In this document: positions 1 through 64,000 of the stretch, piece after piece
Layout of the letters: every line of letters begins with the position of its first letter
How positions within the stretch are numbered: the first letter of the stretch is position 1
Assembly (NCBI GenBank): GCA_026985095.1
Contig: JALSQW010000018.1
Span: forward strand, 23,989-87,988
Direction: 5' to 3'
Source of the DNA: Acidimicrobiia bacterium
Lineage (GTDB): Bacteria > Actinomycetota > Acidimicrobiia > Spongiisociales > UBA5794
DNA: 64,000 bases
Notes under the pieces: generated by a model
Told to the model about the DNA's origin: nothing
Databases searched by the model: none
What the model saw: the letters and a program-made list of their open reading frames with translations, nothing else
Made by a program: the position numbers and the translations under genes

Positions 1-2357
1 GCATGGATCCTCGTGTGGCCACGGAGCTCCGGGGGCGCCGCTCCGTAGTCGACCTCGGCGTTGGCGAGGGCCCCGAACTGCGCCTCCCACCACGGCTCGG
101 CGACCCCTTCGGTGTCGACGAGCCGAACCGGGATGGGTGTCTTCGGGGAGATCTGATGGTCGGACCGGAACCTGCGGATCCCTCCGACGAGGTCCTTGAA
201 CACCTCGACCGATCGGGGTCCTCGAACCGCCGGAGGGACTGGCCACGACGCGGTGATCAGGAGGCTCCCGTCGCCGAGCTCGCTCCACAGCTCCTCGGTG
301 AGGTACGGGACCGCAGGGTGGAAGAACTTCAGGAGGTCGCGGAGGACGACGCCGAGGGTGCGCCGCGTGGTCGCCTCCCTGGCGGGATCACGCAGCGGCG
401 ACTTGGCCAGCTCGATGTACCAGTCGAACACCTCCGACCACGCGAAGTTGTAGAGAAGCCCGTAGGCGTCGGAGAACCGGTATCCGTCGAGGAGCCGATC
501 GAACTCCTCGGCCACGGCCGCCAAGCGTTCGAGGATCCACGCATCCTCCGGCCCGGGGTCCTGCGGATAGCCCCCATCGACGGGAACGCCGGTGATCCGC
601 TCGTGCTCGACGGCGAAGCGGACGGCGTTCCACAGCTTGTTCCCGAAGCGACGGGCGGCGTCGATCCATTGCTCGTTGAGGGGGATGTCGTGGCCCGGTG
701 CGGCCGATTGGATGAGGGCCAGGCGCACGGCGTCGGCGCCGTAGCTCTCCACGAGTTCGAGAGGGTCGAGGGCGTTGCCGGTCGACTTGGACATCTTGCG
801 ACCTTCGGCGTCTCTGACCAGACCGTGGATGACGACGTCGGGGAAGGGCGCCTCCCCGGTGAAGTGCAGACCCATCTTGATCATCCGGGCCACCCAGAAG
901 TAGATGATGTCGAAGCCGGTGACCATGACGCTCGTGGGGTAGTACCGCTCGTAGTCCGGGGTCTCGTCGGGCCAACCCATGGTCGAGAACGGCCACAGCG
1001 CCGACGAGAACCATGTGTCGAGAACGTCCTCGTCGCGGCGCAGCCCGGTACCGCCGCACGTCGGACAAACATCGGGATCGTCCATGGCGACGATCGTCTC
1101 GCCGCAATCCTCGCAGTACCACGCCGGGATCTGATGACCCCACCAGAGTTGGCGGGAGATGCACCAGTCCCGAAGGTTCTCCATCCAATGGAAGTAGTTC
1201 TTCTCCCAGCGTTTGGGCACGAAGCGGATGGTTCCGTCGGCCACCGCCGCGATGGCGGGCTCCACGAGGGGCCGGACCTTGACGAACCATTGCAGCGACA
1301 GCATCGGCTCGACGACGGTCCCGCATCTCGAGCAGTGACCGACCGAGTGGTGATGCTCTTCCACGCGCTCGAGGAAGCCTCGTTTGGACAGATCGTGACG
1401 GATGGCCTCGCGGGCTTCCATCCGGTCCATGCCGACGTAGTCGCCGCCTTCGGCGGTGATGGTGCCCTCGGTGTCGATCACCTGGATCGGGGGCAGGTCG
1501 TGACGGCGGGCGATCTCGAAGTCGAGGGGATCGTGGGCGGGGGTCACCTTGACCGCCCCGGTCCCGAAGGTCGGATCGACGTCGGCGTCGGCGACGACGG
1601 GGATCTCCCGTTCCATCAACGGCAACGTGACGGTCTTGCCGATGGCGTCGGCGTAGCGTTCGTCGTCGGGATGGACCGCCACCGCCGTGTCTCCGAGCAT
1701 CGTCTCGGGACGGGTCGTGGCGACGACGACCGCGCCGGAACCATCGGTGAACGGATAGCGGATGTAGCTCAGTTCCCCGATCTCGTCCTCGTGTTCGACC
1801 TCGATGTCCGACAGCGCCGTGTGGCACCGCGGACACCAGTTGATGATCCGGTCGTCGCGGTAGATGAGTCCCTCTTCGTAGAGGGTCACGAAGACCGTGC
1901 GGACGGCCTTGGACAGCCCCTCGTCGAGGGTGAAACGTTCCCTGCTCCAGTCGGTGGAGAAGCCGAGAACGCGCATCTGCTCCGCGATGCGGTTGCCCGA
2001 TCGTGCCTTCCATGCCCAGACCTGTTCGACGAACCGCTCCCGACCCAGGTCGTGGCGGTTGGTGCCTTCCTTGGCGAGTTCCCGCTCGACGACGTTCTGG
2101 GTGGCGATCCCGGCATGGTCCATACCCGGAAGCCACAGCGCGGCGTAGCCCTGCATCCGTCGTCGGCGGACGATGACGTCCTGGATCGACATGTCGAGGG
2201 CGTGGCCCATGTGGAGGACCCCGGTGACGTTGGGCGGGGGGATGACGATGGAGAAGGGCTCGCCGTCGGGGTTGATCTCAGGTCGGAACGTGCCGGCCTC
2301 TTCCCACACGGGGTACCAGCGAGGTTCGATGTCGGCGGGTTCGTAGGTGGGTTGCAT
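1..2357 (-). CDS. valS: valyl-tRNA synthetase, partial; C-terminus lies beyond the window start
   Basis: Minus-strand frame not in the ORF track because there is no stop in the window. The N-terminus MQPTYEPADIEPRWYPVWEEAGTFRPE reads from ATG at 2357. An internal motif ...GLLYNFAWSEVFDW (about 420-515) is typical of class I ValRS. The 3..2432 + ORF is the antisense artefact. Confidence 0.9.
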   Translation of the reverse strand, partial: MQPTYEPADIEPRWYPVWEEAGTFRPEINPDGEPFSIVIPPPNVTGVLHMGHALDMSIQDVIVRRRRMQGYAALWLPGMDHAGIATQNVVERELAKEGTNRHDLGRERFVEQVWAWKARSGNRIAEQMRVLGFSTDWSRERFTLDEGLSKAVRTVFVTLYEEGLIYRDDRIINWCPRCHTALSDIEVEHEDEIGELSYIRYPFTDGSGAVVVATTRPETMLGDTAVAVHPDDERYADAIGKTVTLPLMEREIPVVADADVDPTFGTGAVKVTPAHDPLDFEIARRHDLPPIQVIDTEGTITAEGGDYVGMDRMEAREAIRHDLSKRGFLERVEEHHHSVGHCSRCGTVVEPMLSLQWFVKVRPLVEPAIAAVADGTIRFVPKRWEKNYFHWMENLRDWCISRQLWWGHQIPAWYCEDCGETIVAMDDPDVCPTCGGTGLRRDEDVLDTWFSSALWPFSTMGWPDETPDYERYYPTSVMVTGFDIIYFWVARMIKMGLHFTGEAPFPDVVIHGLVRDAEGRKMSKSTGNALDPLELVESYGADAVRLALIQSAAPGHDIPLNEQWIDAARRFGNKLWNAVRFAVEHERITGVPVDGGYPQDPGPEDAWILERLAAVAEEFDRLLDGYRFSDAYGLLYNFAWSEVFDWYIELAKSPLRDPAREATTRRTLGVVLRDLLKFFHPAVPYLTEELWSELGDGSLLITASWPVPPAVRGPRSVEVFKDLVGGIRRFRSDHQISPKTPIPVRLVDTEGVAEPWWEAQFGALANAEVDYGAAPPELRGHTRIH

Positions 2358-2653
2358 CTCACGTCCGGGAGCGGCTGCGGACCCTCGACGGGTCGGGTGC
2401 GGAAGTGTACCCGCGCGGAGGCCCGGGGTTGACCCCGGGCCTCGCGAGCCTTCCCCCTACCGTGCGACGGAGCAGGGACGCCGGGAGTTCCCCCACGAAC
2501 TCCCGGCTCCCCCACATTCCCCCTGCTTGCCCGAACCGTTCCCTGTCGCACCCATCGCTGGGTGTCCCCCCACAAGGCCCTGGTCCTTCCGCACAGGCAC
2601 GGTCACCATATGCCCACGCTGTGTGGTTGCCTAGACACAAAGCGTGCTGAACA

Positions 2654-2669
2654 GGGTGACTAGTCACCC
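2654..2669. promoter_or_regulatory. perfect 16-bp palindrome GGGTGACTAGTCACCC in the divergent valS/amidohydrolase intergenic region; candidate operator
   Basis: Read directly. It is its own reverse complement and lies about 70 bp upstream of the amidohydrolase ATG at 2738. Confidence 0.4.
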
Positions 2670-2737
2670 CCCGTTCGTCCCCGCCCGAGCACCGGCGACT
2701 AGGTTCAGGGTCCGCCGACACGTACGAAGGGAACCCC

Positions 2738-3955
2738 ATGATCCGCATCGAGGCCGAACTCCTCATCCCCGGACGCGGCGAGCCCGTGACCCCGGGCACC
2801 GTGATCCTGGACGGCTCCCGGATCGTCTACGCCGGGCCTCGCAACGGCGCGCCGTCGACCCCAGGCGCCGACGTCGCGGAGGTCGCGACCGTGCTCCCCG
2901 GCCTGTGGGAATGCCACGGCCACTTCATCGGGGCCACGACCCCGGACCTCGAACGGATCGTGACGACCCCACCCGCCACGCTCGTGGCCACCGCCACCGC
3001 AGACGTGGCCGCGACGCTCACCGGCGGCGTCACCTCCGTCCGCGAGGTCGGCGGCTTCGGCATCGACATGCACCCGGCGATCGCGACCGGCACGATCCCG
3101 GGCCCCACGATCCACGGCGCCGGGGCGCTCCTGTCCACCACCGGCGGCCACGGCGACATCCACGGACTCCCCCTCGACTTCGTCCTCAGCCTCGGAGAGC
3201 GCGGGATGCGCTTCACCGAGTTGTGTGACGGCGTCCCCGAGTGTCTCCGCGCCGTCCGCCGCCAGCTCCGCCGCAACGCCAAGGTCATCAAGATCTGCGC
3301 CTCTGGCGGCGTCATGTCCGAGGTCGACCACCCGATCCACCAGCAGTTCTCGGGTGACGAGCTGCGCGCGATCGTCGCCGAAGCCCGCCGCGCCGAACGG
3401 GTCGTCGCCGCCCACTGTCACGGCAAGCCGGGGATCATGGCCGCCCTCGAAGCGGGAGTGACCACGATCGAGCACGGCTCGTACCTCGACGAGGAAGCCG
3501 CCGACCTGATGCTGGCGACCGGGGCGATCCTCGTCCCGACCCGCCTGGTCGTCGCCCAACTCCTCACGATGGAGGACACGCTTCCCCGCTACGCGTACGA
3601 GAAGGGAGTCATGATCGCCGACCGCCACGAGCAGGCGCTGAAACTGGCGATCGCCAAGGGCATCCCCATCGCCATGGGGACCGACATCTTCGTCAGCGGA
3701 CCCCTCTACGGCACCAACTCCCTCGAGATCCGCCTCCTCCAGGATGCCGGCATGACCGCGCTGGAGGCCATCGAGGCGGCCACCGCCAACGGGCCCGCGA
3801 CGCTCGGCCCCCAGGCTCCGCGTTCGGGCATCCTGGGCGAGGGCTACGACGCCGATGTCATCGCCGTCGATTTCGACCCCCTGTCGGACGCATCACCCTG
3901 GGGCGACCCCGATCGCGTGACCCACGTGTGGAAAGCCGGCGCCCGCGCCAAGTGA
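2738..3955 (+). CDS. amidohydrolase family metal-dependent hydrolase
   Basis: 405 aa with an HxH motif (WECHGHF), beta-strand/Gly-rich TIM-barrel hydrolase pattern and a C-terminal D. Codon usage is GC3-rich. Confidence 0.8.
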   Translation: MIRIEAELLIPGRGEPVTPGTVILDGSRIVYAGPRNGAPSTPGADVAEVATVLPGLWECHGHFIGATTPDLERIVTTPPATLVATATADVAATLTGGVTSVREVGGFGIDMHPAIATGTIPGPTIHGAGALLSTTGGHGDIHGLPLDFVLSLGERGMRFTELCDGVPECLRAVRRQLRRNAKVIKICASGGVMSEVDHPIHQQFSGDELRAIVAEARRAERVVAAHCHGKPGIMAALEAGVTTIEHGSYLDEEAADLMLATGAILVPTRLVVAQLLTMEDTLPRYAYEKGVMIADRHEQALKLAIAKGIPIAMGTDIFVSGPLYGTNSLEIRLLQDAGMTALEAIEAATANGPATLGPQAPRSGILGEGYDADVIAVDFDPLSDASPWGDPDRVTHVWKAGARAK

Positions 3956-3956
3956 C

Positions 3957-4086
3957 CGCCGAACCCAGGGTTCACCACACCCCTGAAGGGGGCTCCCCAA
4001 CCCAGGGTTCACCACACCCCTGAAGGGGGTTCCCGAACCCAGGGTTCACCACACCCCTCCAGGGGGCTCCCCAACCCAGGGTTGGC
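3957..4086. repeat. tandem array of about 3.3 copies of a 37-bp unit (AACCCAGGGTTCaccacaCCCCTgaAGGGGgctcc), locus A of a dispersed family
   Basis: AACCCAGGGTT starts at 3962, 3999, 4036 and 4073, an exact period of 37. Each unit contains two palindromic arm pairs, AACCC/GGGTT and CCCCT/AGGGG. The array lies between the convergent 3' ends of the amidohydrolase and the P-loop gene. Confidence 0.85.
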
Positions 4087-4114
4087 GACGCACGCAGCGC
4101 AACGCCGACCGACG

Positions 4115-4780
4115 CTAGAGCTCTCCGAATGCGAGCTGCGGCGGGTCCGGGGTGGGGGTCCGTCTCGGGCGCGCGATCCGACGTCGCGGCACCCCGTCGG
4201 CGAACAGCGGCTCACCGATCGACGCGGCCAGACGATCCGCGATCGGCCACCAGTCGAAACGATCGTCGATCGCGCTGGCGGCGATACGCACGAGCCGGGA
4301 CGCCTCGACGAGGCCCGGCAACCGGTCGTCCAGGAGGTCCTCGATCTCACGGCGGAAGGCGTCCGACGTGCTCCGCACACCGTCGGACCGCAGGTCCACG
4401 TCGGGCATCAGGCGCACGACCAGGTCGTAGGTTCCCGACCAGCGGACAACCAGAGGACCGACGTCGAACGGATCCTCTCCGCCGCAGGCCCGCAGGTAGT
4501 AGGCGAAGTTGTCCATGACGCCGCGGTCGAGGACGAGGACCTCGGCTTTGGGCGCCAGCTCCAGCTCCTGACGGATCTGGGAGACGAGCACCCACAGCTG
4601 CGCCTCGCCGGTGGCGCCTTCGTTGATCCCCAATGGGTTGTCCCGCACGACCTCACGACCGTACTCGACCGACCGCCCGGCCCGTTGCATGGCGTTCGCG
4701 AACCCATGGGCGGCGGTCGTCTTACGGATCCCGTGCGAGCCGACGAACGCCACCTTGGCGTTCCGCTGCCACCGCGCCAC
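4115..4780 (-). CDS. P-loop NTPase (AAA-domain / NadR-C-terminal-like ATPase), function unknown
   Basis: 221 aa from a GTG start 6 nt after the clpX stop. Walker-A-like VAFVGSHGIRKTT, with Arg at the second conserved Gly position, and a downstream hydrophobic stretch ending in D (VLVLDRG). Codon usage is GC3-rich. Confidence 0.6.
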   Translation of the reverse strand: MARWQRNAKVAFVGSHGIRKTTAAHGFANAMQRAGRSVEYGREVVRDNPLGINEGATGEAQLWVLVSQIRQELELAPKAEVLVLDRGVMDNFAYYLRACGGEDPFDVGPLVVRWSGTYDLVVRLMPDVDLRSDGVRSTSDAFRREIEDLLDDRLPGLVEASRLVRIAASAIDDRFDWWPIADRLAASIGEPLFADGVPRRRIARPRRTPTPDPPQLAFGEL

Positions 4781-4786
4781 GTCGGA

Positions 4787-6061
<1,275 letters not shown>

Positions 6062-6071
6062 CTGGCTCTCC

Positions 6072-6680
6072 CTACCCCGCGACGGCTTCGAGTGTACGGC
6101 CTGTCAGGACCTCGTCGATGATGCCATATTCCTTGCCTTCTTCGGCGCCCATCCAGAAGTCACGCTCGGTGTCCTGCCGGACCTTCTCGATCGGCTGGCC
6201 GGTGTGCTCGGCCAGGATCTGGTTGAGGTCCTCCCTCGTCTTGAGGATCTCCTTGGCGTGGATCTCGATATCGGACGCCTGACCCCCGAGGCCCGAGATG
6301 TGGGGCTGATGCACCATGATCCGGGAATGGGGAAGGGCGAACCGCTTGCCGGCGGCGCCTGCGGACAGGAGCACGGCCGCGGCCGACGCGGCGAGCCCCA
6401 TGCAGTAGGTGGCGACGTCGGGTTTGACGAACTGCATCGTGTCGTAGATGGCCATCAACGACGTCGTCGACCCGCCCGGCGAGTTGATGTACAGGTTGAT
6501 GTCCTTCTCGGGGTCCTCGCCCTCGAGATGGAGGAGCTGGGCCATGATGATGTTGGCGACGCCGTCGTCGATCGGCGTGCCGAGGAACACGATGCGGTCC
6601 TTCAGGAGCCTGCTGTAGATGTCGAACGCCCGCTCGCCACGGGGCGTCTGTTCGATGACCGTTGGAACCAGGTATGTCAT
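6072..6680 (-). CDS. clpP: ATP-dependent Clp protease proteolytic subunit ClpP
   Basis: ClpP core (IVFLG...NSPGGS...MAIYDTM...MVHQP). Start chosen at MTYLVPTV with a GGAGG RBS. The 40-aa N-terminal extension in the ORF track is probably spurious. Confidence 0.93.
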
Positions 6681-6681
6681 T

Positions 6682-8133
6682 TCACTCCTCGGTGGCCTCG
6701 TTGGACCCGTCGGCGTCCGGGGCATCCTCCACCCCGTCGACCGTTGCGTCGGTTTCGAGATCGGTTGTTCGTTGGGCTTGCTCGTCTTGGCCGTCATCCT
6801 CGGTGTCCTCGACCACGGGGGTCAGGTCCACCGGGTTCCCTTCCGCGTCGACGGGCGTCGCCGCCTCGACGAGTCGGTCGAGAGCCTTCCTGCGGAGGAT
6901 ATCACCGGTCAGTGCCTCTACTTGACCACCTTGTCGGATCGCCTCTTCCAATTCGTCGGCAGGTGCACCCGAAGATGCAGCGAGGAGTTTCACGGTCTCG
7001 GAGATGTCCTCGTCGGTCACCTCGATGCCTTCGACCGTCGCCACGCCCTCCAACAGCACCCGCGACGACAAGGCGGCCGCGGCTTGGGAACGAACGTCGG
7101 CCAGGAACGATTCCTGGTCCTGGTTCATCAGGTTCAGGTAGAGACCGAACGGGATCTGTTCCTGCTCGAGCCGCTGGAGCAGGTTCCGGACCCGCGCCTC
7201 GACCTCGGCCTCGACCAGCGCCTCGGGGAGCTCGATGTCGGTCTCGTCGACGAGGGACTCGACGACCTTGTCCGAGAACACCGCCCGGGCCTCGGCGACC
7301 TTGCGTGCCAGGAGCGCTCTGCGGATGGTGTCCTCGAGCTCGGAGATCGTGTCGAACTCGGTGGTGTCGGCGACGAACTCGTCGGTGAGCTCAGGCAGCT
7401 TCTTGGCCCGAACCTCCTTGACGAGGACCCGCAGCGTCACCTCCGGGTCTCGACCCTCCTCCCGGAAGCCCTCTGGGAGTTCCCCCGGCCCCTCCTTGAC
7501 GTCGCCGGCGGAGGCGCCGACGAGCAGCTCGTCGAGCCCGGGCAGGAACGATCGAGAACCGATCTCGTAGAGTAGGTCGTTGGCTTGCCCCTGCGCCAGC
7601 TCCTGACCACCCTGGAGGGTCGAGACGTTGACGAGCACGAAGTCGCCCTCGAAGGCGGGCCGATCCACCGTCTCGAGCTCCGCGAACTGGTTCCGAAGGG
7701 CGTCGATCTGCTCGGCGATCTCCTCGTCGGTCACCGTCGGGGGTTCGATCTCGACCTCACGGCCGACGAACTCGGGGACCGCATCGAGCGTGGGCCACAG
7801 GGTGATGAGCACGTCGACGTCGACGCCGCCCCCTTCTGCGTCACGCACCTCGGTCACCTTGGGGACGGTGACCGGCTCGAGGGCGGTCTCTTCGATGGCG
7901 GCGCCGATGAGCTCGGGGATGGCCTCCTCGATCGCCTCACTCCGGAGCGTCTCGGAGCCCACCATCCTCTCGACGATGGCCCGAGGGGCCTTGCCGGGTC
8001 GGAAGCCCTTGATCTTCATGCTCTTCGACAGCTTCCGCGCGGCCGCGTCCTTGGCCCGCTCGAGCTCGTCCTCGGGGACATGGACGGTCAGCGTCCGTTC
8101 GTACCGGCCGGTTTCCTTCACCTCGGTCTGCAC
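6682..8133 (-). CDS. tig: trigger factor
   Basis: Trigger-factor N-terminus (VQTEVKETG...[23 protein letters not shown]) with an acidic C-terminal tail. GTG start at 8133 has an AAGGAG RBS. The ORF-track extension to 8235 overlaps tRNA-His. Forms the tig-clpP-clpX order. Confidence 0.92.
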
Positions 8134-8190
8134 CGTGTTCGACTCCTTCGTATGACGCACCCCTCCTCGCCACGAGGGTCGGAGGGGTGT

Positions 8191-8268
8191 TGGGGTGGCC
8201 GACGGGAATCGAACCCGCGACCTCCGGGACCACAACCCGGCGCTCTAACCGACTGAGCTACGGCCACC
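8191..8268 (-). tRNA. tRNA-His (anticodon GTG), with encoded G-1
   Basis: Cloverleaf read by hand: GGTGGCCGTAGCTCAGTCGGTTAGAGCGCCGGGTTGTGGTCCCGGAGGTCGCGGGTTCGATTCCCGTCGGCCACCCCA. Confidence 0.85.
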
Positions 8269-8301
8269 ATGAACGGACGGAGGCTCCGCCTCCGTCCCGA
8301 G

Positions 8302-8374
8302 CGCCCCCGGAAGGATTCGAACCCTCGACCAAGAGCTTAGAAGGCTCCTGCTCTGTCCACTGAGCTACGGGGGC
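8302..8374 (-). tRNA. tRNA-Arg (anticodon TCT)
   Basis: GCCCCCGTAGCTCAGTGGACAGAGCAGGAGCCTTCTAAGCTCTTGGTCGAGGGTTCGAATCCTTCCGGGGGCG, with anticodon loop CTTCTAA. Confidence 0.85.
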
Positions 8375-8400
8375 ACGACGGCGGACGGACACGTCCGTCG

Positions 8401-8471
8401 AGCGGATGACGGGAATCGAACCCGCATGACCAGCTTGGAAGGCTGGGGCTCTACCATTGAGCTACATCCGC
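8401..8471 (-). tRNA. tRNA-Gly (anticodon TCC)
   Basis: GCGGATGTAGCTCAATGGTAGAGCCCCAGCCTTCCAAGCTGGTCATGCGGGTTCGATTCCCGTCATCCGCT. Confidence 0.85.
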
Positions 8472-8518
8472 CTGCGGGCCGGAGGATACCCCTGGCCGGC
8501 CCCGTTCGTCGGGCTGGC

Positions 8519-8592
8519 CGGATTCGAACCGGCGACCCCCTGCTCCCAAAGCAGGTGCGCTGCCAAACTGCGCTACAGCCCGTCGCCTCCAT
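8519..8592 (-). tRNA. tRNA-Pro (anticodon TGG)
   Basis: CGGGCTGTAGCGCAGTTTGGCAGCGCACCTGCTTTGGGAGCAGGGGGTCGCCGGTTCGAATCCGGCCAGCCCGA. Confidence 0.85.
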
Positions 8593-8672
8593 TGTCGCAG
8601 CCCGGCAGAGGTTGTCACACCCATGGCCGATCGGCTCGGGATAGGGGATCCAAGACTGGTAACCTCCCTGCC

Positions 8673-8745
8673 GGGTCGCTAGCTCAATCGGCAGAGCAGG
8701 GGCCTCTTAAGCCCAAGGTTCAGGGTTCGATTCCCTGGCGACCCA
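8673..8745 (+). tRNA. tRNA-Lys (anticodon CTT)
   Basis: GGGTCGCTAGCTCAATCGGCAGAGCAGGGGCCTCTTAAGCCCAAGGTTCAGGGTTCGATTCCCTGGCGACCCA, with anticodon loop CTCTTAA. Confidence 0.82.
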
Positions 8746-8812
8746 CCGATGAGGCCCTCGGGATCACCCGAGGGCCTCGCTCGTGCCGACACGTGCCAGA
8801 ATCTCGGTGCAC

Positions 8813-8895
8813 GCGGGCGTGGCGGAACGGGAGACGCGCCGGGTTTAGGTCCCGGTGGCCGCAAGGCCGTGGGGGTTCGAATCCCTCCGCCCGCA
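8813..8895 (+). tRNA. tRNA-Leu (anticodon TAG), class II with long variable arm
   Basis: GCGGGCGTGGCGGAACGGGAGACGCGCCGGGTTTAGGTCCCGGTGGCCGCAAGGCCGTGGGGGTTCGAATCCCTCCGCCCGCA. Resembles bacterial tRNA-Leu in overall architecture. Confidence 0.8.
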
Positions 8896-8977
8896 CCTCC
8901 GGGTCGTCCGCCTCGGGCCCTTTCGCGGAACCCGAACCGGCCGACAGGCTCGGGCGATGGAACGGACCGGAGCCCAC

Positions 8978-9196
8978 ATGCCGATGACCCCGCGTTTGCA
9001 GCAGGCCCTCGAACGGATCGAGGCGCGCCGCGTGGCGTTGGAACGTGAGATCGTGGCCGAGATCGAGGCTCGGTTCTTCGTCCTCCCCGAGCCGGAGATC
9101 GAGGACGTCACCGTCCACCTGGGTGCGCCCGACCCGACCATCGACGAGTCGTCGACCTACGGCACCTCGCCGTTCGAAACGGTCTGGTACGCCTGA
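8978..9196 (+). CDS. hypothetical small protein (72 aa)
   Basis: ATG at 8978 is in frame with the ORF-track 8855..9196 entry, whose upstream part overlaps tRNA-Leu. Codon third positions are GC-rich. No recognisable motif. Followed by a terminator hairpin. Confidence 0.45.
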   Translation: MPMTPRLQQALERIEARRVALEREIVAEIEARFFVLPEPEIEDVTVHLGAPDPTIDESSTYGTSPFETVWYA

Positions 9197-9217
9197 CGTC
9201 GACAGCCGTGCGCTCCG

Positions 9218-9245
9218 GATCCCCGACCCCTCAGGGTCGGGGATC
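9218..9245. terminator. perfect 12-bp stem / 4-nt loop hairpin (GATCCCCGACCC ctca GGGTCGGGGATC) between convergent genes
   Basis: Read directly. Lies 22 nt after the stop of the small plus-strand gene. Its right arm encodes the last four codons (DPRP*) of rdgB. Confidence 0.6.
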
Positions 9246-9833
9246 TCGGCCGTCTCCCTTCAGGAGGCGAGCCATCGCCTCGAGTGCCCGGGCCCGATGG
9301 CTGATCCGGTTCTTCTCCTCCGGCGGCATCTCCGCCAGCGTGCGCCCGTCGACGATGAACACCGGGTCGTAGCCGAAGCCCTCGGATCCCCGGGGCCGAC
9401 GGGCGATGCTCCCCTCCAGGACCCCTTCGGCGATCCGGATCGCTCCCTGCGGCTCGGCGAGCGCCACCACGGTCCTGAAACGCGCCCGACGATCGGCGAC
9501 GTCTGCGAGTTCGGCCAGGAGCTCGGCGACGTTCTCCTCGTAGGTGGCGTCGGGACCCGCGTACCGAGCCGTGCGGACGCCGGGGCGACCATCGAGCGCG
9601 GCGACCTCCAGACCCGTGTCGTCGGCGAGGGCCGCGATGCCCGTGGCGTTCGCCGCGGCGCGGGCCTTGAGGATGGCGTTGCCCTCCAGGGTCAGCTCGG
9701 TCTCGTCCACGTCGGGCCAGGTAGCGTCGCGGACGATCTCGGCCTCGACGCCGAGGCGGCGGAGGACCGCTTCGACCTCGCGGACCTTGTCCGGGTTCTT
9801 CGTCGCCACCACGAGGCGGGAGGGGATGATCAC
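9231..9833 (-). CDS. rdgB: non-canonical purine NTP pyrophosphatase (dITP/XTP pyrophosphatase, RdgB/HAM1 family)
   Basis: HAM1 motifs (VVATKNPDK...EDDTGLEV...GFGYDPVF). Its start overlaps the rph stop. Confidence 0.92.
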
Positions 9834-10534
9834 TCGCCGAGGGCCTCTCGCTGTTTGACGACGAGCTCGGCGATCCCCTTCGCTCCGAGTTCGATCAGGG
9901 CATCGAGCTGGTCGCGCGTGAAGGGTTCCCCCTCGGCGGTGCCCTGGACCTCGACGAACCGACCCGTTCCGGTCATGACGAGGTTCGCATCGACGTCGGC
10001 AGCCACGTCCTCGACGTACTCGAGATCGAGGAGCTCGGCGCCCTCGACGATCCCCACCGACACCGCGGCAACGTGATCCACGATCGGGCTTCGCTCCAGT
10101 TTCCCTTCCGCGATGCGAGCTGCGAAGGCGTCGGCGAGCGCCACCCAGGCGCCCGTGATCGCCGCAGTGCGGGTGCCGCCGTCGGCCTGGAGCACGTCAC
10201 AGTCGACTCGGGCCGTACACGGACCCATGGCGGCGAGGTCGACCGCTGCACGGAGCGCCCGGCCGATAAGCCGCTGGATCTCCTTGGTCCGTCCGCCCGA
10301 GATGGAACTCCGACGGACCCGCTCGGGGGACGATCCCGGCAGCATCGAGTACTCGGCGGTGATCCACCCCTCCTGGGTCTCGCGCATCCAGGGCGGGACG
10401 TCCTCGTCGAACGACACGGTGCACAGCACCCGGGTCCGACCCATCTTGATGAGCACCGATCCCGGCGTCATCTCGGTGTAGCCCCGCTCGATCTCGACGG
10501 GCCGCAGCTCGTCGGCGTTCCTGTCCGTCCTCAT
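9830..10534 (-). CDS. rph: ribonuclease PH
   Basis: RNase PH signature ([13 protein letters not shown]...TRVLCTVS...[18 protein letters not shown]). Confidence 0.95.
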
Positions 10535-11310
10535 GGTGCTCCCTCGTCGTCGGAATGGTCGATGCCGAACGTGGTCCCTGGCGCCGCATAGGTGGCGGAG
10601 CGGCCGAACGCGGCCTCGGCCTCGCCGAGGGACACCGCCGGGTCAAGGATCGCCCCCACGTGGGTGACGACGAGCTCGGCGACCTCCGCCGCGGCCGCGA
10701 TGGCACCCGCCTCCGACGCAGTGAGATGGTACGGGTAGGTGCCGGGGGTGCGTTCCCCTTGCAGGCTCGCTTCGCACACGAGGAGATCGGCGTCGGCGGC
10801 CAACGATGGGAGGTCGCCGCCGGGCCCCGTGTCCCCGCTGTAGACGATGGCCCCGTCGGGGGTTTCGAATCGGGTGACGAGCGCGGGCACCGGATGCACG
10901 GCATCGCCGAAGGTCAGCTCCACGTCTCCGACGACGATGCGGTCACCGGCGGTGACGGTGCGCAGATCGAGGACATGGTGGAAGACGTGCTCGGCGGTGG
11001 CGCCGGCGAACGCGGCGAGATGCTCACCGGCACCGGGAGGAACGTACACGGGCATCGGCACGATCCCCGACGGGCCGTAGGCAAGGTAGCCGTACAACCC
11101 GAACAGGTCGGTGCAATGGTCGGCGTGGACGTGGCTGATCACCACCGCATCGAGCAACCCGGGGTCGACGCGCCGGGCCAGCTCCATGAACGTACCGGTC
11201 CCGGCATCGACCCACACCGACGTCGAGGCGGCCTCCAGCAGGTAGCCCGATGCCGGGTTGGTCCGCGTCGGCGTCCCGCCGCTCGAGCCGAGGACCGTCC
11301 AGGTCGTCAT
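10531..11310 (-). CDS. MBL-fold metallo-hydrolase (Rv1339-like; possible cyclic-nucleotide phosphodiesterase)
   Basis: HVHADH metallo-beta-lactamase motif. Start chosen at [12 protein letters not shown], whose ATGA overlaps the stop of the upstream small gene. Sits upstream of rph-rdgB as in mycobacteria. Confidence 0.8.
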
Positions 11311-11576
11311 CGGGGTCCGCCGACGGCCGTCAACACGACGATCCACACCACCGCGAGGACGGTCCCGGCCAGGACCGGGAACCACGACCGCCGCGGCCAC
11401 CAGCGCACAGCGAGGGCGGCGGCGACGATCCACAGCGACACGAGCCCGACGACCCAGACGGCGGGGATGACGAGCAACGAGGCGAGGCTCAGGAGGAGAA
11501 CCATCGCCAGGAAGCCTCCGCCGATCAGCCCGAACAGGAGCCGGTACGCCTCGGGATCGTGTTCGTCGTGCGCCAT
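11307..11576 (-). CDS. small integral membrane protein (89 aa, 2-3 predicted TM helices)
   Basis: Highly hydrophobic (LLFGLIGGGFLAMVLLLSLASLLVIPAVWVVGLVSLWIVAAALAV). Tightly packed between the JAMM gene and the MBL gene, with a stop/start ATGA overlap. Confidence 0.5.
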   Translation of the reverse strand: MAHDEHDPEAYRLLFGLIGGGFLAMVLLLSLASLLVIPAVWVVGLVSLWIVAAALAVRWWPRRSWFPVLAGTVLAVVWIVVLTAVGGPR

Positions 11577-11586
11577 CGGCGGGAGG

Positions 11587-12201
11587 TTACCGGTCGACGA
11601 CGACGTCGAGCTCGCTCACCACTCCCTCGACGATGCGGTAGGCGCGGATCTCCGGGCGGGTCAGGACCTGCCCGACGATGACGTAGTACCAGGACGGGTC
11701 GAGGGCGCCGGCGACGTCGGCGGCCGACGGGTAGGCGGCGGTGCGGGGATGGGAATGGAACACCCCGGCGATCGTCCAGCCGTTGCGTGACGCGTGCTTC
11801 CAGGCCCCGTAGTGCTCCTGCGGGGCCACCGTGAAGCGACGTTCCGAAGCATCGATGTTGGTCAGCGGGTAGGCCATGACCACCCTCCCGCGGCCATCGG
11901 ATGCGAACAGGCCGCAGGCCTCCGTCGGGGCCACGAACCGGGCCTGTTGCACCATGGCCGCCGCGACCTCGTGCGGCAGACGCAAGGTCTCGATGCCCAA
12001 CGCCTCACAGGCCCGGGCGAGATCCTCGGGTCGTACGGAGAGGCGCACCCCGAAGCTCGAGAAGAAGCCGGGGTTGAGGCCGCCTTCGTCTTCGGCGACG
12101 ACGACCGAGTCGATCCCCTCCGCGCGCAGCACCGCGGCAGCGACCTCGGCATCGCCCCGCCGGGGATAGACCCGTACCGACGCCGGTGACGACTTCGCCA
12201 T
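11587..12201 (-). CDS. JAMM/MPN (Mov34) metalloprotease-family protein with about 75-aa N-terminal extra domain
   Basis: JAMM motif HSHPRTAAYPSAAD (HxHx7Sx2D) with an upstream conserved Glu region. The N-terminal roughly 75 aa (VRVYPRRGDAEVAAAVLRAEGIDSVV...) resemble a small DUF2007-like alpha/beta domain. A 4-nt gap separates it from the arcA stop. Confidence 0.8.
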   Translation of the reverse strand: MAKSSPASVRVYPRRGDAEVAAAVLRAEGIDSVVVAEDEGGLNPGFFSSFGVRLSVRPEDLARACEALGIETLRLPHEVAAAMVQQARFVAPTEACGLFASDGRGRVVMAYPLTNIDASERRFTVAPQEHYGAWKHASRNGWTIAGVFHSHPRTAAYPSAADVAGALDPSWYYVIVGQVLTRPEIRAYRIVEGVVSELDVVVDR

Positions 12202-12205
12202 GGCG

Positions 12206-13426
12206 TCAGGCGCGGAGGATGGGCTGGGTCATGCACCGGCTCCCGCCGCGACCGCGCCCGAGTTCGGAGGCGTCGAGTTCGAGCACCTTGACACCGTGAT
12301 CACGCAACCGACGGTTGGTCTCTTGGTTCCGCACATAGGCGATCACCAGTCCCGGAGAGACGGCCAGGGTGTTGTTGCCGTCGTCCCACTGCTCGCGCAT
12401 GCGGCCGATGGCGTCGCCGCCGGTGGGGATGAACACGAGGTCGTCTCGTTCGAGGGCGTCGGCCAGGACGGTCGGGAGGTCCACGCCCCGTTCCACCTGC
12501 AACGCCCGACCGTCGCCGGGGCGGATCACATGAACGACCACGTCGTGCATCAGTCCCGGGTACACGTTGAACTTGCCGTGGTCGACCATCGTGAAGACGG
12601 TGTCGAGATGCATCACGGCCCGGCTCCGCAACAGATGGACGACGATGATCCGATCGACCCGCCCTGCCGCGAACAGGTTGCGGGCGAGCATCTCGACAGC
12701 AGAGGGAGTCGTGCGCTCGCCGATGCCGACCATCACCGTGCGCTCGTCGAGGACGAGGATGTCGCCGCCTTCGATACTGGCGGGATAGCGCTCGTCGTCG
12801 CCGGTCCCGTACCACGCGGGGAACCCGACATCAGCGAAGCGGGGATGATGGTCGTAGATGGTGCGCACGAGGATCGACTCGGCCGCTCGGGCGGGGGTGG
12901 CCAGCACGCTGCGGACGAGCCCGTCGTCGATCCACGCCGCGTTGTCGCGCATGAACAGGAGGTTGGGCAGCGGGCGCAGGACGTAGTGGAACCGGTCGGC
13001 CACGAGATCGGCGAACAGCGGGTCGATGCCCCAGTCGCTCAGTTCGGACTCGAGCAGACCTCCCAGGAGCACCTCGACGACGGCTTCGGTCGGCGCCTCC
13101 GCGAGGGCCGCTCGCATGTGCTCGGCGATCCGGGGACCAACGGCGGCGGGCGTCACGATGGCGTCGACGACGTCCGACCGGATGTCGGGCACGTCGAGGC
13201 AGTCCCCCAACAGGTCCGTGAAGTAGAGCACTTCGACGCCGAGGTCGACGAGCATGCGGGTGAACCGGTCGTGCTCCTCCTGCGCGCGCTCCAACCAGAG
13301 CAGGTCGTCGAACAGGAGGGCTTCCTTGTTGTCGGGCGTGACCCGGGCGATCTCGATCCCGGGACGGTGGACCAACACCGTACGCAGCTCGGTCACCTCG
13401 GACGAGACGAACGGAGACGGGATCAT
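12206..13426 (-). CDS. arcA: arginine deiminase
   Basis: N-terminal SEVTELRTVLVHRPGIE...LLFDD and C-terminal catalytic GRGGSRCMTQPI, as in ADI. Start chosen at MIPSPF (an alternative MCIVATM lies 18 nt upstream). Confidence 0.85.
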   Translation of the reverse strand: MIPSPFVSSEVTELRTVLVHRPGIEIARVTPDNKEALLFDDLLWLERAQEEHDRFTRMLVDLGVEVLYFTDLLGDCLDVPDIRSDVVDAIVTPAAVGPRIAEHMRAALAEAPTEAVVEVLLGGLLESELSDWGIDPLFADLVADRFHYVLRPLPNLLFMRDNAAWIDDGLVRSVLATPARAAESILVRTIYDHHPRFADVGFPAWYGTGDDERYPASIEGGDILVLDERTVMVGIGERTTPSAVEMLARNLFAAGRVDRIIVVHLLRSRAVMHLDTVFTMVDHGKFNVYPGLMHDVVVHVIRPGDGRALQVERGVDLPTVLADALERDDLVFIPTGGDAIGRMREQWDDGNNTLAVSPGLVIAYVRNQETNRRLRDHGVKVLELDASELGRGRGGSRCMTQPILRA

Positions 13427-13747
13427 GGTCGCGACGATACACATCGCGACACCCTGCGGACGCGAAAGGACCCGGAGACACTTCGGCGGGTATGCCGCCG
13501 CCGTGAGGGACCAGCTCACGGATCTCCGAGTCCCGGTGGTCCGAGTTGGAGTCGCCACCTACCTCCCGGGGGGAGGAAGCGGCCAACTGCAGACATGGCC
13601 GCTTAGCGCTCGGCCACCTCCGGAGTCCTCAAAGAACTTCGATACATCTTCGGACCACCTCCTTTCTCCGTGAGCCGATTGTGCCACAAGATCGCGCGTT
13701 CCGCGACGACTTGTAGGGTGGAGCCCCACGGATCGGGAGCACAGGAC

Positions 13748-14791
13748 GTGGCCAAGAGCATCGGGATCCTCACCGCGGGAGGCGACTCGCCGGGCCTGAA
13801 CGCGGCGATCAGAGCCATCGGCAAGTCGGCGATCCGGTCGTACGGCTGGAACGTGATCGGCTTCCGGGACGGCTTCCGGGGTCTGATGCAGGACCGGTTC
13901 GTGCGTCTCGACTCCGAAGAGCTCTCTGGCATCTTGACGATCGGCGGCACGATCCTGGGGACCAGCCGGGTGAAGCCGCACAAGATGGACGTCGGCGGCC
14001 AGATCATGGACATGACCGATGTCATGATCGAGAACTTCGAGCGCCACCATCTCGACGCGCTGGTCTGCATCGGGGGAGGTGGGACCCAGAAGAACGCCCT
14101 TCGCCTGGCCGACAAGGGGCTCCCGATCGTCACCCTGCCGAAGACGATCGACAACGACGTGTGGGGCACCGATCGCAGCTTCGGGTTCGACACGGCGCTG
14201 GCGATCGCCACCGAGGCGGTGGACCGCCTGCATTCGACCGCCCACAGTCATCATCGGATCATCGTGGTGGAGATCATGGGCCACAACGCCGGATGGCTGA
14301 CACTGGGCGCCGGCGTCGCCGGCGGGGCCGACGTGATCCTGATCCCGGAGATCCCCTACGAGGTCGATCGGATCGCCGAGTCGATCCTGGCGAGGCGAAC
14401 GGCGGGCAGCACCTTCTCGATCGTCGCCGTGGCCGAAGGGGCGATGCCGCGACGCGACGCCGACACCGACGACCAGACCTCAGGTGGCGACACCGTCGAG
14501 CTGTCCAAGGCGTTGGAGGAGCGGACCCGGCTCGAGTCGAGGGTCACGATCCTCGGCCACGTCCAGCGAGGCGGGACCCCGTCGCCGTTCGATCGCCTGC
14601 TCGCCACGATGTTGGGAACCGCGGCGACGGACTGCATCGCCAAGGATCGGTCGGGGGTGATGGTGGCCGTCCGCGATGGTCGTCCGACGACGGTCCCGCT
14701 GGCCGACGTCGCCGGGAGGCGCAACACCGTCCCTGTCGACCATCCGTGGGTGGTGACCGCTCGCCAGCTCGGCGTGACGTTCGGGGACTGA
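13748..14791 (+). CDS. pfkA: 6-phosphofructokinase (ATP- or PPi-dependent)
   Basis: [23 protein letters not shown] and MGHNAGW motifs. GTG start at VAKSIGILT. Confidence 0.9.
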
Positions 14792-14792
14792 C

Positions 14793-15572
14793 GTGTCGGA
14801 CATCTTCGGGTTCGAGCCGGTGAACGACGGGTGGGAGGGTGAGCTTCCCGAAGGTTGGGGGGTCGTCGGAGGCGCGATCAACGGCGGGTATCTCCTGGCC
14901 GTCGTGACCGCGCTGGCGCAGACGTCCGTTCGGCAGCCCGATCCGGTCACGGTCACCGGCCACTTCACCGGACCGGGGCGGGCCGGTCCCGCTCGGGTCG
15001 TCACGACCGTTCACAAGTCGGGTGGCGGCCACTCGACGGTCGGTGCGACCCTCGTTCAGGAGGGCAGGACCGTCGTGGCGGCATTGGCGACGTTCGGGGA
15101 CCTGTCGGTCGTCCCGGCCGACGATCCCACGCCGGCCCCTTCCGGTTCACCCCACGACGCGGTGGCGGTGACCAAGGCCCGGGCGCCGGGGACGCCCGAC
15201 ATCGTCGAGCGCCTCCAGCTCCGCATCGACGCCGACCTGGCGGAGTTCTTCACCGGAGCCCCGGCCGGTCGGGCCGAGATGGCCGGCTGGATCCACCCGA
15301 GCCCGGAGACGCCGCCTGGCGTGTTCGGGCTGCTGGTGATGGCCGACGTGTTCCCTCCGCCGATCTTCAACCTGGGTCATCTCGGGTGGACGCCGACGGT
15401 CGAACTGACCGTGCACTGTCGCCGTCGTCCCCCCCGAGGATGGGTGCGAGGTGAGTTCCGGACCCGTTTCATGACCGGCCCCTACCTGGAGGAGGACGGC
15501 GAGCTCCGCGACGCCGACGGGCGCCTCCTGGCCGTGTCCCGCCAGCTGGCGCTCATGCCGAGACGCTCCTGA
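14793..15572 (+). CDS. thioesterase-superfamily protein (acyl-CoA thioesterase II-like, double hot-dog)
   Basis: 259 aa. Two hot-dog-like halves (INGGYLLAVV... / GHLGWTPTVELTVH). Starts 1 nt after the pfkA stop. Confidence 0.6.
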   Translation: MSDIFGFEPVNDGWEGELPEGWGVVGGAINGGYLLAVVTALAQTSVRQPDPVTVTGHFTGPGRAGPARVVTTVHKSGGGHSTVGATLVQEGRTVVAALATFGDLSVVPADDPTPAPSGSPHDAVAVTKARAPGTPDIVERLQLRIDADLAEFFTGAPAGRAEMAGWIHPSPETPPGVFGLLVMADVFPPPIFNLGHLGWTPTVELTVHCRRRPPRGWVRGEFRTRFMTGPYLEEDGELRDADGRLLAVSRQLALMPRRS

Positions 15573-15649
15573 CCGGCGGCTCAGGCGCGGCGGCGAGCCG
15601 GAGCGGAGGCCGCACGGTCTATCATCGCGCCGTCGTCTCAGGAGGTACG

Positions 15650-15973
15650 TTGCCGGTCATCGATCTCGGAGTTGGGTTGGCGCTGGCGGTCGGAGCCGGC
15701 GCGGTGGCGGTGGCGGGGTGGCTCGCGTTCGAGCCGCTGCGGAACGCCGACATGGAACCGGGATCGGCGCTGGTGGCCGCAACGATCGGACTGACGGTGG
15801 CCATCGCAGGCGGCGTCGGTATCTCATGGGCGACCACGAACTCCGAGCTGAGCGCCGAGTCGACACTGTTCTGGGCGGGGTTGGCCGGGATCGTCGCCAT
15901 CGTCGGGGTGGAGCTCGCCGCGATCGCCGCCGCCAAGATCGATCTGGAAGCCGCTCGGCGCGACGCCCCCTGA
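15650..15973 (+). CDS. small membrane protein (107 aa), hypothetical
   Basis: TTG start preceded by a GGAGG RBS 5 nt upstream. Three hydrophobic Ala/Gly/Val-rich helices. Confidence 0.45.
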   Translation: MPVIDLGVGLALAVGAGAVAVAGWLAFEPLRNADMEPGSALVAATIGLTVAIAGGVGISWATTNSELSAESTLFWAGLAGIVAIVGVELAAIAAAKIDLEAARRDAP

Positions 15974-16117
15974 GAACTCCGACGCCTCAGACCACCCGCC
16001 TCATCAGCCGGTGGCACCGCGCTCGGGTCGGGACGACGGCAAAGACCGAAGGTCCCGACCGAACAGGTCGGTCGGTTCGACGGGTCCCGGCCGTCGGCGG
16101 TCCACGGCCATCTGCGG

Positions 16118-16469
16118 TGGAGGTGGGGGGAATCGAACCCCCGTCCCATGAGGTTTCAGCGCCGGCATCTCCGAGCGCAGCCGACAGCGAGCGTTCGGAA
16201 CCCGAGGACCCTGTCGGCCAGTTCCCTCGAGCCCTATCCGGGATGGTCTTTCCCCGCCGGTCCCGGAACCCCGGCGGGGGCATCCTGCATTGCGATGCCC
16301 GATCCCGGCGAGGCAGGCACCCTCCGGGCGGACACGCTGCTTACTTAGGCAGCGAGTGCGAAGTTGTCTTCGGCACTTGTTGGTTGTTCCCGGCTCTTTA
16401 ACGAGGACTCCGGGGACCTCGGCTCGCTTCCGGCGCCTCGACCCTCACGGTCGAAACCAGGTCACCCCC
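16118..16469 (-). ncRNA. ssrA: tmRNA (ssrA), tag peptide approx (A)EDNFALAA
   Basis: 5' end GGGGGTGACCTGGTTTCGAC... pairs with 3' ...GGGGGTTCGATTCCCCCCACCTCCA, giving a tRNA-Ala-like acceptor with a G3:U70 wobble. Internal reading frame ...GCC GAA GAC AAC TTC GCA CTC GCT GCC TAA GTAA. Confidence 0.85.
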
Positions 16470-16601
16470 ATGCGGCCGGCGAACCCGTGGTTCGCGAGCC
16501 GGACGGAACGCCTGAGGCGTCGCACCAAGGGTAACGCCTCGGGGGCGCTGCGCGTTCCCATCGGCTGGGCGTACCGACTTGGGGCCGATAGCCTCCAGGC
16601 G

Positions 16602-17420
16602 ATGGACGACACGACCGCCTCCTCCCCTCGGCCTGCCGACGACGTGGGAGGCCGAGCCGAAGCGTCGACCGCTCCCTCCCATCCGGTCGGGCGAGGCACC
16701 CCCGCCGCCAGCCCGTCTCGACGCTCGAGCCCGATGGTGATCACCTCGGTGGTGGGCATCGTCGTCCTCGTCGCCATGCAGCTCGTCGTGCTGGTCGGTC
16801 TCAACGGCATCGACCGACGGGTCGACGACCTGTCGGGGGACGTCGCCGCCCTCGAGGCGTCGGTGTCGGAGCAGATCGCCGGGATCGAGGCCCGGGCGTC
16901 GGCCGCTCCCGATACGGCACGGCCCCCGACGGCGGCGCTGCCCGCCGGGTACCTGCCGCTGTACGACCCACAGAGCCCCGACGGTGCCCTGGGGATGCAG
17001 CTCGGACCGCTGTCGGGCCGGGAGTACTACTCGGGGACCGAGCTGACCGTCGACCCGGCCGACGGGACGCGCCGGATATGGCTGGTCTGGGCCCATTGGT
17101 GCCCGTACTGCCAGCAGGAACTGCCCGAGGTGTCCGCCTGGTACCCGACCCAGGATCTCGACGGCCTCGAGGTGGTGTCGGTCACCACGTCGATCGATCC
17201 GGACCGGGGCAACCCGCTCGAGCCGTACCTCGACGGACTGGCGCTGCCGTTCCCGGTGTTGGTCGACTCCGACCTGACGATGGCCCGTCGACTGGGCGTC
17301 TCGGCGTTCCCCTTCTGGGTCGTCACCGACGGGGACGGGACGGTGCTGCTTCGCACCGCCGGCCTCCTTCCCATCGAACAGGTCCAGGCGATCGCCGACC
17401 GGCTCGCCCAGATGCCCTGA
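16602..17420 (+). CDS. membrane-anchored TlpA/ResA-like thiol-disulfide oxidoreductase (redoxin family)
   Basis: TM helix (MVITSVVGIVVLVAMQLVVLVGL) followed by a thioredoxin fold with WAHWCPYCQ (CxxC). The ORF-track N-terminal extension overlaps ssrA and is spurious. Start at MDDTTASS is approximate. Confidence 0.7.
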   Translation: MDDTTASSPRPADDVGGRAEASTAPSHPVGRGTPAASPSRRSSPMVITSVVGIVVLVAMQLVVLVGLNGIDRRVDDLSGDVAALEASVSEQIAGIEARASAAPDTARPPTAALPAGYLPLYDPQSPDGALGMQLGPLSGREYYSGTELTVDPADGTRRIWLVWAHWCPYCQQELPEVSAWYPTQDLDGLEVVSVTTSIDPDRGNPLEPYLDGLALPFPVLVDSDLTMARRLGVSAFPFWVVTDGDGTVLLRTAGLLPIEQVQAIADRLAQMP

Positions 17421-17560
17421 CCTGCCAACCCAGGGTTCAGGAACCCCCTCCAGGGGTGTCGCCAACCCAGGGTTCAGGAACCCCCTCCAGGGGTGCCGCC
17501 AACCCAGGGTTCAGGAACCCCCTCCAGGGGTGTCGCCAACCCAGGGTTCGGGAAGTCCGG
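17421..17560. repeat. tandem array of about 4 copies of the 37-bp unit (AACCCAGGGTTCaggaaCCCCCTCCAGGGGtgtcgcc), locus B
   Basis: AACCCAGGGTT starts at 17427, 17464, 17501 and 17538, an exact period of 37. The array fills the gap between the convergent TlpA-like gene (stop 17420) and smpB (stop 17567). Confidence 0.85.
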
Positions 17561-17566
17561 TGTCGG

Positions 17567-18028
17567 TCAGCGGCGCCGGCGGGCACGATCCATCTCGCGG
17601 CGTTGTTGCCGCTCTACGATCGACCGGCGCTTGTCCCTCGTCCGCTTCCCCTTGGCCAAGCCCAACTCCACCTTCGCCAGGCCGTGGGTGAAGTAGATCG
17701 ACAGCGGGATCAGCGTCAACCCCTGTTCCTTCATCTTCCCGAAGAGCCGGTCGATCTCGCGTCGCCTCATCAGCAGTTTGCGGGGCCGCTCGGGGTCGTG
17801 GCCACCGTCACGGGCGAAGCCGTACGGAGCGATGTGCACGTTCTCCAACCACACCTCGCCACCGCGGATCGCGGCGTACCCGTCCTTGATCTGCACCTGT
17901 CCGGCCCGGAGCGACTTGACCTCCGAGCCGGTGAGCTGGATGCCGGCTTCGAACCGATCGAGGATCTCGTAGTCGTGCCGGGCCCGTCGGTTGGTCGCCA
18001 CGATCTTGCGTCCGGCCATGGTCGGCAA
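17567..18028 (-). CDS. smpB: SsrA-binding protein SmpB
   Basis: SmpB signature (IVATNRRARHDYEI...GSEVKSLR...YGFARDGGHDPERPRKLL). Confidence 0.95.
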   Translation of the reverse strand: MPTMAGRKIVATNRRARHDYEILDRFEAGIQLTGSEVKSLRAGQVQIKDGYAAIRGGEVWLENVHIAPYGFARDGGHDPERPRKLLMRRREIDRLFGKMKEQGLTLIPLSIYFTHGLAKVELGLAKGKRTRDKRRSIVERQQRREMDRARRRR

Positions 18029-18030
18029 GG

Positions 18031-19224
18031 CTACAGGTACGTCATCGGATCGACCGGCCTGCCGTCGATCCGGACCTCGAAGTGCAGATGCGGTCCCGTC
18101 GACAGACCGGTGCTGCCGACGTAGCCGATGACCTGACCCCCCTCGACCCGCTGACCGACCTTCACCGCCAGCTTCGACTGGTGTGCATACAGGGTGACCA
18201 TGCCGCCGCCGTGGTCGATCATGACGGCGTTGCCGTAGCCGCCCTTGACGCCGGAGAAGATGACCCGCCCGGAGGCGAAGGCGACGATCGGCTGACCCTT
18301 CGCACCGTCCATGTCGACGCCGTTGTGCATCTTGACCGTGCCGTAGATCGGGTGCACACGGGGCCCGAAGAACGAATCCACCCGACCCGGCACGGGCCGG
18401 AAGTACCTGCCCGTGGCGCGTTCGGTCCCTCGGCGCGATCGGGCCAGGATGAGCCGCTCGATCGAGGCCTGCTCCCGTTCGAGCCCGGCGATCTCCTTCT
18501 CCCAGCGGGCGATCTCGCCCTCGACCTCGGCCAGCAGCTCCTGCTGGGACGACCGCTCGGCCTCCAGCTCCTCCCGGCGCTGGGCCAGCTCGGTGGCCAG
18601 GGACCGCAGCTCGGCCTCATCGCCGGCGATCGCGGCGAGCTCCACCGCGGCCTCCTGCTCGGCGGAGACGACGATCGCCTGCAGACGGGCCTCCTCCAAC
18701 ACCGTCGCCACCCAGCGGTCGGCGGCCTCCTCCCGGTCGCGGGTCAGCCGGTCGAGGTACGCGACGCCGACGAGCACATCGTTGACCGCGGTCGCGGAGA
18801 AGGCGACGGTCCCGGCCCCGGCCCCAGCCGACATGTAGGCATCCCTGGCCCAGGCCTTGGCGTCGGCGGCCGCCGACGCCGCCTTCGCGCGTGCCTCGGC
18901 GAGACTGCGGTACTGGGCTCGAAGCGACCGCCGGATGGAATCCAGGTCACCCCGACGGTCGGCCAGGTCGGCGTCGAGACGGTCGATCTCGGTCTGGATC
19001 GCCGCGATGCGATCCGCCAGCTCGTCGGAACGACGCTTCGTGTCCTTGATCCGACGCGCCAGGGCGGACCGTTCGGCGGCGGCGTCACGGACCCGCCGCT
19101 CGAGCTTGTCGATCTTCGTCTTGACCTCACGCAGGTCCCGCGAGGTGTCGGCGCCCGCGACGACGGGGAACGTCCCCAGGAGGACAGCGACCAGCGCGAG
19201 GGTGGTGAGGACGCGTCGGATCAT
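18031..19224 (-). CDS. M23-family peptidase with N-terminal coiled-coil (EnvC/RipC-like FtsEX-associated murein hydrolase)
   Basis: Signal/TM peptide [17 protein letters not shown], a long Ala/Glu/Arg-rich coiled coil, and a C-terminal LytM domain (HNGVDMDG...GYGNAVMIDHGGG...GSTGLSTGPHLHFE). Its start overlaps the ftsX stop. Confidence 0.85.
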   Translation of the reverse strand: MIRRVLTTLALVAVLLGTFPVVAGADTSRDLREVKTKIDKLERRVRDAAAERSALARRIKDTKRRSDELADRIAAIQTEIDRLDADLADRRGDLDSIRRSLRAQYRSLAEARAKAASAAADAKAWARDAYMSAGAGAGTVAFSATAVNDVLVGVAYLDRLTRDREEAADRWVATVLEEARLQAIVVSAEQEAAVELAAIAGDEAELRSLATELAQRREELEAERSSQQELLAEVEGEIARWEKEIAGLEREQASIERLILARSRRGTERATGRYFRPVPGRVDSFFGPRVHPIYGTVKMHNGVDMDGAKGQPIVAFASGRVIFSGVKGGYGNAVMIDHGGGMVTLYAHQSKLAVKVGQRVEGGQVIGYVGSTGLSTGPHLHFEVRIDGRPVDPMTYL

Positions 19225-20111
19225 GCGCGGAGGTAGCGATGGACTGCAAGGCTCAGACTGCTGCCGGCGAGACCGGCCAGCATCCCGAACAGCAGGACCA
19301 GCGCACCCCGCTGAATGAGGAAACCATTGGCGACCGCCACGTTGATCCACTCCGGGAGATCGGAGAGACGGTCGACGGCGAGTTGTTGGGCGACGACGAT
19401 GAAGGCAACGGCCAGAGCGCCGCCGACGAGACCTTCGATGGCACCCTCGACCAGGAACGGCACCCGAACGAACCAGCTACTGGCGCCGACGAGCTTCATG
19501 ATCTCGATCTCTTCCCGGCGGGCGTAGATCGCCATGTGGATGGTGTTGGCGATGAGCGCCACCGCGGCAACGCCCAAGGCGAGCGCGAGGATCCAGAACA
19601 TGATGCGGAGACCATCCCGGAGGGCGATCATGGCGTCGATCGCCGGTCCGGCGGACGCGACCCGATGGATACCGGGGATGCCCTGGAGCTGGAAGACGAT
19701 GTTCTGGTAGTCCTCCGGTTCCTTGGGTTGGATCCTCACCGATGCCGGTACGAGATCCGGGTTGTTGGTGATGACCCGCAGCGCCGCGGGGTTCGAGGCG
19801 AGCAGCTCCTTGGCCTCGTCGAGCGCCTCGGCCTTGGAGACGAAGAACACGTCCTGGACCTCCGGCCAGCTCCGGATCTCGGCCTGGAGATCGTTGATGG
19901 CCGACGCCGACATGTCGTCGCGGAGGAAGGCGATGACCCGGACGTCCTCGGCCCATTGGGCGGTGTTGTTGCGGACCACCTCGCCGAACACCAGCGTCCC
20001 GAAGGTGAGCGAAAGCGAGATGAACACCGCCAGCACGGCGCCCAGCACCACCAGGGCGTTCCGGCCGATGTTGGTGAACGCCTCCCGGAAGACGTACGAC
20101 AGGCGGTTCAC
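19221..20111 (-). CDS. ftsX: cell-division ABC transporter permease FtsX
   Basis: FtsX topology and motifs. Its start overlaps the ftsE stop. Confidence 0.93.
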
Positions 20112-20974
20112 GACGCCTCCTCCTGCCCTTCGGCCACGGCGGCTTCGGCCTCGCCGACGTGGACCTCGGCTTCCGGAGCGGCGTCGGGGCCCGTCACCGG
20201 CTCCGCCTCCATCTCGGTGCCGCCCCCGGATGCGGCCGTGGCTGGAACCTCATCGGCCGGCGACGGCGGAGAGGAGGTCACCGGAGGTTGCTCCATGGTC
20301 TCGTAGACGCCGCGGCTCTCGTCTCGCACGACCCGGCCCCGGGCGAGTTCCACGACCCGGCGCCGCATCGCGTCGACGATGGCGTGATCGTGGGTGGCCA
20401 TCACGACGGTGGTGCCGGTGCGGTTGATCCGGTCGAGGATCCGCATGATGCCGACCGACGTCGCCGGGTCGAGGTTCCCGGTGGGCTCGTCGGCGAGCAG
20501 GATCAGCGGCCTGTTGATGAACGCTCTGGCGACCGATACCCGCTGCTGCTCGCCGCCGGAGAGCTGGCGGGGATAGCGATCCGCCTTGGCGGACAACCCG
20601 ACGAGCTTGAGCACCTGCGGCACCTGGGTGCGGACCACGCTCGGGGACTTCCCGGTGACCTCCATGGCGAAGGCGACGTTCTCGTAGACGGTCTTGTTGG
20701 GCAGCAGCTTGAAGTCCTGGAAGACGGTGCCGATGGAGCGGCGAAGATGCGGCACCTTCCAGTTCGGGAGCGCCGAAGCGTGCTTGCCGGCCACCCATAC
20801 GTCGCCGTTGGTCGGTAGTTCCTCGCGCATCATGAGGCGGATGAGCGTGGACTTGCCCGACCCCGACGGGCCGACGAGGAAGACGAACTCGCCCTTGGCG
20901 ACGTCGATGGTGACGTCCTTGAGCGCGACGACTCCGCCGTCGTAGACCTTGGTCACGTTCTCGAGACGGATCAA
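20108..20974 (-). CDS. ftsE: cell-division ATP-binding protein FtsE (with about 70-aa Ala/Glu/Pro-rich C-terminal tail)
   Basis: TTG start. Walker [18 protein letters not shown] and Walker [12 protein letters not shown]. The tail ...[56 protein letters not shown] is low-complexity. Confidence 0.95.
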
Positions 20975-21071
20975 TGAGGGATCCTCGTTCGGCTGTGTCT
21001 TCCCGGCCCCACCCCACGCCGCTGGCGAGGTTACCGGCTGGGCCGGATAACCCGTGCCTTTTCGGCTCCCG

Positions 21072-22064
21072 TCACGGCTCGCGAACGCACCGGTAGCCGT
21101 GACGGGGATTCCCCCAATCCTTCGGTTGGTGGGCGACGATCGACCCCGAGTAGTTGACGTACCACGCCTCGTCGACGTCGAACTCGTCGGCGGTCCAGTA
21201 GTAGATCGGGGCCTCGTCGGGCGCCCACAGGGGGGTCTCCTTGTCGGGCTCGGTCGGGCACGAAGCCGACGCCGACACCCCGTCCCAGGTACATCCCACC
21301 GGCGAACCGTCCCGGACCAGGGATCCGACGACCTCGTCGGTGGTCGGCATCCGCCAGGCGCCGGCGGGCCGATCCTGCAGCTCGGTCCCGTCGGCCGACA
21401 GGTACCGACATAGCCCGAAGAGCTCCATGTCGTCTCCGGTCGCGTGCCGAGTCGGCATCGGATCGGCGCCCCACCAGGCGAGCTCGTCCCACGACATCCA
21501 GTCGTCGGGTTCGACCTGGTTCCAGCCGGGACCGGCCGGGGCCCAGATCAGGTCGATGCCGGCACCCACGATGCGCCGTTCCCCTCGATCGCCGTCGTCG
21601 AGGCGGGACGCCAGGCGAGGGATCCACATCGCCGACACCGCCACGGTGATCGCCATCGCCCCGCCGGCGACGGCCACCGCCGCCCAGCGACGCCGGGCCG
21701 GAGGAACCGCCGGGCCGAAACGCATGAGACCGGCCCCGAGCAGCACGATCGCTCCCGTCACGGGGAACCACCCGAGGAGGAACCGCACCCCGATCGTCGC
21801 TCCCCTCCCGATCTGGATGGCGAGCACGAACACGGTGTAGACGGCGCCGATGATCATCAACACCGCCCCACCCGCCCTCGGCCACAGGGCGGCGACGACG
21901 CCGAGCAGGACGAACACGACACCAGGGACCAGGTAGAAGGCGCGCTGCCACCACGGGCCCCACCAGCCTTCGTAGTACATCTCGATCGCTCCCCAGGCCA
22001 TCCAGGCGAAGGCGAACACACCGATGGCGCCGATGACGGCGAGACCGAGCCGGGATCCCTTCAC
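21072..22064 (-). CDS. membrane protein with C-terminal DUF1566 (Lcl C-terminal-like) domain
   Basis: About 4 TM helices ([14 protein letters not shown]..., [17 protein letters not shown]..., [16 protein letters not shown]..., [18 protein letters not shown]), then [13 protein letters not shown]...YYWTADEF...AWYVNYSGS...GYRCVREP, matching the DUF1566 pattern. The start is uncertain: GTG at 22064 is chosen to avoid overlap with prfB. The ORF track extends to 22283. Confidence 0.55.
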
Positions 22065-22117
22065 CCCCTCATCGTCTCGCCTCGGCGGCGGATGCCAAGG
22101 GGCGAAGGTCCCGGCCT

Positions 22118-23231
22118 TCAGGAGCCGCCGCTGCGGCTCCTCCGCCACTGCAGGTACGAATCGATGAGCGGATCGAGATCGCCGTCCAGGACGCCATTGA
22201 CGTTCCCGATCTCCAGGCCCGTACGCAGGTCCTTCACCATCTGGTAGGGCTGGAGGACGTAGGAGCGGATCTGACGACCCCACGCCGCCTCGGTCTGCTC
22301 GCCTCGGATGGCGTCGATCTCCTGCTGCTGCTCCTGGCGCTTCAGCTCGGCGAGGCGGGCGGCGAGGATCTGCATGGCTCGGGCCCGGTTCTGGATCTGG
22401 GATCGTTCCGCCTGGCAGGACACCACGACCCCGGTCGGCTCGTGGGTGATCCGGACCGCCGAGTCGGTGACGTTGACGTGCTGACCTCCGGCGCCCTGGG
22501 ACCGGAACGTCTCGATCCTCAGATCGTCGGGATTGATGTCCACCTCCTCGACCTCCACCTCGGGAACGACGTCGACGGCGGCGAACGACGTGTGCCGCCG
22601 GGCGTTGGCGTCGAAGGGACTGATCCTCACCAGACGGTGGACGCCGCGTTCCCCCTCGAAGGTCCCGTAGGCGAAGGGCCCCTTGATGGTGATGGTCGCC
22701 GACTTGATGCCGGCCTCGTCACCGGGCTGGTACTCGTCGACCTCGTAGCCGAACCCTGACCGTTCCAGGTAGCGGGTGTACATGCGGAACAGCATGTCGG
22801 CCCAGTCCTGGGCATCGACGCCTCCGGCGCCCGCGTGGATCGTCATGATGGCGGGACGGTCGTCGTAGGCACCGAAGAACAGCGTCTCGCGCTCGAGCTT
22901 GGCCAGGTCCTCCTCGACGCCGGCGAGCTCGGCCTCCACCTCCGCCAAGGTGGCCGCGTCGGACTCCTCGACGCCCATCTCGATGAGCACCTCGGCATCG
23001 TCGAGGCGAGCGGCGAGGTCATCCACGTGCTGGATGGTCTGTTCGTGGCGCGACAGCTTGCTGGTGACGGCCCGGGCCCGCTCCTGGTCGTTCCACAGGT
23101 CCGGTTCCGAGGCCTGTGCCCTCAGCTCCTCGAGCTCGGCGCGTTTGCCTTCGATGTCAAAGGAACCTCCGGGCGTCGTCGAGGCGCGAACGGAGTTCAC
23201 TGAGCTTGGCACGCAGGTCTGAAGGTTCCAT
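22118..23231 (-). CDS. prfB: peptide chain release factor 2, with programmed +1 ribosomal frameshift
   Basis: Frame 1 runs ATG(23231) MEPSDLRAKLSELRSRLDDARRFL then TGA at about 23157-23159 in the context GGAGG-ttc-CTT-TGA-C. The +1 frame continues DIEGKRAELEELRAQ...SPFDANARRHTSFA...GGQHVNVTDSAVRITH (GGQ motif) to the stop at 22118. The ORF track only shows the second frame, with spurious N-terminal read-through. Confidence 0.9.
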
Positions 23232-23264
23232 ATCGACCAGGGTAGCGGGGCGACCGACGGGCCC

Positions 23265-25925
<2,661 letters not shown>

Positions 25926-25981
25926 CGCGAGGAGATACTACGACCGCAGGGGCGGTTTCCGAACACCCTCGTCGGGGGCGG

Positions 25982-27328
25982 TCATACCGCGACGTCCTCG
26001 GCGATGTGTTCGAGGAGGGCGGCCGGGTCGACCCCGACATCCTCGGGGAGGACCTGCTCGGCGATCCGCTCGACCGGGACGAGGAGGGGCTCGGGCGCGG
26101 ACAGGTGGGTGCCGCCGCGGTCGACGACGATCATCGAGGGGAGGGGTGATCCCGGCTCGTCGACCTTGGCGACGACCACGGCGATCGCTCCGTCGACGGT
26201 CCGCAGGATCGATCCCGGTGGGTAGATGCCCATCATCCGGATGAACGAACGTACCAGGTCGGGGTCCCATGCGCTCCCGGCGCCGCCGAGGAGGATCTGC
26301 AGGGCCCGTGACGGGCTCTCGGCCCGCCGGTACGAGCGCCGGGAGGTGATGGCGTCGTAGGTGTCCACGACCTGGACGAGACGGCTGTAGACATGCGGGA
26401 CGCCGCTCCGGCTGACCCCCGGGTAGCCGGTGCCATCGAAGCGGGCGTGATGCTCGAAGGCGACGTTGGCGGCGATCTCCGATCCGGGCCCTCCGGCGGC
26501 GAGGATGGCGAGCGCACCTTCCTGGGGATGGACGGTGATCTCCTTCCATTGCTCGTCCGACAGCCGGCCGGGATAGTTGAGCGTCGACGGGGAGACGGCG
26601 ACCTTGCCGATGTCGTGGAGGACGGCGCCGACGCCGGCGGGTACGAGGATGTCACGATCGACACCGACCATCTGGCCGACGGCGAGCGACAGGATGCACA
26701 CGTTGACCGAATGGAAGAAGGTGTACTCGTCGTGCGACTTGACGGTCGACAGCAACAGCGCCGCCCCCGGATGGGCCAGGGCGTGCTCGAAGAGGCCTTC
26801 GACGGCGTCGACGACCGTGCCGAGCTCGAAGCTGCCACGGGCGACGATGGAGGACGAAGCGAGCCGTACGGCGTCGAGCGTCGATCCGTAGGAGGCGCGA
26901 AGCCGGGAGGCGGGGGTCGGTTCGAGCTCGGGGTCGGTGGTCATCGGCTCGTTGAGCAGGATCGTGCCATCGGCCGGCAGGTCGTCCGATGCGCCGCCGA
27001 CGAAGGCGGCCAGGTCGAACAGGTCGGCTCTGGAGATGGGCCGAACCATCGTGATCGAGTCGACACCCCTGATCTGCATCTCCTGGAGGAGACCCCGGTA
27101 CTCCAGCGACGCGTGGGGGACGACGACGCGGTTCCGGAAGAACGCCTCCTGGTGGATGGTGAGGGCGACCTCACCGTCGTCGCCGAGGAACTCGTCGGCT
27201 GCCTGGGCCACGAGCTCGACGGCTTCCTCGGTAGCCGGGTGACCCTCGGGATAGAGGCCGACCTGCCGGGCGAGTCGGCGCAGGGCATTGAGGAACCCGG
27301 CCACGTGACGTTCGGCGACGTTGCTCAT
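25982..27328 (-). CDS. HD-GYP domain phosphodiesterase (putative c-di-GMP hydrolase) with N-terminal uncharacterised sensor domain
   Basis: HSVNVC...VLHDIGK...HHARFDGTGYP, the full HD-GYP signature. The roughly 170-aa N-terminal domain has no recognised motif. Its start overlaps the stop of the HEAT-repeat gene (ATGA). Confidence 0.85.
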   Translation of the reverse strand: MSNVAERHVAGFLNALRRLARQVGLYPEGHPATEEAVELVAQAADEFLGDDGEVALTIHQEAFFRNRVVVPHASLEYRGLLQEMQIRGVDSITMVRPISRADLFDLAAFVGGASDDLPADGTILLNEPMTTDPELEPTPASRLRASYGSTLDAVRLASSSIVARGSFELGTVVDAVEGLFEHALAHPGAALLLSTVKSHDEYTFFHSVNVCILSLAVGQMVGVDRDILVPAGVGAVLHDIGKVAVSPSTLNYPGRLSDEQWKEITVHPQEGALAILAAGGPGSEIAANVAFEHHARFDGTGYPGVSRSGVPHVYSRLVQVVDTYDAITSRRSYRRAESPSRALQILLGGAGSAWDPDLVRSFIRMMGIYPPGSILRTVDGAIAVVVAKVDEPGSPLPSMIVVDRGGTHLSAPEPLLVPVERIAEQVLPEDVGVDPAALLEHIAEDVAV

Positions 27329-29307
27329 GGGACGCGCCGCGCTCTGGCCGCTCGAGCGGCGTTGCGGAGGGTGCGGCGACGGCTCCCGAACACGAACCGC
27401 CGGGAGGCCAGCTCGTCGATGACCGCGATCGCCATCGGATCGGCCCGGTCTCCGAGGATCGCGATGGCGGCCAGGGCGGCATCGACCGGGAGCCGGTCGG
27501 CCCGCAGCTCGGCGGCCACGAGCCGTTCGACGTCATCGAGCTCGGTGCCCTTGATCAGGGCGACGGCGGTGGTTCGGACCCGTTCGTGGTCATCGCCGAG
27601 GGCGCGAGCGACGAACGGGGCGGCGTCGGACTTGGCGAGCTTCACCATCGCCCGCAGCGCTTCCATACGGACCCGATGGTCGCTGTGATCCAGGACGACG
27701 CGAACACCGTGGATGGCGTCGCGGTTGGCGGTGCCGCCGAGGGCGGTGACGAGGTTGCGCACGAGGTACCAGCGGGGATCGGACAGGTACGGTTCGAGTT
27801 CGTCGGGCCGATGGCGAGCAGCCACGGCGAGAAGGTCGACCAGGGCGCGGCGCTTCGCGGCATCTTCTTCTTCGGCGAGACGGTGGACGAGCTGGTCGAC
27901 GGCGATGCGGCCGATCCGGTCCAGGATGACGGCGACGTGTTCCTCCTCGCCTTCCTCGTGACGAGAGAGGCGCCGGAACAGGTCGGCGGTCGTCATCCGC
28001 TCGAGCGCCTTGGCGATGGCTTCCTCCCGGCCCGGCGGGTAGGGCGGATCGTCGAGAACGCCCGCCAGGAGGCCGGCGGCGGCGGCGAGATCGCCGCTAC
28101 GGACGTGACGCGTCACACGGCCGGTCCACACACGGGCGGCGCGCTGGAATCGATCGTGGCGCTCCTCGCATTCGAGGAGTCCCCTGATGATGATCCGTTC
28201 GAGGGCGAGGGGGTCGACTGCTGCTTCCATCTCGGTACGGATCGCGGCGAGATCTTCGACGACGGCGCCATGTTTGGCGGCCGCCACGACGGAGGAGACG
28301 CGATCGGCGACGGACTTGCGGGACGCTTCCACTTCGACGGCGGAGTTGAGGCCGGCGAGGAGGTCGAGAGGGTGTCCCGATCCTTCGGACGAGGCTTCGA
28401 CGGCGTAGGCCAGAAGCCGTTCGGTGCCGGCATCGGAGAGGTCTCCCATCAGGTCCATGAGGTCGTGGCCGGAGAACTGATCGAGGAACATCTGGTGGTC
28501 CGGCCGCTCCATCTCGGCGAGGACCCGTTCGATGACCTCCACCTGCAGCCACCGTGGGAGCTGGAAGAACGACTCGATGAAGGTCCGGACGGTGCGGTAG
28601 GGATCGTCGGCGGGGATCCGGATGCCCGACAACAAGGTGCCGCTGGGATCGCCGAGGATCCGGTCGATCTGTTCACCGAGCTCGTGGAAGGCATCGACGT
28701 AGTCGGCGGCCCGGGCCTCGTCGGGTTCGGCGTCGTCCTCGATGACGGCGGCGGCGATCTCGCGGGGCTCGGCACCGTGCATGGCGATGGCGGCCAGGGG
28801 CGACAGCATGTCGAGATCGGCCATGGTGTCGACGTCTTCGTCGTCGTGGCGATGACCTTCGCCGGCGACCAGGTTCAGGAGGCCGCGTTGTTTGACCCTG
28901 ATGCCGGCCGACGGGGAACCGACGAGGGAGGCGGCGATGCCCCCCTCTGCTTCGACGGTGTCCTCGTCCCTGGCGATGACCGTGAAGAAGGCGGCGAGGC
29001 CCTGGGGTACGGCTTCGCCGACGAACTCGATCCATTCGACGTCGTGGACGAACAGCTGTTTGGCGAGCTTCTCCACACCGTCGCGTTCTGGTTGCACCTC
29101 GACGCCTTGGACGATGAACAGTCCGGGGCCGACCCCCACCGGGGGCAGGCTTCCGGCGTGGGCGGTGAGGAGGTCGACAGCACGCAGGAACGGCGGTTGG
29201 GCGGTCGGATCGGGGTAGAGCTGGTGGGTGAGCCAGGCCGCACCGAGACCGTTGAGCACGTCGAGCGTCTCGGCGTCGACACGGTCGATGGCGGCGGGCT
29301 GGCTCAT
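27325..29307 (-). CDS. HEAT/PBS-lyase-like repeat protein (660 aa), function unknown
   Basis: The C-terminal third has repeated helical pairs with conserved spacing, typical of HEAT repeats (DHRVRMEALRAMVKL, DHERVRTTAVALIKG, LRADRLPVDAALAAIAILGD). The N-terminal roughly 400 aa are acidic with no known domain. Coupled at both ends. Confidence 0.6.
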   Translation of the reverse strand: MSQPAAIDRVDAETLDVLNGLGAAWLTHQLYPDPTAQPPFLRAVDLLTAHAGSLPPVGVGPGLFIVQGVEVQPERDGVEKLAKQLFVHDVEWIEFVGEAVPQGLAAFFTVIARDEDTVEAEGGIAASLVGSPSAGIRVKQRGLLNLVAGEGHRHDDEDVDTMADLDMLSPLAAIAMHGAEPREIAAAVIEDDAEPDEARAADYVDAFHELGEQIDRILGDPSGTLLSGIRIPADDPYRTVRTFIESFFQLPRWLQVEVIERVLAEMERPDHQMFLDQFSGHDLMDLMGDLSDAGTERLLAYAVEASSEGSGHPLDLLAGLNSAVEVEASRKSVADRVSSVVAAAKHGAVVEDLAAIRTEMEAAVDPLALERIIIRGLLECEERHDRFQRAARVWTGRVTRHVRSGDLAAAAGLLAGVLDDPPYPPGREEAIAKALERMTTADLFRRLSRHEEGEEEHVAVILDRIGRIAVDQLVHRLAEEEDAAKRRALVDLLAVAARHRPDELEPYLSDPRWYLVRNLVTALGGTANRDAIHGVRVVLDHSDHRVRMEALRAMVKLAKSDAAPFVARALGDDHERVRTTAVALIKGTELDDVERLVAAELRADRLPVDAALAAIAILGDRADPMAIAVIDELASRRFVFGSRRRTLRNAARAARARRVP

Positions 29308-29308
29308 G

Positions 29309-29959
29309 TCATCCGAGGGAGATGAGGTTCTCGCGGACCGCGTACAAGACGGCTTCGTTGCGCGAGTGCAGGCCGAGCTTGTCGAGGATGTTCCGGATGT
29401 GGTTCTTGACCGTGTTCTCGCTGATGAACAAGAGCTCGCCGATCGCCCTGCTGGTGTGACCCTTGGCGACCATCTCGAGGACCTCGATCTCGCGGCCGGT
29501 CAGGGTGGGCCTGCGGCTCTGGAGGAGCTCCTGGTGGCGCAGGAGGTGACGGCCGACGTCGAAGAGCTTGCCGGCCATCTGGGGGGAGATCGCCGCTCCG
29601 CCGGCGGCGATGGCCTCGATCGAGTCGACGAGCTGGGGGAAGGGCATGTCCTTGACGAGGTAGCCGCGAGCACCGGCCTTGATGGCGGCGAGGAGGTCCT
29701 CTTCGGATTCGCTGCCGGTGAGCAACACGACCGAGGCGTCCGGAGCCACCGCGGTGATCTTCTCGACCACGTCGAGACCCGACAGGCCCGGCATGAGCAC
29801 GTCGAGGAGGACCACGTCGGGTTGGAGGCTCTCGGCCAGACCGACCGCGCCTTCGGCGTCGGCGGCTTCGCCAACGACGTCGAAGCCCGCTTCCTTGAGT
29901 GCGGAGGTGAGCCCGGCACGGAAGAGCGGCACATCGTCGACTACCAGCAGCCTCTTCAT
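29309..29959 (-). CDS. two-component response regulator, NarL/LuxR family
   Basis: Receiver domain (LLVVDDVPLFRAGL...PDVVLLDVLMP) plus a LuxR-type HTH (LTGREIEVLEMVAKGHTSRAIGELLFISENTVKNHIRNIL). Its ATG lies 1 nt after the hpf stop, with a GGAG RBS inside the hpf 3' end. Confidence 0.9.
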   Translation of the reverse strand: MKRLLVVDDVPLFRAGLTSALKEAGFDVVGEAADAEGAVGLAESLQPDVVLLDVLMPGLSGLDVVEKITAVAPDASVVLLTGSESEEDLLAAIKAGARGYLVKDMPFPQLVDSIEAIAAGGAAISPQMAGKLFDVGRHLLRHQELLQSRRPTLTGREIEVLEMVAKGHTSRAIGELLFISENTVKNHIRNILDKLGLHSRNEAVLYAVRENLISLG

Positions 29960-29960
29960 C

Positions 29961-30518
29961 TCACTCCGGTTCGATCAGTCCCAGGTTCCCGTCTCTGCGG
30001 TGGTAGAGCACGGCGTACCTACCGGTCTCGCCGTCGAGGAAGAAGAAGAAGTCGTGTCCGAGCATCTCCATCTGCAGTACGGCCTCCTCCACCGTCATCG
30101 GCTTCATCGCGAACCGCTTCTCGCGGACGATCGCGTTCGTCCGATCCGGTTCTTCTTCGTCCTGTTCCGGAGCGGCATTGAGTGCTTTGTTGTCGTGGTT
30201 GCCGCGAGCGCGCCGTCGATCGACGAGGCGTTCCTTGAGCCTGCGGAGCTGCCGTTCGTAGCGGTCGGAGGCGGTCTCGAACGCGGTGCGGGCGTCGAAG
30301 GCGGCGGACTCGACGCGCACGACGTGGCCGGCGACGACACTGGTGATCTCGACCTCGTATCGACCGTCGGATTGACGCGGGTTGGTGTGCTCGGTGAACT
30401 CGACGTCGACGTCGCCGTCACCGTCGAGGATCCGCGATGCGCGCTCGATCTTGTCTTCGACGAGGCGCTTCAGCTCGTCCTCGAGGTGCATGTTCCGACC
30501 GTGGATTCGAACGCTCAC
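29961..30518 (-). CDS. hpf: ribosome hibernation-promoting factor (long HPF)
   Basis: GTG start. N-terminal RaiA/HPF fold (HLEDELKRLVEDKIERA...YEVEITSVVAGHVVRVES) and the C-terminal dimerisation domain of long HPFs. Confidence 0.9.
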   Translation of the reverse strand: MSVRIHGRNMHLEDELKRLVEDKIERASRILDGDGDVDVEFTEHTNPRQSDGRYEVEITSVVAGHVVRVESAAFDARTAFETASDRYERQLRRLKERLVDRRRARGNHDNKALNAAPEQDEEEPDRTNAIVREKRFAMKPMTVEEAVLQMEMLGHDFFFFLDGETGRYAVLYHRRDGNLGLIEPE

Positions 30519-30540
30519 GCGTTGCTCCTTTCATAGACGA

Positions 30541-30566
30541 CTGCGCCCGCGGCTCCGCGGGCGCAG
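30541..30566. terminator. GC-rich hairpin CTGCGCCCGCGG-ct-CCGCGGGCGCAG between comFC stop and hpf start
   Basis: Read directly: 12-bp perfect arms. Lies 30 nt downstream of comFC and about 20 nt upstream of the hpf RBS (AAGGAG). No U-tract follows. Confidence 0.4.
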
Positions 30567-30596
30567 TGACACCTGCTACGTCGCATGCGGGGATGC

Positions 30597-31157
30597 TCAG
30601 CGATGGTGATGCACCTCCGGCGATGTGTCGGCTTCTCCTCGAATGGTACCCCCGCTGGTGGCGGTGATCCCATGGGCCGGAAGACCCGACAGGGCGAGGG
30701 ACGCGGCCCGAAGGGTGGCGCCGGAGGTGACCACGTCGTCGACGAGCACGATCCCCGGCCCGAGGAGATCCGTTGCGGCTCGGAATCGGGCGGCGGAGCG
30801 CAGCGAACCCTGGCGGCCGGCGTGGCGGGGCCACCAGATGCCGGGAAGCAGCAGGGCGAGCGCGGGGAGATCGACATGACGGCCGACCCGGTGGGCGAGC
30901 TCGGCGGCGGGGTCGATGCCGTACCGGAGGCGGCGTCCCAGCGCGCGGGGGACGGGCACGAGGGCGGCAGCGTCGCGGGGAACGAGGGGGGCCATGGCGA
31001 CGGCGAGGGCGTCGGCGGCGGCGAGGTTGCGACGGTACTTGAGCTCGTGGACCATGTGACGGGCGGCGGCCTCGTGGGCGTATGCGGCGCGGACGACGAG
31101 TCCCCCGCCGAGATGCCGTTCGCCGCCCGGGCGAGCGTCCGGAAGCGGGTGGTGCAT
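30597..31157 (-). CDS. comFC: ComF-family phosphoribosyltransferase-domain protein
   Basis: C-terminal PRTase motif VLVDDVVTSGATL. Start chosen at MHHPLPDA (186 aa). The upstream part of the ORF-track entry is antisense to the FtsH-like gene. Conserved actinobacterial position upstream of hpf. Confidence 0.75.
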   Translation of the reverse strand: MHHPLPDARPGGERHLGGGLVVRAAYAHEAAARHMVHELKYRRNLAAADALAVAMAPLVPRDAAALVPVPRALGRRLRYGIDPAAELAHRVGRHVDLPALALLLPGIWWPRHAGRQGSLRSAARFRAATDLLGPGIVLVDDVVTSGATLRAASLALSGLPAHGITATSGGTIRGEADTSPEVHHHR

Positions 31158-31293
31158 CGACGAACCGTACCGCGCCGAGTGGACCGGTACTAGTACGCGA
31201 TGCGGAGCACGAAATGACCACTCGTTGTAGCAACGCACCCACACCGGGTGTCGTATGGTGGGGACGGGCAGCGAACGGGCGAACAGGGGGCGT

Positions 31294-33153
31294 ATGGGCA
31301 TCGACGTGTCCGCGACGAGGGAACGACAGCGACGGGCGCGGTTGGGTCGGCTGGTCGTCATCCTGACCCCGGTCGCGGCGTGGCTCTGGTACCGCATCGC
31401 CATCGGCGATCCCGTCTCTCCCGGATGGCCGACGCTGCCTGCCGACGCGGTGTTCTGGCTCCCAGGGATCCTGCTCATCGCCATGCTCGGCTTGGTCCTC
31501 GTGCTCCCGATGGTGGGCAACGGGCGATCGCCGCACACGATCTTCCTGCCCGAGCAGCTCGAGTTCGGGTTCGAAGGCGTCAAGGGCATGGCCAACACCA
31601 CCGCCGAGGTGCGCAGGACGTTGGAGGTGTTCTTGAACCACGAGAGGTTCCGCACCGAACTGGGCGGAACCCCGAGACGGGGCGTGCTGTTCGAAGGACC
31701 GCCGGGGACGGGCAAGACGCACATGGCCAAGGCGATGGCCAAGGAAGCAGGCGTGCCGTTCCTGTACGTATCGTCGACGGCGTTCCAATCGATGTGGTAC
31801 GGAGCGACGGCACGGAAGATCCGCACCTACTTCCGGGATCTGCGCAAGGTGGCGAGACGGGAAGGCGGAGCGATCGGCTTCATCGAGGAGATCGATGCGA
31901 TCGGCACTCGCAGGGGCGGGTTGGGGTTCTCGGCCATGCCGAGCACCTCGATCTTCGGGGCTCTCCGGATCGAGCCGTCGGCCATCGCCCAGGGAACCGG
32001 CGGGGTCGTCAACGAGCTCCTCATCCAGATGCAGAGCTTCGACCAGCCGAGCCGGGTCGACCGGATGCGCAACGCCGTCATCCGCTACGTGAACCGCTAC
32101 CTGCCCGAGCATCGAACGATGAAGACCCGCCCGGCGGCCTTCGCCAACGTGCTGCTGATCGGCGCCACGAACCGTGCGGACTCCCTCGACCCGGCTCTGC
32201 TCAGGCCCGGTCGGTTCGACCGGATCCTCACGTTCGACCTCCCCTCGCGGGCGGATCGCCGCGAACTCATCGACCTGTTCCTCCAGCGACGGGCTCACGC
32301 GCCGGGGCTGGATGAGGACCCGGCCAGGGACGCGCTCGCGGCGACGACGATGGGATACACACCGGCGGCACTGGAACGGCTCTTCGATGAGGCTCTGCTG
32401 GTGGCGATGCGCGACGGACGTCACCGACTGGAAGCCGCCGATGTCCGTCAGGCCCAGATGGAAGTCGAGATCGGGTTGCCGTCCCCGGTGGAGTACACCG
32501 AGGAGGATCGCCGCCGGATCGCCACCCACGAGGCGGGGCACACGACGGTCGCCTACCTGTCGGGAACCCGGAGGCTCGAGGTCCTGTCGATCATCAAGCG
32601 CAAGGAGTCCTTGGGACTGCTGGCACATCGAGACGAAGAGGAGCGCTTCACCAGGACCGAGTCGGAGATGAAGGCCCTGCTCCAGATCGCCATGGGGGGG
32701 ATGGTGGCCGAGGAGGTGTTCTTCGGCGAAGCGGGCACCGGGCCGGCGGGCGATCTGGCTGCGGCGACACGCCTGGCCGCCGATATGGTCGGGTCGTTCG
32801 GACTGGGAGGAACGTTGATCTCGTTCCGGGCGCTCGATCCGGGGATCGCGGGCGGCAACCTCGTGGCCCGGGTGCTGGCCGATCCGACGGCCCGCAAGGT
32901 CGTCGACCGACTCCTCAAGGACGCCAAACACGAAGCGACGAGGCTCCTGGCCGACCACCGGCACCTGGTCGAGGCCCTCCGCGACGCGCTGCTCGATCGA
33001 GAGGAGCTGATGGAGCGTGACATCCTGGAGGTCCTGCGGGAAGCCGAGGCACGCCGGATCGCCAAGCAGGACAACGTGCTCGTCGATCTGCGGGAACGCC
33101 CGTCACCGTCACCGGACGACCGGATCCAGATCCTGCCGCTCGACGCTCCCTGA
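31294..33153 (+). CDS. FtsH-family membrane AAA+ zinc metalloprotease (paralogue-like)
   Basis: Two N-terminal TM helices, AAA module (LFEGPPGTGKTHMAKAMA...LLIGATNRADSLDPALLRPGRFDR) and M41 peptidase HEAGH. Start at MGIDVS with an AGGGGG RBS. Confidence 0.8.
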   Translation: MGIDVSATRERQRRARLGRLVVILTPVAAWLWYRIAIGDPVSPGWPTLPADAVFWLPGILLIAMLGLVLVLPMVGNGRSPHTIFLPEQLEFGFEGVKGMANTTAEVRRTLEVFLNHERFRTELGGTPRRGVLFEGPPGTGKTHMAKAMAKEAGVPFLYVSSTAFQSMWYGATARKIRTYFRDLRKVARREGGAIGFIEEIDAIGTRRGGLGFSAMPSTSIFGALRIEPSAIAQGTGGVVNELLIQMQSFDQPSRVDRMRNAVIRYVNRYLPEHRTMKTRPAAFANVLLIGATNRADSLDPALLRPGRFDRILTFDLPSRADRRELIDLFLQRRAHAPGLDEDPARDALAATTMGYTPAALERLFDEALLVAMRDGRHRLEAADVRQAQMEVEIGLPSPVEYTEEDRRRIATHEAGHTTVAYLSGTRRLEVLSIIKRKESLGLLAHRDEEERFTRTESEMKALLQIAMGGMVAEEVFFGEAGTGPAGDLAAATRLAADMVGSFGLGGTLISFRALDPGIAGGNLVARVLADPTARKVVDRLLKDAKHEATRLLADHRHLVEALRDALLDREELMERDILEVLREAEARRIAKQDNVLVDLRERPSPSPDDRIQILPLDAP

Positions 33154-33235
33154 CGGACCCGTCGAGCGACGGACCCGTCGAGCGCCCGTCGAGCACCCGC
33201 GATCACGTCTCCGAGGTCGCTCCTCGACCACGATC

Positions 33236-33333
33236 CCCCAACCCAGGGTTCGCCACACCCCTCCAGGGGGCTCACCAACCCAGGGTTCCCAATACCCCTC
33301 CAGGGGGTTCACCAACCCAGGGTTCGTCACGAT
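33236..33333. repeat. tandem array of about 2.7 copies of the 37-bp unit (AACCCAGGGTTCgccacaCCCCTCCAGGGGGctcacc), locus C
   Basis: AACCCAGGGTT starts at 33240, 33277 and 33314, a period of 37. The array lies between the convergent FtsH-like gene (stop 33153) and ahcY (stop 33338). Confidence 0.85.
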
Positions 33334-33337
33334 GGGG

Positions 33338-34585
33338 TCAGGTGCCGAGTTCCCAGGACGACAGGTAGCGGCGCTGCTCGTCGGTGAGGGACTCGAGGCC
33401 GCCACCCATCGACGCCAGCTTGATCCGAGCGACCTCCTCGTCGAGCTCCCGCGGCAAGACGTACACGTCGGGATCGAGATCGGCGCCGTGGTCCACCAGC
33501 CATTCGGCAGCCAATGCCTGATCGGCGAACGACATGTCCATCACGTCGGCGGGATGACCCTCCGCCGCCCCCAGGTTCACCAGCCGACCTTCGGCCACCA
33601 CCAGGATGCGGCGTCCATCCGGCAGCGTGTACTCGTCGAGGTTCTCGCGCAGACGACGCTTCGCGTCGGCCATGGCATCGAGCGCCACGAGATCCAGCTC
33701 GACGTCGAAGTGTCCGGCGTTGGCCAGGATCGCCCCATCCTTCATCACCGCGAAGTGCTCGGCCCTGAAGACGTGGATGTCGCCGGTGGCGGTGATGAAC
33801 ACGTCACCGACCTCGGCCGCGTCCATCGACGTCATCACCCGGTACCCCTCCATCGCCGCCGACACGGCACGGATGGGGTCCACCTCGACCACCACGACGT
33901 GGGCACCCAAACCCGAGGCCCGGCGAGCGATCCCCCAGCCGCAGTCGCCGAATCCCCCGACGACGACGGTCCTGCCGGCGAACAGGATGTTCGTGGCCCG
34001 CAAGATGCCGTCCAGGGACGATTGGCCCGTCCCGTGCCGGTTGTCGAACAGGTGCTTGGTCGGAGAGTCGTTGACCGCCACCACCGGGAACCGCAACACG
34101 CCCTGGGCCGCCATCGCCCGGAGCCGGATCACCCCCGTGGTCGTCTCCTCCATCCCCCCGAGGATCGGCAGCTCCGAGCGCTCCTTGTGCAGGACCGTCG
34201 TCGTGTCCGCGCCATCGTCGAAGACCAGATCGGGACCGGTGTCCAAGATCGCATGGATATGCCGGTAGAACGTGTCGGCATCCTCGCCGCGGCGGGCGAA
34301 CACCGGGATGCCCATCTCCACCAGCGCAGCCGCCACGTCGTCCTGGGTCGACAACGGGTTCGAAGCTGCCAGCGCCACCGAGGCTCCTCCGGCCACCAAC
34401 GTCCGCATCAGGTTCGCCGTCTCCGACGTCACGTGCATGCACGCCGCGATCTGCTTGCCGTCCAACGGCCGCTGCGCGGCGAACCGCTGCCGGATCGTCG
34501 CCAGCACCGGCATGCGCCGTTCGGCCCATTCGATCCGGCGCTCACCTTCGGCGGCGAGGGCCGGATCGGCGATGTCGTGGTTCAT
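33338..34585 (-). CDS. ahcY: adenosylhomocysteinase
   Basis: SAHH motifs throughout (CMHVTSETANL, NAD-binding GFGDCGWG). Start at MNHDIADP overlaps the stop of the upstream gene (ATGA). Confidence 0.95.
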   Translation of the reverse strand: MNHDIADPALAAEGERRIEWAERRMPVLATIRQRFAAQRPLDGKQIAACMHVTSETANLMRTLVAGGASVALAASNPLSTQDDVAAALVEMGIPVFARRGEDADTFYRHIHAILDTGPDLVFDDGADTTTVLHKERSELPILGGMEETTTGVIRLRAMAAQGVLRFPVVAVNDSPTKHLFDNRHGTGQSSLDGILRATNILFAGRTVVVGGFGDCGWGIARRASGLGAHVVVVEVDPIRAVSAAMEGYRVMTSMDAAEVGDVFITATGDIHVFRAEHFAVMKDGAILANAGHFDVELDLVALDAMADAKRRLRENLDEYTLPDGRRILVVAEGRLVNLGAAEGHPADVMDMSFADQALAAEWLVDHGADLDPDVYVLPRELDEEVARIKLASMGGGLESLTDEQRRYLSSWELGT

Positions 34586-35586
34586 GTCGGCTCCTTCCCG
34601 AGCTGCGTCTTGAAACCCTCCAGTTCGACGACCGGCGTCGGGTCGACCCCGTCGCGTCGAGCCATCTCCACCGACATGACGTCGCCCACCACGCACAGCG
34701 AGAAGAACCTCGCCACCGCCGAGGTGCCCTCCGAGATCACGGTACCGAGGCGCTCGGCCTGGTCACGCAACACGACCTCCATCAGGTCGAGCCGGCGAGC
34801 GATCCGAGCATGGTCGTACCGGTCCCGCAGGTAGATCACGCCGGTGCAGTCCCGCAGCGCCCCCGCTTCGGCCCAGCCCTGCAGTTCGTTGTGGTTCATC
34901 TCGGGGACCTCTCCCCACCATGCTGGGCGCTTCGCGTTCTCGTTGATCTGGGTCTTGAACCGATAGGCGGCCAGCGCCGCCACCGGATGGCCCCCGTAGA
35001 CGATCGGGATACGACCCTGCGTCGCCGCGGCCAGATCCCGACCCAAAGCCGCCCCCGGCCCGTCCCCGGCCCCGAGCAGGTCGGTGACGACGTCGGCCGC
35101 CTCCTCCAGCACCGCCGTGGGTTGCTCGATATAGCCGTCCCCTGCCAGCGCGGCGACGGTCGCCGCCGCCTGGTAGCCCAACGCGGCCCGAGGCTGCAAG
35201 CCACCGGGAACCTCGACATGCGGGAACGCCTCGTTGGCGGCGATGGTCGCCAGGGTCCCACCCGAGGTCACCGCCACCACCGGGAGACGCAGCTCCAGTG
35301 CCTCCTCGACACCCGACAGCGTCTCTTCGGTGTTGCCCGAGTACGACACAGCCACGATCAGCGCCCCTGCCGGCCCGGCCCACGCCGGCAGCCCGTAGCT
35401 CCGGTGGGTCGTCACCACCGAACCGGATCCCTCGGCTTCCAGGGCAGCGACGGCCGCAGCCATCCCCGACCCGCCCATGCCGAGCAGAACCACCGGACGA
35501 CCCGTCGGCGGCGCCGGGGCCGCCAGGCCGGCACCCCATCGAAGCTGCTGGGGGATCTCTAGGATTCGCTCGAACATCGTCGTCAT
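34582..35586 (-). CDS. bifunctional phosphoglucose/phosphomannose isomerase (SIS domain; manA-like)
   Basis: SIS motif (VVLLGMGGSGMAA...AVSYSGNTEET) and a C-terminal PGI/PMI region. Start at MTTMFERI overlaps the Trm112 stop. Confidence 0.8.
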   Translation of the reverse strand: MTTMFERILEIPQQLRWGAGLAAPAPPTGRPVVLLGMGGSGMAAAVAALEAEGSGSVVTTHRSYGLPAWAGPAGALIVAVSYSGNTEETLSGVEEALELRLPVVAVTSGGTLATIAANEAFPHVEVPGGLQPRAALGYQAAATVAALAGDGYIEQPTAVLEEAADVVTDLLGAGDGPGAALGRDLAAATQGRIPIVYGGHPVAALAAYRFKTQINENAKRPAWWGEVPEMNHNELQGWAEAGALRDCTGVIYLRDRYDHARIARRLDLMEVVLRDQAERLGTVISEGTSAVARFFSLCVVGDVMSVEMARRDGVDPTPVVELEGFKTQLGKEPT

Positions 35587-35780
35587 CGTGGGTCCTTCCC
35601 GTCCGGGGGCAGCGCCTCGTCGACGAGCATGTTCGGGATGCCGTCCTCCACCTGGTACCGCAACCCGCATGCGACGCAGACCAACATCGGTGGCTCCCGC
35701 CGCTCCTCCAACCTGCCGCCACAGGCGGGACACTGCATGATGGCGAGCAACTCGGCGGGAACGACGGGATCGGACGTCAT
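35583..35780 (-). CDS. Trm112-family zinc-ribbon protein
   Basis: 65 aa: LLAIMQCPACGGRL...LVCVACGLRYQVEDGIPNMLVDEA. Confidence 0.75.
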   Translation of the reverse strand: MTSDPVVPAELLAIMQCPACGGRLEERREPPMLVCVACGLRYQVEDGIPNMLVDEALPPDGKDPR

Positions 35781-37120
35781 GGCTTCTCCTGGATGATCTG
35801 CTCGACGGCTGCCACCAGCCCTCGCATCTGCGCCTCGTCGGGCGCCTCCACGTTGAGCCGCAACACCGGCTCGGTGTTCGACGGACGCAGGTTGAACCAG
35901 CGGTTGCCCCCCAGATCGATCGTCAACCCGTCGAGGTGATCGACCATCTCGGCGTCGGAGAAGGCCTCCTCCACCGCCCGCATCACGGCGTCCTTGTCGG
36001 CAACGGTGAAGTTGATCTCGCCCGACGCGGCGTACGGTTCGTACGCCGTTCGCAGCTCCGACAGCGGCCTCCCCCGTTCGGAGAGGATCTGGAGGAGCAC
36101 CAGCATCGTCAGGATCCCCGAGTCTGCCCGGTAGTTGTCTCGGTAGTAGTAGTGACCCGAGTGCTCGCCGCCGAAGATCGCCCCGGTGTCCTTCATCACC
36201 TGCTTGATGTAGGAATGGCCGACCCGGGTCCGTACCGGCACCCCGCCGGCCCGCACGATCGTCTCGGGGACGGCCTTGGAACAGATCAGGTTGTGGACGA
36301 CGGTGGATCCCGGTTCACGCTCGAGGAACCACTCGGCGATGATCGCCGTCGTCGTCGACCCCGACAAGGGTCGCCGCCGATCGTCGACGAAGAACGCCCG
36401 ATCCGCGTCACCGTCGAACGCCACCCCGATGTCGGGGCGGACGTCCTCCATCAGCGCCTCGAGGTCCTTCAGGTTCTCCGGGTTCAGAGGATCGGCCGGA
36501 TGGTTCGGGAACGTCCCGTCCGGCTCCAGGTACAGGCCGTGGAGCGTGGCGGCGATCCTGTCGAACACCTCGGGAAGCACCACGCCGGCCATGCCGTTGC
36601 CGCCGTCGGCGGCCACTCGAAGCCCACCGATGGCGTCGGCGTCGACGATCGTGAACAGGTGATCGACGTAGTCGGTCGAGATGTCACGGCGCCTCACCGC
36701 ACCTCGTTCGGTGGCATCGGTCGGCGGGACCTCGGCGATCCGCCGGATGTCCTCCAGTCCCGTTTCGACGCCGACCGGGGCAGCCCCGGCCAAACAGAAC
36801 TTCATGCCGTTGTATCGAGGCGGGTTGTGTGACGCGGTGATGACCACCCCAGGCAGGTCCTCGGCACCCGACGCGAAGTAGAGCATGTCGGTGGTGATCT
36901 CTCCGATGTCGATGACGTCGACGCCCCGCGACGTGATGCCGTCGATCAACGCCGCCGCCAGGTCCGGGGACGACAGCCGACAGTCGTGGCCGACGACGAT
37001 CGTCCGAGACGCCGCGAACTCGGCGAACCCGACGCCGATCCGACGAGCTACCTCGGTGTCGAGCTGGTCGGGGACGACGCCGCGCACGTCGTAGGCCTTG
37101 AAGATGGTGGAGAGATCCAT
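35777..37120 (-). CDS. manB: phosphomannomutase/phosphoglucomutase
   Basis: Active-site TASHNPPRYNGMKF plus a metal-binding loop and sugar-binding motifs. Confidence 0.93.
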   Translation of the reverse strand: MDLSTIFKAYDVRGVVPDQLDTEVARRIGVGFAEFAASRTIVVGHDCRLSSPDLAAALIDGITSRGVDVIDIGEITTDMLYFASGAEDLPGVVITASHNPPRYNGMKFCLAGAAPVGVETGLEDIRRIAEVPPTDATERGAVRRRDISTDYVDHLFTIVDADAIGGLRVAADGGNGMAGVVLPEVFDRIAATLHGLYLEPDGTFPNHPADPLNPENLKDLEALMEDVRPDIGVAFDGDADRAFFVDDRRRPLSGSTTTAIIAEWFLEREPGSTVVHNLICSKAVPETIVRAGGVPVRTRVGHSYIKQVMKDTGAIFGGEHSGHYYYRDNYRADSGILTMLVLLQILSERGRPLSELRTAYEPYAASGEINFTVADKDAVMRAVEEAFSDAEMVDHLDGLTIDLGGNRWFNLRPSNTEPVLRLNVEAPDEAQMRGLVAAVEQIIQEKP

Positions 37121-37181
37121 GGCGCGAGTCTACGGCTCGACGCGAACCGAGCGGATCGACCTCCCGTACACTCCGTCGGAC

Positions 37182-37895
37182 ATGCCCGTACCCTCCGATC
37201 CCCACATCTCGGTCGTCATCCCCGTCCACAACGAGGAGGCGTACGTCACCGACGCCATCGACGAGCTGATGAAGGACCTGGCGTCGGTCCCCTCGGAGGT
37301 CACCGTGACCCTCGTCGAGAACGGATCCACCGACCGCACCGCCGAGCTCGTCGAAGCCTCGATGGCCACCCATCCCCACGTCCGGCTGCTGCGGTCACCC
37401 GAACCCGACTACGGGGCCGCGATGCGGCTCGGGTTCCTCGCCGCCGACGGTGACTGGGTCGTCAACTTCGACATCGACTACTTCTCCGCCGACTTCCTGC
37501 GCGACGTTCTCGACCACGACGAGGCCGACCTCGTCCTGGCGTCCAAGCGCGCCGAAGGTGCCGACGATCGACGAGGCATGGTCCGCAGGCTGGCGACCTG
37601 GACGTTCAACAAGATCCTCCGCTTCGTCCTCCACTCGACGGTGAGCGACACCCACGGGATGAAGGCCGTCCGCCGTGAGGTCGTTCAAGCGCTCACGCCC
37701 TTGGTCCGCTCCACCCAGGACCTCTTCGACACCGAGCTGGTGATCCGCGCCGAACGCGCCGGCTACCGGATCGTCGAGGTCCCCGCCCTCGTCGAGGAAC
37801 GCCGTCCGGCCAAGTCGAGCCTCCTCAAGCGGGTCCCCCGTACCCTCCGCGGCGTCTGGCGCCTTCGACGCATCCTCGCCGAAGAAACGAGCTGA
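37182..37895 (+). CDS. glycosyltransferase family 2 (polyprenyl-phosphate sugar synthase-like)
   Basis: ISVVIPVHNEE and the DxD region (NFDIDYF). About 237 aa with no TM domains. Start uncertain: an alternative ATG at 37119 would abut the manB start. Confidence 0.8.
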   Translation: MPVPSDPHISVVIPVHNEEAYVTDAIDELMKDLASVPSEVTVTLVENGSTDRTAELVEASMATHPHVRLLRSPEPDYGAAMRLGFLAADGDWVVNFDIDYFSADFLRDVLDHDEADLVLASKRAEGADDRRGMVRRLATWTFNKILRFVLHSTVSDTHGMKAVRREVVQALTPLVRSTQDLFDTELVIRAERAGYRIVEVPALVEERRPAKSSLLKRVPRTLRGVWRLRRILAEETS

Positions 37896-37906
37896 ACGCG
37901 GCAGCG

Positions 37907-38371
37907 TCAGAGCTGCGACTCGGACGGGACCACCTTGGCGGCCTCGATGGCATCGCCGAAGACGATGTCGCGGTACGACGCGAACTTGGGCAGCAGGATC
38001 ACGACCGACGTCGCCAGGTAGACCCCGTTGGCCGTCAACGTCGACAACGGCCCGAAGAACGTCTCCGCCGTCCACATGGTGCCCGCGGTGACCGCCCAGG
38101 CGGCCAGGTTGATCAGGTAGAAGTGCGCCGTCTCGCGCCCGGAGACCTTCCCATCGGTCAGCTCGAACGTCCATGCCCGGTTCACCAGGTACGACAGGAA
38201 CGTCGTGATGGCGAACGCGATCGACACCGCCACGACCGAGAACATCCCCATCCACAGGAACAGGTTGAACAGGGCGAACGACACCACGGTGTTGCCGACA
38301 CCGACGATGCCGACCTTGACGAACTGGGCGAGCGCCCGACGGTTCATGAAGGTCGCCAGGTAGTCCTTCAC
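37907..38371 (-). CDS. GtrA-family membrane protein (putative polyprenyl-P-sugar flippase)
   Basis: Four TM helices about 150 aa long. FVKVGIVGVGNTVVSFALFNLFL is the typical GtrA start. GTG start overlaps the upstream stop (GTGA). Confidence 0.7.
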   Translation of the reverse strand: MKDYLATFMNRRALAQFVKVGIVGVGNTVVSFALFNLFLWMGMFSVVAVSIAFAITTFLSYLVNRAWTFELTDGKVSGRETAHFYLINLAAWAVTAGTMWTAETFFGPLSTLTANGVYLATSVVILLPKFASYRDIVFGDAIEAAKVVPSESQL

Positions 38372-40557
38372 GAGGTCGCTCCCACCGTACGTCGGCGATA
38401 GCCGTAGACCCCGAGCCCGATCAGGGCGATGATCGTCGTCGCCATACCCAGTTTCTCGGCACCCTTGTCCACGAACTCGAGGGTTACCTGCTCCTGGGTG
38501 GGGACGACGACCATCAGCGATGGGGCGGCCCGGTACGGCCCTTCGGCGCCTGTCGCCTCCCAGTTCGGGAAGTACGACACCTTCACCAGGTGCGGGACCC
38601 CGACCGCGGTGGTCGTGAACGACACCGAGCCGTCGCCGACGACCACGTCCGACACCACCGGCTTCGGTCCCACGTACGGCACCGTCGAGTCGAGGCGATC
38701 CTCCACCGCCGAGACGCGATCCCACGACGCCGGGCCGTCGGCGACCATCCAGCGGTCGAGGTTGTCGACGTCGTCGTACCACCGCAGCGATGCGTCGACG
38801 AAGTCCTCTTCCCCGGCCCACACCACCGGGCGGACCGTCGCCACGTCCACCGCCGAGGATTCGGGCAAAGCGAAGATGGTCCACGGCGGCGAGACCGCCA
38901 GCTCCTCGAGCCCTGCGGCTCGGGCCTCCTCGGCCCCCCGTTCGGTGTACGCCACGTAGTAGGCGACGTCGTAGAGGGCCAGGTGCTTCAGGCCCCGGTC
39001 GAAGTTCAGACCCCGGTACTGCAGACCTCGCACCGGGTTCGAGGGACGTTCGGACACCTCCGAGGCGTTGAGGAAGTGGAACGGGGTCGTCAACGACGAC
39101 TCGAAGAACAGCCCCTCCATCGAGGGATGGCCCTTCGACCAGTACGGCAACAACATCAACGCCATCGGCGTCCCGTACGTGTTCATGTCGTTGTTCGCTT
39201 CCCACATGACGCGACCAGGCGGCAACGCATCGATGGTCTCCATCAGCGCCGCGTACTCCGGGTACACGGCCTTGCCCTCATAGCCTTCGTAGTTCCATTT
39301 CACCCAGCCGGGCACGTCATGGATCGACACCGCCGTGCCGGCCAGGAACACGAGCGCCGCCAGCGGCGCACCGACCGACACCACGAAGCGCCGGTCGTTC
39401 CATCGCCTCGCCACTTCGGTGACGGCCAGGCCGGCGGCGATCCCGGCGAACACGTACATCCCGAAGTACCAGTAGGGCAGCAACCTGGCGTTGTAGAGCT
39501 TCGTCGAATCGAACACGGCCAACAGCGCGTAGCCGGCCAGCGGCACCACCGTCATCGTGGCCAGGACGACCACGTCGTCGCGGCGAGCCAGCGTCCACAC
39601 GAGCCCCAACAACCCGAGAACGAAGATGGGCACGAACTCTCCCGGCAACGGCGAACCGGGGATCGCGTCGCCGATGATGTTGGTCACCGGCTCCCATCCC
39701 ATGTCGGTCGTCATCGAGAGCCGGGACAGCAGCGGGAGCGCCCAGAACGCGGCCAACGAGAACCCGAGGATCCACGACGTGAGCACGGTGCGCGGACCAT
39801 GACGTCTCCCCATCAGCGGCACCGACGCCACGACGGCCACCATGGTCGTGACGATGTGGCTCAACGCGGTCAGCGCCAACACCACTCCCGGCCAGGCGTC
39901 GAACCGCCTCCCGGCTCGGGTGGCACGCGCCACCAGACCCAGATAGACCAGCGACAGAGCGAACGACCACGAGAACGAGTACTCCCCCGCCAGTGTCGAT
40001 TTGATGTTGGCCCCGAAGATCGAGAAGCTCTCCATGAACACGAACATCCCGCCGGCGACCGCCGCCACCGCCGCCACGACCCTGACGAAACCCAACGATC
40101 GGACCAGGAAGTAGGTGGCCAGGGGAAGGGCCACCAGTCCGGCGATCGTCACCAACTTGAACGCCACGCCGTAGGGCAAGGCGACGTCGAGCAGCACGAT
40201 CGCGAGCGCCGGAAGCGGGAAGTAGAAGTAGAAGACCGGGAACCCGGCGTACCAGTCGTTGCTCCACCCCAAGATGCGGCCTTGGGGGAGCAACTCCTCG
40301 CCGAGGATCTTCGGCACCAACACGTGGGCACCCATGTCACCGCCGGTCGGGGTGTTGGCGACGAACAGGTCGGGGAACCGCCACAGGGACCCGGCACCGT
40401 TGACGAATCCTCCGAACGCCCCCGACATGACGAGGAAGATCATGAGGGTCGGCGCCGCCACGATCGCCGCCACCAGCCCTGGATGGACCCTCGATCGGCG
40501 TGGCCGAGGGACCTCCGGTGTCGTGTCGGTCTCGGGTGGCGCGGCGGTGGCGGTCAC
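38368..40557 (-). CDS. large integral membrane protein, probable GT-C-fold glycosyltransferase
   Basis: 729 aa. More than 10 N-terminal TM helices, a large extracytoplasmic domain, and a C-terminal TM. Coupled to GtrA and near a GT2. Confidence 0.6.
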   Translation of the reverse strand: MTATAAPPETDTTPEVPRPRRSRVHPGLVAAIVAAPTLMIFLVMSGAFGGFVNGAGSLWRFPDLFVANTPTGGDMGAHVLVPKILGEELLPQGRILGWSNDWYAGFPVFYFYFPLPALAIVLLDVALPYGVAFKLVTIAGLVALPLATYFLVRSLGFVRVVAAVAAVAGGMFVFMESFSIFGANIKSTLAGEYSFSWSFALSLVYLGLVARATRAGRRFDAWPGVVLALTALSHIVTTMVAVVASVPLMGRRHGPRTVLTSWILGFSLAAFWALPLLSRLSMTTDMGWEPVTNIIGDAIPGSPLPGEFVPIFVLGLLGLVWTLARRDDVVVLATMTVVPLAGYALLAVFDSTKLYNARLLPYWYFGMYVFAGIAAGLAVTEVARRWNDRRFVVSVGAPLAALVFLAGTAVSIHDVPGWVKWNYEGYEGKAVYPEYAALMETIDALPPGRVMWEANNDMNTYGTPMALMLLPYWSKGHPSMEGLFFESSLTTPFHFLNASEVSERPSNPVRGLQYRGLNFDRGLKHLALYDVAYYVAYTERGAEEARAAGLEELAVSPPWTIFALPESSAVDVATVRPVVWAGEEDFVDASLRWYDDVDNLDRWMVADGPASWDRVSAVEDRLDSTVPYVGPKPVVSDVVVGDGSVSFTTTAVGVPHLVKVSYFPNWEATGAEGPYRAAPSLMVVVPTQEQVTLEFVDKGAEKLGMATTIIALIGLGVYGYRRRTVGATS

Positions 40558-40602
40558 CGGAGAGAGGCTAGCTCCCGACCGCTCCTAGGGGTCGAAGGGA
40601 CC

Positions 40603-40806
40603 TCAGGATGACTTGGGGTTCGCCAGGTCGAGGACGGCGCCCAGCTCCAGGTTCTCGCCGTCGCGGTTCCACCATCGCGACTCGCAGCGATGGCACGAGC
40701 AGAACTCGACCTCGGTGCCGTCGGGGAGCTTCAGTTCGATCATGATGACCGTCTCTTGGCCGCACGTCGTGCAGCGCAGGCCGCCGGTCGGGGGTTTCCT
40801 CGTCAT
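40603..40806 (-). CDS. small zinc-ribbon protein (67 aa)
   Basis: Four Cys arranged CxxC...CxxC (CTTCGQ...CSCHRC). GGGAGG RBS 5 nt upstream of the ATG. Confidence 0.55.
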   Translation of the reverse strand: MTRKPPTGGLRCTTCGQETVIMIELKLPDGTEVEFCSCHRCESRWWNRDGENLELGAVLDLANPKSS

Positions 40807-40859
40807 TCGACCTCCCATCGTACCCGCCCCTCCATCCTTCCGCCACCAGCAGTGGCCGT

Positions 40860-41165
40860 TCACGCGCGTTCTGCACCAGCCTGGCGGTCCGCCTCCTCGG
40901 GGATGTCCTCCATCTTCCCCAGGTACCGTGAACGGCGCCGGCCGTCCTCGGTCCAGTACGCGTACCAGTACGGACCATGCGGACAGCGGGTGCACGATGC
41001 CTTCCCGCAGCGCACCCACTGCTTCCGGACCCGGACCTCCGGTCCCGCGTCGGGGAAGGTGATCCCCGACCGCTCGAGACGGGCCTTGGCGAGCATCATC
41101 ACCCGACGCAGCTCGGGTTCTCCCATCTCCCGGAGCGCCTCCATCACCTCCCGGTCGATCGGCAT
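40860..41165 (-). CDS. hypothetical protein (101 aa) with Cys/His cluster
   Basis: RKQWVRCGKASCTRCPHGPYWYAYW. Codon usage is GC3-rich. Confidence 0.45.
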   Translation of the reverse strand: MPIDREVMEALREMGEPELRRVMMLAKARLERSGITFPDAGPEVRVRKQWVRCGKASCTRCPHGPYWYAYWTEDGRRRSRYLGKMEDIPEEADRQAGAERA

Positions 41166-41171
41166 GCTCGC

Positions 41172-41390
41172 TCAGGCCACGTCCCGGAACGACGGTTCCG
41201 GGACGCGTCGATCGTGCAGGACCCATCCGACCGGCGGTGTGATCCGATCGGCATGGGTCACGCAGAGCGGATAGCCGGTCCCGTCGATGCGCTCCCCCGT
41301 GAAATCGACCAGCCAGGCCTCGCGCACGTCGTACGCATAGGCCAGAACCGCCGACGGGGGCGCGGAACAACGGACACAGGCTGCCTTCAT
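41172..41390 (-). CDS. DUF3499-family small protein (72 aa)
   Basis: MKAACVRCSAPPSAVLAYAYD...YPLCVTHADRITPPVGWVLHD resembles the conserved actinobacterial DUF3499 pattern. Sits next to the manB region as in mycobacteria. Confidence 0.55.
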   Translation of the reverse strand: MKAACVRCSAPPSAVLAYAYDVREAWLVDFTGERIDGTGYPLCVTHADRITPPVGWVLHDRRVPEPSFRDVA

Positions 41391-41401
41391 GGCGCGCGAA
41401 C

Positions 41402-41866
41402 CTAGCGCCGTTCGTCGCCGGCGTCGGGCATTTCGTCCACCGTCGCCCGCTTCCACGCCGCTCGCAGCCATCGCCTCGGAGGAACCCCCGAGACCTGCCC
41501 CACGGGACGGCCGGTGGCGTCGACGACGACCGTCAACGGCACCGCCTCCACGCCTCGAGCCTCCAACGTCGCCCCCTCCAGCTCCCACGTGATCTCCCGC
41601 ACGGGTGCTCCGGTCCCCTCCACCGCGGCCAGAGCCGCCTTGCACGAGGAACAGTCCGTCGAGGTGAACAGGACGATCCCGGGCGTCGGTGCCAGATCCG
41701 ACACGTCGACCGGTGGATGCGACGGCCGCTGCCACCGCCCCGCCGCCCTGGCGACGACCACCGCCACCACGAGCAGCGCCGCGACCACGCCCAGGCGGAT
41801 CACCACCTCCACGTCGAGCACCTCATCGCACCGGAACCGCCGACAGGAACGCCACACCGCGCGCAT
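41402..41866 (-). CDS. membrane-anchored thioredoxin-fold protein (hypothetical)
   Basis: TM helix VVIRLGVVAALLVVAVVVA, then LFTSTDCSSCK. The true start is probably a GTG near 41821, so the first about 15 codons of the track ORF overlap the upstream gene. Confidence 0.45.
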   Translation of the reverse strand: MRAVWRSCRRFRCDEVLDVEVVIRLGVVAALLVVAVVVARAAGRWQRPSHPPVDVSDLAPTPGIVLFTSTDCSSCKAALAAVEGTGAPVREITWELEGATLEARGVEAVPLTVVVDATGRPVGQVSGVPPRRWLRAAWKRATVDEMPDAGDERR

Positions 41867-43214
41867 CGACGATCGACACCGCGACCGACACCGGGGCCGA
41901 ACCCACCACCCGGTACCCCTCGATGTCGTCGCCGGACTCGACGTCGACGGCCACCACGGTTCCCGCCTCGACGACCACCTTGTCGGGCTCCAGCCCGGTC
42001 GGCCCGAGCGGCTCGACCGCGACCGTGGCCGACGTCGAGCCGGTGTTCAGTACCCAGATGGTGGCCACCGAGTCCTCCAGCGACCCGGTCGCCGGCACCA
42101 GCCAGCGTTCGGCGGGCGATCGGACGCCCACCGTCCCCGCCACTCCCTCGATCGGCGGCCGAACCTCGCCCCCCTCCTCGTCTTCAGGGGGAACCGACTC
42201 CTCATCGACGACCGGAGGCAGCGCCTCCACCGTCGCCGCCACCGGTCCGCCAGATCGCAACCGCACCCCGAAGGGTGGCGCGGCGATCTCCGCCAGGGGG
42301 ATCCTGATCGGGGTCGACGCCTGGACCTCCACCGTCGTCGCCTCCTCGATGGACCCATCGGGGCCGTACACGTCGATGACCACCGACACCGGCGAGTCGT
42401 CGGCATTCGAGATCGTCAGGTACGGCACCAGTTCACCGGCGGCCGTGACCGGGAACTCCCAGGTGGTCGCCGGACCGGACCCGGGCCAGGACGCCTCGTC
42501 GGTATCGCCCGCCAGCACCAGGGAAGGGATGACGAGCCCTTGGCTCGTCGACACCAGCACCGACAGCACGTCACGCAACGGGAGGGTCGTCGTCAGGTCG
42601 ATCGTCGCCCAACTCCGGCCGGCCACATCGAAACCCTCGTATTCGGGCAGCGGCTCGGACCCGAACTCCGACAACGCGGTGATGTCCACCTTGGCGAGCT
42701 CCGCGAAGGGGTTGAAGAGCCGCAGCTCGACGAAGAGCCCGGTCGCCGTCGAACCGCCGGTCAGATGCCACTGCTTCGGCACCGACGTGACACACCGATC
42801 ACCGGTGACCACCGCGTCGGACCACACCACCGCTCCCGCCGCAGCCGGACCGTCGTCGAACTCCACGATGGCGGGGCTCTCGCCCCGCCGGACGACCGAC
42901 CCGATATCGAGGTCCACGGCGTCGAGGGCACGAAGGGTCAACGGCAAGGTGTCGGGCGCCTCGTTCGGAAACGGGCTCGGCAACGACACCAATGCCTCCA
43001 CCGGCACCTCCGAGGCCAACCCGATCACCGAGTCCCGAACCGCCCCCGCGTCGACCCATGGGCAGTACCAGGCACTGGTCCGACCCACGGCGTCGCCCGC
43101 GTCCAGCGTCGTGTCCGTTCCGAAATCGGGGCCTGAAGGCTCACCGGGTCGGACCGCCGTCGACGCCACCACGGCGAGCACCGCCACGACCACCAACGCG
43201 ACCATCCTCCTCAT
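41823..43214 (-). CDS. secreted/membrane-anchored hypothetical protein (DUF5719-like)
   Basis: Signal anchor MRRMVALVVVAVLAVVAST. About 460 aa, beta-rich, no catalytic motif. Its start overlaps the stop of the GT2-membrane fusion gene (ATGA). Confidence 0.5.
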   Translation of the reverse strand: MRRMVALVVVAVLAVVASTAVRPGEPSGPDFGTDTTLDAGDAVGRTSAWYCPWVDAGAVRDSVIGLASEVPVEALVSLPSPFPNEAPDTLPLTLRALDAVDLDIGSVVRRGESPAIVEFDDGPAAAGAVVWSDAVVTGDRCVTSVPKQWHLTGGSTATGLFVELRLFNPFAELAKVDITALSEFGSEPLPEYEGFDVAGRSWATIDLTTTLPLRDVLSVLVSTSQGLVIPSLVLAGDTDEASWPGSGPATTWEFPVTAAGELVPYLTISNADDSPVSVVIDVYGPDGSIEEATTVEVQASTPIRIPLAEIAAPPFGVRLRSGGPVAATVEALPPVVDEESVPPEDEEGGEVRPPIEGVAGTVGVRSPAERWLVPATGSLEDSVATIWVLNTGSTSATVAVEPLGPTGLEPDKVVVEAGTVVAVDVESGDDIEGYRVVGSAPVSVAVSIVDARGVAFLSAVPVR

Positions 43215-46000
43215 GCCGACCTCCTCCCCCAGAACGCCACCGCGGCGAGGAACACGAACCATCCGAAGGCCACCCACGCCTGCACCCGCCGTTCGGGCAA
43301 CACCCCGAACGACACGGTCCCGGTGTCCGCAGCGACCTCGTTACGCCAGTCCACCTGTTTCCACGGCGACGGACCCCACCGGGGATCGGGGTTCTCGGCG
43401 ACCACGACCCGGCCCCCGGCGATCGAAGCACCCTCGTAACGCCCGGCCTTCCACGACCATGGTGCCCCATCGGAACCGACCGCACGGAACGCCTCCGCCT
43501 CGTTGGCGAAGGTGGCGTCACGCAACCCGCCACCGAGCGGCACGAGATCGAGCTGCCGGCCCAGAACGGTCTTCCACGGTTCGGTCTGGGCCGTGTCCCC
43601 CCGCTCGGCCAGAACGACGATCCACCGGATGCCGAACTGCGCCAGCACCTCCCCTCCCCTGAGCACATCCTGGTCGACGATGGCGCTCAGCGCGTCCTCC
43701 AGCGCGGCGTCGCCCGAGTGCGGATCTCCCAGGTCCAGCTCCCACAACGCCGGCATCGGGGCCGACACCACACGGTACGCCGAACCCCGGAACGGGCGAC
43801 TGTCACCGGGGATGACGGCCGGATCGCCCACCAACAGCACCCGGGATGCCGTCGGATCCCCAGGACGGGCCACGGTGAAATCCAAGGCGGCGTGCAGACG
43901 ATCGCCCGGGAGCCCGGCCCGTCCTGCCAGCAGCGGCGCCATCGACGCCGCCACCAACATCGTCACCCCGACCAGACCCAACGCCAAGACACCGCGTCGC
44001 CAACCGACGACCTCATCGACCCGAAGGAGGCCCTCCACCGCCGCTCCGATCAACGCCCCGAGGCCGAGGCTCCCGACCGCCAGAGCCACGGCCACGACCA
44101 CCAGGCCCACGTCGAGGTCCACCGCCCTGGCACCCGCCAACGAAGCCGCCGCCAGCACCGCACCCCACCCAGAGACCCCAGCCAGGGACGACGGCAGCCC
44201 CACCACCGCGGCGAGGACGAGCACCCCGGCGGCGACGAGCACCACCGGGGACGTCGACCAGAAGAACGAGCCGTCGGTCAGGTAGTGCCCGAGATCCACC
44301 CGTCCCAGCCACGGGAAGAGCATCAGGACGCCGCCGACCGACCCGACCACGACCAGCGCCAACGCCCGCAACGTCGCCCGGAAGGGGAGGAACACGAGGG
44401 CCGCGAGCACCATCACCGCCGGCGCCGCCAAGGCCAGCGGTTCGAGCACCCCGACCAGCCCGACGAGCATCGCCACCGTCGCGACCCTGCCCACCCGGCC
44501 GGCCGTCGCGTTCGGCCACCGGAGCCACGCGGTCCGTAGCACCCACGGCAGGATCCCGATCGCGAAGAGCGCTCCGAGCGACGTGGTGGCCGCCACCCCC
44601 TGAGCGAGCGGTCCGGCGACGTAGACGACACCGCCCAGGACCGCCGCCACGGTCCGGATCGACCAGGTCCGCAACAACCGCGCCATACCCAACAGCCCGA
44701 AGCCGTAGGCCACGAACACGAACACGTACTCGACCAGACGTCGCGAGCCGAACACCAGCCGCTCGACGACACCGATCGCCCCGATCAGCGGAGGGAGCGG
44801 ATCGACGCTCCCCAACCCGGCCGGGTTCCATCCCCCTGCGTACGCCCGCAGCGCGCCGCCCGGATCGGGGAACGGCAACGACCGGCCCACCGCCGGAAGC
44901 CCCTCGGACCAGATGGCCCTGGTGGCCAGGAGCACGAACGCGACCGCCAACAACGCGGTCACCACCGCAGGACGACGAAGCTCCCGACCGATGGCCTCGA
45001 CGCTGAGGCGCTCCTCGCCCGGCATCCGCCGACGCGCCAGAGCCACCACATCGGACACGATCGCCTTCAACCCCAACGGGCCGGTGACCTGGAACCGGAA
45101 CAGTTCCGCGTCGTCCGCCAGACGGCCCCGGCGGGCCTGTCGCCGAGCCGCCGCGGTCGAGGGGAGATGCGCCAGGTACCACGACCACGCCTTGACGTGA
45201 CCCCACAGGGTCCAGCGACCCGCCAGCGGCGCCAGCACCGATTCCACGATGGCGCCGAGCAACGCCAACGGGAGGACCCACGCCAGCGTGGCGGGCCCGT
45301 AGACCTTCGACACGGCGCGCAACCGGCTCGCCTCCTCGCGCCAGCCCGCGGTCGGGACATCGGGCGCCAACACCTCCGAGGACGGCACGATCACGACCCT
45401 GGCGCCCCGCAGCCGGGCCCGCTGGCACAGATCCACCGCGGCGGCCGTCGGCGCCATCGAACGATCCGGCCCGCCCAGGCCGGTGGCCAGATCTCGCCGC
45501 AGCAGCATCGACGAGCCCGACACGGCGGCCACGTCCCGGACGACGTCGTACTGACCCTGGTCGCGTTCGTCGGCGTCCAGACCCGTGAACGGTACGTCGA
45601 ACACGTCCGTCGCCAGCCCGACGGACAGGAGGTGCTGCGGCCGCTGCCGATCGAGGACCTTCGAGCCGGCCACCCCGGCGCCGACCCGCTCGGCCTCGCG
45701 CACGAGCGACAACAGCGCGTCGGGGCGAGGCACCACCCCGGCCCGAACGATCCACAGGTGCGACACGTCGAGTCCAGAGGCGTCGATGACCGAACCGATC
45801 GTGGGGGTCCACTCGACGTGCTCGCCCTCCGCGACGCGACGACCAGCCCGGTCCCCCCCGACGACCAAGATCCGAGCCGGACCGTACACTTGCCGGCGGA
45901 TCGCATCGATCGTCGTCGAGATGGACGTCGGGTCGCCGGCGAGCACGGCGGCGACGACGGAAGCCTGGGGAAGTTCCTCGGGGGACATGGAGGCTGTCAT
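43211..46000 (-). CDS. glycosyltransferase family 2 domain fused to large polytopic membrane domain (929 aa)
   Basis: N-terminal GT2-like fold (SVVAAVLAGD...DADERDQG) followed by more than 12 TM helices and a C-terminal extracytoplasmic region. Confidence 0.65.
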   Translation of the reverse strand: MTASMSPEELPQASVVAAVLAGDPTSISTTIDAIRRQVYGPARILVVGGDRAGRRVAEGEHVEWTPTIGSVIDASGLDVSHLWIVRAGVVPRPDALLSLVREAERVGAGVAGSKVLDRQRPQHLLSVGLATDVFDVPFTGLDADERDQGQYDVVRDVAAVSGSSMLLRRDLATGLGGPDRSMAPTAAAVDLCQRARLRGARVVIVPSSEVLAPDVPTAGWREEASRLRAVSKVYGPATLAWVLPLALLGAIVESVLAPLAGRWTLWGHVKAWSWYLAHLPSTAAARRQARRGRLADDAELFRFQVTGPLGLKAIVSDVVALARRRMPGEERLSVEAIGRELRRPAVVTALLAVAFVLLATRAIWSEGLPAVGRSLPFPDPGGALRAYAGGWNPAGLGSVDPLPPLIGAIGVVERLVFGSRRLVEYVFVFVAYGFGLLGMARLLRTWSIRTVAAVLGGVVYVAGPLAQGVAATTSLGALFAIGILPWVLRTAWLRWPNATAGRVGRVATVAMLVGLVGVLEPLALAAPAVMVLAALVFLPFRATLRALALVVVGSVGGVLMLFPWLGRVDLGHYLTDGSFFWSTSPVVLVAAGVLVLAAVVGLPSSLAGVSGWGAVLAAASLAGARAVDLDVGLVVVAVALAVGSLGLGALIGAAVEGLLRVDEVVGWRRGVLALGLVGVTMLVAASMAPLLAGRAGLPGDRLHAALDFTVARPGDPTASRVLLVGDPAVIPGDSRPFRGSAYRVVSAPMPALWELDLGDPHSGDAALEDALSAIVDQDVLRGGEVLAQFGIRWIVVLAERGDTAQTEPWKTVLGRQLDLVPLGGGLRDATFANEAEAFRAVGSDGAPWSWKAGRYEGASIAGGRVVVAENPDPRWGPSPWKQVDWRNEVAADTGTVSFGVLPERRVQAWVAFGWFVFLAAVAFWGRRSA

Positions 46001-46955
46001 TCAAGGAGGATCTCACGCCTACGGCAATCCGCGCGTGACCCTGCTGTCGGGCGGAGTCGGTGGAGCCCGCATGGCCAGGGCCCTCCGGTCCGTCCTCCCC
46101 GCCACCTCGCTGACCGTCATCGTCAACGTCGGGGATGACGAGACCATCTACGGCGTCCACGTCTCACCCGACGTCGACACCGTCGTGTACACCCTCGCCG
46201 GGATCGAGGGCCCTCGAGGGTGGGGGATCGCCGACGACACGTTCGCCATGCTCGACCATCTCGCCGCCCTCGGCGTCGACACCACATTCCGGCTCGGCGA
46301 CCGGGACCTCGCCACCTGCCTCTTCCGCACCGATGTCCTCGCGCACGGCGGCACCCTGTCGATCGCGACGTCACGGATCGCCACGAGCCTCGGTGCCGAC
46401 ACCGAGATCGTCCCCGCCACCGACGACCTGTTACGCACCGACGTGCGGATCGACGACGGGAGCTGGCTCACGTTCCAGGACTACTTCGTGGCGCGACGCC
46501 ATCGCGACGCCGTCCGCGATCTCCGCTTCCGTGGCGGATCGTCCGCTCAGCCCCCGCCGGGGGTCGTCGCCGCCGTCGCCACCAGCGACCTGGTGATCAT
46601 CGCCCCATCCAACCCTCCCCTGTCGATCTGGCCCATCCTCGCCGTCGACGAGCTCGGCGACGCCGTCCGCAGTCACGAGCGGACCGTCGCCGTCAGCCCC
46701 CTGTTCGGCGGCAAGCCCCTCAAGGGACCCGCCGATCGCGTCATGGAGGGGCTGGGTCTGCATCCCGGCAACGTCGGCGTCGCCGAGGCCTACCAGGGCG
46801 TCATCACGGACCTCGTGATCGACCGGGGCGACGACGTCGACGTCGCCGTGCTGCGGGACCGCGGGCTCCGGGTCCATGTCACCGACACCCGCATCGCGGA
46901 GCCCGACGCCGGGCGCCGCTTCGCGCACTGGCTCCTCGAGGCGGTCGCTCCATGA
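45987..46955 (+). CDS. cofD: 2-phospho-L-lactate transferase (F420 biosynthesis)
   Basis: RVTLLSGGVGGARMARAL...PSNPPLSIWPIL are CofD/FbiA signatures. Start ambiguous: ATG at 45987 after GGGGG, or GTG at 46035. Either lies within about 15-50 nt of, or overlaps, the divergent start of the GT2-membrane gene. Confidence 0.85.
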   Translation: MEAVIQGGSHAYGNPRVTLLSGGVGGARMARALRSVLPATSLTVIVNVGDDETIYGVHVSPDVDTVVYTLAGIEGPRGWGIADDTFAMLDHLAALGVDTTFRLGDRDLATCLFRTDVLAHGGTLSIATSRIATSLGADTEIVPATDDLLRTDVRIDDGSWLTFQDYFVARRHRDAVRDLRFRGGSSAQPPPGVVAAVATSDLVIIAPSNPPLSIWPILAVDELGDAVRSHERTVAVSPLFGGKPLKGPADRVMEGLGLHPGNVGVAEAYQGVITDLVIDRGDDVDVAVLRDRGLRVHVTDTRIAEPDAGRRFAHWLLEAVAP

Positions 46956-47653
46956 CCGGCCCCATCACCGTCATCCCCATCGACGGGGTTCCCGAGATCC
47001 AGCCCGGCGACGACCTCGGAGCGATCCTCGCCGACCGCATGGAGGCGCGAGGACTCGAACCGGCTCCCGGCGACGTGCTCGTCGTCACCCACAAGGTCGT
47101 CTCCAAGGCCGAGGGGAGGATCCGGCCTGCCCCCGACGATGCGGCCTACCGCGCCGTCGTCGAGGAGGAAGCCCGCGCCGTGCTCCGGCGCCGCGGCGAC
47201 CTCACGATCGCCGTCACCCGCCACGGCTTCATCTGCGCCAATGCCGGCGTCGACCGCTCCAACACCGACGAAGGCTCCGTCGTTCTCCTCCCCATCGACC
47301 CGGACCGAAGCGCCCATCGCCTTCGCACGACCCTCCGGCAGCGCCTGGGGATGGACCTGGCCGTGGTCGTCACCGACACGTTCGGCCGACCATGGCGACG
47401 GGGGCTCGTGGACGTCGCCATCGGGATCTCGGGTCTCCCCGCCGTCGTCGACCTCCGCGGCACGCTGGACGGGAACGGCCGGACCCTGGAGGTGACCGAG
47501 ATCGCCGTGGTCGACGAGATCGCCGCCGCCGCCGACCTCGTCATGGGCAAGGCCGCTCGGGTTCCCGCGGCGCTCGTTAGCGGCATGGACCTCACCGGCG
47601 AGGGGCGAGCCACCGACCTCGTGCGCCCCGCCGGCGAAGATCTCTTCCGCTGA
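46952..47653 (+). CDS. cofE: coenzyme F420:L-glutamate ligase (stand-alone CofE, no nitroreductase domain)
   Basis: CofE fold motifs (VIPIDGVPEIQPGDDL...VVTHKVVSKAEGR...ANAGVDRSN). ATGA overlap with the cofD stop. 233 aa. Confidence 0.85.
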   Translation: MTGPITVIPIDGVPEIQPGDDLGAILADRMEARGLEPAPGDVLVVTHKVVSKAEGRIRPAPDDAAYRAVVEEEARAVLRRRGDLTIAVTRHGFICANAGVDRSNTDEGSVVLLPIDPDRSAHRLRTTLRQRLGMDLAVVVTDTFGRPWRRGLVDVAIGISGLPAVVDLRGTLDGNGRTLEVTEIAVVDEIAAAADLVMGKAARVPAALVSGMDLTGEGRATDLVRPAGEDLFR

Positions 47654-47663
47654 ACGCCCGACG

Positions 47664-48542
47664 ATGCCCGAACTCCCCGAGATCGAGGCCTACCGGGCGG
47701 CGTTGGAACCACGGATCGTCGACCGAACGATCGGCGGCGTGACCGTCCGGTCCGTCTCGCTGCTTCGCACCTTCGATCCGAGCATCGACGACATCGTCGG
47801 CCGACGCGTCACCGCCACATCCCGGTTGGGGAAGCGCATCGTCCTCCACCTGGACGGCGAACGACACCTGGTGATCCACCTCATGACCGCCGGGCGTCTC
47901 CGGTGGGGCCGACCCGGCGCACCGATCCCCGGCAAGATCGGACTCGCCGCTGTGTCCTTCGACCACGGAACGCTCCTGATGACCGAAGCCGGATCGAAGC
48001 GTCGAGCGTCGTGGCACCTGGTCGTCGGCGCCGAGGGTCTCGCAGCCCTCGACCCCGGCGGCGTCGAGATCGCCCAGATCGACACCGAGACGTTCGTCTG
48101 GCGGCTCCGCGCCGAACGTCACACCCTGAAGAGGACCCTCACCGACCCGGCGGTGTTCGCAGGCATCGGCGGCGCCTTCGCCGACGAGATCCTGTTCGCC
48201 GCGGGCTTGTCCCCCACACAGATGACCACGAACCTCGACGACGAGCACGCCGCCCGCCTCCACCGCACCGCCGTCGACGTCCTCGCCCACTGGACCGCCT
48301 TGCGCATCGCCGAGACCGGCGACGACTTCCCCTCCAAGGTGACCGCGTTCCATCCCGACATGGCCGTCCACGGTCGCTTCGGACGACCGTGCCGAACGTG
48401 CGGGGCGACGATCCAACGGATCGTCCACGGTGGGCGCGAGACGAACTACTGCCCCGGCTGCCAGACCGGCGGCCGGATCCTCGCCGACCGCGCCCTGTCC
48501 CGGCTCCTCAAGGACGACTGGCCGCGGAGTATCGGACCCTGA
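47664..48542 (+). CDS. formamidopyrimidine-DNA glycosylase / endonuclease VIII family (Fpg/Nei)
   Basis: N-terminal MPELPEIE (catalytic Pro2/Glu3), an H2TH region, and a C-terminal zinc finger CRTCGATIQ...CPGCQ. Confidence 0.9.
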   Translation: MPELPEIEAYRAALEPRIVDRTIGGVTVRSVSLLRTFDPSIDDIVGRRVTATSRLGKRIVLHLDGERHLVIHLMTAGRLRWGRPGAPIPGKIGLAAVSFDHGTLLMTEAGSKRRASWHLVVGAEGLAALDPGGVEIAQIDTETFVWRLRAERHTLKRTLTDPAVFAGIGGAFADEILFAAGLSPTQMTTNLDDEHAARLHRTAVDVLAHWTALRIAETGDDFPSKVTAFHPDMAVHGRFGRPCRTCGATIQRIVHGGRETNYCPGCQTGGRILADRALSRLLKDDWPRSIGP

Positions 48543-48558
48543 CGCCGCGGCGCATCGA

Positions 48559-49500
48559 TCAGCGCCGACGGAACCAGTCCACCGTCCGGGCCAGGCCTTC
48601 CTCGATGGGTGTCCAGGCCTCCCAACCCAGATGTCTGGCCGCCTCGGCGGCCTCCAGGCACGATCGGGCCTGCTCGCCCGGGCGGGGAGCGGCGAAGACC
48701 GGCTCCCCCGACGCTCCAGTCGCCGTCTGCAACATCCGGTAGAGCGCCAGGATCGATGTCTCGACACCGGTCCCGATGTTGAGGTACCGCCCGCCGCCGA
48801 TCCGGGCCCCCCGCACCAACGCGTCGGTCACGTCCTCGACGAACACGAAATCCCGCGTCTGGGACCCGTCCCCGTAGATCGTCGGCGTCCGACCGGCCAG
48901 CATCGCATCGATGAAGATCGCCACGACCCCGGCTTCGCCGAGGGGATCCTGACCTGGCCCGTAGACGTTCGAGAACCCCAACGACAGGTAGTCGAGACCG
49001 TGAGCACGGCGGTAGTACGCCAGGTACTCGTCGGCGATCAGCTTGGCGACACCGTACGGCGACTCCGGTTCCGGGGACGCCGTCTCGGGAGTGGGGACGG
49101 GTTCGACGGCCCCGAACCGCGCCCCTCCGGACGAGGCGAACACGACCCGTTCCACCTCCGCCAGGCGGGCCGCGTCGAGGACGTTGACCAGACCCGCCAC
49201 GTTCACCTCGGCGTCGAACACCGGGTCGGTCACCGACCGGCGCACGTCGATCTGGGCCGCCAGGTGGAACACGACGTCGGGAACCGCGTCGCGGACGACG
49301 TCACGCAGTGCGGGGTTGCGGACGTCGAGCTGATGGAAGGTCAACCGACCCGACGCCCGCGCCTGGGAGAGCCGCGCCAGGGTCCCGGAGCTGAGGTCGT
49401 CGATGACCAAGACGGACACTCCGTCATCGACGAGCCGCGTCACGAGGTTGGCACCGATGAACCCGGCGCCGCCGGTCACGATCGCGCGACGGAACGGCAT
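48559..49500 (-). CDS. NAD-dependent epimerase/dehydratase (UDP-glucose 4-epimerase-like)
   Basis: TGGAGFIG Rossmann motif and a YGVAK catalytic Tyr/Lys. Confidence 0.85.
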   Translation of the reverse strand: MPFRRAIVTGGAGFIGANLVTRLVDDGVSVLVIDDLSSGTLARLSQARASGRLTFHQLDVRNPALRDVVRDAVPDVVFHLAAQIDVRRSVTDPVFDAEVNVAGLVNVLDAARLAEVERVVFASSGGARFGAVEPVPTPETASPEPESPYGVAKLIADEYLAYYRRAHGLDYLSLGFSNVYGPGQDPLGEAGVVAIFIDAMLAGRTPTIYGDGSQTRDFVFVEDVTDALVRGARIGGGRYLNIGTGVETSILALYRMLQTATGASGEPVFAAPRPGEQARSCLEAAEAARHLGWEAWTPIEEGLARTVDWFRRR

Positions 49501-50255
49501 CAGCGACGCGGCGGGAGCGTCCGGTGGAAGAAGCCACCGACGCGGTCGATGAGGTCGCGGAAGGCGGCGTCGTCGTACCCATCGAGCCAGTCGTCCCAGA
49601 AGTTGTCGGGAGCGTTCTCGTAGAGGGCGAACTCGGCCTGAGGCGCCGCCTCCCGCAGCGCCGAGAAGCGATCGGCGTCGAACCGTGGGTCGGCCTTTCC
49701 GAACACGCCGAGGGTCGGCACCTCGACCCCTCCCATGGCCACCACGAGGTCCCCTGGGAGCGGCAACCCGTCCGCCGCCGCCAGCGGTGCACCGACGACC
49801 GCCAGCGACCGGATCCCCGTGAGATGTGATGCCGCGTCGGCGGCGACGACGCCGCCGTCGCCGAACCCGAGGAGCCCGAAGCCGTCCTCGGCGTTGGACC
49901 AGAACCCGGCGGGATTGGCGAGGAACTCGGCCACGCCCTCGAGGTCCGCCATCAACCGGGCCGACGGGATCGCGACGAAACCCTTGGAGGCCACCTCAAC
50001 GGGCACGGTGCGATCCGGCGCATCTCCCCGGTACGGGTCGGGAGCGATGGCGGCGAGCCCGTGGCGGGCGATACGCCGGCAGATGTCCTTGACCGACGAC
50101 GTCACCCCCCATGCCGACGGCACGATCATCACCGTCGGCCACTCACCGGCGAGATCGGGGCGAGCCAGGTACCCCGACAGGGTCCGAGCCCCCACGGGCA
50201 CGTCGATGGTCCCGTACAAGATGAGCGTATCGCCCTCGCCCTTCAGCACGCTCAT
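49500..50255 (-). CDS. dienelactone hydrolase family protein
   Basis: Alpha/beta hydrolase pattern. Start at MSVLKGEGD has a GGGAGGAAGG RBS and overlaps the birA stop. Confidence 0.75.
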   Translation of the reverse strand: MSVLKGEGDTLILYGTIDVPVGARTLSGYLARPDLAGEWPTVMIVPSAWGVTSSVKDICRRIARHGLAAIAPDPYRGDAPDRTVPVEVASKGFVAIPSARLMADLEGVAEFLANPAGFWSNAEDGFGLLGFGDGGVVAADAASHLTGIRSLAVVGAPLAAADGLPLPGDLVVAMGGVEVPTLGVFGKADPRFDADRFSALREAAPQAEFALYENAPDNFWDDWLDGYDDAAFRDLIDRVGGFFHRTLPPRR

Positions 50256-50971
50256 GATCGACCTTCCTCCCGGTCCCCCATCGTACCTGCCGGCCGGACC
50301 CGCACGTCGCCCGCCATCACCTCGACGAGGCCGTCGGCCGTCTCGATCACCAGGCCGCCACCGGGCGCGATGTCCACCGCCCGGCCGCGACCGTCCTCCC
50401 ATTCCACCTCGCGCCCGACCGTGACACACACGCTGCGGTACTCGTCGTGCCCCCAGTCGCGGGCCGGTCGGGCGAGGCGCTGCAGGACCCGGTCGACCCA
50501 CCGAACGGCGATCTCCCGGCCGACGTCGGGTCCGGGATCGTCTCCGAACAGCGCCCCGGCTCCTTCGGGGGTCTCCCGCCACCACAGGTCCAAACCCATC
50601 CCCACCGCCACCCGATGGTCGGTTCCCTCCACGAGGATGCCCCCGACCTTGAGCTCGTCCACCATCAGATCGTTCGGCCACTTCAAGCTCAGCTGCACAC
50701 CGGTCGTCGCCGCGATCGCGTCCCGCGCCGCGAGGGCTGCGACCAGCGGCAACAGCGGCCAGTCGTCCACGGACCATGGCGGAGCGAACGCGAAGGACGC
50801 CGCGACCGCCCGATCGGCGTTCCACCACGGCCGGCCGCCCCGCCCCCGGCCGGACTCCTGAGCGGCCGCGACGACGAGCACCGGAGCGCCGCGGCGGCCG
50901 AACTCCTCGGCCGCCAGATCCTGCGTCGAGGACACCGTGTCGCGCTCGACGATGACGTATGGTGTATCCAA
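50252..50971 (-). CDS. birA: biotin--[acetyl-CoA-carboxylase] ligase (group I, no DNA-binding domain)
   Basis: GRGRGGRPW biotin-binding motif. 239 aa. Confidence 0.9.
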   Translation of the reverse strand: MDTPYVIVERDTVSSTQDLAAEEFGRRGAPVLVVAAAQESGRGRGGRPWWNADRAVAASFAFAPPWSVDDWPLLPLVAALAARDAIAATTGVQLSLKWPNDLMVDELKVGGILVEGTDHRVAVGMGLDLWWRETPEGAGALFGDDPGPDVGREIAVRWVDRVLQRLARPARDWGHDEYRSVCVTVGREVEWEDGRGRAVDIAPGGGLVIETADGLVEVMAGDVRVRPAGTMGDREEGRS

Positions 50972-51022
50972 CGTGGTCCCTTCGCAGTCGAACCTGAGAC
51001 CGAGAGCCTACCGGGAGGATCG

Positions 51023-52573
51023 ATGAGCACCGAAGAGCGCATCGAGCGCCTTCGCGCCTTGCGCGAGGAGGCGATGGAAGCGTCCAGCCGACGCGCCGTC
51101 GATCGTCAACACGACCTCGGCAAGCTCACGGCCAGGGAACGGATCGAACTCCTCTTGGACAAGGGGTCGTTCCAGGAGATGGACATGTTCGTCCGCCACC
51201 AGGCGACGGGATTCGGGATCGAGAAGAACCGCCCCCTCGGCGACGCGGTCGTCACCGGATGGGGCACCGTCGACGGCAGAACGGTCTTCATCTTCGCGGA
51301 GGATTTCACCCGCTTCGGCGGCAGCCTCGGTGAGGTCGTGGCGGACAAGATCTGCAAGATCATGGATCTGGCCATGAACACCGGCGCTCCTCTCATCGGC
51401 CTCAAGGACTCCGGAGGCGCGCGGATCCAGGAGGGGGTCGTCGCCCTCGACGGATACGGACGGATCTTCGAACGCAACGTCCGGGCCTCTGGGGTCATCC
51501 CCCAGATCTCGGTCATCATGGGCCCCTGCGCCGGTGGCGCGGTCTACTCGCCGGCGATCACCGACTTCGTCTATCAGATCGACCAGAGGTCCCATCTGTT
51601 CATCACCGGCCCCGACGTCATCCAGGCCGTCACCGGCGAGGAGGTCACGTTCGAGGAACTCGGGGGAGCCCACGCCCACTCCACCCGCTCGGGTGTCACC
51701 CACTTCGTCGCCGAGGACGGCCGCGCCGCCCTCGAGGAGGTGCGCTACCTCTTGTCGTTCTTGCCTCAGAACAACATGGAGGTGCCGCCGTTCTTCACCC
51801 CGATGGACCATCCCGACCGGATGGACGAGGACCTCACCACGATCGTCCCCGACGCTCCCAACCAGCCGTACGACATGACCGAGGTCATCGAGAGGATCGT
51901 CGACGACGGAGACTTCTACCAGGTCCACGAGCACTTCGCCGGCAACATCGTCGTGGGCTTCGCGCGCCTCGACGGGTACACGGTCGGGGTGGTGGGGAAC
52001 CAACCCGCGGTCCTCGCCGGAACGCTCGACATCGACGCCTCCGTCAAAGCGGCCCGGTTCGTTCGGTTCTGTGATGCCTTCAACATCCCCCTCCTGGTAT
52101 TCGTCGACGTTCCCGGGTTCCTCCCCGGCGTCGAGCAGGAACACGGCGGGATCATCCGCCATGGCGCCAAGCTGCTGTACGCCTTCGCCGAAGCGACGGT
52201 GCCTCGGGTCAGCGTCATCACCCGGAAGGCGTATGGAGGCTCGTATCTGGTGATGAACGCCAGGGCCCTGCGCGCCGACGTCGTGTTCGCCTGGCCGACG
52301 GCCGAGATCGCCGTGATGGGCGCCGCCGGGGCCGTCAACGTCATCCAGCGACGGGCCATCGCCGGGGCGGAGGACCCCGAAGCCGAACGGGCTCGGCTCA
52401 TCGCCGAGTACGAGGAGAAGTTCGCCAACCCGTACGTGGCCGCCGAACGAGGCCTCATCGACGACGTCATCGAACCCAGGGAGACCCGGCCTCGCCTGAT
52501 CCGCTCCCTGGAGATGCTCCGCTCCAAGCGCGAATCGATGCCGCCTCGCAAGCACGGCAACATCCCCTTGTGA
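51023..52573 (+). CDS. acyl-CoA carboxylase carboxyltransferase (beta) subunit (AccD5/PccB-like)
   Basis: Start MSTEERIERL with a GGGAGG RBS. Carboxyltransferase N and C domains are present. The upstream part of the ORF-track entry is antisense to birA. Confidence 0.92.
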   Translation: MSTEERIERLRALREEAMEASSRRAVDRQHDLGKLTARERIELLLDKGSFQEMDMFVRHQATGFGIEKNRPLGDAVVTGWGTVDGRTVFIFAEDFTRFGGSLGEVVADKICKIMDLAMNTGAPLIGLKDSGGARIQEGVVALDGYGRIFERNVRASGVIPQISVIMGPCAGGAVYSPAITDFVYQIDQRSHLFITGPDVIQAVTGEEVTFEELGGAHAHSTRSGVTHFVAEDGRAALEEVRYLLSFLPQNNMEVPPFFTPMDHPDRMDEDLTTIVPDAPNQPYDMTEVIERIVDDGDFYQVHEHFAGNIVVGFARLDGYTVGVVGNQPAVLAGTLDIDASVKAARFVRFCDAFNIPLLVFVDVPGFLPGVEQEHGGIIRHGAKLLYAFAEATVPRVSVITRKAYGGSYLVMNARALRADVVFAWPTAEIAVMGAAGAVNVIQRRAIAGAEDPEAERARLIAEYEEKFANPYVAAERGLIDDVIEPRETRPRLIRSLEMLRSKRESMPPRKHGNIPL

Positions 52574-52585
52574 CGGCCTGGCGCC

Positions 52586-53329
52586 CTACGGGCGGCAGGA
52601 CCAGTGCGCCCAGGGGTCGAGGCCCGCGGCGACGCTGGTGCGCACCAGCCACGCGGCCGACGCGATGTTCGCCTCCGGATCGTACGGATCGGCACCACCG
52701 ACCCCCCGAGCCGTGGTCACCATCCTCCAGGTGCCGGAGAGGAACTGGAACAGGCCTCGCGCCGAGGAACGGCGGTTCTTCGCCTGCGGGTCGCCTCCGG
52801 ACTCGCATCGCATGACCGCCAGCGCTTCCTCGATGCGCCCATGGGGGAAGTAGCGACGCACGAGCGGGCGCCAACGCTCCACATCGGCAGGGAACCGAGA
52901 TCGATCGCCCGTCGACAGCGCGGCGGCGATCTGCGCATCGCGGCGTGCCAGCTCGGTCTCGAGTCGCCCCCGCCGCGCCGACAGCTCGGCGATCCGAGCC
53001 GTCAACCCTCCGGCTCGCCCCGAGGCGTCCGTCGCCCGTTCGAGGGCCGCCGCCGACCGCGGACCGGCGGCCGAGATCAGCTCCACCACGGTCGCGGACG
53101 CTCGCTCCGACAGCCCGGTCACCGCAGCGACGAAACGGACCCGACGAGCCGTGCCGAGCGCTTCGAGGCGGGCGTCGAGCCGACGCCTCAACGCATCGAC
53201 GGTCGACACCCTCGCCGCGATCTCCTCGACGCTGCTGACATCGTGGGCGCGGGCGGTCGGCGTCGTGGCCGGCGAACCGACGAGCGCGACGCAACAGATC
53301 GATGCGACGAGGAGGGTCTTCGCGAACAT
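52586..53329 (-). CDS. lytic transglycosylase (SLT/lysozyme-like domain) with coiled-coil region and signal peptide
   Basis: Signal peptide MFAKTLLVASICCVALVGSPA, an Ala/Arg-rich coiled coil, and a C-terminal EALAVMRCESGGDPQAKN...GLFQFLSGTW...AWLV. Confidence 0.65.
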   Translation of the reverse strand: MFAKTLLVASICCVALVGSPATTPTARAHDVSSVEEIAARVSTVDALRRRLDARLEALGTARRVRFVAAVTGLSERASATVVELISAAGPRSAAALERATDASGRAGGLTARIAELSARRGRLETELARRDAQIAAALSTGDRSRFPADVERWRPLVRRYFPHGRIEEALAVMRCESGGDPQAKNRRSSARGLFQFLSGTWRMVTTARGVGGADPYDPEANIASAAWLVRTSVAAGLDPWAHWSCRP

Positions 53330-53428
53330 GCGAACCGGGGAGGGTACGGGGACGCATCCGGTAACGGGCTTCCGGTCGGCACGGTCCAACACAGCGTCCG
53401 CAACCGCCGAGTCTCCTAGGATGCCGTC

Positions 53429-55177
53429 GTGCAATCCGTCCTCATCGCCAACCGTGGAGAGATCGCCGTCCGGGTGATCCGCGCCGCCCGCGACCTGGGC
53501 ATCCGGACGATCGCCATCTACTCGGAGCTCGACCGGGACGCGGTCCACGTCGAGCTCGCCGACGAGGCCTGGAACGTCGGGCCGGCGCCTGCCGCCGAGT
53601 CGTACCTCAACGTGGAACGGATCCTCGCGGTGGCAGCCGAGGCCGGCGCCGAGGCGATCCATCCCGGTTACGGGTTCCTCGCCGAGAGCGCCGACTTCGC
53701 CCGTGCGGTCATCGACGCCGGCATCATCTGGGTCGGCCCGCCTCCCGCCGCGATCGCCATGATGGGCGACAAGATCGCCTCACGCCGCGCCGCCGAAGCC
53801 GCCGGCGTCGCCGGTGTTCCCGGCACCGACGAACCGCTGACGTCGGTCGACGACGCCCGGGCCTTCGCCGCCGAACACGGGTACCCGATCGCCATCAAGG
53901 CCTCGGCGGGTGGCGGCGGCCGTGGCATGAAGGTCGTCACCGACGACGGCGACCTCGCCGCCGCCTTCGAGGCCGCCGGACGCGAGGCGCAGGCCTGGTT
54001 CGGCAACGCCGCGGTGTACCTGGAGAAGTACCTCGAGCGGCCCCGCCACATCGAGGCCCAGGTCATCTTCGACACCCACGGCAACGGCGTGTTCCTGGGC
54101 GAACGCGACTGCTCGCTGCAGCGGCGCCATCAGAAGCTCCTCGAAGAGACCCCGGCACCGGGGCTCGATGCCGACAGGCGAGCCGCCATCGGGGACGCCG
54201 CGTTGGCGGTCGCCCGAGCTGCGGCCTACGTCAGCGCGGGGACCGTCGAGTTCCTCATGGACCGCACCGGGGCCTTCTACTTCCTGGAGATGAACACCCG
54301 GATCCAGGTCGAGCACACGATCACCGAGGAAGCCACCAACGTCGACCTCGTCGTCGAACAGCTCCGGGTCGCCGACGGCCTCGAACTGTCGATCGATCAG
54401 GCACCCGTCCCGGTAGGCCACGCCATCGAGTTCCGCATCAACGCCGAGGACCCCACCCGCGAGTTCCTGCCCAACCCCGGACCGCTCGTCGCCTACCGGG
54501 AACCCGCCGGACCCGGCGTCCGTGTCGACTCGGGCGTGAAGCAAGGCGGGGTGATCTCCCAGTACTACGACAACCTGATCGCCAAGCTCATCGTCCGCGG
54601 ACGTGACCGTGACGAAGCGATCCGCCGAGGCCGGAGGGCCTTGGAGGAGTTCGTCGTGTCCGGCGTCCAGACGACCATCCCCGCCCACCTCGAGATCCTC
54701 CGCAACGACGACTTCCTCGCCGGCCGGGTCGATACCCGGCTCATCGAGGACCGCATGGATTTCCGAGCGCTGGAACGGCCCACCTCGCCGACGCTCCCCG
54801 AAGAAGAGGAGCTCTCCGAGCGGACGATCACCGTCGAGGTCGGCGGCAAGCGCTTCGAGGTCCGCTACTGGTCCCAGGTCCTCGGGACACCCCAAGGCCC
54901 GCGCCGGGCCGCGCCGCGGCGACGGCCTCCCAAACGGGCCAAGGGCGGCCCTGCGGGCGGCGGCGAAGGGGTGGTCACCGCCCCGATGCAAGGCACCATC
55001 GTCAAGGTCCACCACAAGGCAGGGGACACCGTCGCCGCCGGCGAGCCGGTGTGCGTCCTCGAAGCCATGAAGATGGAGAACGAGATCGTCGCTCCCGTGT
55101 CCGGCGACATCGTCGACCTCCGCGTGCAGACCGGCGACACGGTCGCGTCGGGGTCCATCCTCATGGTCATCAAGTAG
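53429..55177 (+). CDS. acetyl/propionyl-CoA carboxylase alpha subunit (biotin carboxylase + BCCP)
   Basis: GTG start VQSVLIANRGEIAVR, the biotin carboxylase ATP-grasp fold, and a C-terminal biotinylation motif EAMKMENEI. Confidence 0.93.
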   Translation: MQSVLIANRGEIAVRVIRAARDLGIRTIAIYSELDRDAVHVELADEAWNVGPAPAAESYLNVERILAVAAEAGAEAIHPGYGFLAESADFARAVIDAGIIWVGPPPAAIAMMGDKIASRRAAEAAGVAGVPGTDEPLTSVDDARAFAAEHGYPIAIKASAGGGGRGMKVVTDDGDLAAAFEAAGREAQAWFGNAAVYLEKYLERPRHIEAQVIFDTHGNGVFLGERDCSLQRRHQKLLEETPAPGLDADRRAAIGDAALAVARAAAYVSAGTVEFLMDRTGAFYFLEMNTRIQVEHTITEEATNVDLVVEQLRVADGLELSIDQAPVPVGHAIEFRINAEDPTREFLPNPGPLVAYREPAGPGVRVDSGVKQGGVISQYYDNLIAKLIVRGRDRDEAIRRGRRALEEFVVSGVQTTIPAHLEILRNDDFLAGRVDTRLIEDRMDFRALERPTSPTLPEEEELSERTITVEVGGKRFEVRYWSQVLGTPQGPRRAAPRRRPPKRAKGGPAGGGEGVVTAPMQGTIVKVHHKAGDTVAAGEPVCVLEAMKMENEIVAPVSGDIVDLRVQTGDTVASGSILMVIK

Positions 55178-55183
55178 CGACCG

Positions 55184-56592
55184 CTACTCGGCGGCCTCCG
55201 AGATGCTCTCCACCAACGAGGGATGGACGAGCAGCGTCTCGGCGAGGATCTCCACCCGCAGCCGGGCGCGGACGGCCAGGGCGATCGGAGCGATCAACTC
55301 CGAGGCGTGGTGGCCGACCACCGTACCGCCCAGGACGATCCGGGTCGCCGGGTCGGACACGACCTTGACGAACCCGGCGGGGTTCCCCTGGATCAACGCC
55401 CGCGGGTTCGCCGCGAACGGGACCTTCGTGATCCGCACCTTCCGGCCTTCGGCGGCCGCATCGACCTCCTCGAGCCCGACGCTGGCGATCTCGGGCTCCG
55501 TGAAGATCGCTTGGGACACCTTGCGGTACTCGAGGGGCCGGACGCTGCGACCCATGACATGGCGAGCGACCTTGCGGCCCTGCATCGTGGCCACCGACGA
55601 CAGAGGAAGCTGACCGGTGACGTCACCCGCCGCGTAGATGTGCGGGACCGACGTGCGCTGGTACTCGTCGACGATCACGAACCCGCGGGACGTCTCGATC
55701 CCCAGCTCGTCGAGCCCGAGCGCTTCGCTGTTGGGCACCGAACCGACGGCGAGCAGCACATGGCTCCCCTCGAGGTGCCGACCGTCCGCGGTCTCCACGA
55801 GCACGCCGTCGGCGGTTCGGGTCACCGCGGACGCCCGGGATCCCTTCACCAACTCCACCCCTCGGCCCAAGAACACGTCCTCGAGGACGACCGCCACTTC
55901 CGGGTCGCGGTGCGGCAAGACGTGATGACGGGACACCAACAGCGTCACGTCCGAACCCAACGACGAGAAGATGTGGACCATCTCGACGCCCGTGACCCCC
56001 GACCCGATCACGATCAGCTTCTCGGGAAGCTCCTCCAGGTCGTAGGCGTGGCGGGTCGTGAGCACTCGCTCACCATCCACCGGCGCCCAATCGGGGATCC
56101 GGGGACGCGAGCCGGTAGAGATGAGGGCATGGTCGAAGGTCACCTCCATCTCCGACCCGTCGGGCCGAGCCACGACGGCCGTGTGCGGACCGGTGAAGCG
56201 CCCCCGACCCTCGACGATCTCCACCTCCTGGGATTCGAGCATGTCGCGCAGCGAGGCCGCCAGCGCCGTCGTGATCCCGTCGAGGTGGGCGCACAGACGC
56301 GCCATGTCGAGACGGACCGCACCGGGGTCGGAGATCCCGAGCGCCGACGCGTTCCGGATCGCCGACATCCGCATCGAACTGGCCACCATCGCCTTGGATG
56401 GGATGCAATCCAGCAGATGAGCCGCTCCCCCGACGATGCGATCCTCGACGAGGGTCACCGACGCACCGAGGGTCGCCGCGACCGTCGCCGCAGCATGCCC
56501 GGCCGGGCCGCCCCCGACGACGAGCAAGGTCGGTGGATGTGGCTCTGGGTTCACGGTGTCTCCTCGCGATGAACGGACGGGTTCGTGGGCGG

Positions 56593-56596
<4 letters not shown>
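55184..56596 (-). CDS. pyridine nucleotide-disulfide oxidoreductase family flavoprotein, LpdA-like (single Cys: lacks CxxxxC)
   Basis: FAD motif [14 protein letters not shown] and an NAD motif. The active-site region reads [11 protein letters not shown], with Ala in place of the first redox Cys. Start ATGA overlaps the mutase stop. Confidence 0.8.
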
Positions 56597-58149
<1,553 letters not shown>

Positions 58150-58254
58150 TGACGGGTCCTTACTCGAACCGGTTCCTAAGCTTTCGCGAGCCGATGCTAC
58201 CCGTGGTGGAACCGGGCACCGCTCTGGCACGTTCCCTTCTGCGAGGACCCGCAC

Positions 58255-60759
58255 ATGGAACCCAACATCCACGAGATCCACCGTCGGGACCGCCGTGGAC
58301 GACGGCTCCCAGCCTTCGCCGCGCTCGGCGTCCTCGTCGTCGTCGGAGCCACCTGGCTCGGGTTGTTCGAGTTCCTCGGCACCAACGCGGCCTACGGGAC
58401 CGTGCAGGAGCTCGAAGACCGGTACATCTGCGACGTGTCCCGCTTCGATCTGTCCCTCCCCGACCTGTCGACGCTCTCGGAGGTCACCACCGCCGACGGG
58501 GTGCTGCTGGGCGAACTCACCGAACGCAACTCTCGGCCGATCCCCCTCGAGGAGATCCCCGACGTCGTGATCGCCGCCGCGCTGTCCTCCGAAGACAAGG
58601 ACTTCTACGAGCACGAAGGCATCAACTACCGGGCGATCTTCCGGGCCGCCCTCGAGAACGCGGGCGGCCAGAGCGTCCAAGGTGGCTCCACCATCACCCA
58701 GCAGGTCGTCAAGCAGAACTTCCTGACGCCGGACCGGACGATCGAGCGGAAGATCTGCGAGGCGGTCGTCGCCGCCGAGCTGGAACGGCACTACACCAAG
58801 GACCAGATCCTCGAGTTCTACCTCAACTCGGTGTTCTTCGGCGCCAACGCCTACGGGGTCGAGGCGGGAGCCAGGGAGTACTTCGGCAAGGACGTCGACG
58901 AGCTCACCATCGCCGAAGCCGCCGCCTTGATGGCACCCATCCGCAACCCCACCTTCTATCACCCGCGTCTCCGCCCCGACAACGTCCTCAAGGCCCGCAA
59001 CGACGTGATCGACCGCATGGCCCGCAACGGCTACATCACCGTCGCCCAAGCGACCGAGGCGAAGGCGGAGCCCCTGGGGGTCATCCCCCATCAGGAGTTC
59101 GAGGACCTCGCACCCCAGGTCATGATCGCCGTTCGCCAGGAACTGCTCCGCAACCCCGACTACGGCCTGGGCGAGACCTACCTGGAACGCAAGCGGGCGA
59201 TCTTCGGCTGTCCGGCCGCCGACACCACGTGCACCGGAGGAGGCGGCCTCCGGATCGACGTCACGGTCGACTATGGCCTGCAGCAGGAGGCGAACCGAAT
59301 CCTGCGGGCGTGGTTCCGGCCGGGGGCCGAGGGTCCGACCGGCGCCATCGCCACCGTCGACAACCGCACCGGGGCCATCAAGGTGATGGCGTCGGGCCTC
59401 GACTACGGCAACGACATCGAAGCCGGCCAGCGACCCTACGACCTGGCCACCCAGGGAGCCCGCCAGCCCGGCTCGTCCTTCAAACCGTTCACGCTGGCGG
59501 CTGCCCTCGAGTACGGCACCACCGACGGTCAGCCCGTGACCCTCGGCAGCTACTGGGACCAGTCGAGCCCGGCCGAGATCGACTGCGGGTTCCCATGCAC
59601 GTCCAACGGCAACATCTGGACGGTCTCCAACGCCGGCGGCAAGACCGCCAAGAGCCTGCGGACCCTCGAATCGGCGACCTACAACTCGGTGAACACCGTC
59701 TACGCGCGTCTGGTGGCCAGGATCGGCCCGGACAAGGTCGTCGAGATGGCGCACCGTCTCGGCATCGACTCGCCGCTGAAGCCGTATCCGTCGATCACGC
59801 TGGGCTCGTTCGGTGTCAGTCCCCTCGAGATGGCTTCGGCGTACTCGACGTTCGCGAACTTCGGTGTCCGACGTGAGCCGTACCTGATCGAGCGGATCAC
59901 CGCGGCAGACGGGACCGTCATCTACCAACACGCCCCGACCGAGCGACGGGTCCTGTCGGATTCGATCTCTGCGGCGGTCGTGGGCGCCATGAAGAAGGTC
60001 GTCACCAACGGCACCGGTCGTCGGGCGAACATCGACCGGCCCCAGGCCGGCAAGACCGGGACCGCCACCGACTACCGCGACGTGTGGTTCGTCGGGTTCA
60101 TCCCGCAGTACTCGACCGCCGTGTGGGTCGGATACGCCGACAAGCAGGTCCCCATGCGCGACTTCACCGTCTGGAACGACCTCGAAGGCAAGGAGCAGTT
60201 CTACCGCCGGGCCTTCGGAGGTTCGCTCGCGGCTCCGATCTGGAAGCAGTTCATGCTGGAGTTGACCGACGGCCTCCCGGTCGAGGACTTCCCGCCGGAT
60301 CCGCCAGGGACCGCCGTCTACCGGCAGACCCCCTTCACCCAGGTGCCCGATCTCGTCGACCTCGGCTCCGTCGACGAGGCCATCGACGCCCTCCTGGCCG
60401 TCGGTCTCGAACCGTCGGTCGTCGAGGTCGCCTCGAACGAGCCTGCCGGGACCCTCGTCGGTCAGGATCCCCTCCCGGGAACCCGCATCCGCCAGGGCAC
60501 GGTCGTCACGGTCGAGATCTCCAACGGCCAACCCCCGACCGCCCCGCTGCTCGATCTGGTCGGGACCCCCCTGTCCGTGGTCGGCGCCCGCCTCGATGCC
60601 TTCACCGCCGAGACCGGCATCGATCTCGACTGGACCGCCCAGGAAGTGGCCACCGCCGAACCGTCCAAGTGGGGCACCGTCGTGGCGACGGATCCCGGCG
60701 CCGGGACGGTCGTGGCCTCCGGCGACCGTATCACGGTGTTCGTCGGCGTCCGTCCTTGA
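58255..60759 (+). CDS. class A penicillin-binding protein (transglycosylase + transpeptidase) with C-terminal PASTA domains
   Basis: N-terminal TM anchor, GT51 motifs ([12 protein letters not shown]...GGSTITQQ), transpeptidase motifs (SSFKPF, SNAG, KTGT) and two C-terminal PASTA-like repeats. Confidence 0.9.
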
Positions 60760-60830
60760 GGATCGGCGACCGGGGAGGCGCTCCGGACGCGGGACGGTCT
60801 CCCCTCCCGGCCTGGCCCTAACCTGACCCG

Positions 60831-62624
60831 ATGCCTGCCTCCTCGTCGCCGCTGCGCCGCCTGTGGCGCTACGCAAGCCCCTACCGGAGCCGCGTGATCG
60901 GGGCGACCGTCTGGTCGGTGCTCAACAAGGCGATGGACATCGCCCCGCCGTTCCTGATCGGCATCGCCATCGACGTCGTCGTCCGACGCGAAGGGTCGTT
61001 CCTGGCTGGATCCGGCATCTCCGAGCCGCGTCTGCAGCTTCTCGCACTCGCCGGACTGACGTTGGCCGTATGGGCCCTCGAGTCGCTCTTCGAGTACCTC
61101 GCCAAGGTGACGTGGCGGAACCTCGCCCAGACCATCCAGCACGAGATGCGGGTCGACACCTACGCCAAGCTCCAGGAGCTCGACGTCGAGTTCTTCGAAC
61201 GTCGAACCACCGGGGACCTGATCGCCGTCCTCAACGACGACGTGAACCAGCTCGAGCGCTTCTTGGACGTCGGTGCGGACGAGGTGATCCAGATGGCGAC
61301 CACGGTCGTGCTCATCGGTGCTGCCTTCTTCGCCATCGCTCCGGGGGTCGCGTGGCTCGCGTTCCTCCCCATCCCACTCATCGCCTGGGGGTCGGTCCGG
61401 TTCCAACGCACGATCGAGCCTCGCTATGCAGCCGTCCGTGAGGAGGCCGCCTCCATCGCGACGTTGCTGTCGACCAACCTCGGAGGGATCGCCACCATCA
61501 AGGCGTTCACCGCCGAGGCGCGGGAGGTCGACCGGATCGCCGCCGCCTCCGATGCCTACCGTCGGGCCAACCGATCGGCGATCACCCTGTCGTCGGCGTT
61601 CTCACCGCTCATCCGGATCGCGATCCTCGTCGGGTTCACCGCCACCTTGGTGTGGGGCGGGTTCCTGGCCCTCGACGGGCAACTCAACGTCGGGTTGTAC
61701 TCGGTGATGGTGTTCCTCACCCAGCGGCTCCTGTGGCCCTTGACTCGGCTGGGTGAGACCTTCGACCTGTACCAGCGGGCGATGGCGTCGACCCGGCGCA
61801 TCCTCGACATCGTCGACACCACCGTCGACCTTCCCGACGGGGAGCTCCCGCTCACCCGAGCCGACGCGAGGTCCCCGATCCGTTTCGAGCACGTGTCGTT
61901 CGCCTACGTCCCCGGCCATCAGGTACTCGACGACCTCGACCTGACGGTGGAGCCCGGGTCGACCACCGCGTTCGTCGGGCCCACCGGATCGGGCAAGACG
62001 ACCATCGTCAAGCTGCTGCTCCGCTTCTACGACCCCGATGGCGGGGCGATCACGCTGGCGGGGACCGACCTGCGCAGGATGCGACGTGGCGACCTCCGCC
62101 GCCAGCTCGCCCTCGTCGGCCAGGACGTCTACCTGTTCGACGGCACCGTCCGCGAGAACATCGCCTACGGCGTTCCGGACGCTCCCGAGCGCGACATCGA
62201 GGGCGCAGCGAGGGCGGCGGAGGCCCACGGCTTCGTCATGGAGCTTCCCGACGGCTACGACACGGTCGTCGGCGAACGCGGACAGAAGCTGTCCGGAGGC
62301 CAGCGCCAACGCCTCTCGATCGCCCGGGCGCTGTTGACCGATGCCCCGATCATCATCCTCGACGAGGCCACCTCGGCGGTGGACAATGAGACGGAGGCCG
62401 CGATCCAGCGGTCCCTCCGAGCCGTTGCCCATCACCGGACGATGATCGTCATCGCCCATCGCCTGTCGACGATCCGCCATGCCGACGCCATCCACGTGCT
62501 CGTCGGAGGACGGATCGTCGAGTCGGGCCGCCATGAGGAGCTCGTCGCGGCTGGCGGCGCCTATGCCCAGTTGTGGCGGGTCCAGACCGGCCAGAACGCG
62601 TCCACCGATCCGGGACGGGGCTGA
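60831..62624 (+). CDS. ABC transporter, fused permease/ATP-binding protein (exporter family)
   Basis: Six TM helices, then Walker [18 protein letters not shown], and Walker [11 protein letters not shown]. Confidence 0.9.
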
Positions 62625-62718
62625 AGCCGCCCGCTCTCGGCACCGCAGCGCAGGGCCCGCGACGACCATCCCAAGCGATTCTTTCGCGACCTCAACCGAT
62701 GCTACTTGACTTCATCTG

Positions 62719-63228
62719 ATGGTTATCGATACTCGAACCATGACCACCAAGCAGATCTCGGCGGCACCCGGAACCCACGACGTCGATGCTCGTCCTCCCA
62801 TCGTCTCGCGGGAACCCGCCTCTCCTCCGGGTGCCGCCGCAGAGCTCCCCTATCCGCTGGCTCGTCCCACCGTGATCCCCCGCCCGATGGTCCATCCTCG
62901 CGTGTTCGAGGACCACCTCGCCGCCTTGGGGTATCCGCTCGACCACCCGTACGTTCGACGGTTCTGGACCGCCACCATCGGCCCGGGAGCGGTCGCCGAC
63001 CTGCTGCGCCTCGCCGTCGCTGCCCGTCGCGGCCGCTCCCTGCCCCGCCCGATCCACCTCGCGGAGCTCGTGTACGAGGACCTCGTTCGACGGACACCCG
63101 AGGGTCTCGAGGTACGATCGACGGTCCCTCCCCTCTCCGCCGCTCAGGTCCAGCGACTCCATCCCGCGTTGCGCCGCGAGCACGCAACGATCCGCCTCGC
63201 CGGCCACCATCCCGGCGCCCGACGCTGA
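62719..63228 (+). CDS. hypothetical protein
   Basis: 169-aa ORF after a lower-GC spacer with promoter-like hexamers. No motif recognised. The true start may be internal (MTTKQ... or later). Confidence 0.35.
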   Translation: MVIDTRTMTTKQISAAPGTHDVDARPPIVSREPASPPGAAAELPYPLARPTVIPRPMVHPRVFEDHLAALGYPLDHPYVRRFWTATIGPGAVADLLRLAVAARRGRSLPRPIHLAELVYEDLVRRTPEGLEVRSTVPPLSAAQVQRLHPALRREHATIRLAGHHPGARR

Positions 63229-63258
63229 GCACCGAACGGGCACCGGTACCCTCGGGGC

Positions 63259-64000
63259 ATGGACGCCCTCTGCGATCCGGCGCTCGACGCTCTCGGCGGC
63301 GCCGACGCCATCTTGGTCTTCACCGGCGCCGGCATCAGCACCGGATCGGGGATCCCCGACTTCCGGGGGCCGAACGGCCTGTGGAAGCGGATCGACCCCG
63401 ACGACTTCGCCCTCGAGCGCCATCTGGACGATCCGGCGTTCCGCCGCTCGACCTGGCATCGCCATCTCCGGTCGCCCTTCCTCGGCGCCGTCCCCAACCC
63501 GGGCCATCACGCCGTGACCCGCCTCGTGACCTCCGGACGAGCGCTGGGGGTGGTCACCCAGAACGTCGACGGGCTCCACCGAGCCGCTGGGCTCGAGCCG
63601 GAGCTCCTGGTCGAGATCCACGGCGATGCCTCCCGCGTCGCGTGCGTCTCGTGCGGGGCACGAGAGCCGATCGACGACGTCGCCGCACGATGGGAAGCCG
63701 GCGAGGAGGACCCGGCCTGCCTGCGCTGCGGGGGGATCATGAAGCCCGATGTGGTCTTCTTCGGTGAGGCGCTCCCCCGGGAGGCGACCATCCGCGCTTG
63801 GGCGATGGCCGACCGCGCCGACGCCGTCCTCGTCGTCGGCTCGAGCCTGTCGGTCTATCCGGCGGCGTCGATCCCCCTCGAGATCGCCGGGCGCGGCGAC
63901 CCGATGGTCGTCGTCAATCGGGGGCCGACGGACCACGACCCGTTGGCGACCGTCCACCTCGACGGCGACGCCTCCGACCTCCTCCCCCGACTCGTCGATG
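63259..64000 (+). CDS. NAD-dependent protein deacylase (sirtuin, CobB/Sir2 family), partial; continues beyond the window end
   Basis: Not in the ORF track because there is no stop in the window. GAGISTGSGIPDFRG...QNVDGLH... and zinc-binding CVSCG...CLRCGG, then VVFFGE...VVGSSL. Confidence 0.85.
   Translation, partial: MDALCDPALDALGGADAILVFTGAGISTGSGIPDFRGPNGLWKRIDPDDFALERHLDDPAFRRSTWHRHLRSPFLGAVPNPGHHAVTRLVTSGRALGVVTQNVDGLHRAAGLEPELLVEIHGDASRVACVSCGAREPIDDVAARWEAGEEDPACLRCGGIMKPDVVFFGEALPREATIRAWAMADRADAVLVVGSSLSVYPAASIPLEIAGRGDPMVVVNRGPTDHDPLATVHLDGDASDLLPRLVD

Follow-up and report, generated by a model that had tools for sequence, protein, structure and literature searches.

REP-like repeats are common in bacteria, and to our knowledge the RAYT-REPIN system is the only one in which such a family is tied to an enzyme that maintains it. 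BIME clusters are bound by IHF, gyrase or Pol I. AbiEi-type proteins, the antitoxins of type IV toxin-antitoxin systems, are known to bind their own promoters at inverted repeats (PMC7319586). The Vsr-like homing endonuclease I-Bth0305I forms a homodimer; its core target is a pseudopalindrome of 14 bp, and its footprint covers about 60 bp (PMC3239194).

The DNA analysed here is a stretch of 64,000 nucleotides from an Acidimicrobiia bacterium, hereafter called the window. In a preliminary description, a 37-bp tandem repeat with two palindromes per unit had been noticed at three of its gene junctions. In this study, we show that these repeats are tightly associated with, and identical in sequence to, the inverted ends of a gene encoding an AbiEi/Vsr-like nuclease. 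Our preferred reading, to which we assign a probability of roughly 0.6, is that they form a family of A-X repeats, in which a palindromic box (A) alternates with a variable segment (X), and that the arrays in the window are gene-less derivatives of the ends of nuclease cassettes, expanded by slippage. We infer that the nuclease drives the spread of the family.

Results

Three arrays of a 37-bp unit

The presence of 37-bp arrays at three loci was borne out by Tandem Repeats Finder, which returned period-37 arrays at 3962-4083 (3.3 copies, 92% matches), 17424-17554 (3.5 copies, 96% matches) and 33238-33330 (2.5 copies, 85% matches), and by box counts in comparison with shuffled sequences. The first palindrome of the unit, the A box (AACCCAGGGTT), has 11 copies in the window, every one within the three arrays; with one mismatch allowed, shuffled sequences contain a mean of 0.45 matches and none of 100 shuffles reaches the observed number. 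The second palindrome, the B box (CCCCTNNAGGGG), has eight exact copies in the window, which likewise all lie within the arrays. The layout of the unit is symmetric, with an A box of 11 nt, a spacer of 7 nt, a B box of 12 nt and another spacer of 7 nt, and the arrays follow the formula (A-7-B-7)n-A with four, four and three A boxes, respectively.

Array 1 (3962..4083, + strand) consists of three units of 37 nt (3962-3998, 3999-4035, 4036-4072) of the type AACCCAGGGTT-CACCACA-CCCCT(GA/CC)AGGGG-GCTCCCC and ends with an A box at 4073-4083. Array 2 (17427..17548, + strand) also comprises three units of 37 nt (17427-17463, 17464-17500, 17501-17537), here of the subtype AACCCAGGGTT-CAGGAAC-CCCCTCCAGGGG-TGTCGCC, and is closed by an A box at 17538-17548. 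Array 3 (33240..33324, + strand) is made of two units of 37 nt (33240-33276, 33277-33313) with an A box at 33314-33324 at its end. All three share one orientation on the + strand, orientation being read from the spacer sequence since the unit itself is architecturally symmetric. The preliminary description had the loci differ in their spacers alone; the B loop, however, varies between the arrays as well. Overall, the arrays measure 85-159 bp, with a fixed period of 3.5 helical turns. That they are not a CRISPR was correctly recognised: the stretches of 26 nt that separate the A boxes recur within an array and from one array to another instead of forming unique spacers, and the units abut.

Pfam confirmed the genes named on both sides of the arrays, and all three junctions in the window are convergent. 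Array 1 lies between an amidohydrolase gene (2738..3955, + strand), whose stop codon is 6 nt ahead of it, and an AAA_28 P-loop gene (4115..4780, - strand) with its stop codon 31 nt past it. Array 2 is placed between the gene of a thioredoxin-fold redoxin (~16734-17420, + strand; stop codon 6 nt ahead) and smpB (17567..18028, - strand; stop codon 18 nt past). The redoxin gene is taken to begin at about 16734 because the longer ORF, 16290-17420, overlaps the tmRNA gene at 16116-16469, and the SmpB protein in the database (P0001) has 150 aa, three codons less than the ORF. Array 3 is found between an FtsH-like AAA/M41 protease gene (31294..33153, + strand; stop codon 86 nt ahead) and the gene of S-adenosylhomocysteine hydrolase (AdoHcyase; 33338..34696, - strand; stop codon 13 nt past).

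A repeat family dispersed across Acidimicrobiia

No exact match to the 37-nt unit was obtained in 185,579 species-representative genomes. In JGI metagenomes the exact unit occurs at 18 loci on 11 contigs, all from a single sample (Ga0256841). These contigs overlap the window in the repeats only and add 22 arrays of 2-5 boxes. About 0.83 Mb of sequence from this organism contains at least 25 arrays, all of them outside genes. From its absence in the species genomes we conclude that the exact unit is lineage-restricted. The epithet genome-specific, used in the preliminary description, is appropriate for the exact 37-nt unit but not for the family defined by the A box, which is present across Acidimicrobiia.

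Two A boxes separated by a gap of 24-28 nt were found at at least 109 loci in at least 42 genome assemblies, and the loci listed all come from genome assemblies of Acidimicrobiia or from ones with a generic Actinomycetota label. Part of the apparent invariance of the A box stems from this search pattern. Among the loci listed, the usual element is AACCCAGGGTT, about 25 nt and AACCCTGGGTT, and the period between adjacent boxes (142 pairs listed) is 36 nt in 114 cases, 35 nt in 19 and 37 nt in five. The middle of the element is a hairpin of lineage-variable sequence, often NNNAGCGTCGCTSAGCGACGCTNNN. Its two sides covary: in 66 doublets, 188 cells have both sides changed, as compared to 98 ± 10 after shuffling, with none of 500 shuffles as high, and the score collapses on sliding the partner columns by 1-3 positions. 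The centre bases of the two boxes of a doublet are A..T in 69 cases and T..A in 10, and the 63 pairs with the same centre are direct tandem repeats.

The family consists of dispersed short palindromic repeats across Acidimicrobiia, and its initial placement as REP/BIME- or MITE-like was supported. It had further been suggested that the repeat corresponds to no described element, and our searches agree. Rfam gave no credible family at gathering thresholds, nor at E ≤ 10 on array 1. A full-text literature search for the 11-mers returned eukaryotic primers only, with no bacterial context, and in the literature on REP sequences of Acidimicrobiia, on DUF559 and on AbiEi/Vsr-like proteins with inverted repeats we found no description of this system.

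Turnover and concerted evolution at conserved loci

At the smpB junction, four A boxes in the window compare with two in L128, which is a further assembly from this organism. Two contigs of Ga0256841 with common flanks (L008 and L010) also differ, with four and two boxes. These numbers derive from short-read assemblies, and their differences may reflect either strain variation or assembly. SmpB and the flanking DNA of L128 are 100% identical to those of the window, and a third contig ends inside the array. In JALXFP01 (L130/L131), with 97% SmpB identity, the same junction holds an array of 36-nt units with a GCCCTGTGRGGGC centre, the terminal box of which is at the same distance from the redoxin stop codon as in the window. 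No element is present at this junction in relatives whose SmpB is 83-84% identical; one of these has its two stop codons at a distance of 1 nt.

Seven further arrays are located at loci orthologous with those of the sister species JALVQZ01, where the flanks are 77-90% identical and the end boxes occupy the same places. The tandem period is 37 nt in all 67 cases here versus 36 nt in all 23 cases in the sister species. Homogeneity within an array can arise from slippage, and agreement among the dispersed arrays of one genome needs inter-locus exchange or repeated re-seeding. The shared loci, with units of 37 nt and 36 nt, provide a natural example of dispersed arrays that evolve in concert.

A nuclease-like gene is bracketed by inverted copies of the repeat

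A Pfam scan of the genes bracketed by two element clusters returned the same protein four times, in four genomes. This protein has about 305-310 aa and combines an N-terminal AbiEi_4 winged-helix domain with a C-terminal MTES_1575/DUF559 (Vsr-like) domain. Searching all ORFs of about 1.06 Mb with jackhmmer detected exactly five AbiEi_4+DUF559 homologues, and all five, at loci that had been selected by their repeats, have A-box elements no more than 55 nt from their ends. Regarding complete genes, three of four AbiEi_4+DUF559 genes are flanked on both sides, as compared to two of 782 other genes (Fisher p = 5e-7). As an independent test, seven distinct homologues (45-74% identity) were chosen by protein similarity alone, and each of the seven proved to be flanked by inverted A-X-A' copies. 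One of them carries a variant box, GAGCCCWGGGCTC, whose two changes jointly preserve the palindrome, along with a GACCACCG..CGGTGGTC hairpin. The window itself contains no copy of the AbiEi_4+DUF559 gene.

The cassette is laid out as A - X - A'rev, gene, A'fwd - X - A, with the A' motif (RGCCCACRGWW) facing the gene, and its terminal inverted repeats, of 42-60 nt, show 73-93% complementarity. Its ends carry the unit type of the solitary arrays, both in this organism (L015) and in the sister species (L138 in comparison with L130/L131) as well as at L143 and L147. Within arrays, junctions of A'rev, a short spacer and A'fwd occur, which look like cassettes that have lost their gene, and the bias of the doublets towards A..T centres matches two outer cassette ends placed head to head.

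Many homologues are found on contigs of 1.0-1.3 kb, as is expected if the gene is bounded by repeats that break assemblies. Gene neighbourhoods differ between clades and are conserved within them (e.g. proC, gene, macro; or sigma70-CBS, gene, DUF87), for which reason the nuclease gene may have lost its mobility and pass on by vertical inheritance. Six cassettes were inspected for a target-site duplication, and no direct repeat was seen beyond their inverted repeats. No clear-cut pair of a cassette-bearing and an empty site was found; at the window junction between 55177 and 55184, relatives have elements or cassettes beside either orthologue but with other neighbours, which gives no clean comparison. 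None of 12 homologues has an AbiEii (DUF1814) toxin gene as neighbour, the neighbours being unrelated housekeeping genes. As AbiEi-type proteins bind the inverted repeats in their own promoters, the upstream repeat copy of the cassette could by analogy serve as an operator. We found no literature linking DUF559 or AbiEi-type proteins to a repeat family.

A DUF559 gene of Tsukamurella (30% identical) is flanked by a different palindrome of 42 nt, 93% complementary, which has the centre CGCTCAGCG in common with the repeats described here. This palindrome has few copies, and it is the sole full-length case from a plasmid search for distant homologues. As a single case, it supports the generality of the arrangement.

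The encoded protein combines AbiEi-like and Vsr-like domains

Pfam, NCBIfam and fold search assigned the protein to no recognised transposase family and revealed AbiEi-like and Vsr-like domains only; NCBIfam offered no useful name. The AlphaFold model has a mean pLDDT of 91.3. When this predicted structure was searched with Foldseek, residues 1-200 matched the AbiEi antitoxin 6Y8Q (E = 2e-5), and the last ~100 residues matched the catalytic domain of I-Bth0305I (3R3P; TM 0.80-0.82, rmsd 2.7-3.1 Å) and also the DUF559 protein 3HRL. In the profile of 27 homologues, D233, E244, D246, H251 and D260 are invariant. At the sequence level, the single PDB match is 3R3P, a weak one (E = 0.78), and the Pfam matches of the nuclease domain are weak too, with 25-27 bits for MTES_1575 (cut-off 38) and about 21 for DUF559 (cut-off 20.6). 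The C-terminal part thus probably adopts a Vsr-like fold with retained catalytic residues, as judged mainly from predicted structure. The protein family is large, with 4,812 clusters at 50% identity (E ≤ 1e-30).

Genomic position, folding and possible host functions

Gene maps were obtained with a self-trained codon-usage caller, in which starts are approximate and stops exact. Predicted genes contain none of the 25 element clusters in this organism (coding density 0.91) and five of 124 in other genomes (coding density 0.85), and the median distance from an element to the nearest stop codon is 13.5 nt, which confirms that the repeats are extragenic and located at the 3' ends of genes. That they always lie between convergent genes is true of the window (three of three) but does not extend to the genome, where seven convergent contexts stand beside nine tandem and one divergent. 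The convergent share is nevertheless above baseline, with 7/17 (41%) versus 16% in this genome and 27/104 (26%) versus 14% in the others. Within the window, arrays occupy three of eight convergent junctions, and the remaining five have 6-35 nt between the stop codons. In tandem contexts, both orientations with respect to the upstream gene occur (five sense, three antisense).

Closeness to stop codons and convergent enrichment are what would be seen if the arrays were bidirectional terminators or mRNA-stabilising 3'-end hairpins, kept by the host at convergent gene ends, and such a role was indeed put forward in the preliminary description together with a string of small hairpins in the transcript. 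The latter is not what folding predicts. The A box (AACCC-A-GGGTT) would have a loop of 1 nt and therefore cannot fold alone, and for arrays 1 and 2 both strands are predicted to reach minimum energy as one long interrupted hairpin, in which A1 pairs with A4, B1 with B3 and A2 with A3, and B2 forms the tip. Folding of both strands, as originally recommended, set arrays 1 and 2 apart from shuffled sequences (z-scores -4.3/-3.9 and -2.3/-2.8), a point in favour of such a role, but array 3 folds no better than shuffles (-0.8/-1.4). No T-run follows any unit in the three arrays, and a terminator scan of 3000-19000 flagged neither array 1 nor array 2. Among 43 doublets in tandem gene contexts, the mismatches on the sense strand comprise 41 G·U and 46 A·C; with no excess of G·U on the sense strand, there is no sign of selection on the RNA of one strand. 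Selection on RNA only was rejected on these counts. Moreover, five of the eight convergent junctions of the window do without an array, in relatives smpB and the redoxin gene can lie 1 nt from each other with no element, and a terminator needs neither an 11-bp box shared by a whole class nor a unit that is identical throughout a genome. We did not uphold the bidirectional terminator, and we consider a host-kept terminator or stabiliser improbable as the explanation of the arrays.

A second explanation, in which the arrays are binding sites on double-stranded DNA with a host function, comparable to the gyrase or IHF sites of BIMEs and free of selfish spread, could for instance involve the absorption of supercoils where transcription units converge. 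The A box, a perfect palindrome with an odd centre, forms no hairpin by itself and would suit a dimeric dsDNA-binding protein; array length, helical period, convergent enrichment and the lack of strand asymmetry are compatible with such sites as well. A host function of this kind is difficult to reconcile with presence, absence and copy number varying at orthologous junctions and with most convergent junctions having no array. The sole protein linked to the repeats by context is the AbiEi/Vsr-like nuclease, and the bracketing of its gene points to a selfish or self-regulating system over a housekeeping protein. Binding sites with a pure host function are therefore an unlikely explanation. Termination, stabilisation or host DNA binding could exist as secondary effects, yet all of these roles leave the shared sequence, the turnover and the flanked gene unexplained.

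Discussion

Derivation of the arrays from the ends of nuclease cassettes, the reading that we prefer, would involve the following steps. The basic element is the 11-bp palindromic box AACCCWGGGTT, about 25 nt with the lineage-variable hairpin X and a second box, at a period of 35-37 bp. Ending in A', the A-X module forms the terminal inverted repeats of 42-60 bp around a single gene of ~305 aa, and the A-X-A element contains the box twice in direct orientation, at a distance of 36-37 bp. Slippage in replication or unequal exchange between these boxes could generate (A-X)n-A arrays, a model that fits arrays which start and end in a full box and vary in copy number. The nuclease might bind the palindromic box as a dimer and nick or cut there, and repair from other copies, in a homing-like manner, or transposition in trans would then spread and homogenise the units. 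Such spread and homogenisation would explain why a genome has its own unit type at all its arrays, even at loci shared with a sister species; unit homogenisation across loci, as read from the sequences, would be the sole and indirect sign of copying of the homing type. Elements would persist beside stop codons, often between convergent genes, because only there is insertion harmless in a genome that is 91% coding, and effects on transcript ends, if any, would be secondary.

More tentatively, we propose that AbiEi-like plus Vsr-like nuclease genes with repeats of their own ends constitute an unrecognised self-propagating repeat system in Actinomycetota. If true, this would be an analogue of RAYT-REPIN that uses a PD-(D/E)xK nuclease and in which cutting of the box triggers repair, leaving species-own units at conserved loci. 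It would indicate a second, unrelated pairing of repeat and enzyme in a poorly studied, mostly uncultured class. Moreover, it would provide a testable role for the very large 'DUF559 / AbiEi-domain' family, whose members are now annotated as antitoxins or hypothetical proteins, with AACCCWGGGTT as a concrete 11-bp candidate target. The repeats also account for a practical difficulty with short-read assembly in Acidimicrobiia, where contigs terminate in these repeats and contigs of about 1 kb often carry nothing but the nuclease gene.

If the repeats were a classical REP/REPIN family, with copying by a REP-associated tyrosine (Y1/HUH) transposase (RAYT), they would also appear as many short extragenic palindromes in inverted doublets and clusters, inherited within lineages and with one gene flanked by the repeats. 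The GTAG-type 5' motif is, however, absent from the consensus of 66 doublets or 67 units, the units starting with AACCCWGGGTT instead. A Y1-like ORF was not detected when about 1 Mb was searched by phmmer with IS200 TnpA and YafM queries, a search of weak power. The partner suggested in the preliminary description, a REP-associated tyrosine transposase, was not found; the gene that is flanked encodes an AbiEi-like/Vsr-like nuclease with a PD-(D/E)xK fold and not an HUH enzyme, and a RAYT-driven family is very unlikely. That the arrays are chance repeats or assembly artefacts, as might be suspected of a metagenome assembly with copy numbers that vary between assemblies, is refuted by the 22 further arrays with these units on 11 other contigs, by their recurrence where this organism was assembled independently (ENA, Logan), by related units in dozens of other genomes and by a motif count far above that of shuffles, and uncertainty is confined to the exact copy numbers.

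Among known systems, REP/REPIN-RAYT of Enterobacteria and Pseudomonas has the following in common with the A-X family and its nuclease cassette: short extragenic palindromes in many copies, present singly, as inverted doublets and in clusters, placed beside gene 3' ends, with genome-specific 'master' sequences, persistence in lineages and one gene flanked on both sides. In the A-X family, in contrast, an 11-bp box that is palindromic by itself stands at both ends of a variable hairpin and GTAG is missing, direct tandem arrays have a fixed period of 35-37 bp, and the gene encodes an AbiEi-like winged-helix domain joined to a Vsr-like PD-(D/E)xK nuclease in place of an HUH/Y1 transposase. The BIME-2 elements of E. 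coli (tandem Y-s-Z2-l REP arrays) resemble the arrays in having two alternating palindromic motifs with fixed linkers (7 nt here), in their location at the ends of transcription units and in their variable copy number. The motifs of BIMEs are, however, inverted copies of one REP, whereas A and B are distinct palindromes in direct repeat.

The likeness to MITEs lies in solitary elements that match, within one genome, the terminal inverted repeats of a cassette that encodes a protein, and in A'rev-short spacer-A'fwd junctions that resemble internally deleted cassettes. Elements of about 47 nt are, on the other hand, far below typical MITEs, no target-site duplication was seen, and the cassette protein is outside recognised transposase families. 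MIRU/VNTR minisatellites of mycobacteria are likewise actinobacterial intergenic tandem repeats of tens of bp whose copy number varies between strains, but MIRUs measure 40-100 bp, lie within operons with small overlapping ORFs and possess neither palindromic boxes nor a linked, flanked nuclease gene.

Concerning the protein, the predicted nuclease domain superposes on the Vsr-like ('EDxHD') homing endonuclease I-Bth0305I with a TM of about 0.8. Both are multi-domain proteins with a separate DNA-binding part, and the footprint of I-Bth0305I is near the size of the end repeats (48-60 bp). I-Bth0305I belongs to a group I intron of a phage and has a single target, whereas the gene described here is free-standing, chromosomal and bounded by inverted repeats, with tens of gene-less copies, and the sequence similarity between the two is marginal. 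The N-terminal 200 residues match Pfam AbiEi_4 and 6Y8Q, and the recognition of inverted repeats by AbiEi extends this likeness. Unlike AbiEi antitoxins of type IV toxin-antitoxin systems, the protein has a nuclease domain at its C-terminus and no AbiEii toxin gene adjacent to it, and its repeats reach beyond the promoter to both sides of the gene and to many other loci. Because it lacks the GTAG motif and Y1 transposase of REP/RAYT as well as the target-site duplication and known transposase of MITEs, the family is a member of neither group, and it works like both.

Divergence of the nuclease protein between sister species

The gene bracketed by inverted A-X-A' copies (an AACCCWGGGTT palindrome, or A box, followed by hairpin X and the variant inner box A') encodes an AbiEi-like DNA-binding module joined to a Vsr-like nuclease. 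Comparison of this gene from the window organism (L015:2320-3243) with that from a sample of its sister species (L138:2501-3439) revealed a protein identity of only 74%; for the same pair of organisms, SmpB is 97% identical and the flanking DNA 77-90%. These figures suggest rapid evolution of the partner nuclease protein, paralleling the change of the repeat unit from 36 nt in the sister species to 37 nt in the window organism.

Genomic context of the nuclease gene

On one sister-species contig the nuclease cassette is immediately followed downstream by an rve-family (DDE) integrase gene (L139:2301-3110); an identical nuclease protein is encoded on another contig in a different context. Dozens of the homologues matched in the protein-similarity search are located on contigs of 1.0-1.3 kb, which scarcely exceed the length of the gene. 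This suggests that short-read assemblies are routinely broken by the repeats flanking it.

Further repeats and tRNA genes are found upstream of the nuclease gene in other loci. Three tandem 19-nt units, CAACCCTGGCCCGTCTGG(C) in minus-strand view, each containing a half-degenerate A box, immediately adjoin an ordinary A-X-A' copy (L094:3780-3845). Immediately upstream of the gene in another locus, two minus-strand tRNA genes are enclosed by two direct A-X-A' copies (L149:5553-5960).

Other features of the window

The tmRNA gene (16116-16469, minus strand; encoded tag peptide AEDNFALAA) and smpB (17567-18028, minus strand) are separated by a thioredoxin-fold redoxin gene in opposite orientation (16734-17420, plus strand). 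This gene is absent in relatives with 83% SmpB identity, where ssrA immediately follows smpB. Six tRNA genes form a divergent cluster (8191-8897): the minus strand carries those for His, Arg, Gly and Pro, the plus strand those for Lys and Leu. A short tandem repeat at 33152-33199, two copies of GACGGACCCGTCGAGC overlapping 2.5 copies of ACCCGTCGAGC, begins where the FtsH-like gene ends, at its stop codon. It is located between this gene and the third array of 37-nt units, to which it has no sequence relation.

A variant box and a distant homologue

In sample Ga0256839, the variant box GAGCCCWGGGCTC takes the place of AACCCWGGGTT on both sides of the homologue (L140:2384-2430 and 3443-3538); positions 2 and 10 are altered jointly, and the palindrome is kept. 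The DUF559 gene of Tsukamurella tyrosinosolvens (L148; NZ_LR134454.1, 121815-122850) carries on its flanks 42-nt palindromic inverted repeats, 93% complementary. Only about five copies of this palindrome were found in the Tsukamurella records of the plasmid collection; its centre, CGCTCAGCG, resembles the hairpins of Acidimicrobiia.

Follow-up and report, generated by a model that had tools for sequence, protein, structure and literature searches.

The window, as we term the whole 64,000-nucleotide stretch of DNA that was analysed, carries on its minus strand a packed cluster of hpf, a response regulator (RR) gene, a gene for a HEAT-repeat protein and an HD-GYP gene, lying between a comF-like gene upstream and secA downstream. 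The genes and features of the locus are as follows.

30597-31190, minus strand: comF-like gene (5' end approximate), upstream of hpf; matches TIGR00201 (comF) weakly (E 5e-7), and Pribosyltran as well
30540-30567, minus strand: GC-rich perfect hairpin in the interval from the comF stop to the hpf Shine-Dalgarno
29961-30518, minus strand: hpf, 185 aa, long HPF (PF02482 65 bits, PF16321 91 bits, TIGR00741 57 bits)
29309-29959, minus strand: RR gene, 216 aa, NarL/LuxR-type (Response_reg 94 bits, GerE 72 bits)
27325-29307, minus strand: HEAT-protein gene, 660 aa, acidic, pI 4.97 (HEAT_2 44.8 bits)
28927-29277, minus strand: N-terminal domain of the HEAT protein, residues ~11-127, with an 'LYPDP' motif
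27559-27804, minus strand: PBS-lyase-type HEAT repeats, residues 502-583
25982-27328, minus strand: HD-GYP gene, 448 aa (HD_5 54.5 bits)
26945-27307, minus strand: N-terminal domain of the HD-GYP protein, residues ~8-128, with an 'LYPEGHP' motif
26234-26776, minus strand: HD-GYP catalytic domain, residues ~185-365, aligning with PmGH
25935-25966, minus strand: promoter-like block for secA, conserved across related loci
23265-25925, minus strand: secA, all five SecA Pfam domains present

Domain and structure-family matches confirm the identities that an earlier note on this DNA had given to the four clustered genes. Reading of the junctions shows that hpf ends in TGA, followed after 1 nt by the ATG of the RR gene, and that the HEAT and HD-GYP genes share ATGA as stop and start (a 4-nt overlap), both as previously described; the overlap claimed between the RR and HEAT genes is in error, as this junction reads TGA-C-ATG, a 1-nt gap, and the HEAT ORF runs in a different frame from the 'ATGA' seen at the RR stop. 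The GGAG Shine-Dalgarno of the RR gene falls within the 3' end of hpf, while the ATG of the HD-GYP gene has no Shine-Dalgarno of its own. No Rfam elements, terminators or promoter-like sites were found inside the four-gene cluster, in keeping with the linkage from hpf to the HD-GYP gene proposed earlier.

The hpf gene starts with GTG, preceded by the Shine-Dalgarno GAAAGGAG at ~30525-30533; its domain scores all exceed the respective cut-offs, and the protein matches ribosome-bound long HPF structures over its full length (e.g. 5nd8/6fxc, 8uu4). The Pribosyltran match of the comF-like gene covers residues 253-381 of a 409-aa ORF, and a gene of ~200 aa occupies the comF position in the related loci L002-L008, L013 and L014. 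The hairpin between the two genes, seen by reading and by folding, consists of a 13-nt inverted repeat (ACTGCGCCCGCGG / CCGCGGGCGCAGT) that RNAfold folds as 12 bp with a 4-nt loop. It may act as a comF terminator or as a stabiliser of the hpf 5'UTR. Hairpins of unrelated sequence are present at the same position in L002, L004-L008 and L014. No promoter or conserved operator was found ahead of hpf.

The response regulator consists of REC and GerE domains and carries D8/D9, D52, T81 and K103; its nearest solved structures are NarL, VraR, ChrA and DevR, and each of its best 120 homologue clusters reaches 80% identity or more. It contains no Trp and hence lacks a VpsT-like c-di-GMP motif. A scan of ORFs over the 64-kb window found neither histidine kinase nor GGDEF/EAL genes, which bears out the orphan status assigned to this regulator, and the gene calls available for the related loci (L002-L008, L013 and L014) place none of them within 6-8 kb of the cluster.

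In the HEAT protein an alpha/beta domain at the N-terminus leads into an all-helical solenoid, and the repeats matched by HEAT_2 form the most conserved part of its family (319 representatives, E <1e-30), with the motifs DxRWYVVRN and HxDxRVRxEALR. Its AlphaFold2 model has a mean pLDDT of 82, and Foldseek matched this model only to ARM/HEAT solenoids, among them PP2A A-subunit chains. The A subunit of PP2A is likewise an alpha-solenoid partner of a metal-dependent phosphohydrolase; this is an analogy only, implying no homology past the repeat fold, and the catalytic subunit here is an HD-superfamily rather than a PPP-family protein.

The top PDB matches of the HD-GYP protein are PmGH (4mcw, E 2e-24), the best solved relative, then V-cGAP3 (5z7c) and PA4781 (4r8z). 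Its catalytic domain is like those of these proteins and of Bd1817 and DvhD, with the complete H..HD..H..HH..D and GYP signature, the motifs HDIGK and HHARFDGTGYP, and the residues H206, H238-D239, K242, H267, H293-H294, D298, G301-Y302-P303 and D325. These residues are invariant in 25/25 family members, including those from cassettes unlinked to hpf, and the active site is intact in sequence. The Glu that forms the third metal site of PmGH has no exact counterpart, with Y202 at that column and E201 adjacent. The core of the domain was modelled by AlphaFold2 at low pLDDT (45-60). Unlike the characterised HD-GYPs, the protein has a different, uncharacterised N-terminal domain, an extra C-terminal beta domain and an obligate HEAT-repeat neighbour that shares the N-terminal domain; no description of such a partner was found in the literature.

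The N-terminal domains of the HEAT and HD-GYP proteins, each of ~120 residues, are homologous. Alignment of the two N-termini with hhalign first gave an E-value of 7.9e-6 and, with more diverse partners, Prob 97.4, E 1.3e-11 and a score of 69.9, compared with scores of at most 15.6 for reversed, shuffled and N-versus-C controls. The predicted order of secondary-structure elements is identical in both AlphaFold2 models, and an HMM of the domain matches 40/58 HEAT proteins and 57/67 partner HD-GYPs of a metagenome census. No match to the domain was found in Pfam or the PDB. Its presence in both proteins strengthens the suggestion that the HEAT protein is a scaffold; STAS, PP2C and anti-sigma domains are absent, leaving the parallel suggestion of a partner-switch component unsupported.

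On the downstream side, 56 nt separate the HD-GYP gene from secA. This interval contains GTGTTCGGAAA (25966-25956), a 15-nt spacer (25955-25941) and TAGTAT (25940-25935); reading the -35-like hexamer as TGTTCG (25965-25960) lengthens the spacer to 19 nt. TAGTAT lies 9 nt from the secA ATG (25925), and secA has no Shine-Dalgarno. The -10-like hexamer is kept 8-10 nt before the ATG in L002, L004, L006, L013 and L014, and a TGTTC-like block precedes secA in L002, L004 and L006, and more weakly in L013. These elements suggest that secA is probably a separate transcription unit, so that a position between hpf and secA need not imply a transcript common with secA. The backbone comF-hpf ... secA-prfB-ftsEX, in which prfB has a programmed +1 frameshift site, resembles the Gram-positive hpf-secA-prfB neighbourhood (yvyD-secA-prfB in B. 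subtilis, comF-hpf-secA1 in mycobacteria), and departs from it in the three genes added between hpf and secA and in a secA promoter-like block for a leaderless transcript.

Comparison of gene order at hpf-secA, which the earlier note had recommended, reveals that comF-hpf-RR-HEAT-HD-GYP-secA-prfB recurs in 10/11 related contigs; the sampled cluster members with a named source are all Acidimicrobiia MAGs. In the metagenome census the HEAT/HD-GYP cassette is linked at the hpf site in 22 further loci (22/80). Loci whose proteins are only 32-84% identical to those of the window keep this order with equally tight junctions (-4 to +27 nt), which is more than chance would give. The hpf and RR genes are coupled in all 11 loci showing both (ATGA overlap in five, a gap of 1-27 nt in the others), and the 4-nt HEAT/HD-GYP overlap is found in most related loci; the RR-HEAT gap reaches 15-19 nt in L004 and L014, where an internal promoter may precede the HEAT gene. 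Identity to the window is higher for the RR (67-84%) than for SecA (64-80%), and both the HEAT protein (32-55%) and the HD-GYP protein (49-72%) evolve much faster than either. Retention of a packed gene arrangement with no internal terminator over such deep divergence makes it reasonable to expect, as proposed earlier, that hpf is expressed together with the RR and HD-GYP genes.

The earlier picture of a single inserted RR-HEAT-HD-GYP trio does not survive this comparison. L013 has the order hpf-RR-secA with no cassette and a 59-nt gap, the RR gene lying directly upstream of the secA promoter-like block; in a neighbour-joining tree of hpf, RR and SecA, built without support values, L013 is nested among cassette-bearing loci, which points to loss of the cassette. 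Conversely, an HD-GYP gene follows a HEAT-family ORF in 67 of 68 metagenomic loci picked by the HEAT protein alone. In 58/80 census loci (GC 42-73%) hpf, RR and secA were all unseen, and 28 of these 58 have upstream sequence enough for genuine absence; the cassettes of L009-L012, whose genes overlap by 4-8 nt, stand in contexts unrelated to this one. Two of the three genes thus occur elsewhere with no tie to hpf, an outcome that the earlier note had itself named as telling against its reading.

The RR has a positional parallel in Streptomyces, where SCO3009 is the HPF (PMC7157823) and the neighbouring SCO3008 is OrrA, an orphan NarL-type regulator with its kinase, OhkA, encoded at another locus (PMC9739842; bioRxiv 10.64898/2026.01.30.702861). 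The 'known synteny' of comFC-hpf-secA against which the insertion had been judged is thus incomplete, as orrA sits beside hpf (PMC7157823; bioRxiv 10.64898/2026.01.30.702861): in the Streptomyces mtrAB-lpqB ... secA region, as in the window, a NarL-type orphan RR gene adjoins hpf upstream of secA (PMC7157823, PMC9739842, bioRxiv 10.64898/2026.01.30.702861, PMC13118837). OrrA, like the RR of the window, is very highly conserved. Judged by gene position, the RR is the counterpart of OrrA, and this position, together with its coupling to hpf in the cassette-free L013, argues that it is not part of the insertion. The Streptomyces locus differs in having no HD-GYP gene, the only HD-GYPs of the genus, HdgA and HdgB, being six-TM membrane proteins encoded elsewhere (PMC6205966). 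Translational coupling with hpf is not discussed in the published hpf-orrA work.

Taken together, these results suggest that the locus is probably one operon composed of two separable conserved units, hpf with the RR gene and the HEAT/HD-GYP cassette. In the first unit, the invariant core, translation of the RR would be tightly coupled with that of hpf, and the cell would presumably produce the RR alongside HPF once growth arrest induces hpf; the RR would presumably be phosphorylated by an unlinked kinase and act as a transcription factor. In the second, the HEAT and HD-GYP proteins most likely form a heteromeric complex, because they have homologous N-terminal domains, the second gene overlaps the first and lacks a Shine-Dalgarno, and one gene is hardly ever met without the other. 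In such a complex the HD-GYP protein would act as the hydrolase, for c-di-GMP or a similar cyclic dinucleotide, with the HEAT solenoid regulating or scaffolding it, and the common N-terminal domain may serve pairing or the binding of a shared ligand. The cassette would have arrived between the RR gene and the secA promoter in an ancestor of this Acidimicrobiia group, a placement that would have it expressed from the hpf transcript, and would then have been vertically inherited at that site with a single loss, in L013.

The cassette might instead be a neutral hitch-hiker, inherited at a site that tolerated its arrival, between the RR gene and the secA promoter, and co-expressed with hpf to no adaptive end. 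The many unrelated contexts that hold it, its loss without replacement in L013 and the rapid evolution of both its proteins fit this reading, but we consider it rather unlikely: position and tight junctions are retained across lineages with SecA only 64% identical, gaps at the cassette's upstream junctions stay within 19 nt on either side, the same exact site is occupied in 22 of the 80 independent census loci, and strict purifying selection acts on the HD-GYP active site.

There is a similarly modest chance that the HD-GYP protein is not a c-di-GMP phosphodiesterase, and that it hydrolyses 3'3'-cGAMP or pGpG or serves mainly as a nucleotide receptor in the HEAT complex, which would be compatible with the two-unit operon in all but the substrate. 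V-cGAP3, its second-best solved relative, is cGAMP-specific, the GGDEF/EAL search of the 64-kb window was negative and the third-metal Glu lies one position off; on the other hand, the best relative, PmGH, is a c-di-GMP phosphodiesterase, PA4781 matches too, and the canonical HD-GYP residues are all invariant.

We regard as improbable the model of the earlier note, in which RR, HEAT and HD-GYP form one inserted module that senses or degrades c-di-GMP and regulates hpf expression or HPF action. The four genes are indeed tightly coupled and conserved together in the 10 related contigs and 22 census loci, and NarL-type regulators can control HPF-like factors, as mycobacterial DosR (DevR) does the HPF paralogue RafH (PMC10799931). 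That system, like the window, links a NarL-type RR to a long-HPF-type hibernation factor in growth arrest, and the solved structures nearest to the RR include DevR; DosR, however, acts on rafH in trans and has its kinase next to it, whereas in the window the two genes are physically coupled in one predicted operon. OrrA is known to target wblA and a DUF5999 gene rather than hpf (bioRxiv 10.64898/2026.01.30.702861). Against a single module stand also the RR beside hpf without the cassette, in L013 and in Streptomyces, the absence of both RR and hpf around most cassettes, the lack of a conserved operator found ahead of hpf and of a VpsT-like motif in the RR.

A split version of the RpfC/RpfG-type systems, in which receiver domain and HD-GYP enzyme are likewise encoded together and whose REC-HD-GYP fusion (RpfG) is the classical architecture, would have the REC domain dock on the HD-GYP protein or the HEAT/HD-GYP complex and control its activity by phosphorylation, the part played by the fused REC in RpfG. 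Although a single predicted operon encodes both functions this is very improbable, as the REC domain is here fused to a DNA-binding output domain, a LuxR-type HTH, the RR is far more conserved than the HD-GYP protein, no kinase is adjacent, and the RR and HD-GYP genes occur independently, the RR being absent near most cassettes and retained in L013 without any HD-GYP.

On the two-unit reading, a functional link between ribosome hibernation and c-di-GMP may exist, and the cassette-free L013 implies that any role of the cassette in hibernation is not essential. The N-terminal domain common to its two proteins is new, and the HEAT/HD-GYP cassette itself is widespread and previously undescribed.

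The genes of the hpf locus in the window are listed below; RR denotes the orphan NarL-type response regulator, and the genes for the HEAT-repeat protein (HEAT) and the HD-GYP protein are referred to together as the cassette.

Genes of the hpf-secA locus, in window positions.
about 30597-31190, minus strand: comF-like gene
29961-30518, minus strand: hpf, with a GTG start and the Shine-Dalgarno sequence GAAAGGAG ahead of it
29309-29959, minus strand: RR, a NarL/LuxR-type response regulator
27325-29307, minus strand: HEAT, a 660-aa acidic protein with C-terminal HEAT repeats (pI 4.97)
25982-27328, minus strand: HD-GYP protein of 448 aa
23265-25925, minus strand: secA, with prfB next on the minus strand

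The TGA of hpf and the ATG of RR are one base apart, and the HEAT stop overlaps the HD-GYP start as ATGA, both as described in the earlier note; the overlap it also described between RR and HEAT is instead a single base between TGA and the HEAT ATG, and the ATGA string at this point is not in the reading frame of the HEAT ORF. A gap of 56 nt separates the HD-GYP gene from secA. The neighbouring genes are housekeeping genes, encoding FtsH, AdoHcy hydrolase, PGI and PGM upstream, with prfB, ftsEX, an M23 peptidase gene and smpB downstream. No HisKA or HATPase_c protein was found among the scanned ORFs of the 64-kb window or in the flanks of related loci, which bears out the claimed absence of an adjacent histidine kinase and sets aside a classical two-component operon for RR; the ORFs scanned across the window likewise include no GGDEF or EAL protein. 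A consensus scan of positions 23000-33000 gave no promoter-like (sigma-70-like) site; terminator-like sites were at chance level, the one on the minus strand being a weak site within the HEAT gene. Positions 21000-34000 had no Rfam match at E up to 1, and thus no c-di-GMP or other riboswitch.

Two other features of the window were recorded. The prfB gene carries a classical programmed +1 frameshift (23156-23231, minus strand): its ATG at 23231 is followed by 24 codons ending in CTT and then by TGA C, with CTT TGA C at 23162-23156, an SD-like GGAGG 3 nt upstream of this string, and a post-shift frame that is a long ORF (22118-23491). On the same strand, the region at 38368-40557, 41823-43277 and 43211-46000 includes two high-GC3 ORFs, of 729 and 929 aa, that no Pfam family matches significantly; a DUF5719 protein and glycosyltransferases are encoded next to them, and the group may be a cell-envelope locus.

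A single-protein search of genome contigs returned one locus; in the nearest public relative, the Acidimicrobiia MAG contig JALVQZ010000107, RR is 100%, HD-GYP 96% and HEAT 94% identical to the window proteins. The gene order at hpf-secA noted from the window recurs more widely, with comF-hpf-RR-HEAT-HD-GYP-secA-prfB-ftsEX common to L002-L008 and L014, contigs chosen for comparison as carriers of HEAT, HD-GYP or RR homologues.

Identity to the window protein in related loci.
HEAT: 32-55%
HD-GYP: 49-72%
HPF: 43-69%
SecA: 64-80%
RR: 67-84%

Across these loci hpf and RR overlap as ATGA in five and are otherwise 1-27 nt apart, RR and HEAT are spaced by -4 to +19 nt, HEAT and HD-GYP usually overlap by 4 nt, and there is always a gap of 43-99 nt ahead of secA. 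The recurrent order and tight junctions are well beyond chance and are, at the level of sequence, the signature of an operon. Every source-named member among those sampled from the HEAT-family clusters is an Acidimicrobiia MAG, although source names are sparse. In L007, a 1.9-Mb long-read contig, the HEAT gene is in fragments (5035-7000) and its neighbours are intact, probably reflecting an assembly frameshift and not a pseudogene.

The earlier note proposed that RR, HEAT and HD-GYP form an integrated trio inserted between hpf and secA. The pairing of HEAT with HD-GYP stands, but RR belongs with hpf. In L013, a related 2.09-Mb contig, the order is comF-hpf-RR-secA with no cassette; its RR is 81% identical to that of the window (global alignment), the hpf/RR ATGA overlap is kept, and RR is 59 nt from secA. 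A neighbour-joining tree of hpf, RR and SecA (763 ungapped columns, no support values) nests L013 among cassette carriers, with L005 and L008 outside, so that the simplest history is loss of the cassette in L013. Conversely, the cassette occurs alone. Distant HEAT-family members, 23-27% identical to the window protein, also have an overlapping HD-GYP gene downstream, in unrelated genomic settings (L009, where the pair lies between ligA and gatC, and L010, L011 and L012), and none of these four cassettes has hpf, RR or secA beside it.

This separability was also seen in a census in which metagenome contigs were scanned with the HEAT-family alignment and selected by the motif DxRW[YF][VL][VLA]RN alone, yielding 80 annotated loci. 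A same-strand HD-GYP gene follows the HEAT-family ORF in 67 of the 68 cases with at least 1.3 kb of downstream sequence. Linkage to hpf, RR or secA was present at 22 loci (GC 58-71%); the other 58 (GC 42-73%) show none of the three genes, and in 28 of these the upstream sequence is long enough for the lack of hpf and RR to be genuine. The GC range of the unlinked loci implies that many are not Acidimicrobiia-like. Together with L009-L013, the census identifies HEAT and HD-GYP as a conserved, near-obligate unit, and the association of this unit with hpf is, judged by these loci, specific to one lineage. The prospect raised in the earlier note, that the trio might occur elsewhere without hpf, is therefore realised for HEAT and HD-GYP (58 of 80 census loci and L009-L012) and not for RR. 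An integrated trio is weakened by an RR that persists without the cassette in L013 and by the many cassettes that occur without hpf, and keeps a small probability for this lineage. Neutral hitch-hiking, in which the cassette would simply have been carried along beside hpf, is weakened by the long retention of its position and tight junctions.

Several census loci depart from the usual arrangement. L060 (1813-8366) has two tandem copies of the HEAT and HD-GYP pair, and L020 (2-1940) and L025 (2704-5275) have extra HD-GYP-like ORFs just upstream of it. Only in L079 (1469-4213) is a HEAT-family ORF not followed by an HD-GYP gene although the sequence extends well beyond it; this ORF is unusually long at about 915 aa.

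The HD-GYP protein matches HD_5 at 54.5 bits (cut-off 27.2) and HD at 37.5 bits (cut-off 22), and these profiles match all 20 family members tested. Its GYP motif reads EHHARFDGTGYP (family form HHExxDGxGYP). The HD-GYP domain is closest to PmGH (4mcw; E 2e-24, or 6e-36 with the family profile), followed by V-cGAP3 and then PA4781; of these matched solved structures, PmGH is an active c-di-GMP phosphodiesterase and V-cGAP3 is cGAMP-specific. The metal ligands H206, H238-D239, H267, H293-H294 and D325 align with those of PmGH, while the Glu that makes the third metal site in trinuclear enzymes of the PmGH type aligns with Y202, a conserved E201 lying one position earlier. All 25 family members compared, cassettes not linked to hpf among them, keep H206, H238-D239, K242, H267, H293-H294, D298, G301-Y302-P303 and D325 unchanged; by its residues the active site is intact. 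The protein is not of the RpfG (REC-HD-GYP) type, as neither it nor any of 20 family members has a REC domain. Following a conserved YPPGS motif, residues ~374-425 (window 26054-26209, minus strand) form a small beta-rich C-terminal domain with no Pfam match and no PilZ motifs.

The AlphaFold2 model of the HEAT protein (mean pLDDT 82) has an N-terminal alpha/beta domain at residues about 10-140, followed by an all-helical solenoid, for which Foldseek returned only generic ARM/HEAT solenoids, including PP2A A subunits and importins. The family comprises 319 representatives at 50% clustering with E < 1e-30, the top matches being mostly 620-690 aa long. Assignment to the PBS-lyase HEAT proteins CpcE and NblB was rejected (scores of 21.8 and 15.8 against equivalog cut-offs of 330 and 300, respectively), the repeat type alone being shared. 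The suggestion that the HEAT protein is a partner-switch component was likewise abandoned, because the four proteins, 73 members of the HEAT family and 20 of the HD-GYP family gave no Pfam match to STAS, anti-sigma kinase or PP2C domains.

The two cassette proteins share an N-terminal domain. Their N-termini are alike by eye ('LYPDP...' in HEAT, 'LYPEGHP...' in HD-GYP); pairwise BLASTP of the two proteins gave no match, the similarity being seen only with profiles. Profile-profile comparison gave E 0.009 with shallow alignments, E 7.9e-6 (Prob 84%) with 73 HEAT-family sequences, and E 1.3e-11 (Prob 97.4%, score 69.9, 117 columns) with excised N-termini and an HD-GYP set enriched with the partners from L009-L012 and L014, aligning HEAT residues 11-127 with HD-GYP residues 8-128. 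Controls comprising a reversed alignment, 20 column shuffles and comparisons of N- with C-terminal parts scored 7-16. Both AlphaFold2 models predict the same order of elements (two helices, beta-meander, helix, strand, helix, strand), and in the census an HMM of the domain matches 40 of the 58 HEAT proteins and 57 of the 67 HD-GYP partners. No member matches a Pfam family in this region at E up to 1, DUF3391 included, and there is no meaningful PDB-sequence match. Given this domain, and an HD-GYP gene that lacks a Shine-Dalgarno sequence and whose start overlaps the stop of HEAT, the two proteins may form a stoichiometric heteromer or may both read one ligand. A fuller proposal, that the pair is a new class of heteromeric cyclic-dinucleotide phosphodiesterase joined through the shared N-terminal domain, wired in Acidimicrobiia into the hpf-RR operon and with its solenoid docking to hibernating ribosomes, HPF or RR, appears improbable to us.

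The other unit consists of hpf and RR. The hpf product is a long HPF, with both the N-terminal S30AE and the C-terminal dimerisation domain (PF02482, 65 bits; PF16321, 91.3 bits; TIGR00741, 57.1 bits against a cut-off of 40.9) and with full-length matches to long HPFs solved on ribosomes, 100S structures included. RR exceeds the curated cut-offs for Response_reg (94.1 bits) and GerE (72.1 bits); its closest solved structures are NarL (1a04, the best match, E 1.9e-34), VraR, ChrA and DevR. The translation contains a complete receiver, with D8/D9, D52 (LLDVLMPG), T81 and K103. RR is not NarL itself, scoring 164 bits against a cut-off of 250 for the NCBIfam equivalog NF007935. Nor is it a c-di-GMP-binding regulator like VpsT: its sequence has no W[FLM][TS]R motif and no tryptophan at all, and hence no VpsT-type c-di-GMP site. 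The best 120 homologue clusters are all of 215-216 aa and at least 80% identical, with labels of Acidimicrobiia, Actinobacteria, unclassified 'bacterium' or no source name, and at the same loci RR is more conserved than the essential SecA (67-84% vs 64-80%).

In Streptomyces coelicolor, SCO3009 is HPF (PMC7157823, Table 2) and the adjoining SCO3008 is OrrA, a highly conserved orphan NarL-type regulator encoded in the region between mtrAB-lpqB and secA, whose kinase OhkA (SCO1596) is encoded elsewhere and which activates wblA and a DUF5999 gene and is required for development (PMC9739842; bioRxiv 10.64898/2026.01.30.702861; synteny also PMC13118837). The window RR is likewise an orphan NarL-type regulator that adjoins hpf upstream of secA, an equivalence of position only. 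RR next to hpf is thus no insertion peculiar to this genome, and the adjacency is probably old in Actinomycetota; the Streptomyces papers cited here do not discuss hpf and orrA as a coupled pair.

At its downstream end the operon appears to be bounded by a promoter of secA. The block at 25935-25966 (minus strand) consists of GTGTTCGGAAA and, after 15 nt (19 nt if counted from the hexamer TGTTCG), TAGTAT, which is followed by 9 nt and then the secA ATG, with no Shine-Dalgarno sequence. L002, L004, L006, L013 and L014 all have the -10-like hexamer at this spacing; the TGTTC-like block upstream of it is present in L002, L004 and L006 and, in weaker form, in L013, where the gene preceding secA is RR. 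The block looks like a dedicated promoter giving a leaderless secA mRNA, in which case lying between hpf and secA would imply no common transcript with secA. Comparison of 9 loci upstream of hpf revealed no conserved promoter or operator, the conservation being that of comF coding sequence and the Shine-Dalgarno. Between the comF stop and that Shine-Dalgarno lies a strong, GC-rich perfect hairpin (30540-30567, minus strand), a 13-nt inverted repeat that RNAfold pairs over 12 bp with a 4-nt loop. Hairpins of unrelated sequence occupy the same place in L002, L004-L008 and L014, followed by a T-run in L014; folding z-scores of the whole hpf leader were not significant. The hairpin may be a comF terminator or a 5' stabiliser of hpf mRNA. 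It was rejected as an RR operator because its sequence differs among loci while the RR HTH is conserved at 80% or more.

Growth arrest induces hpf in other bacteria. We propose that its induction here would yield one transcript encoding HPF, RR and a HEAT/HD-GYP complex; that RR would work as a transcription factor, switched on by an unlinked kinase in the way that OhkA activates OrrA; and that the HD-GYP complex would reduce the level of a cyclic dinucleotide, c-di-GMP being the most probable. What the sequences establish is which genes these are, their tight coupling and conservation, that the two units can be separated, the intact active site and the shared domain; co-transcription, when the genes are expressed, complex formation, the substrate and any effect on hibernation are inferred. 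Regulation of hibernation by c-di-GMP would go beyond anything these data show. If the solenoid did dock as set out above, second-messenger turnover would be coupled directly to the onset or the end of ribosome hibernation.

The individual families (long HPF, NarL-type regulator, HD-GYP) are already known. Searches of open-access papers and preprints turned up no account of an HD-GYP enzyme that has a HEAT-repeat protein as obligate partner, nor of the N-terminal domain common to the two, nor of an HD-GYP gene within an hpf operon. The finding overturns nothing; what it defines is a phosphodiesterase module of two proteins, widespread and open to test, together with a new domain, and it brings to light a deep link between hpf and a regulator like OrrA. 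Much less is understood about HD-GYP enzymes than about EAL enzymes. If the reading of the locus as two separable units holds, HD-GYP enzymes would gain a widespread subclass always accompanied by a HEAT partner bearing the same uncharacterised N-terminal domain; this would supply a definite heteromer hypothesis that can be tested, and a new domain family in need of definition. On the same reading, the coupling of hpf to an RR that is more conserved than SecA and lies where OrrA does in Streptomyces suggests an ancient actinobacterial link between hibernation and a developmental or growth-arrest regulator, tractable in Streptomyces. Next to nothing is known of signalling in Acidimicrobiia, which are abundant and mostly uncultured, and the operon is a candidate starting point for learning how they become dormant.
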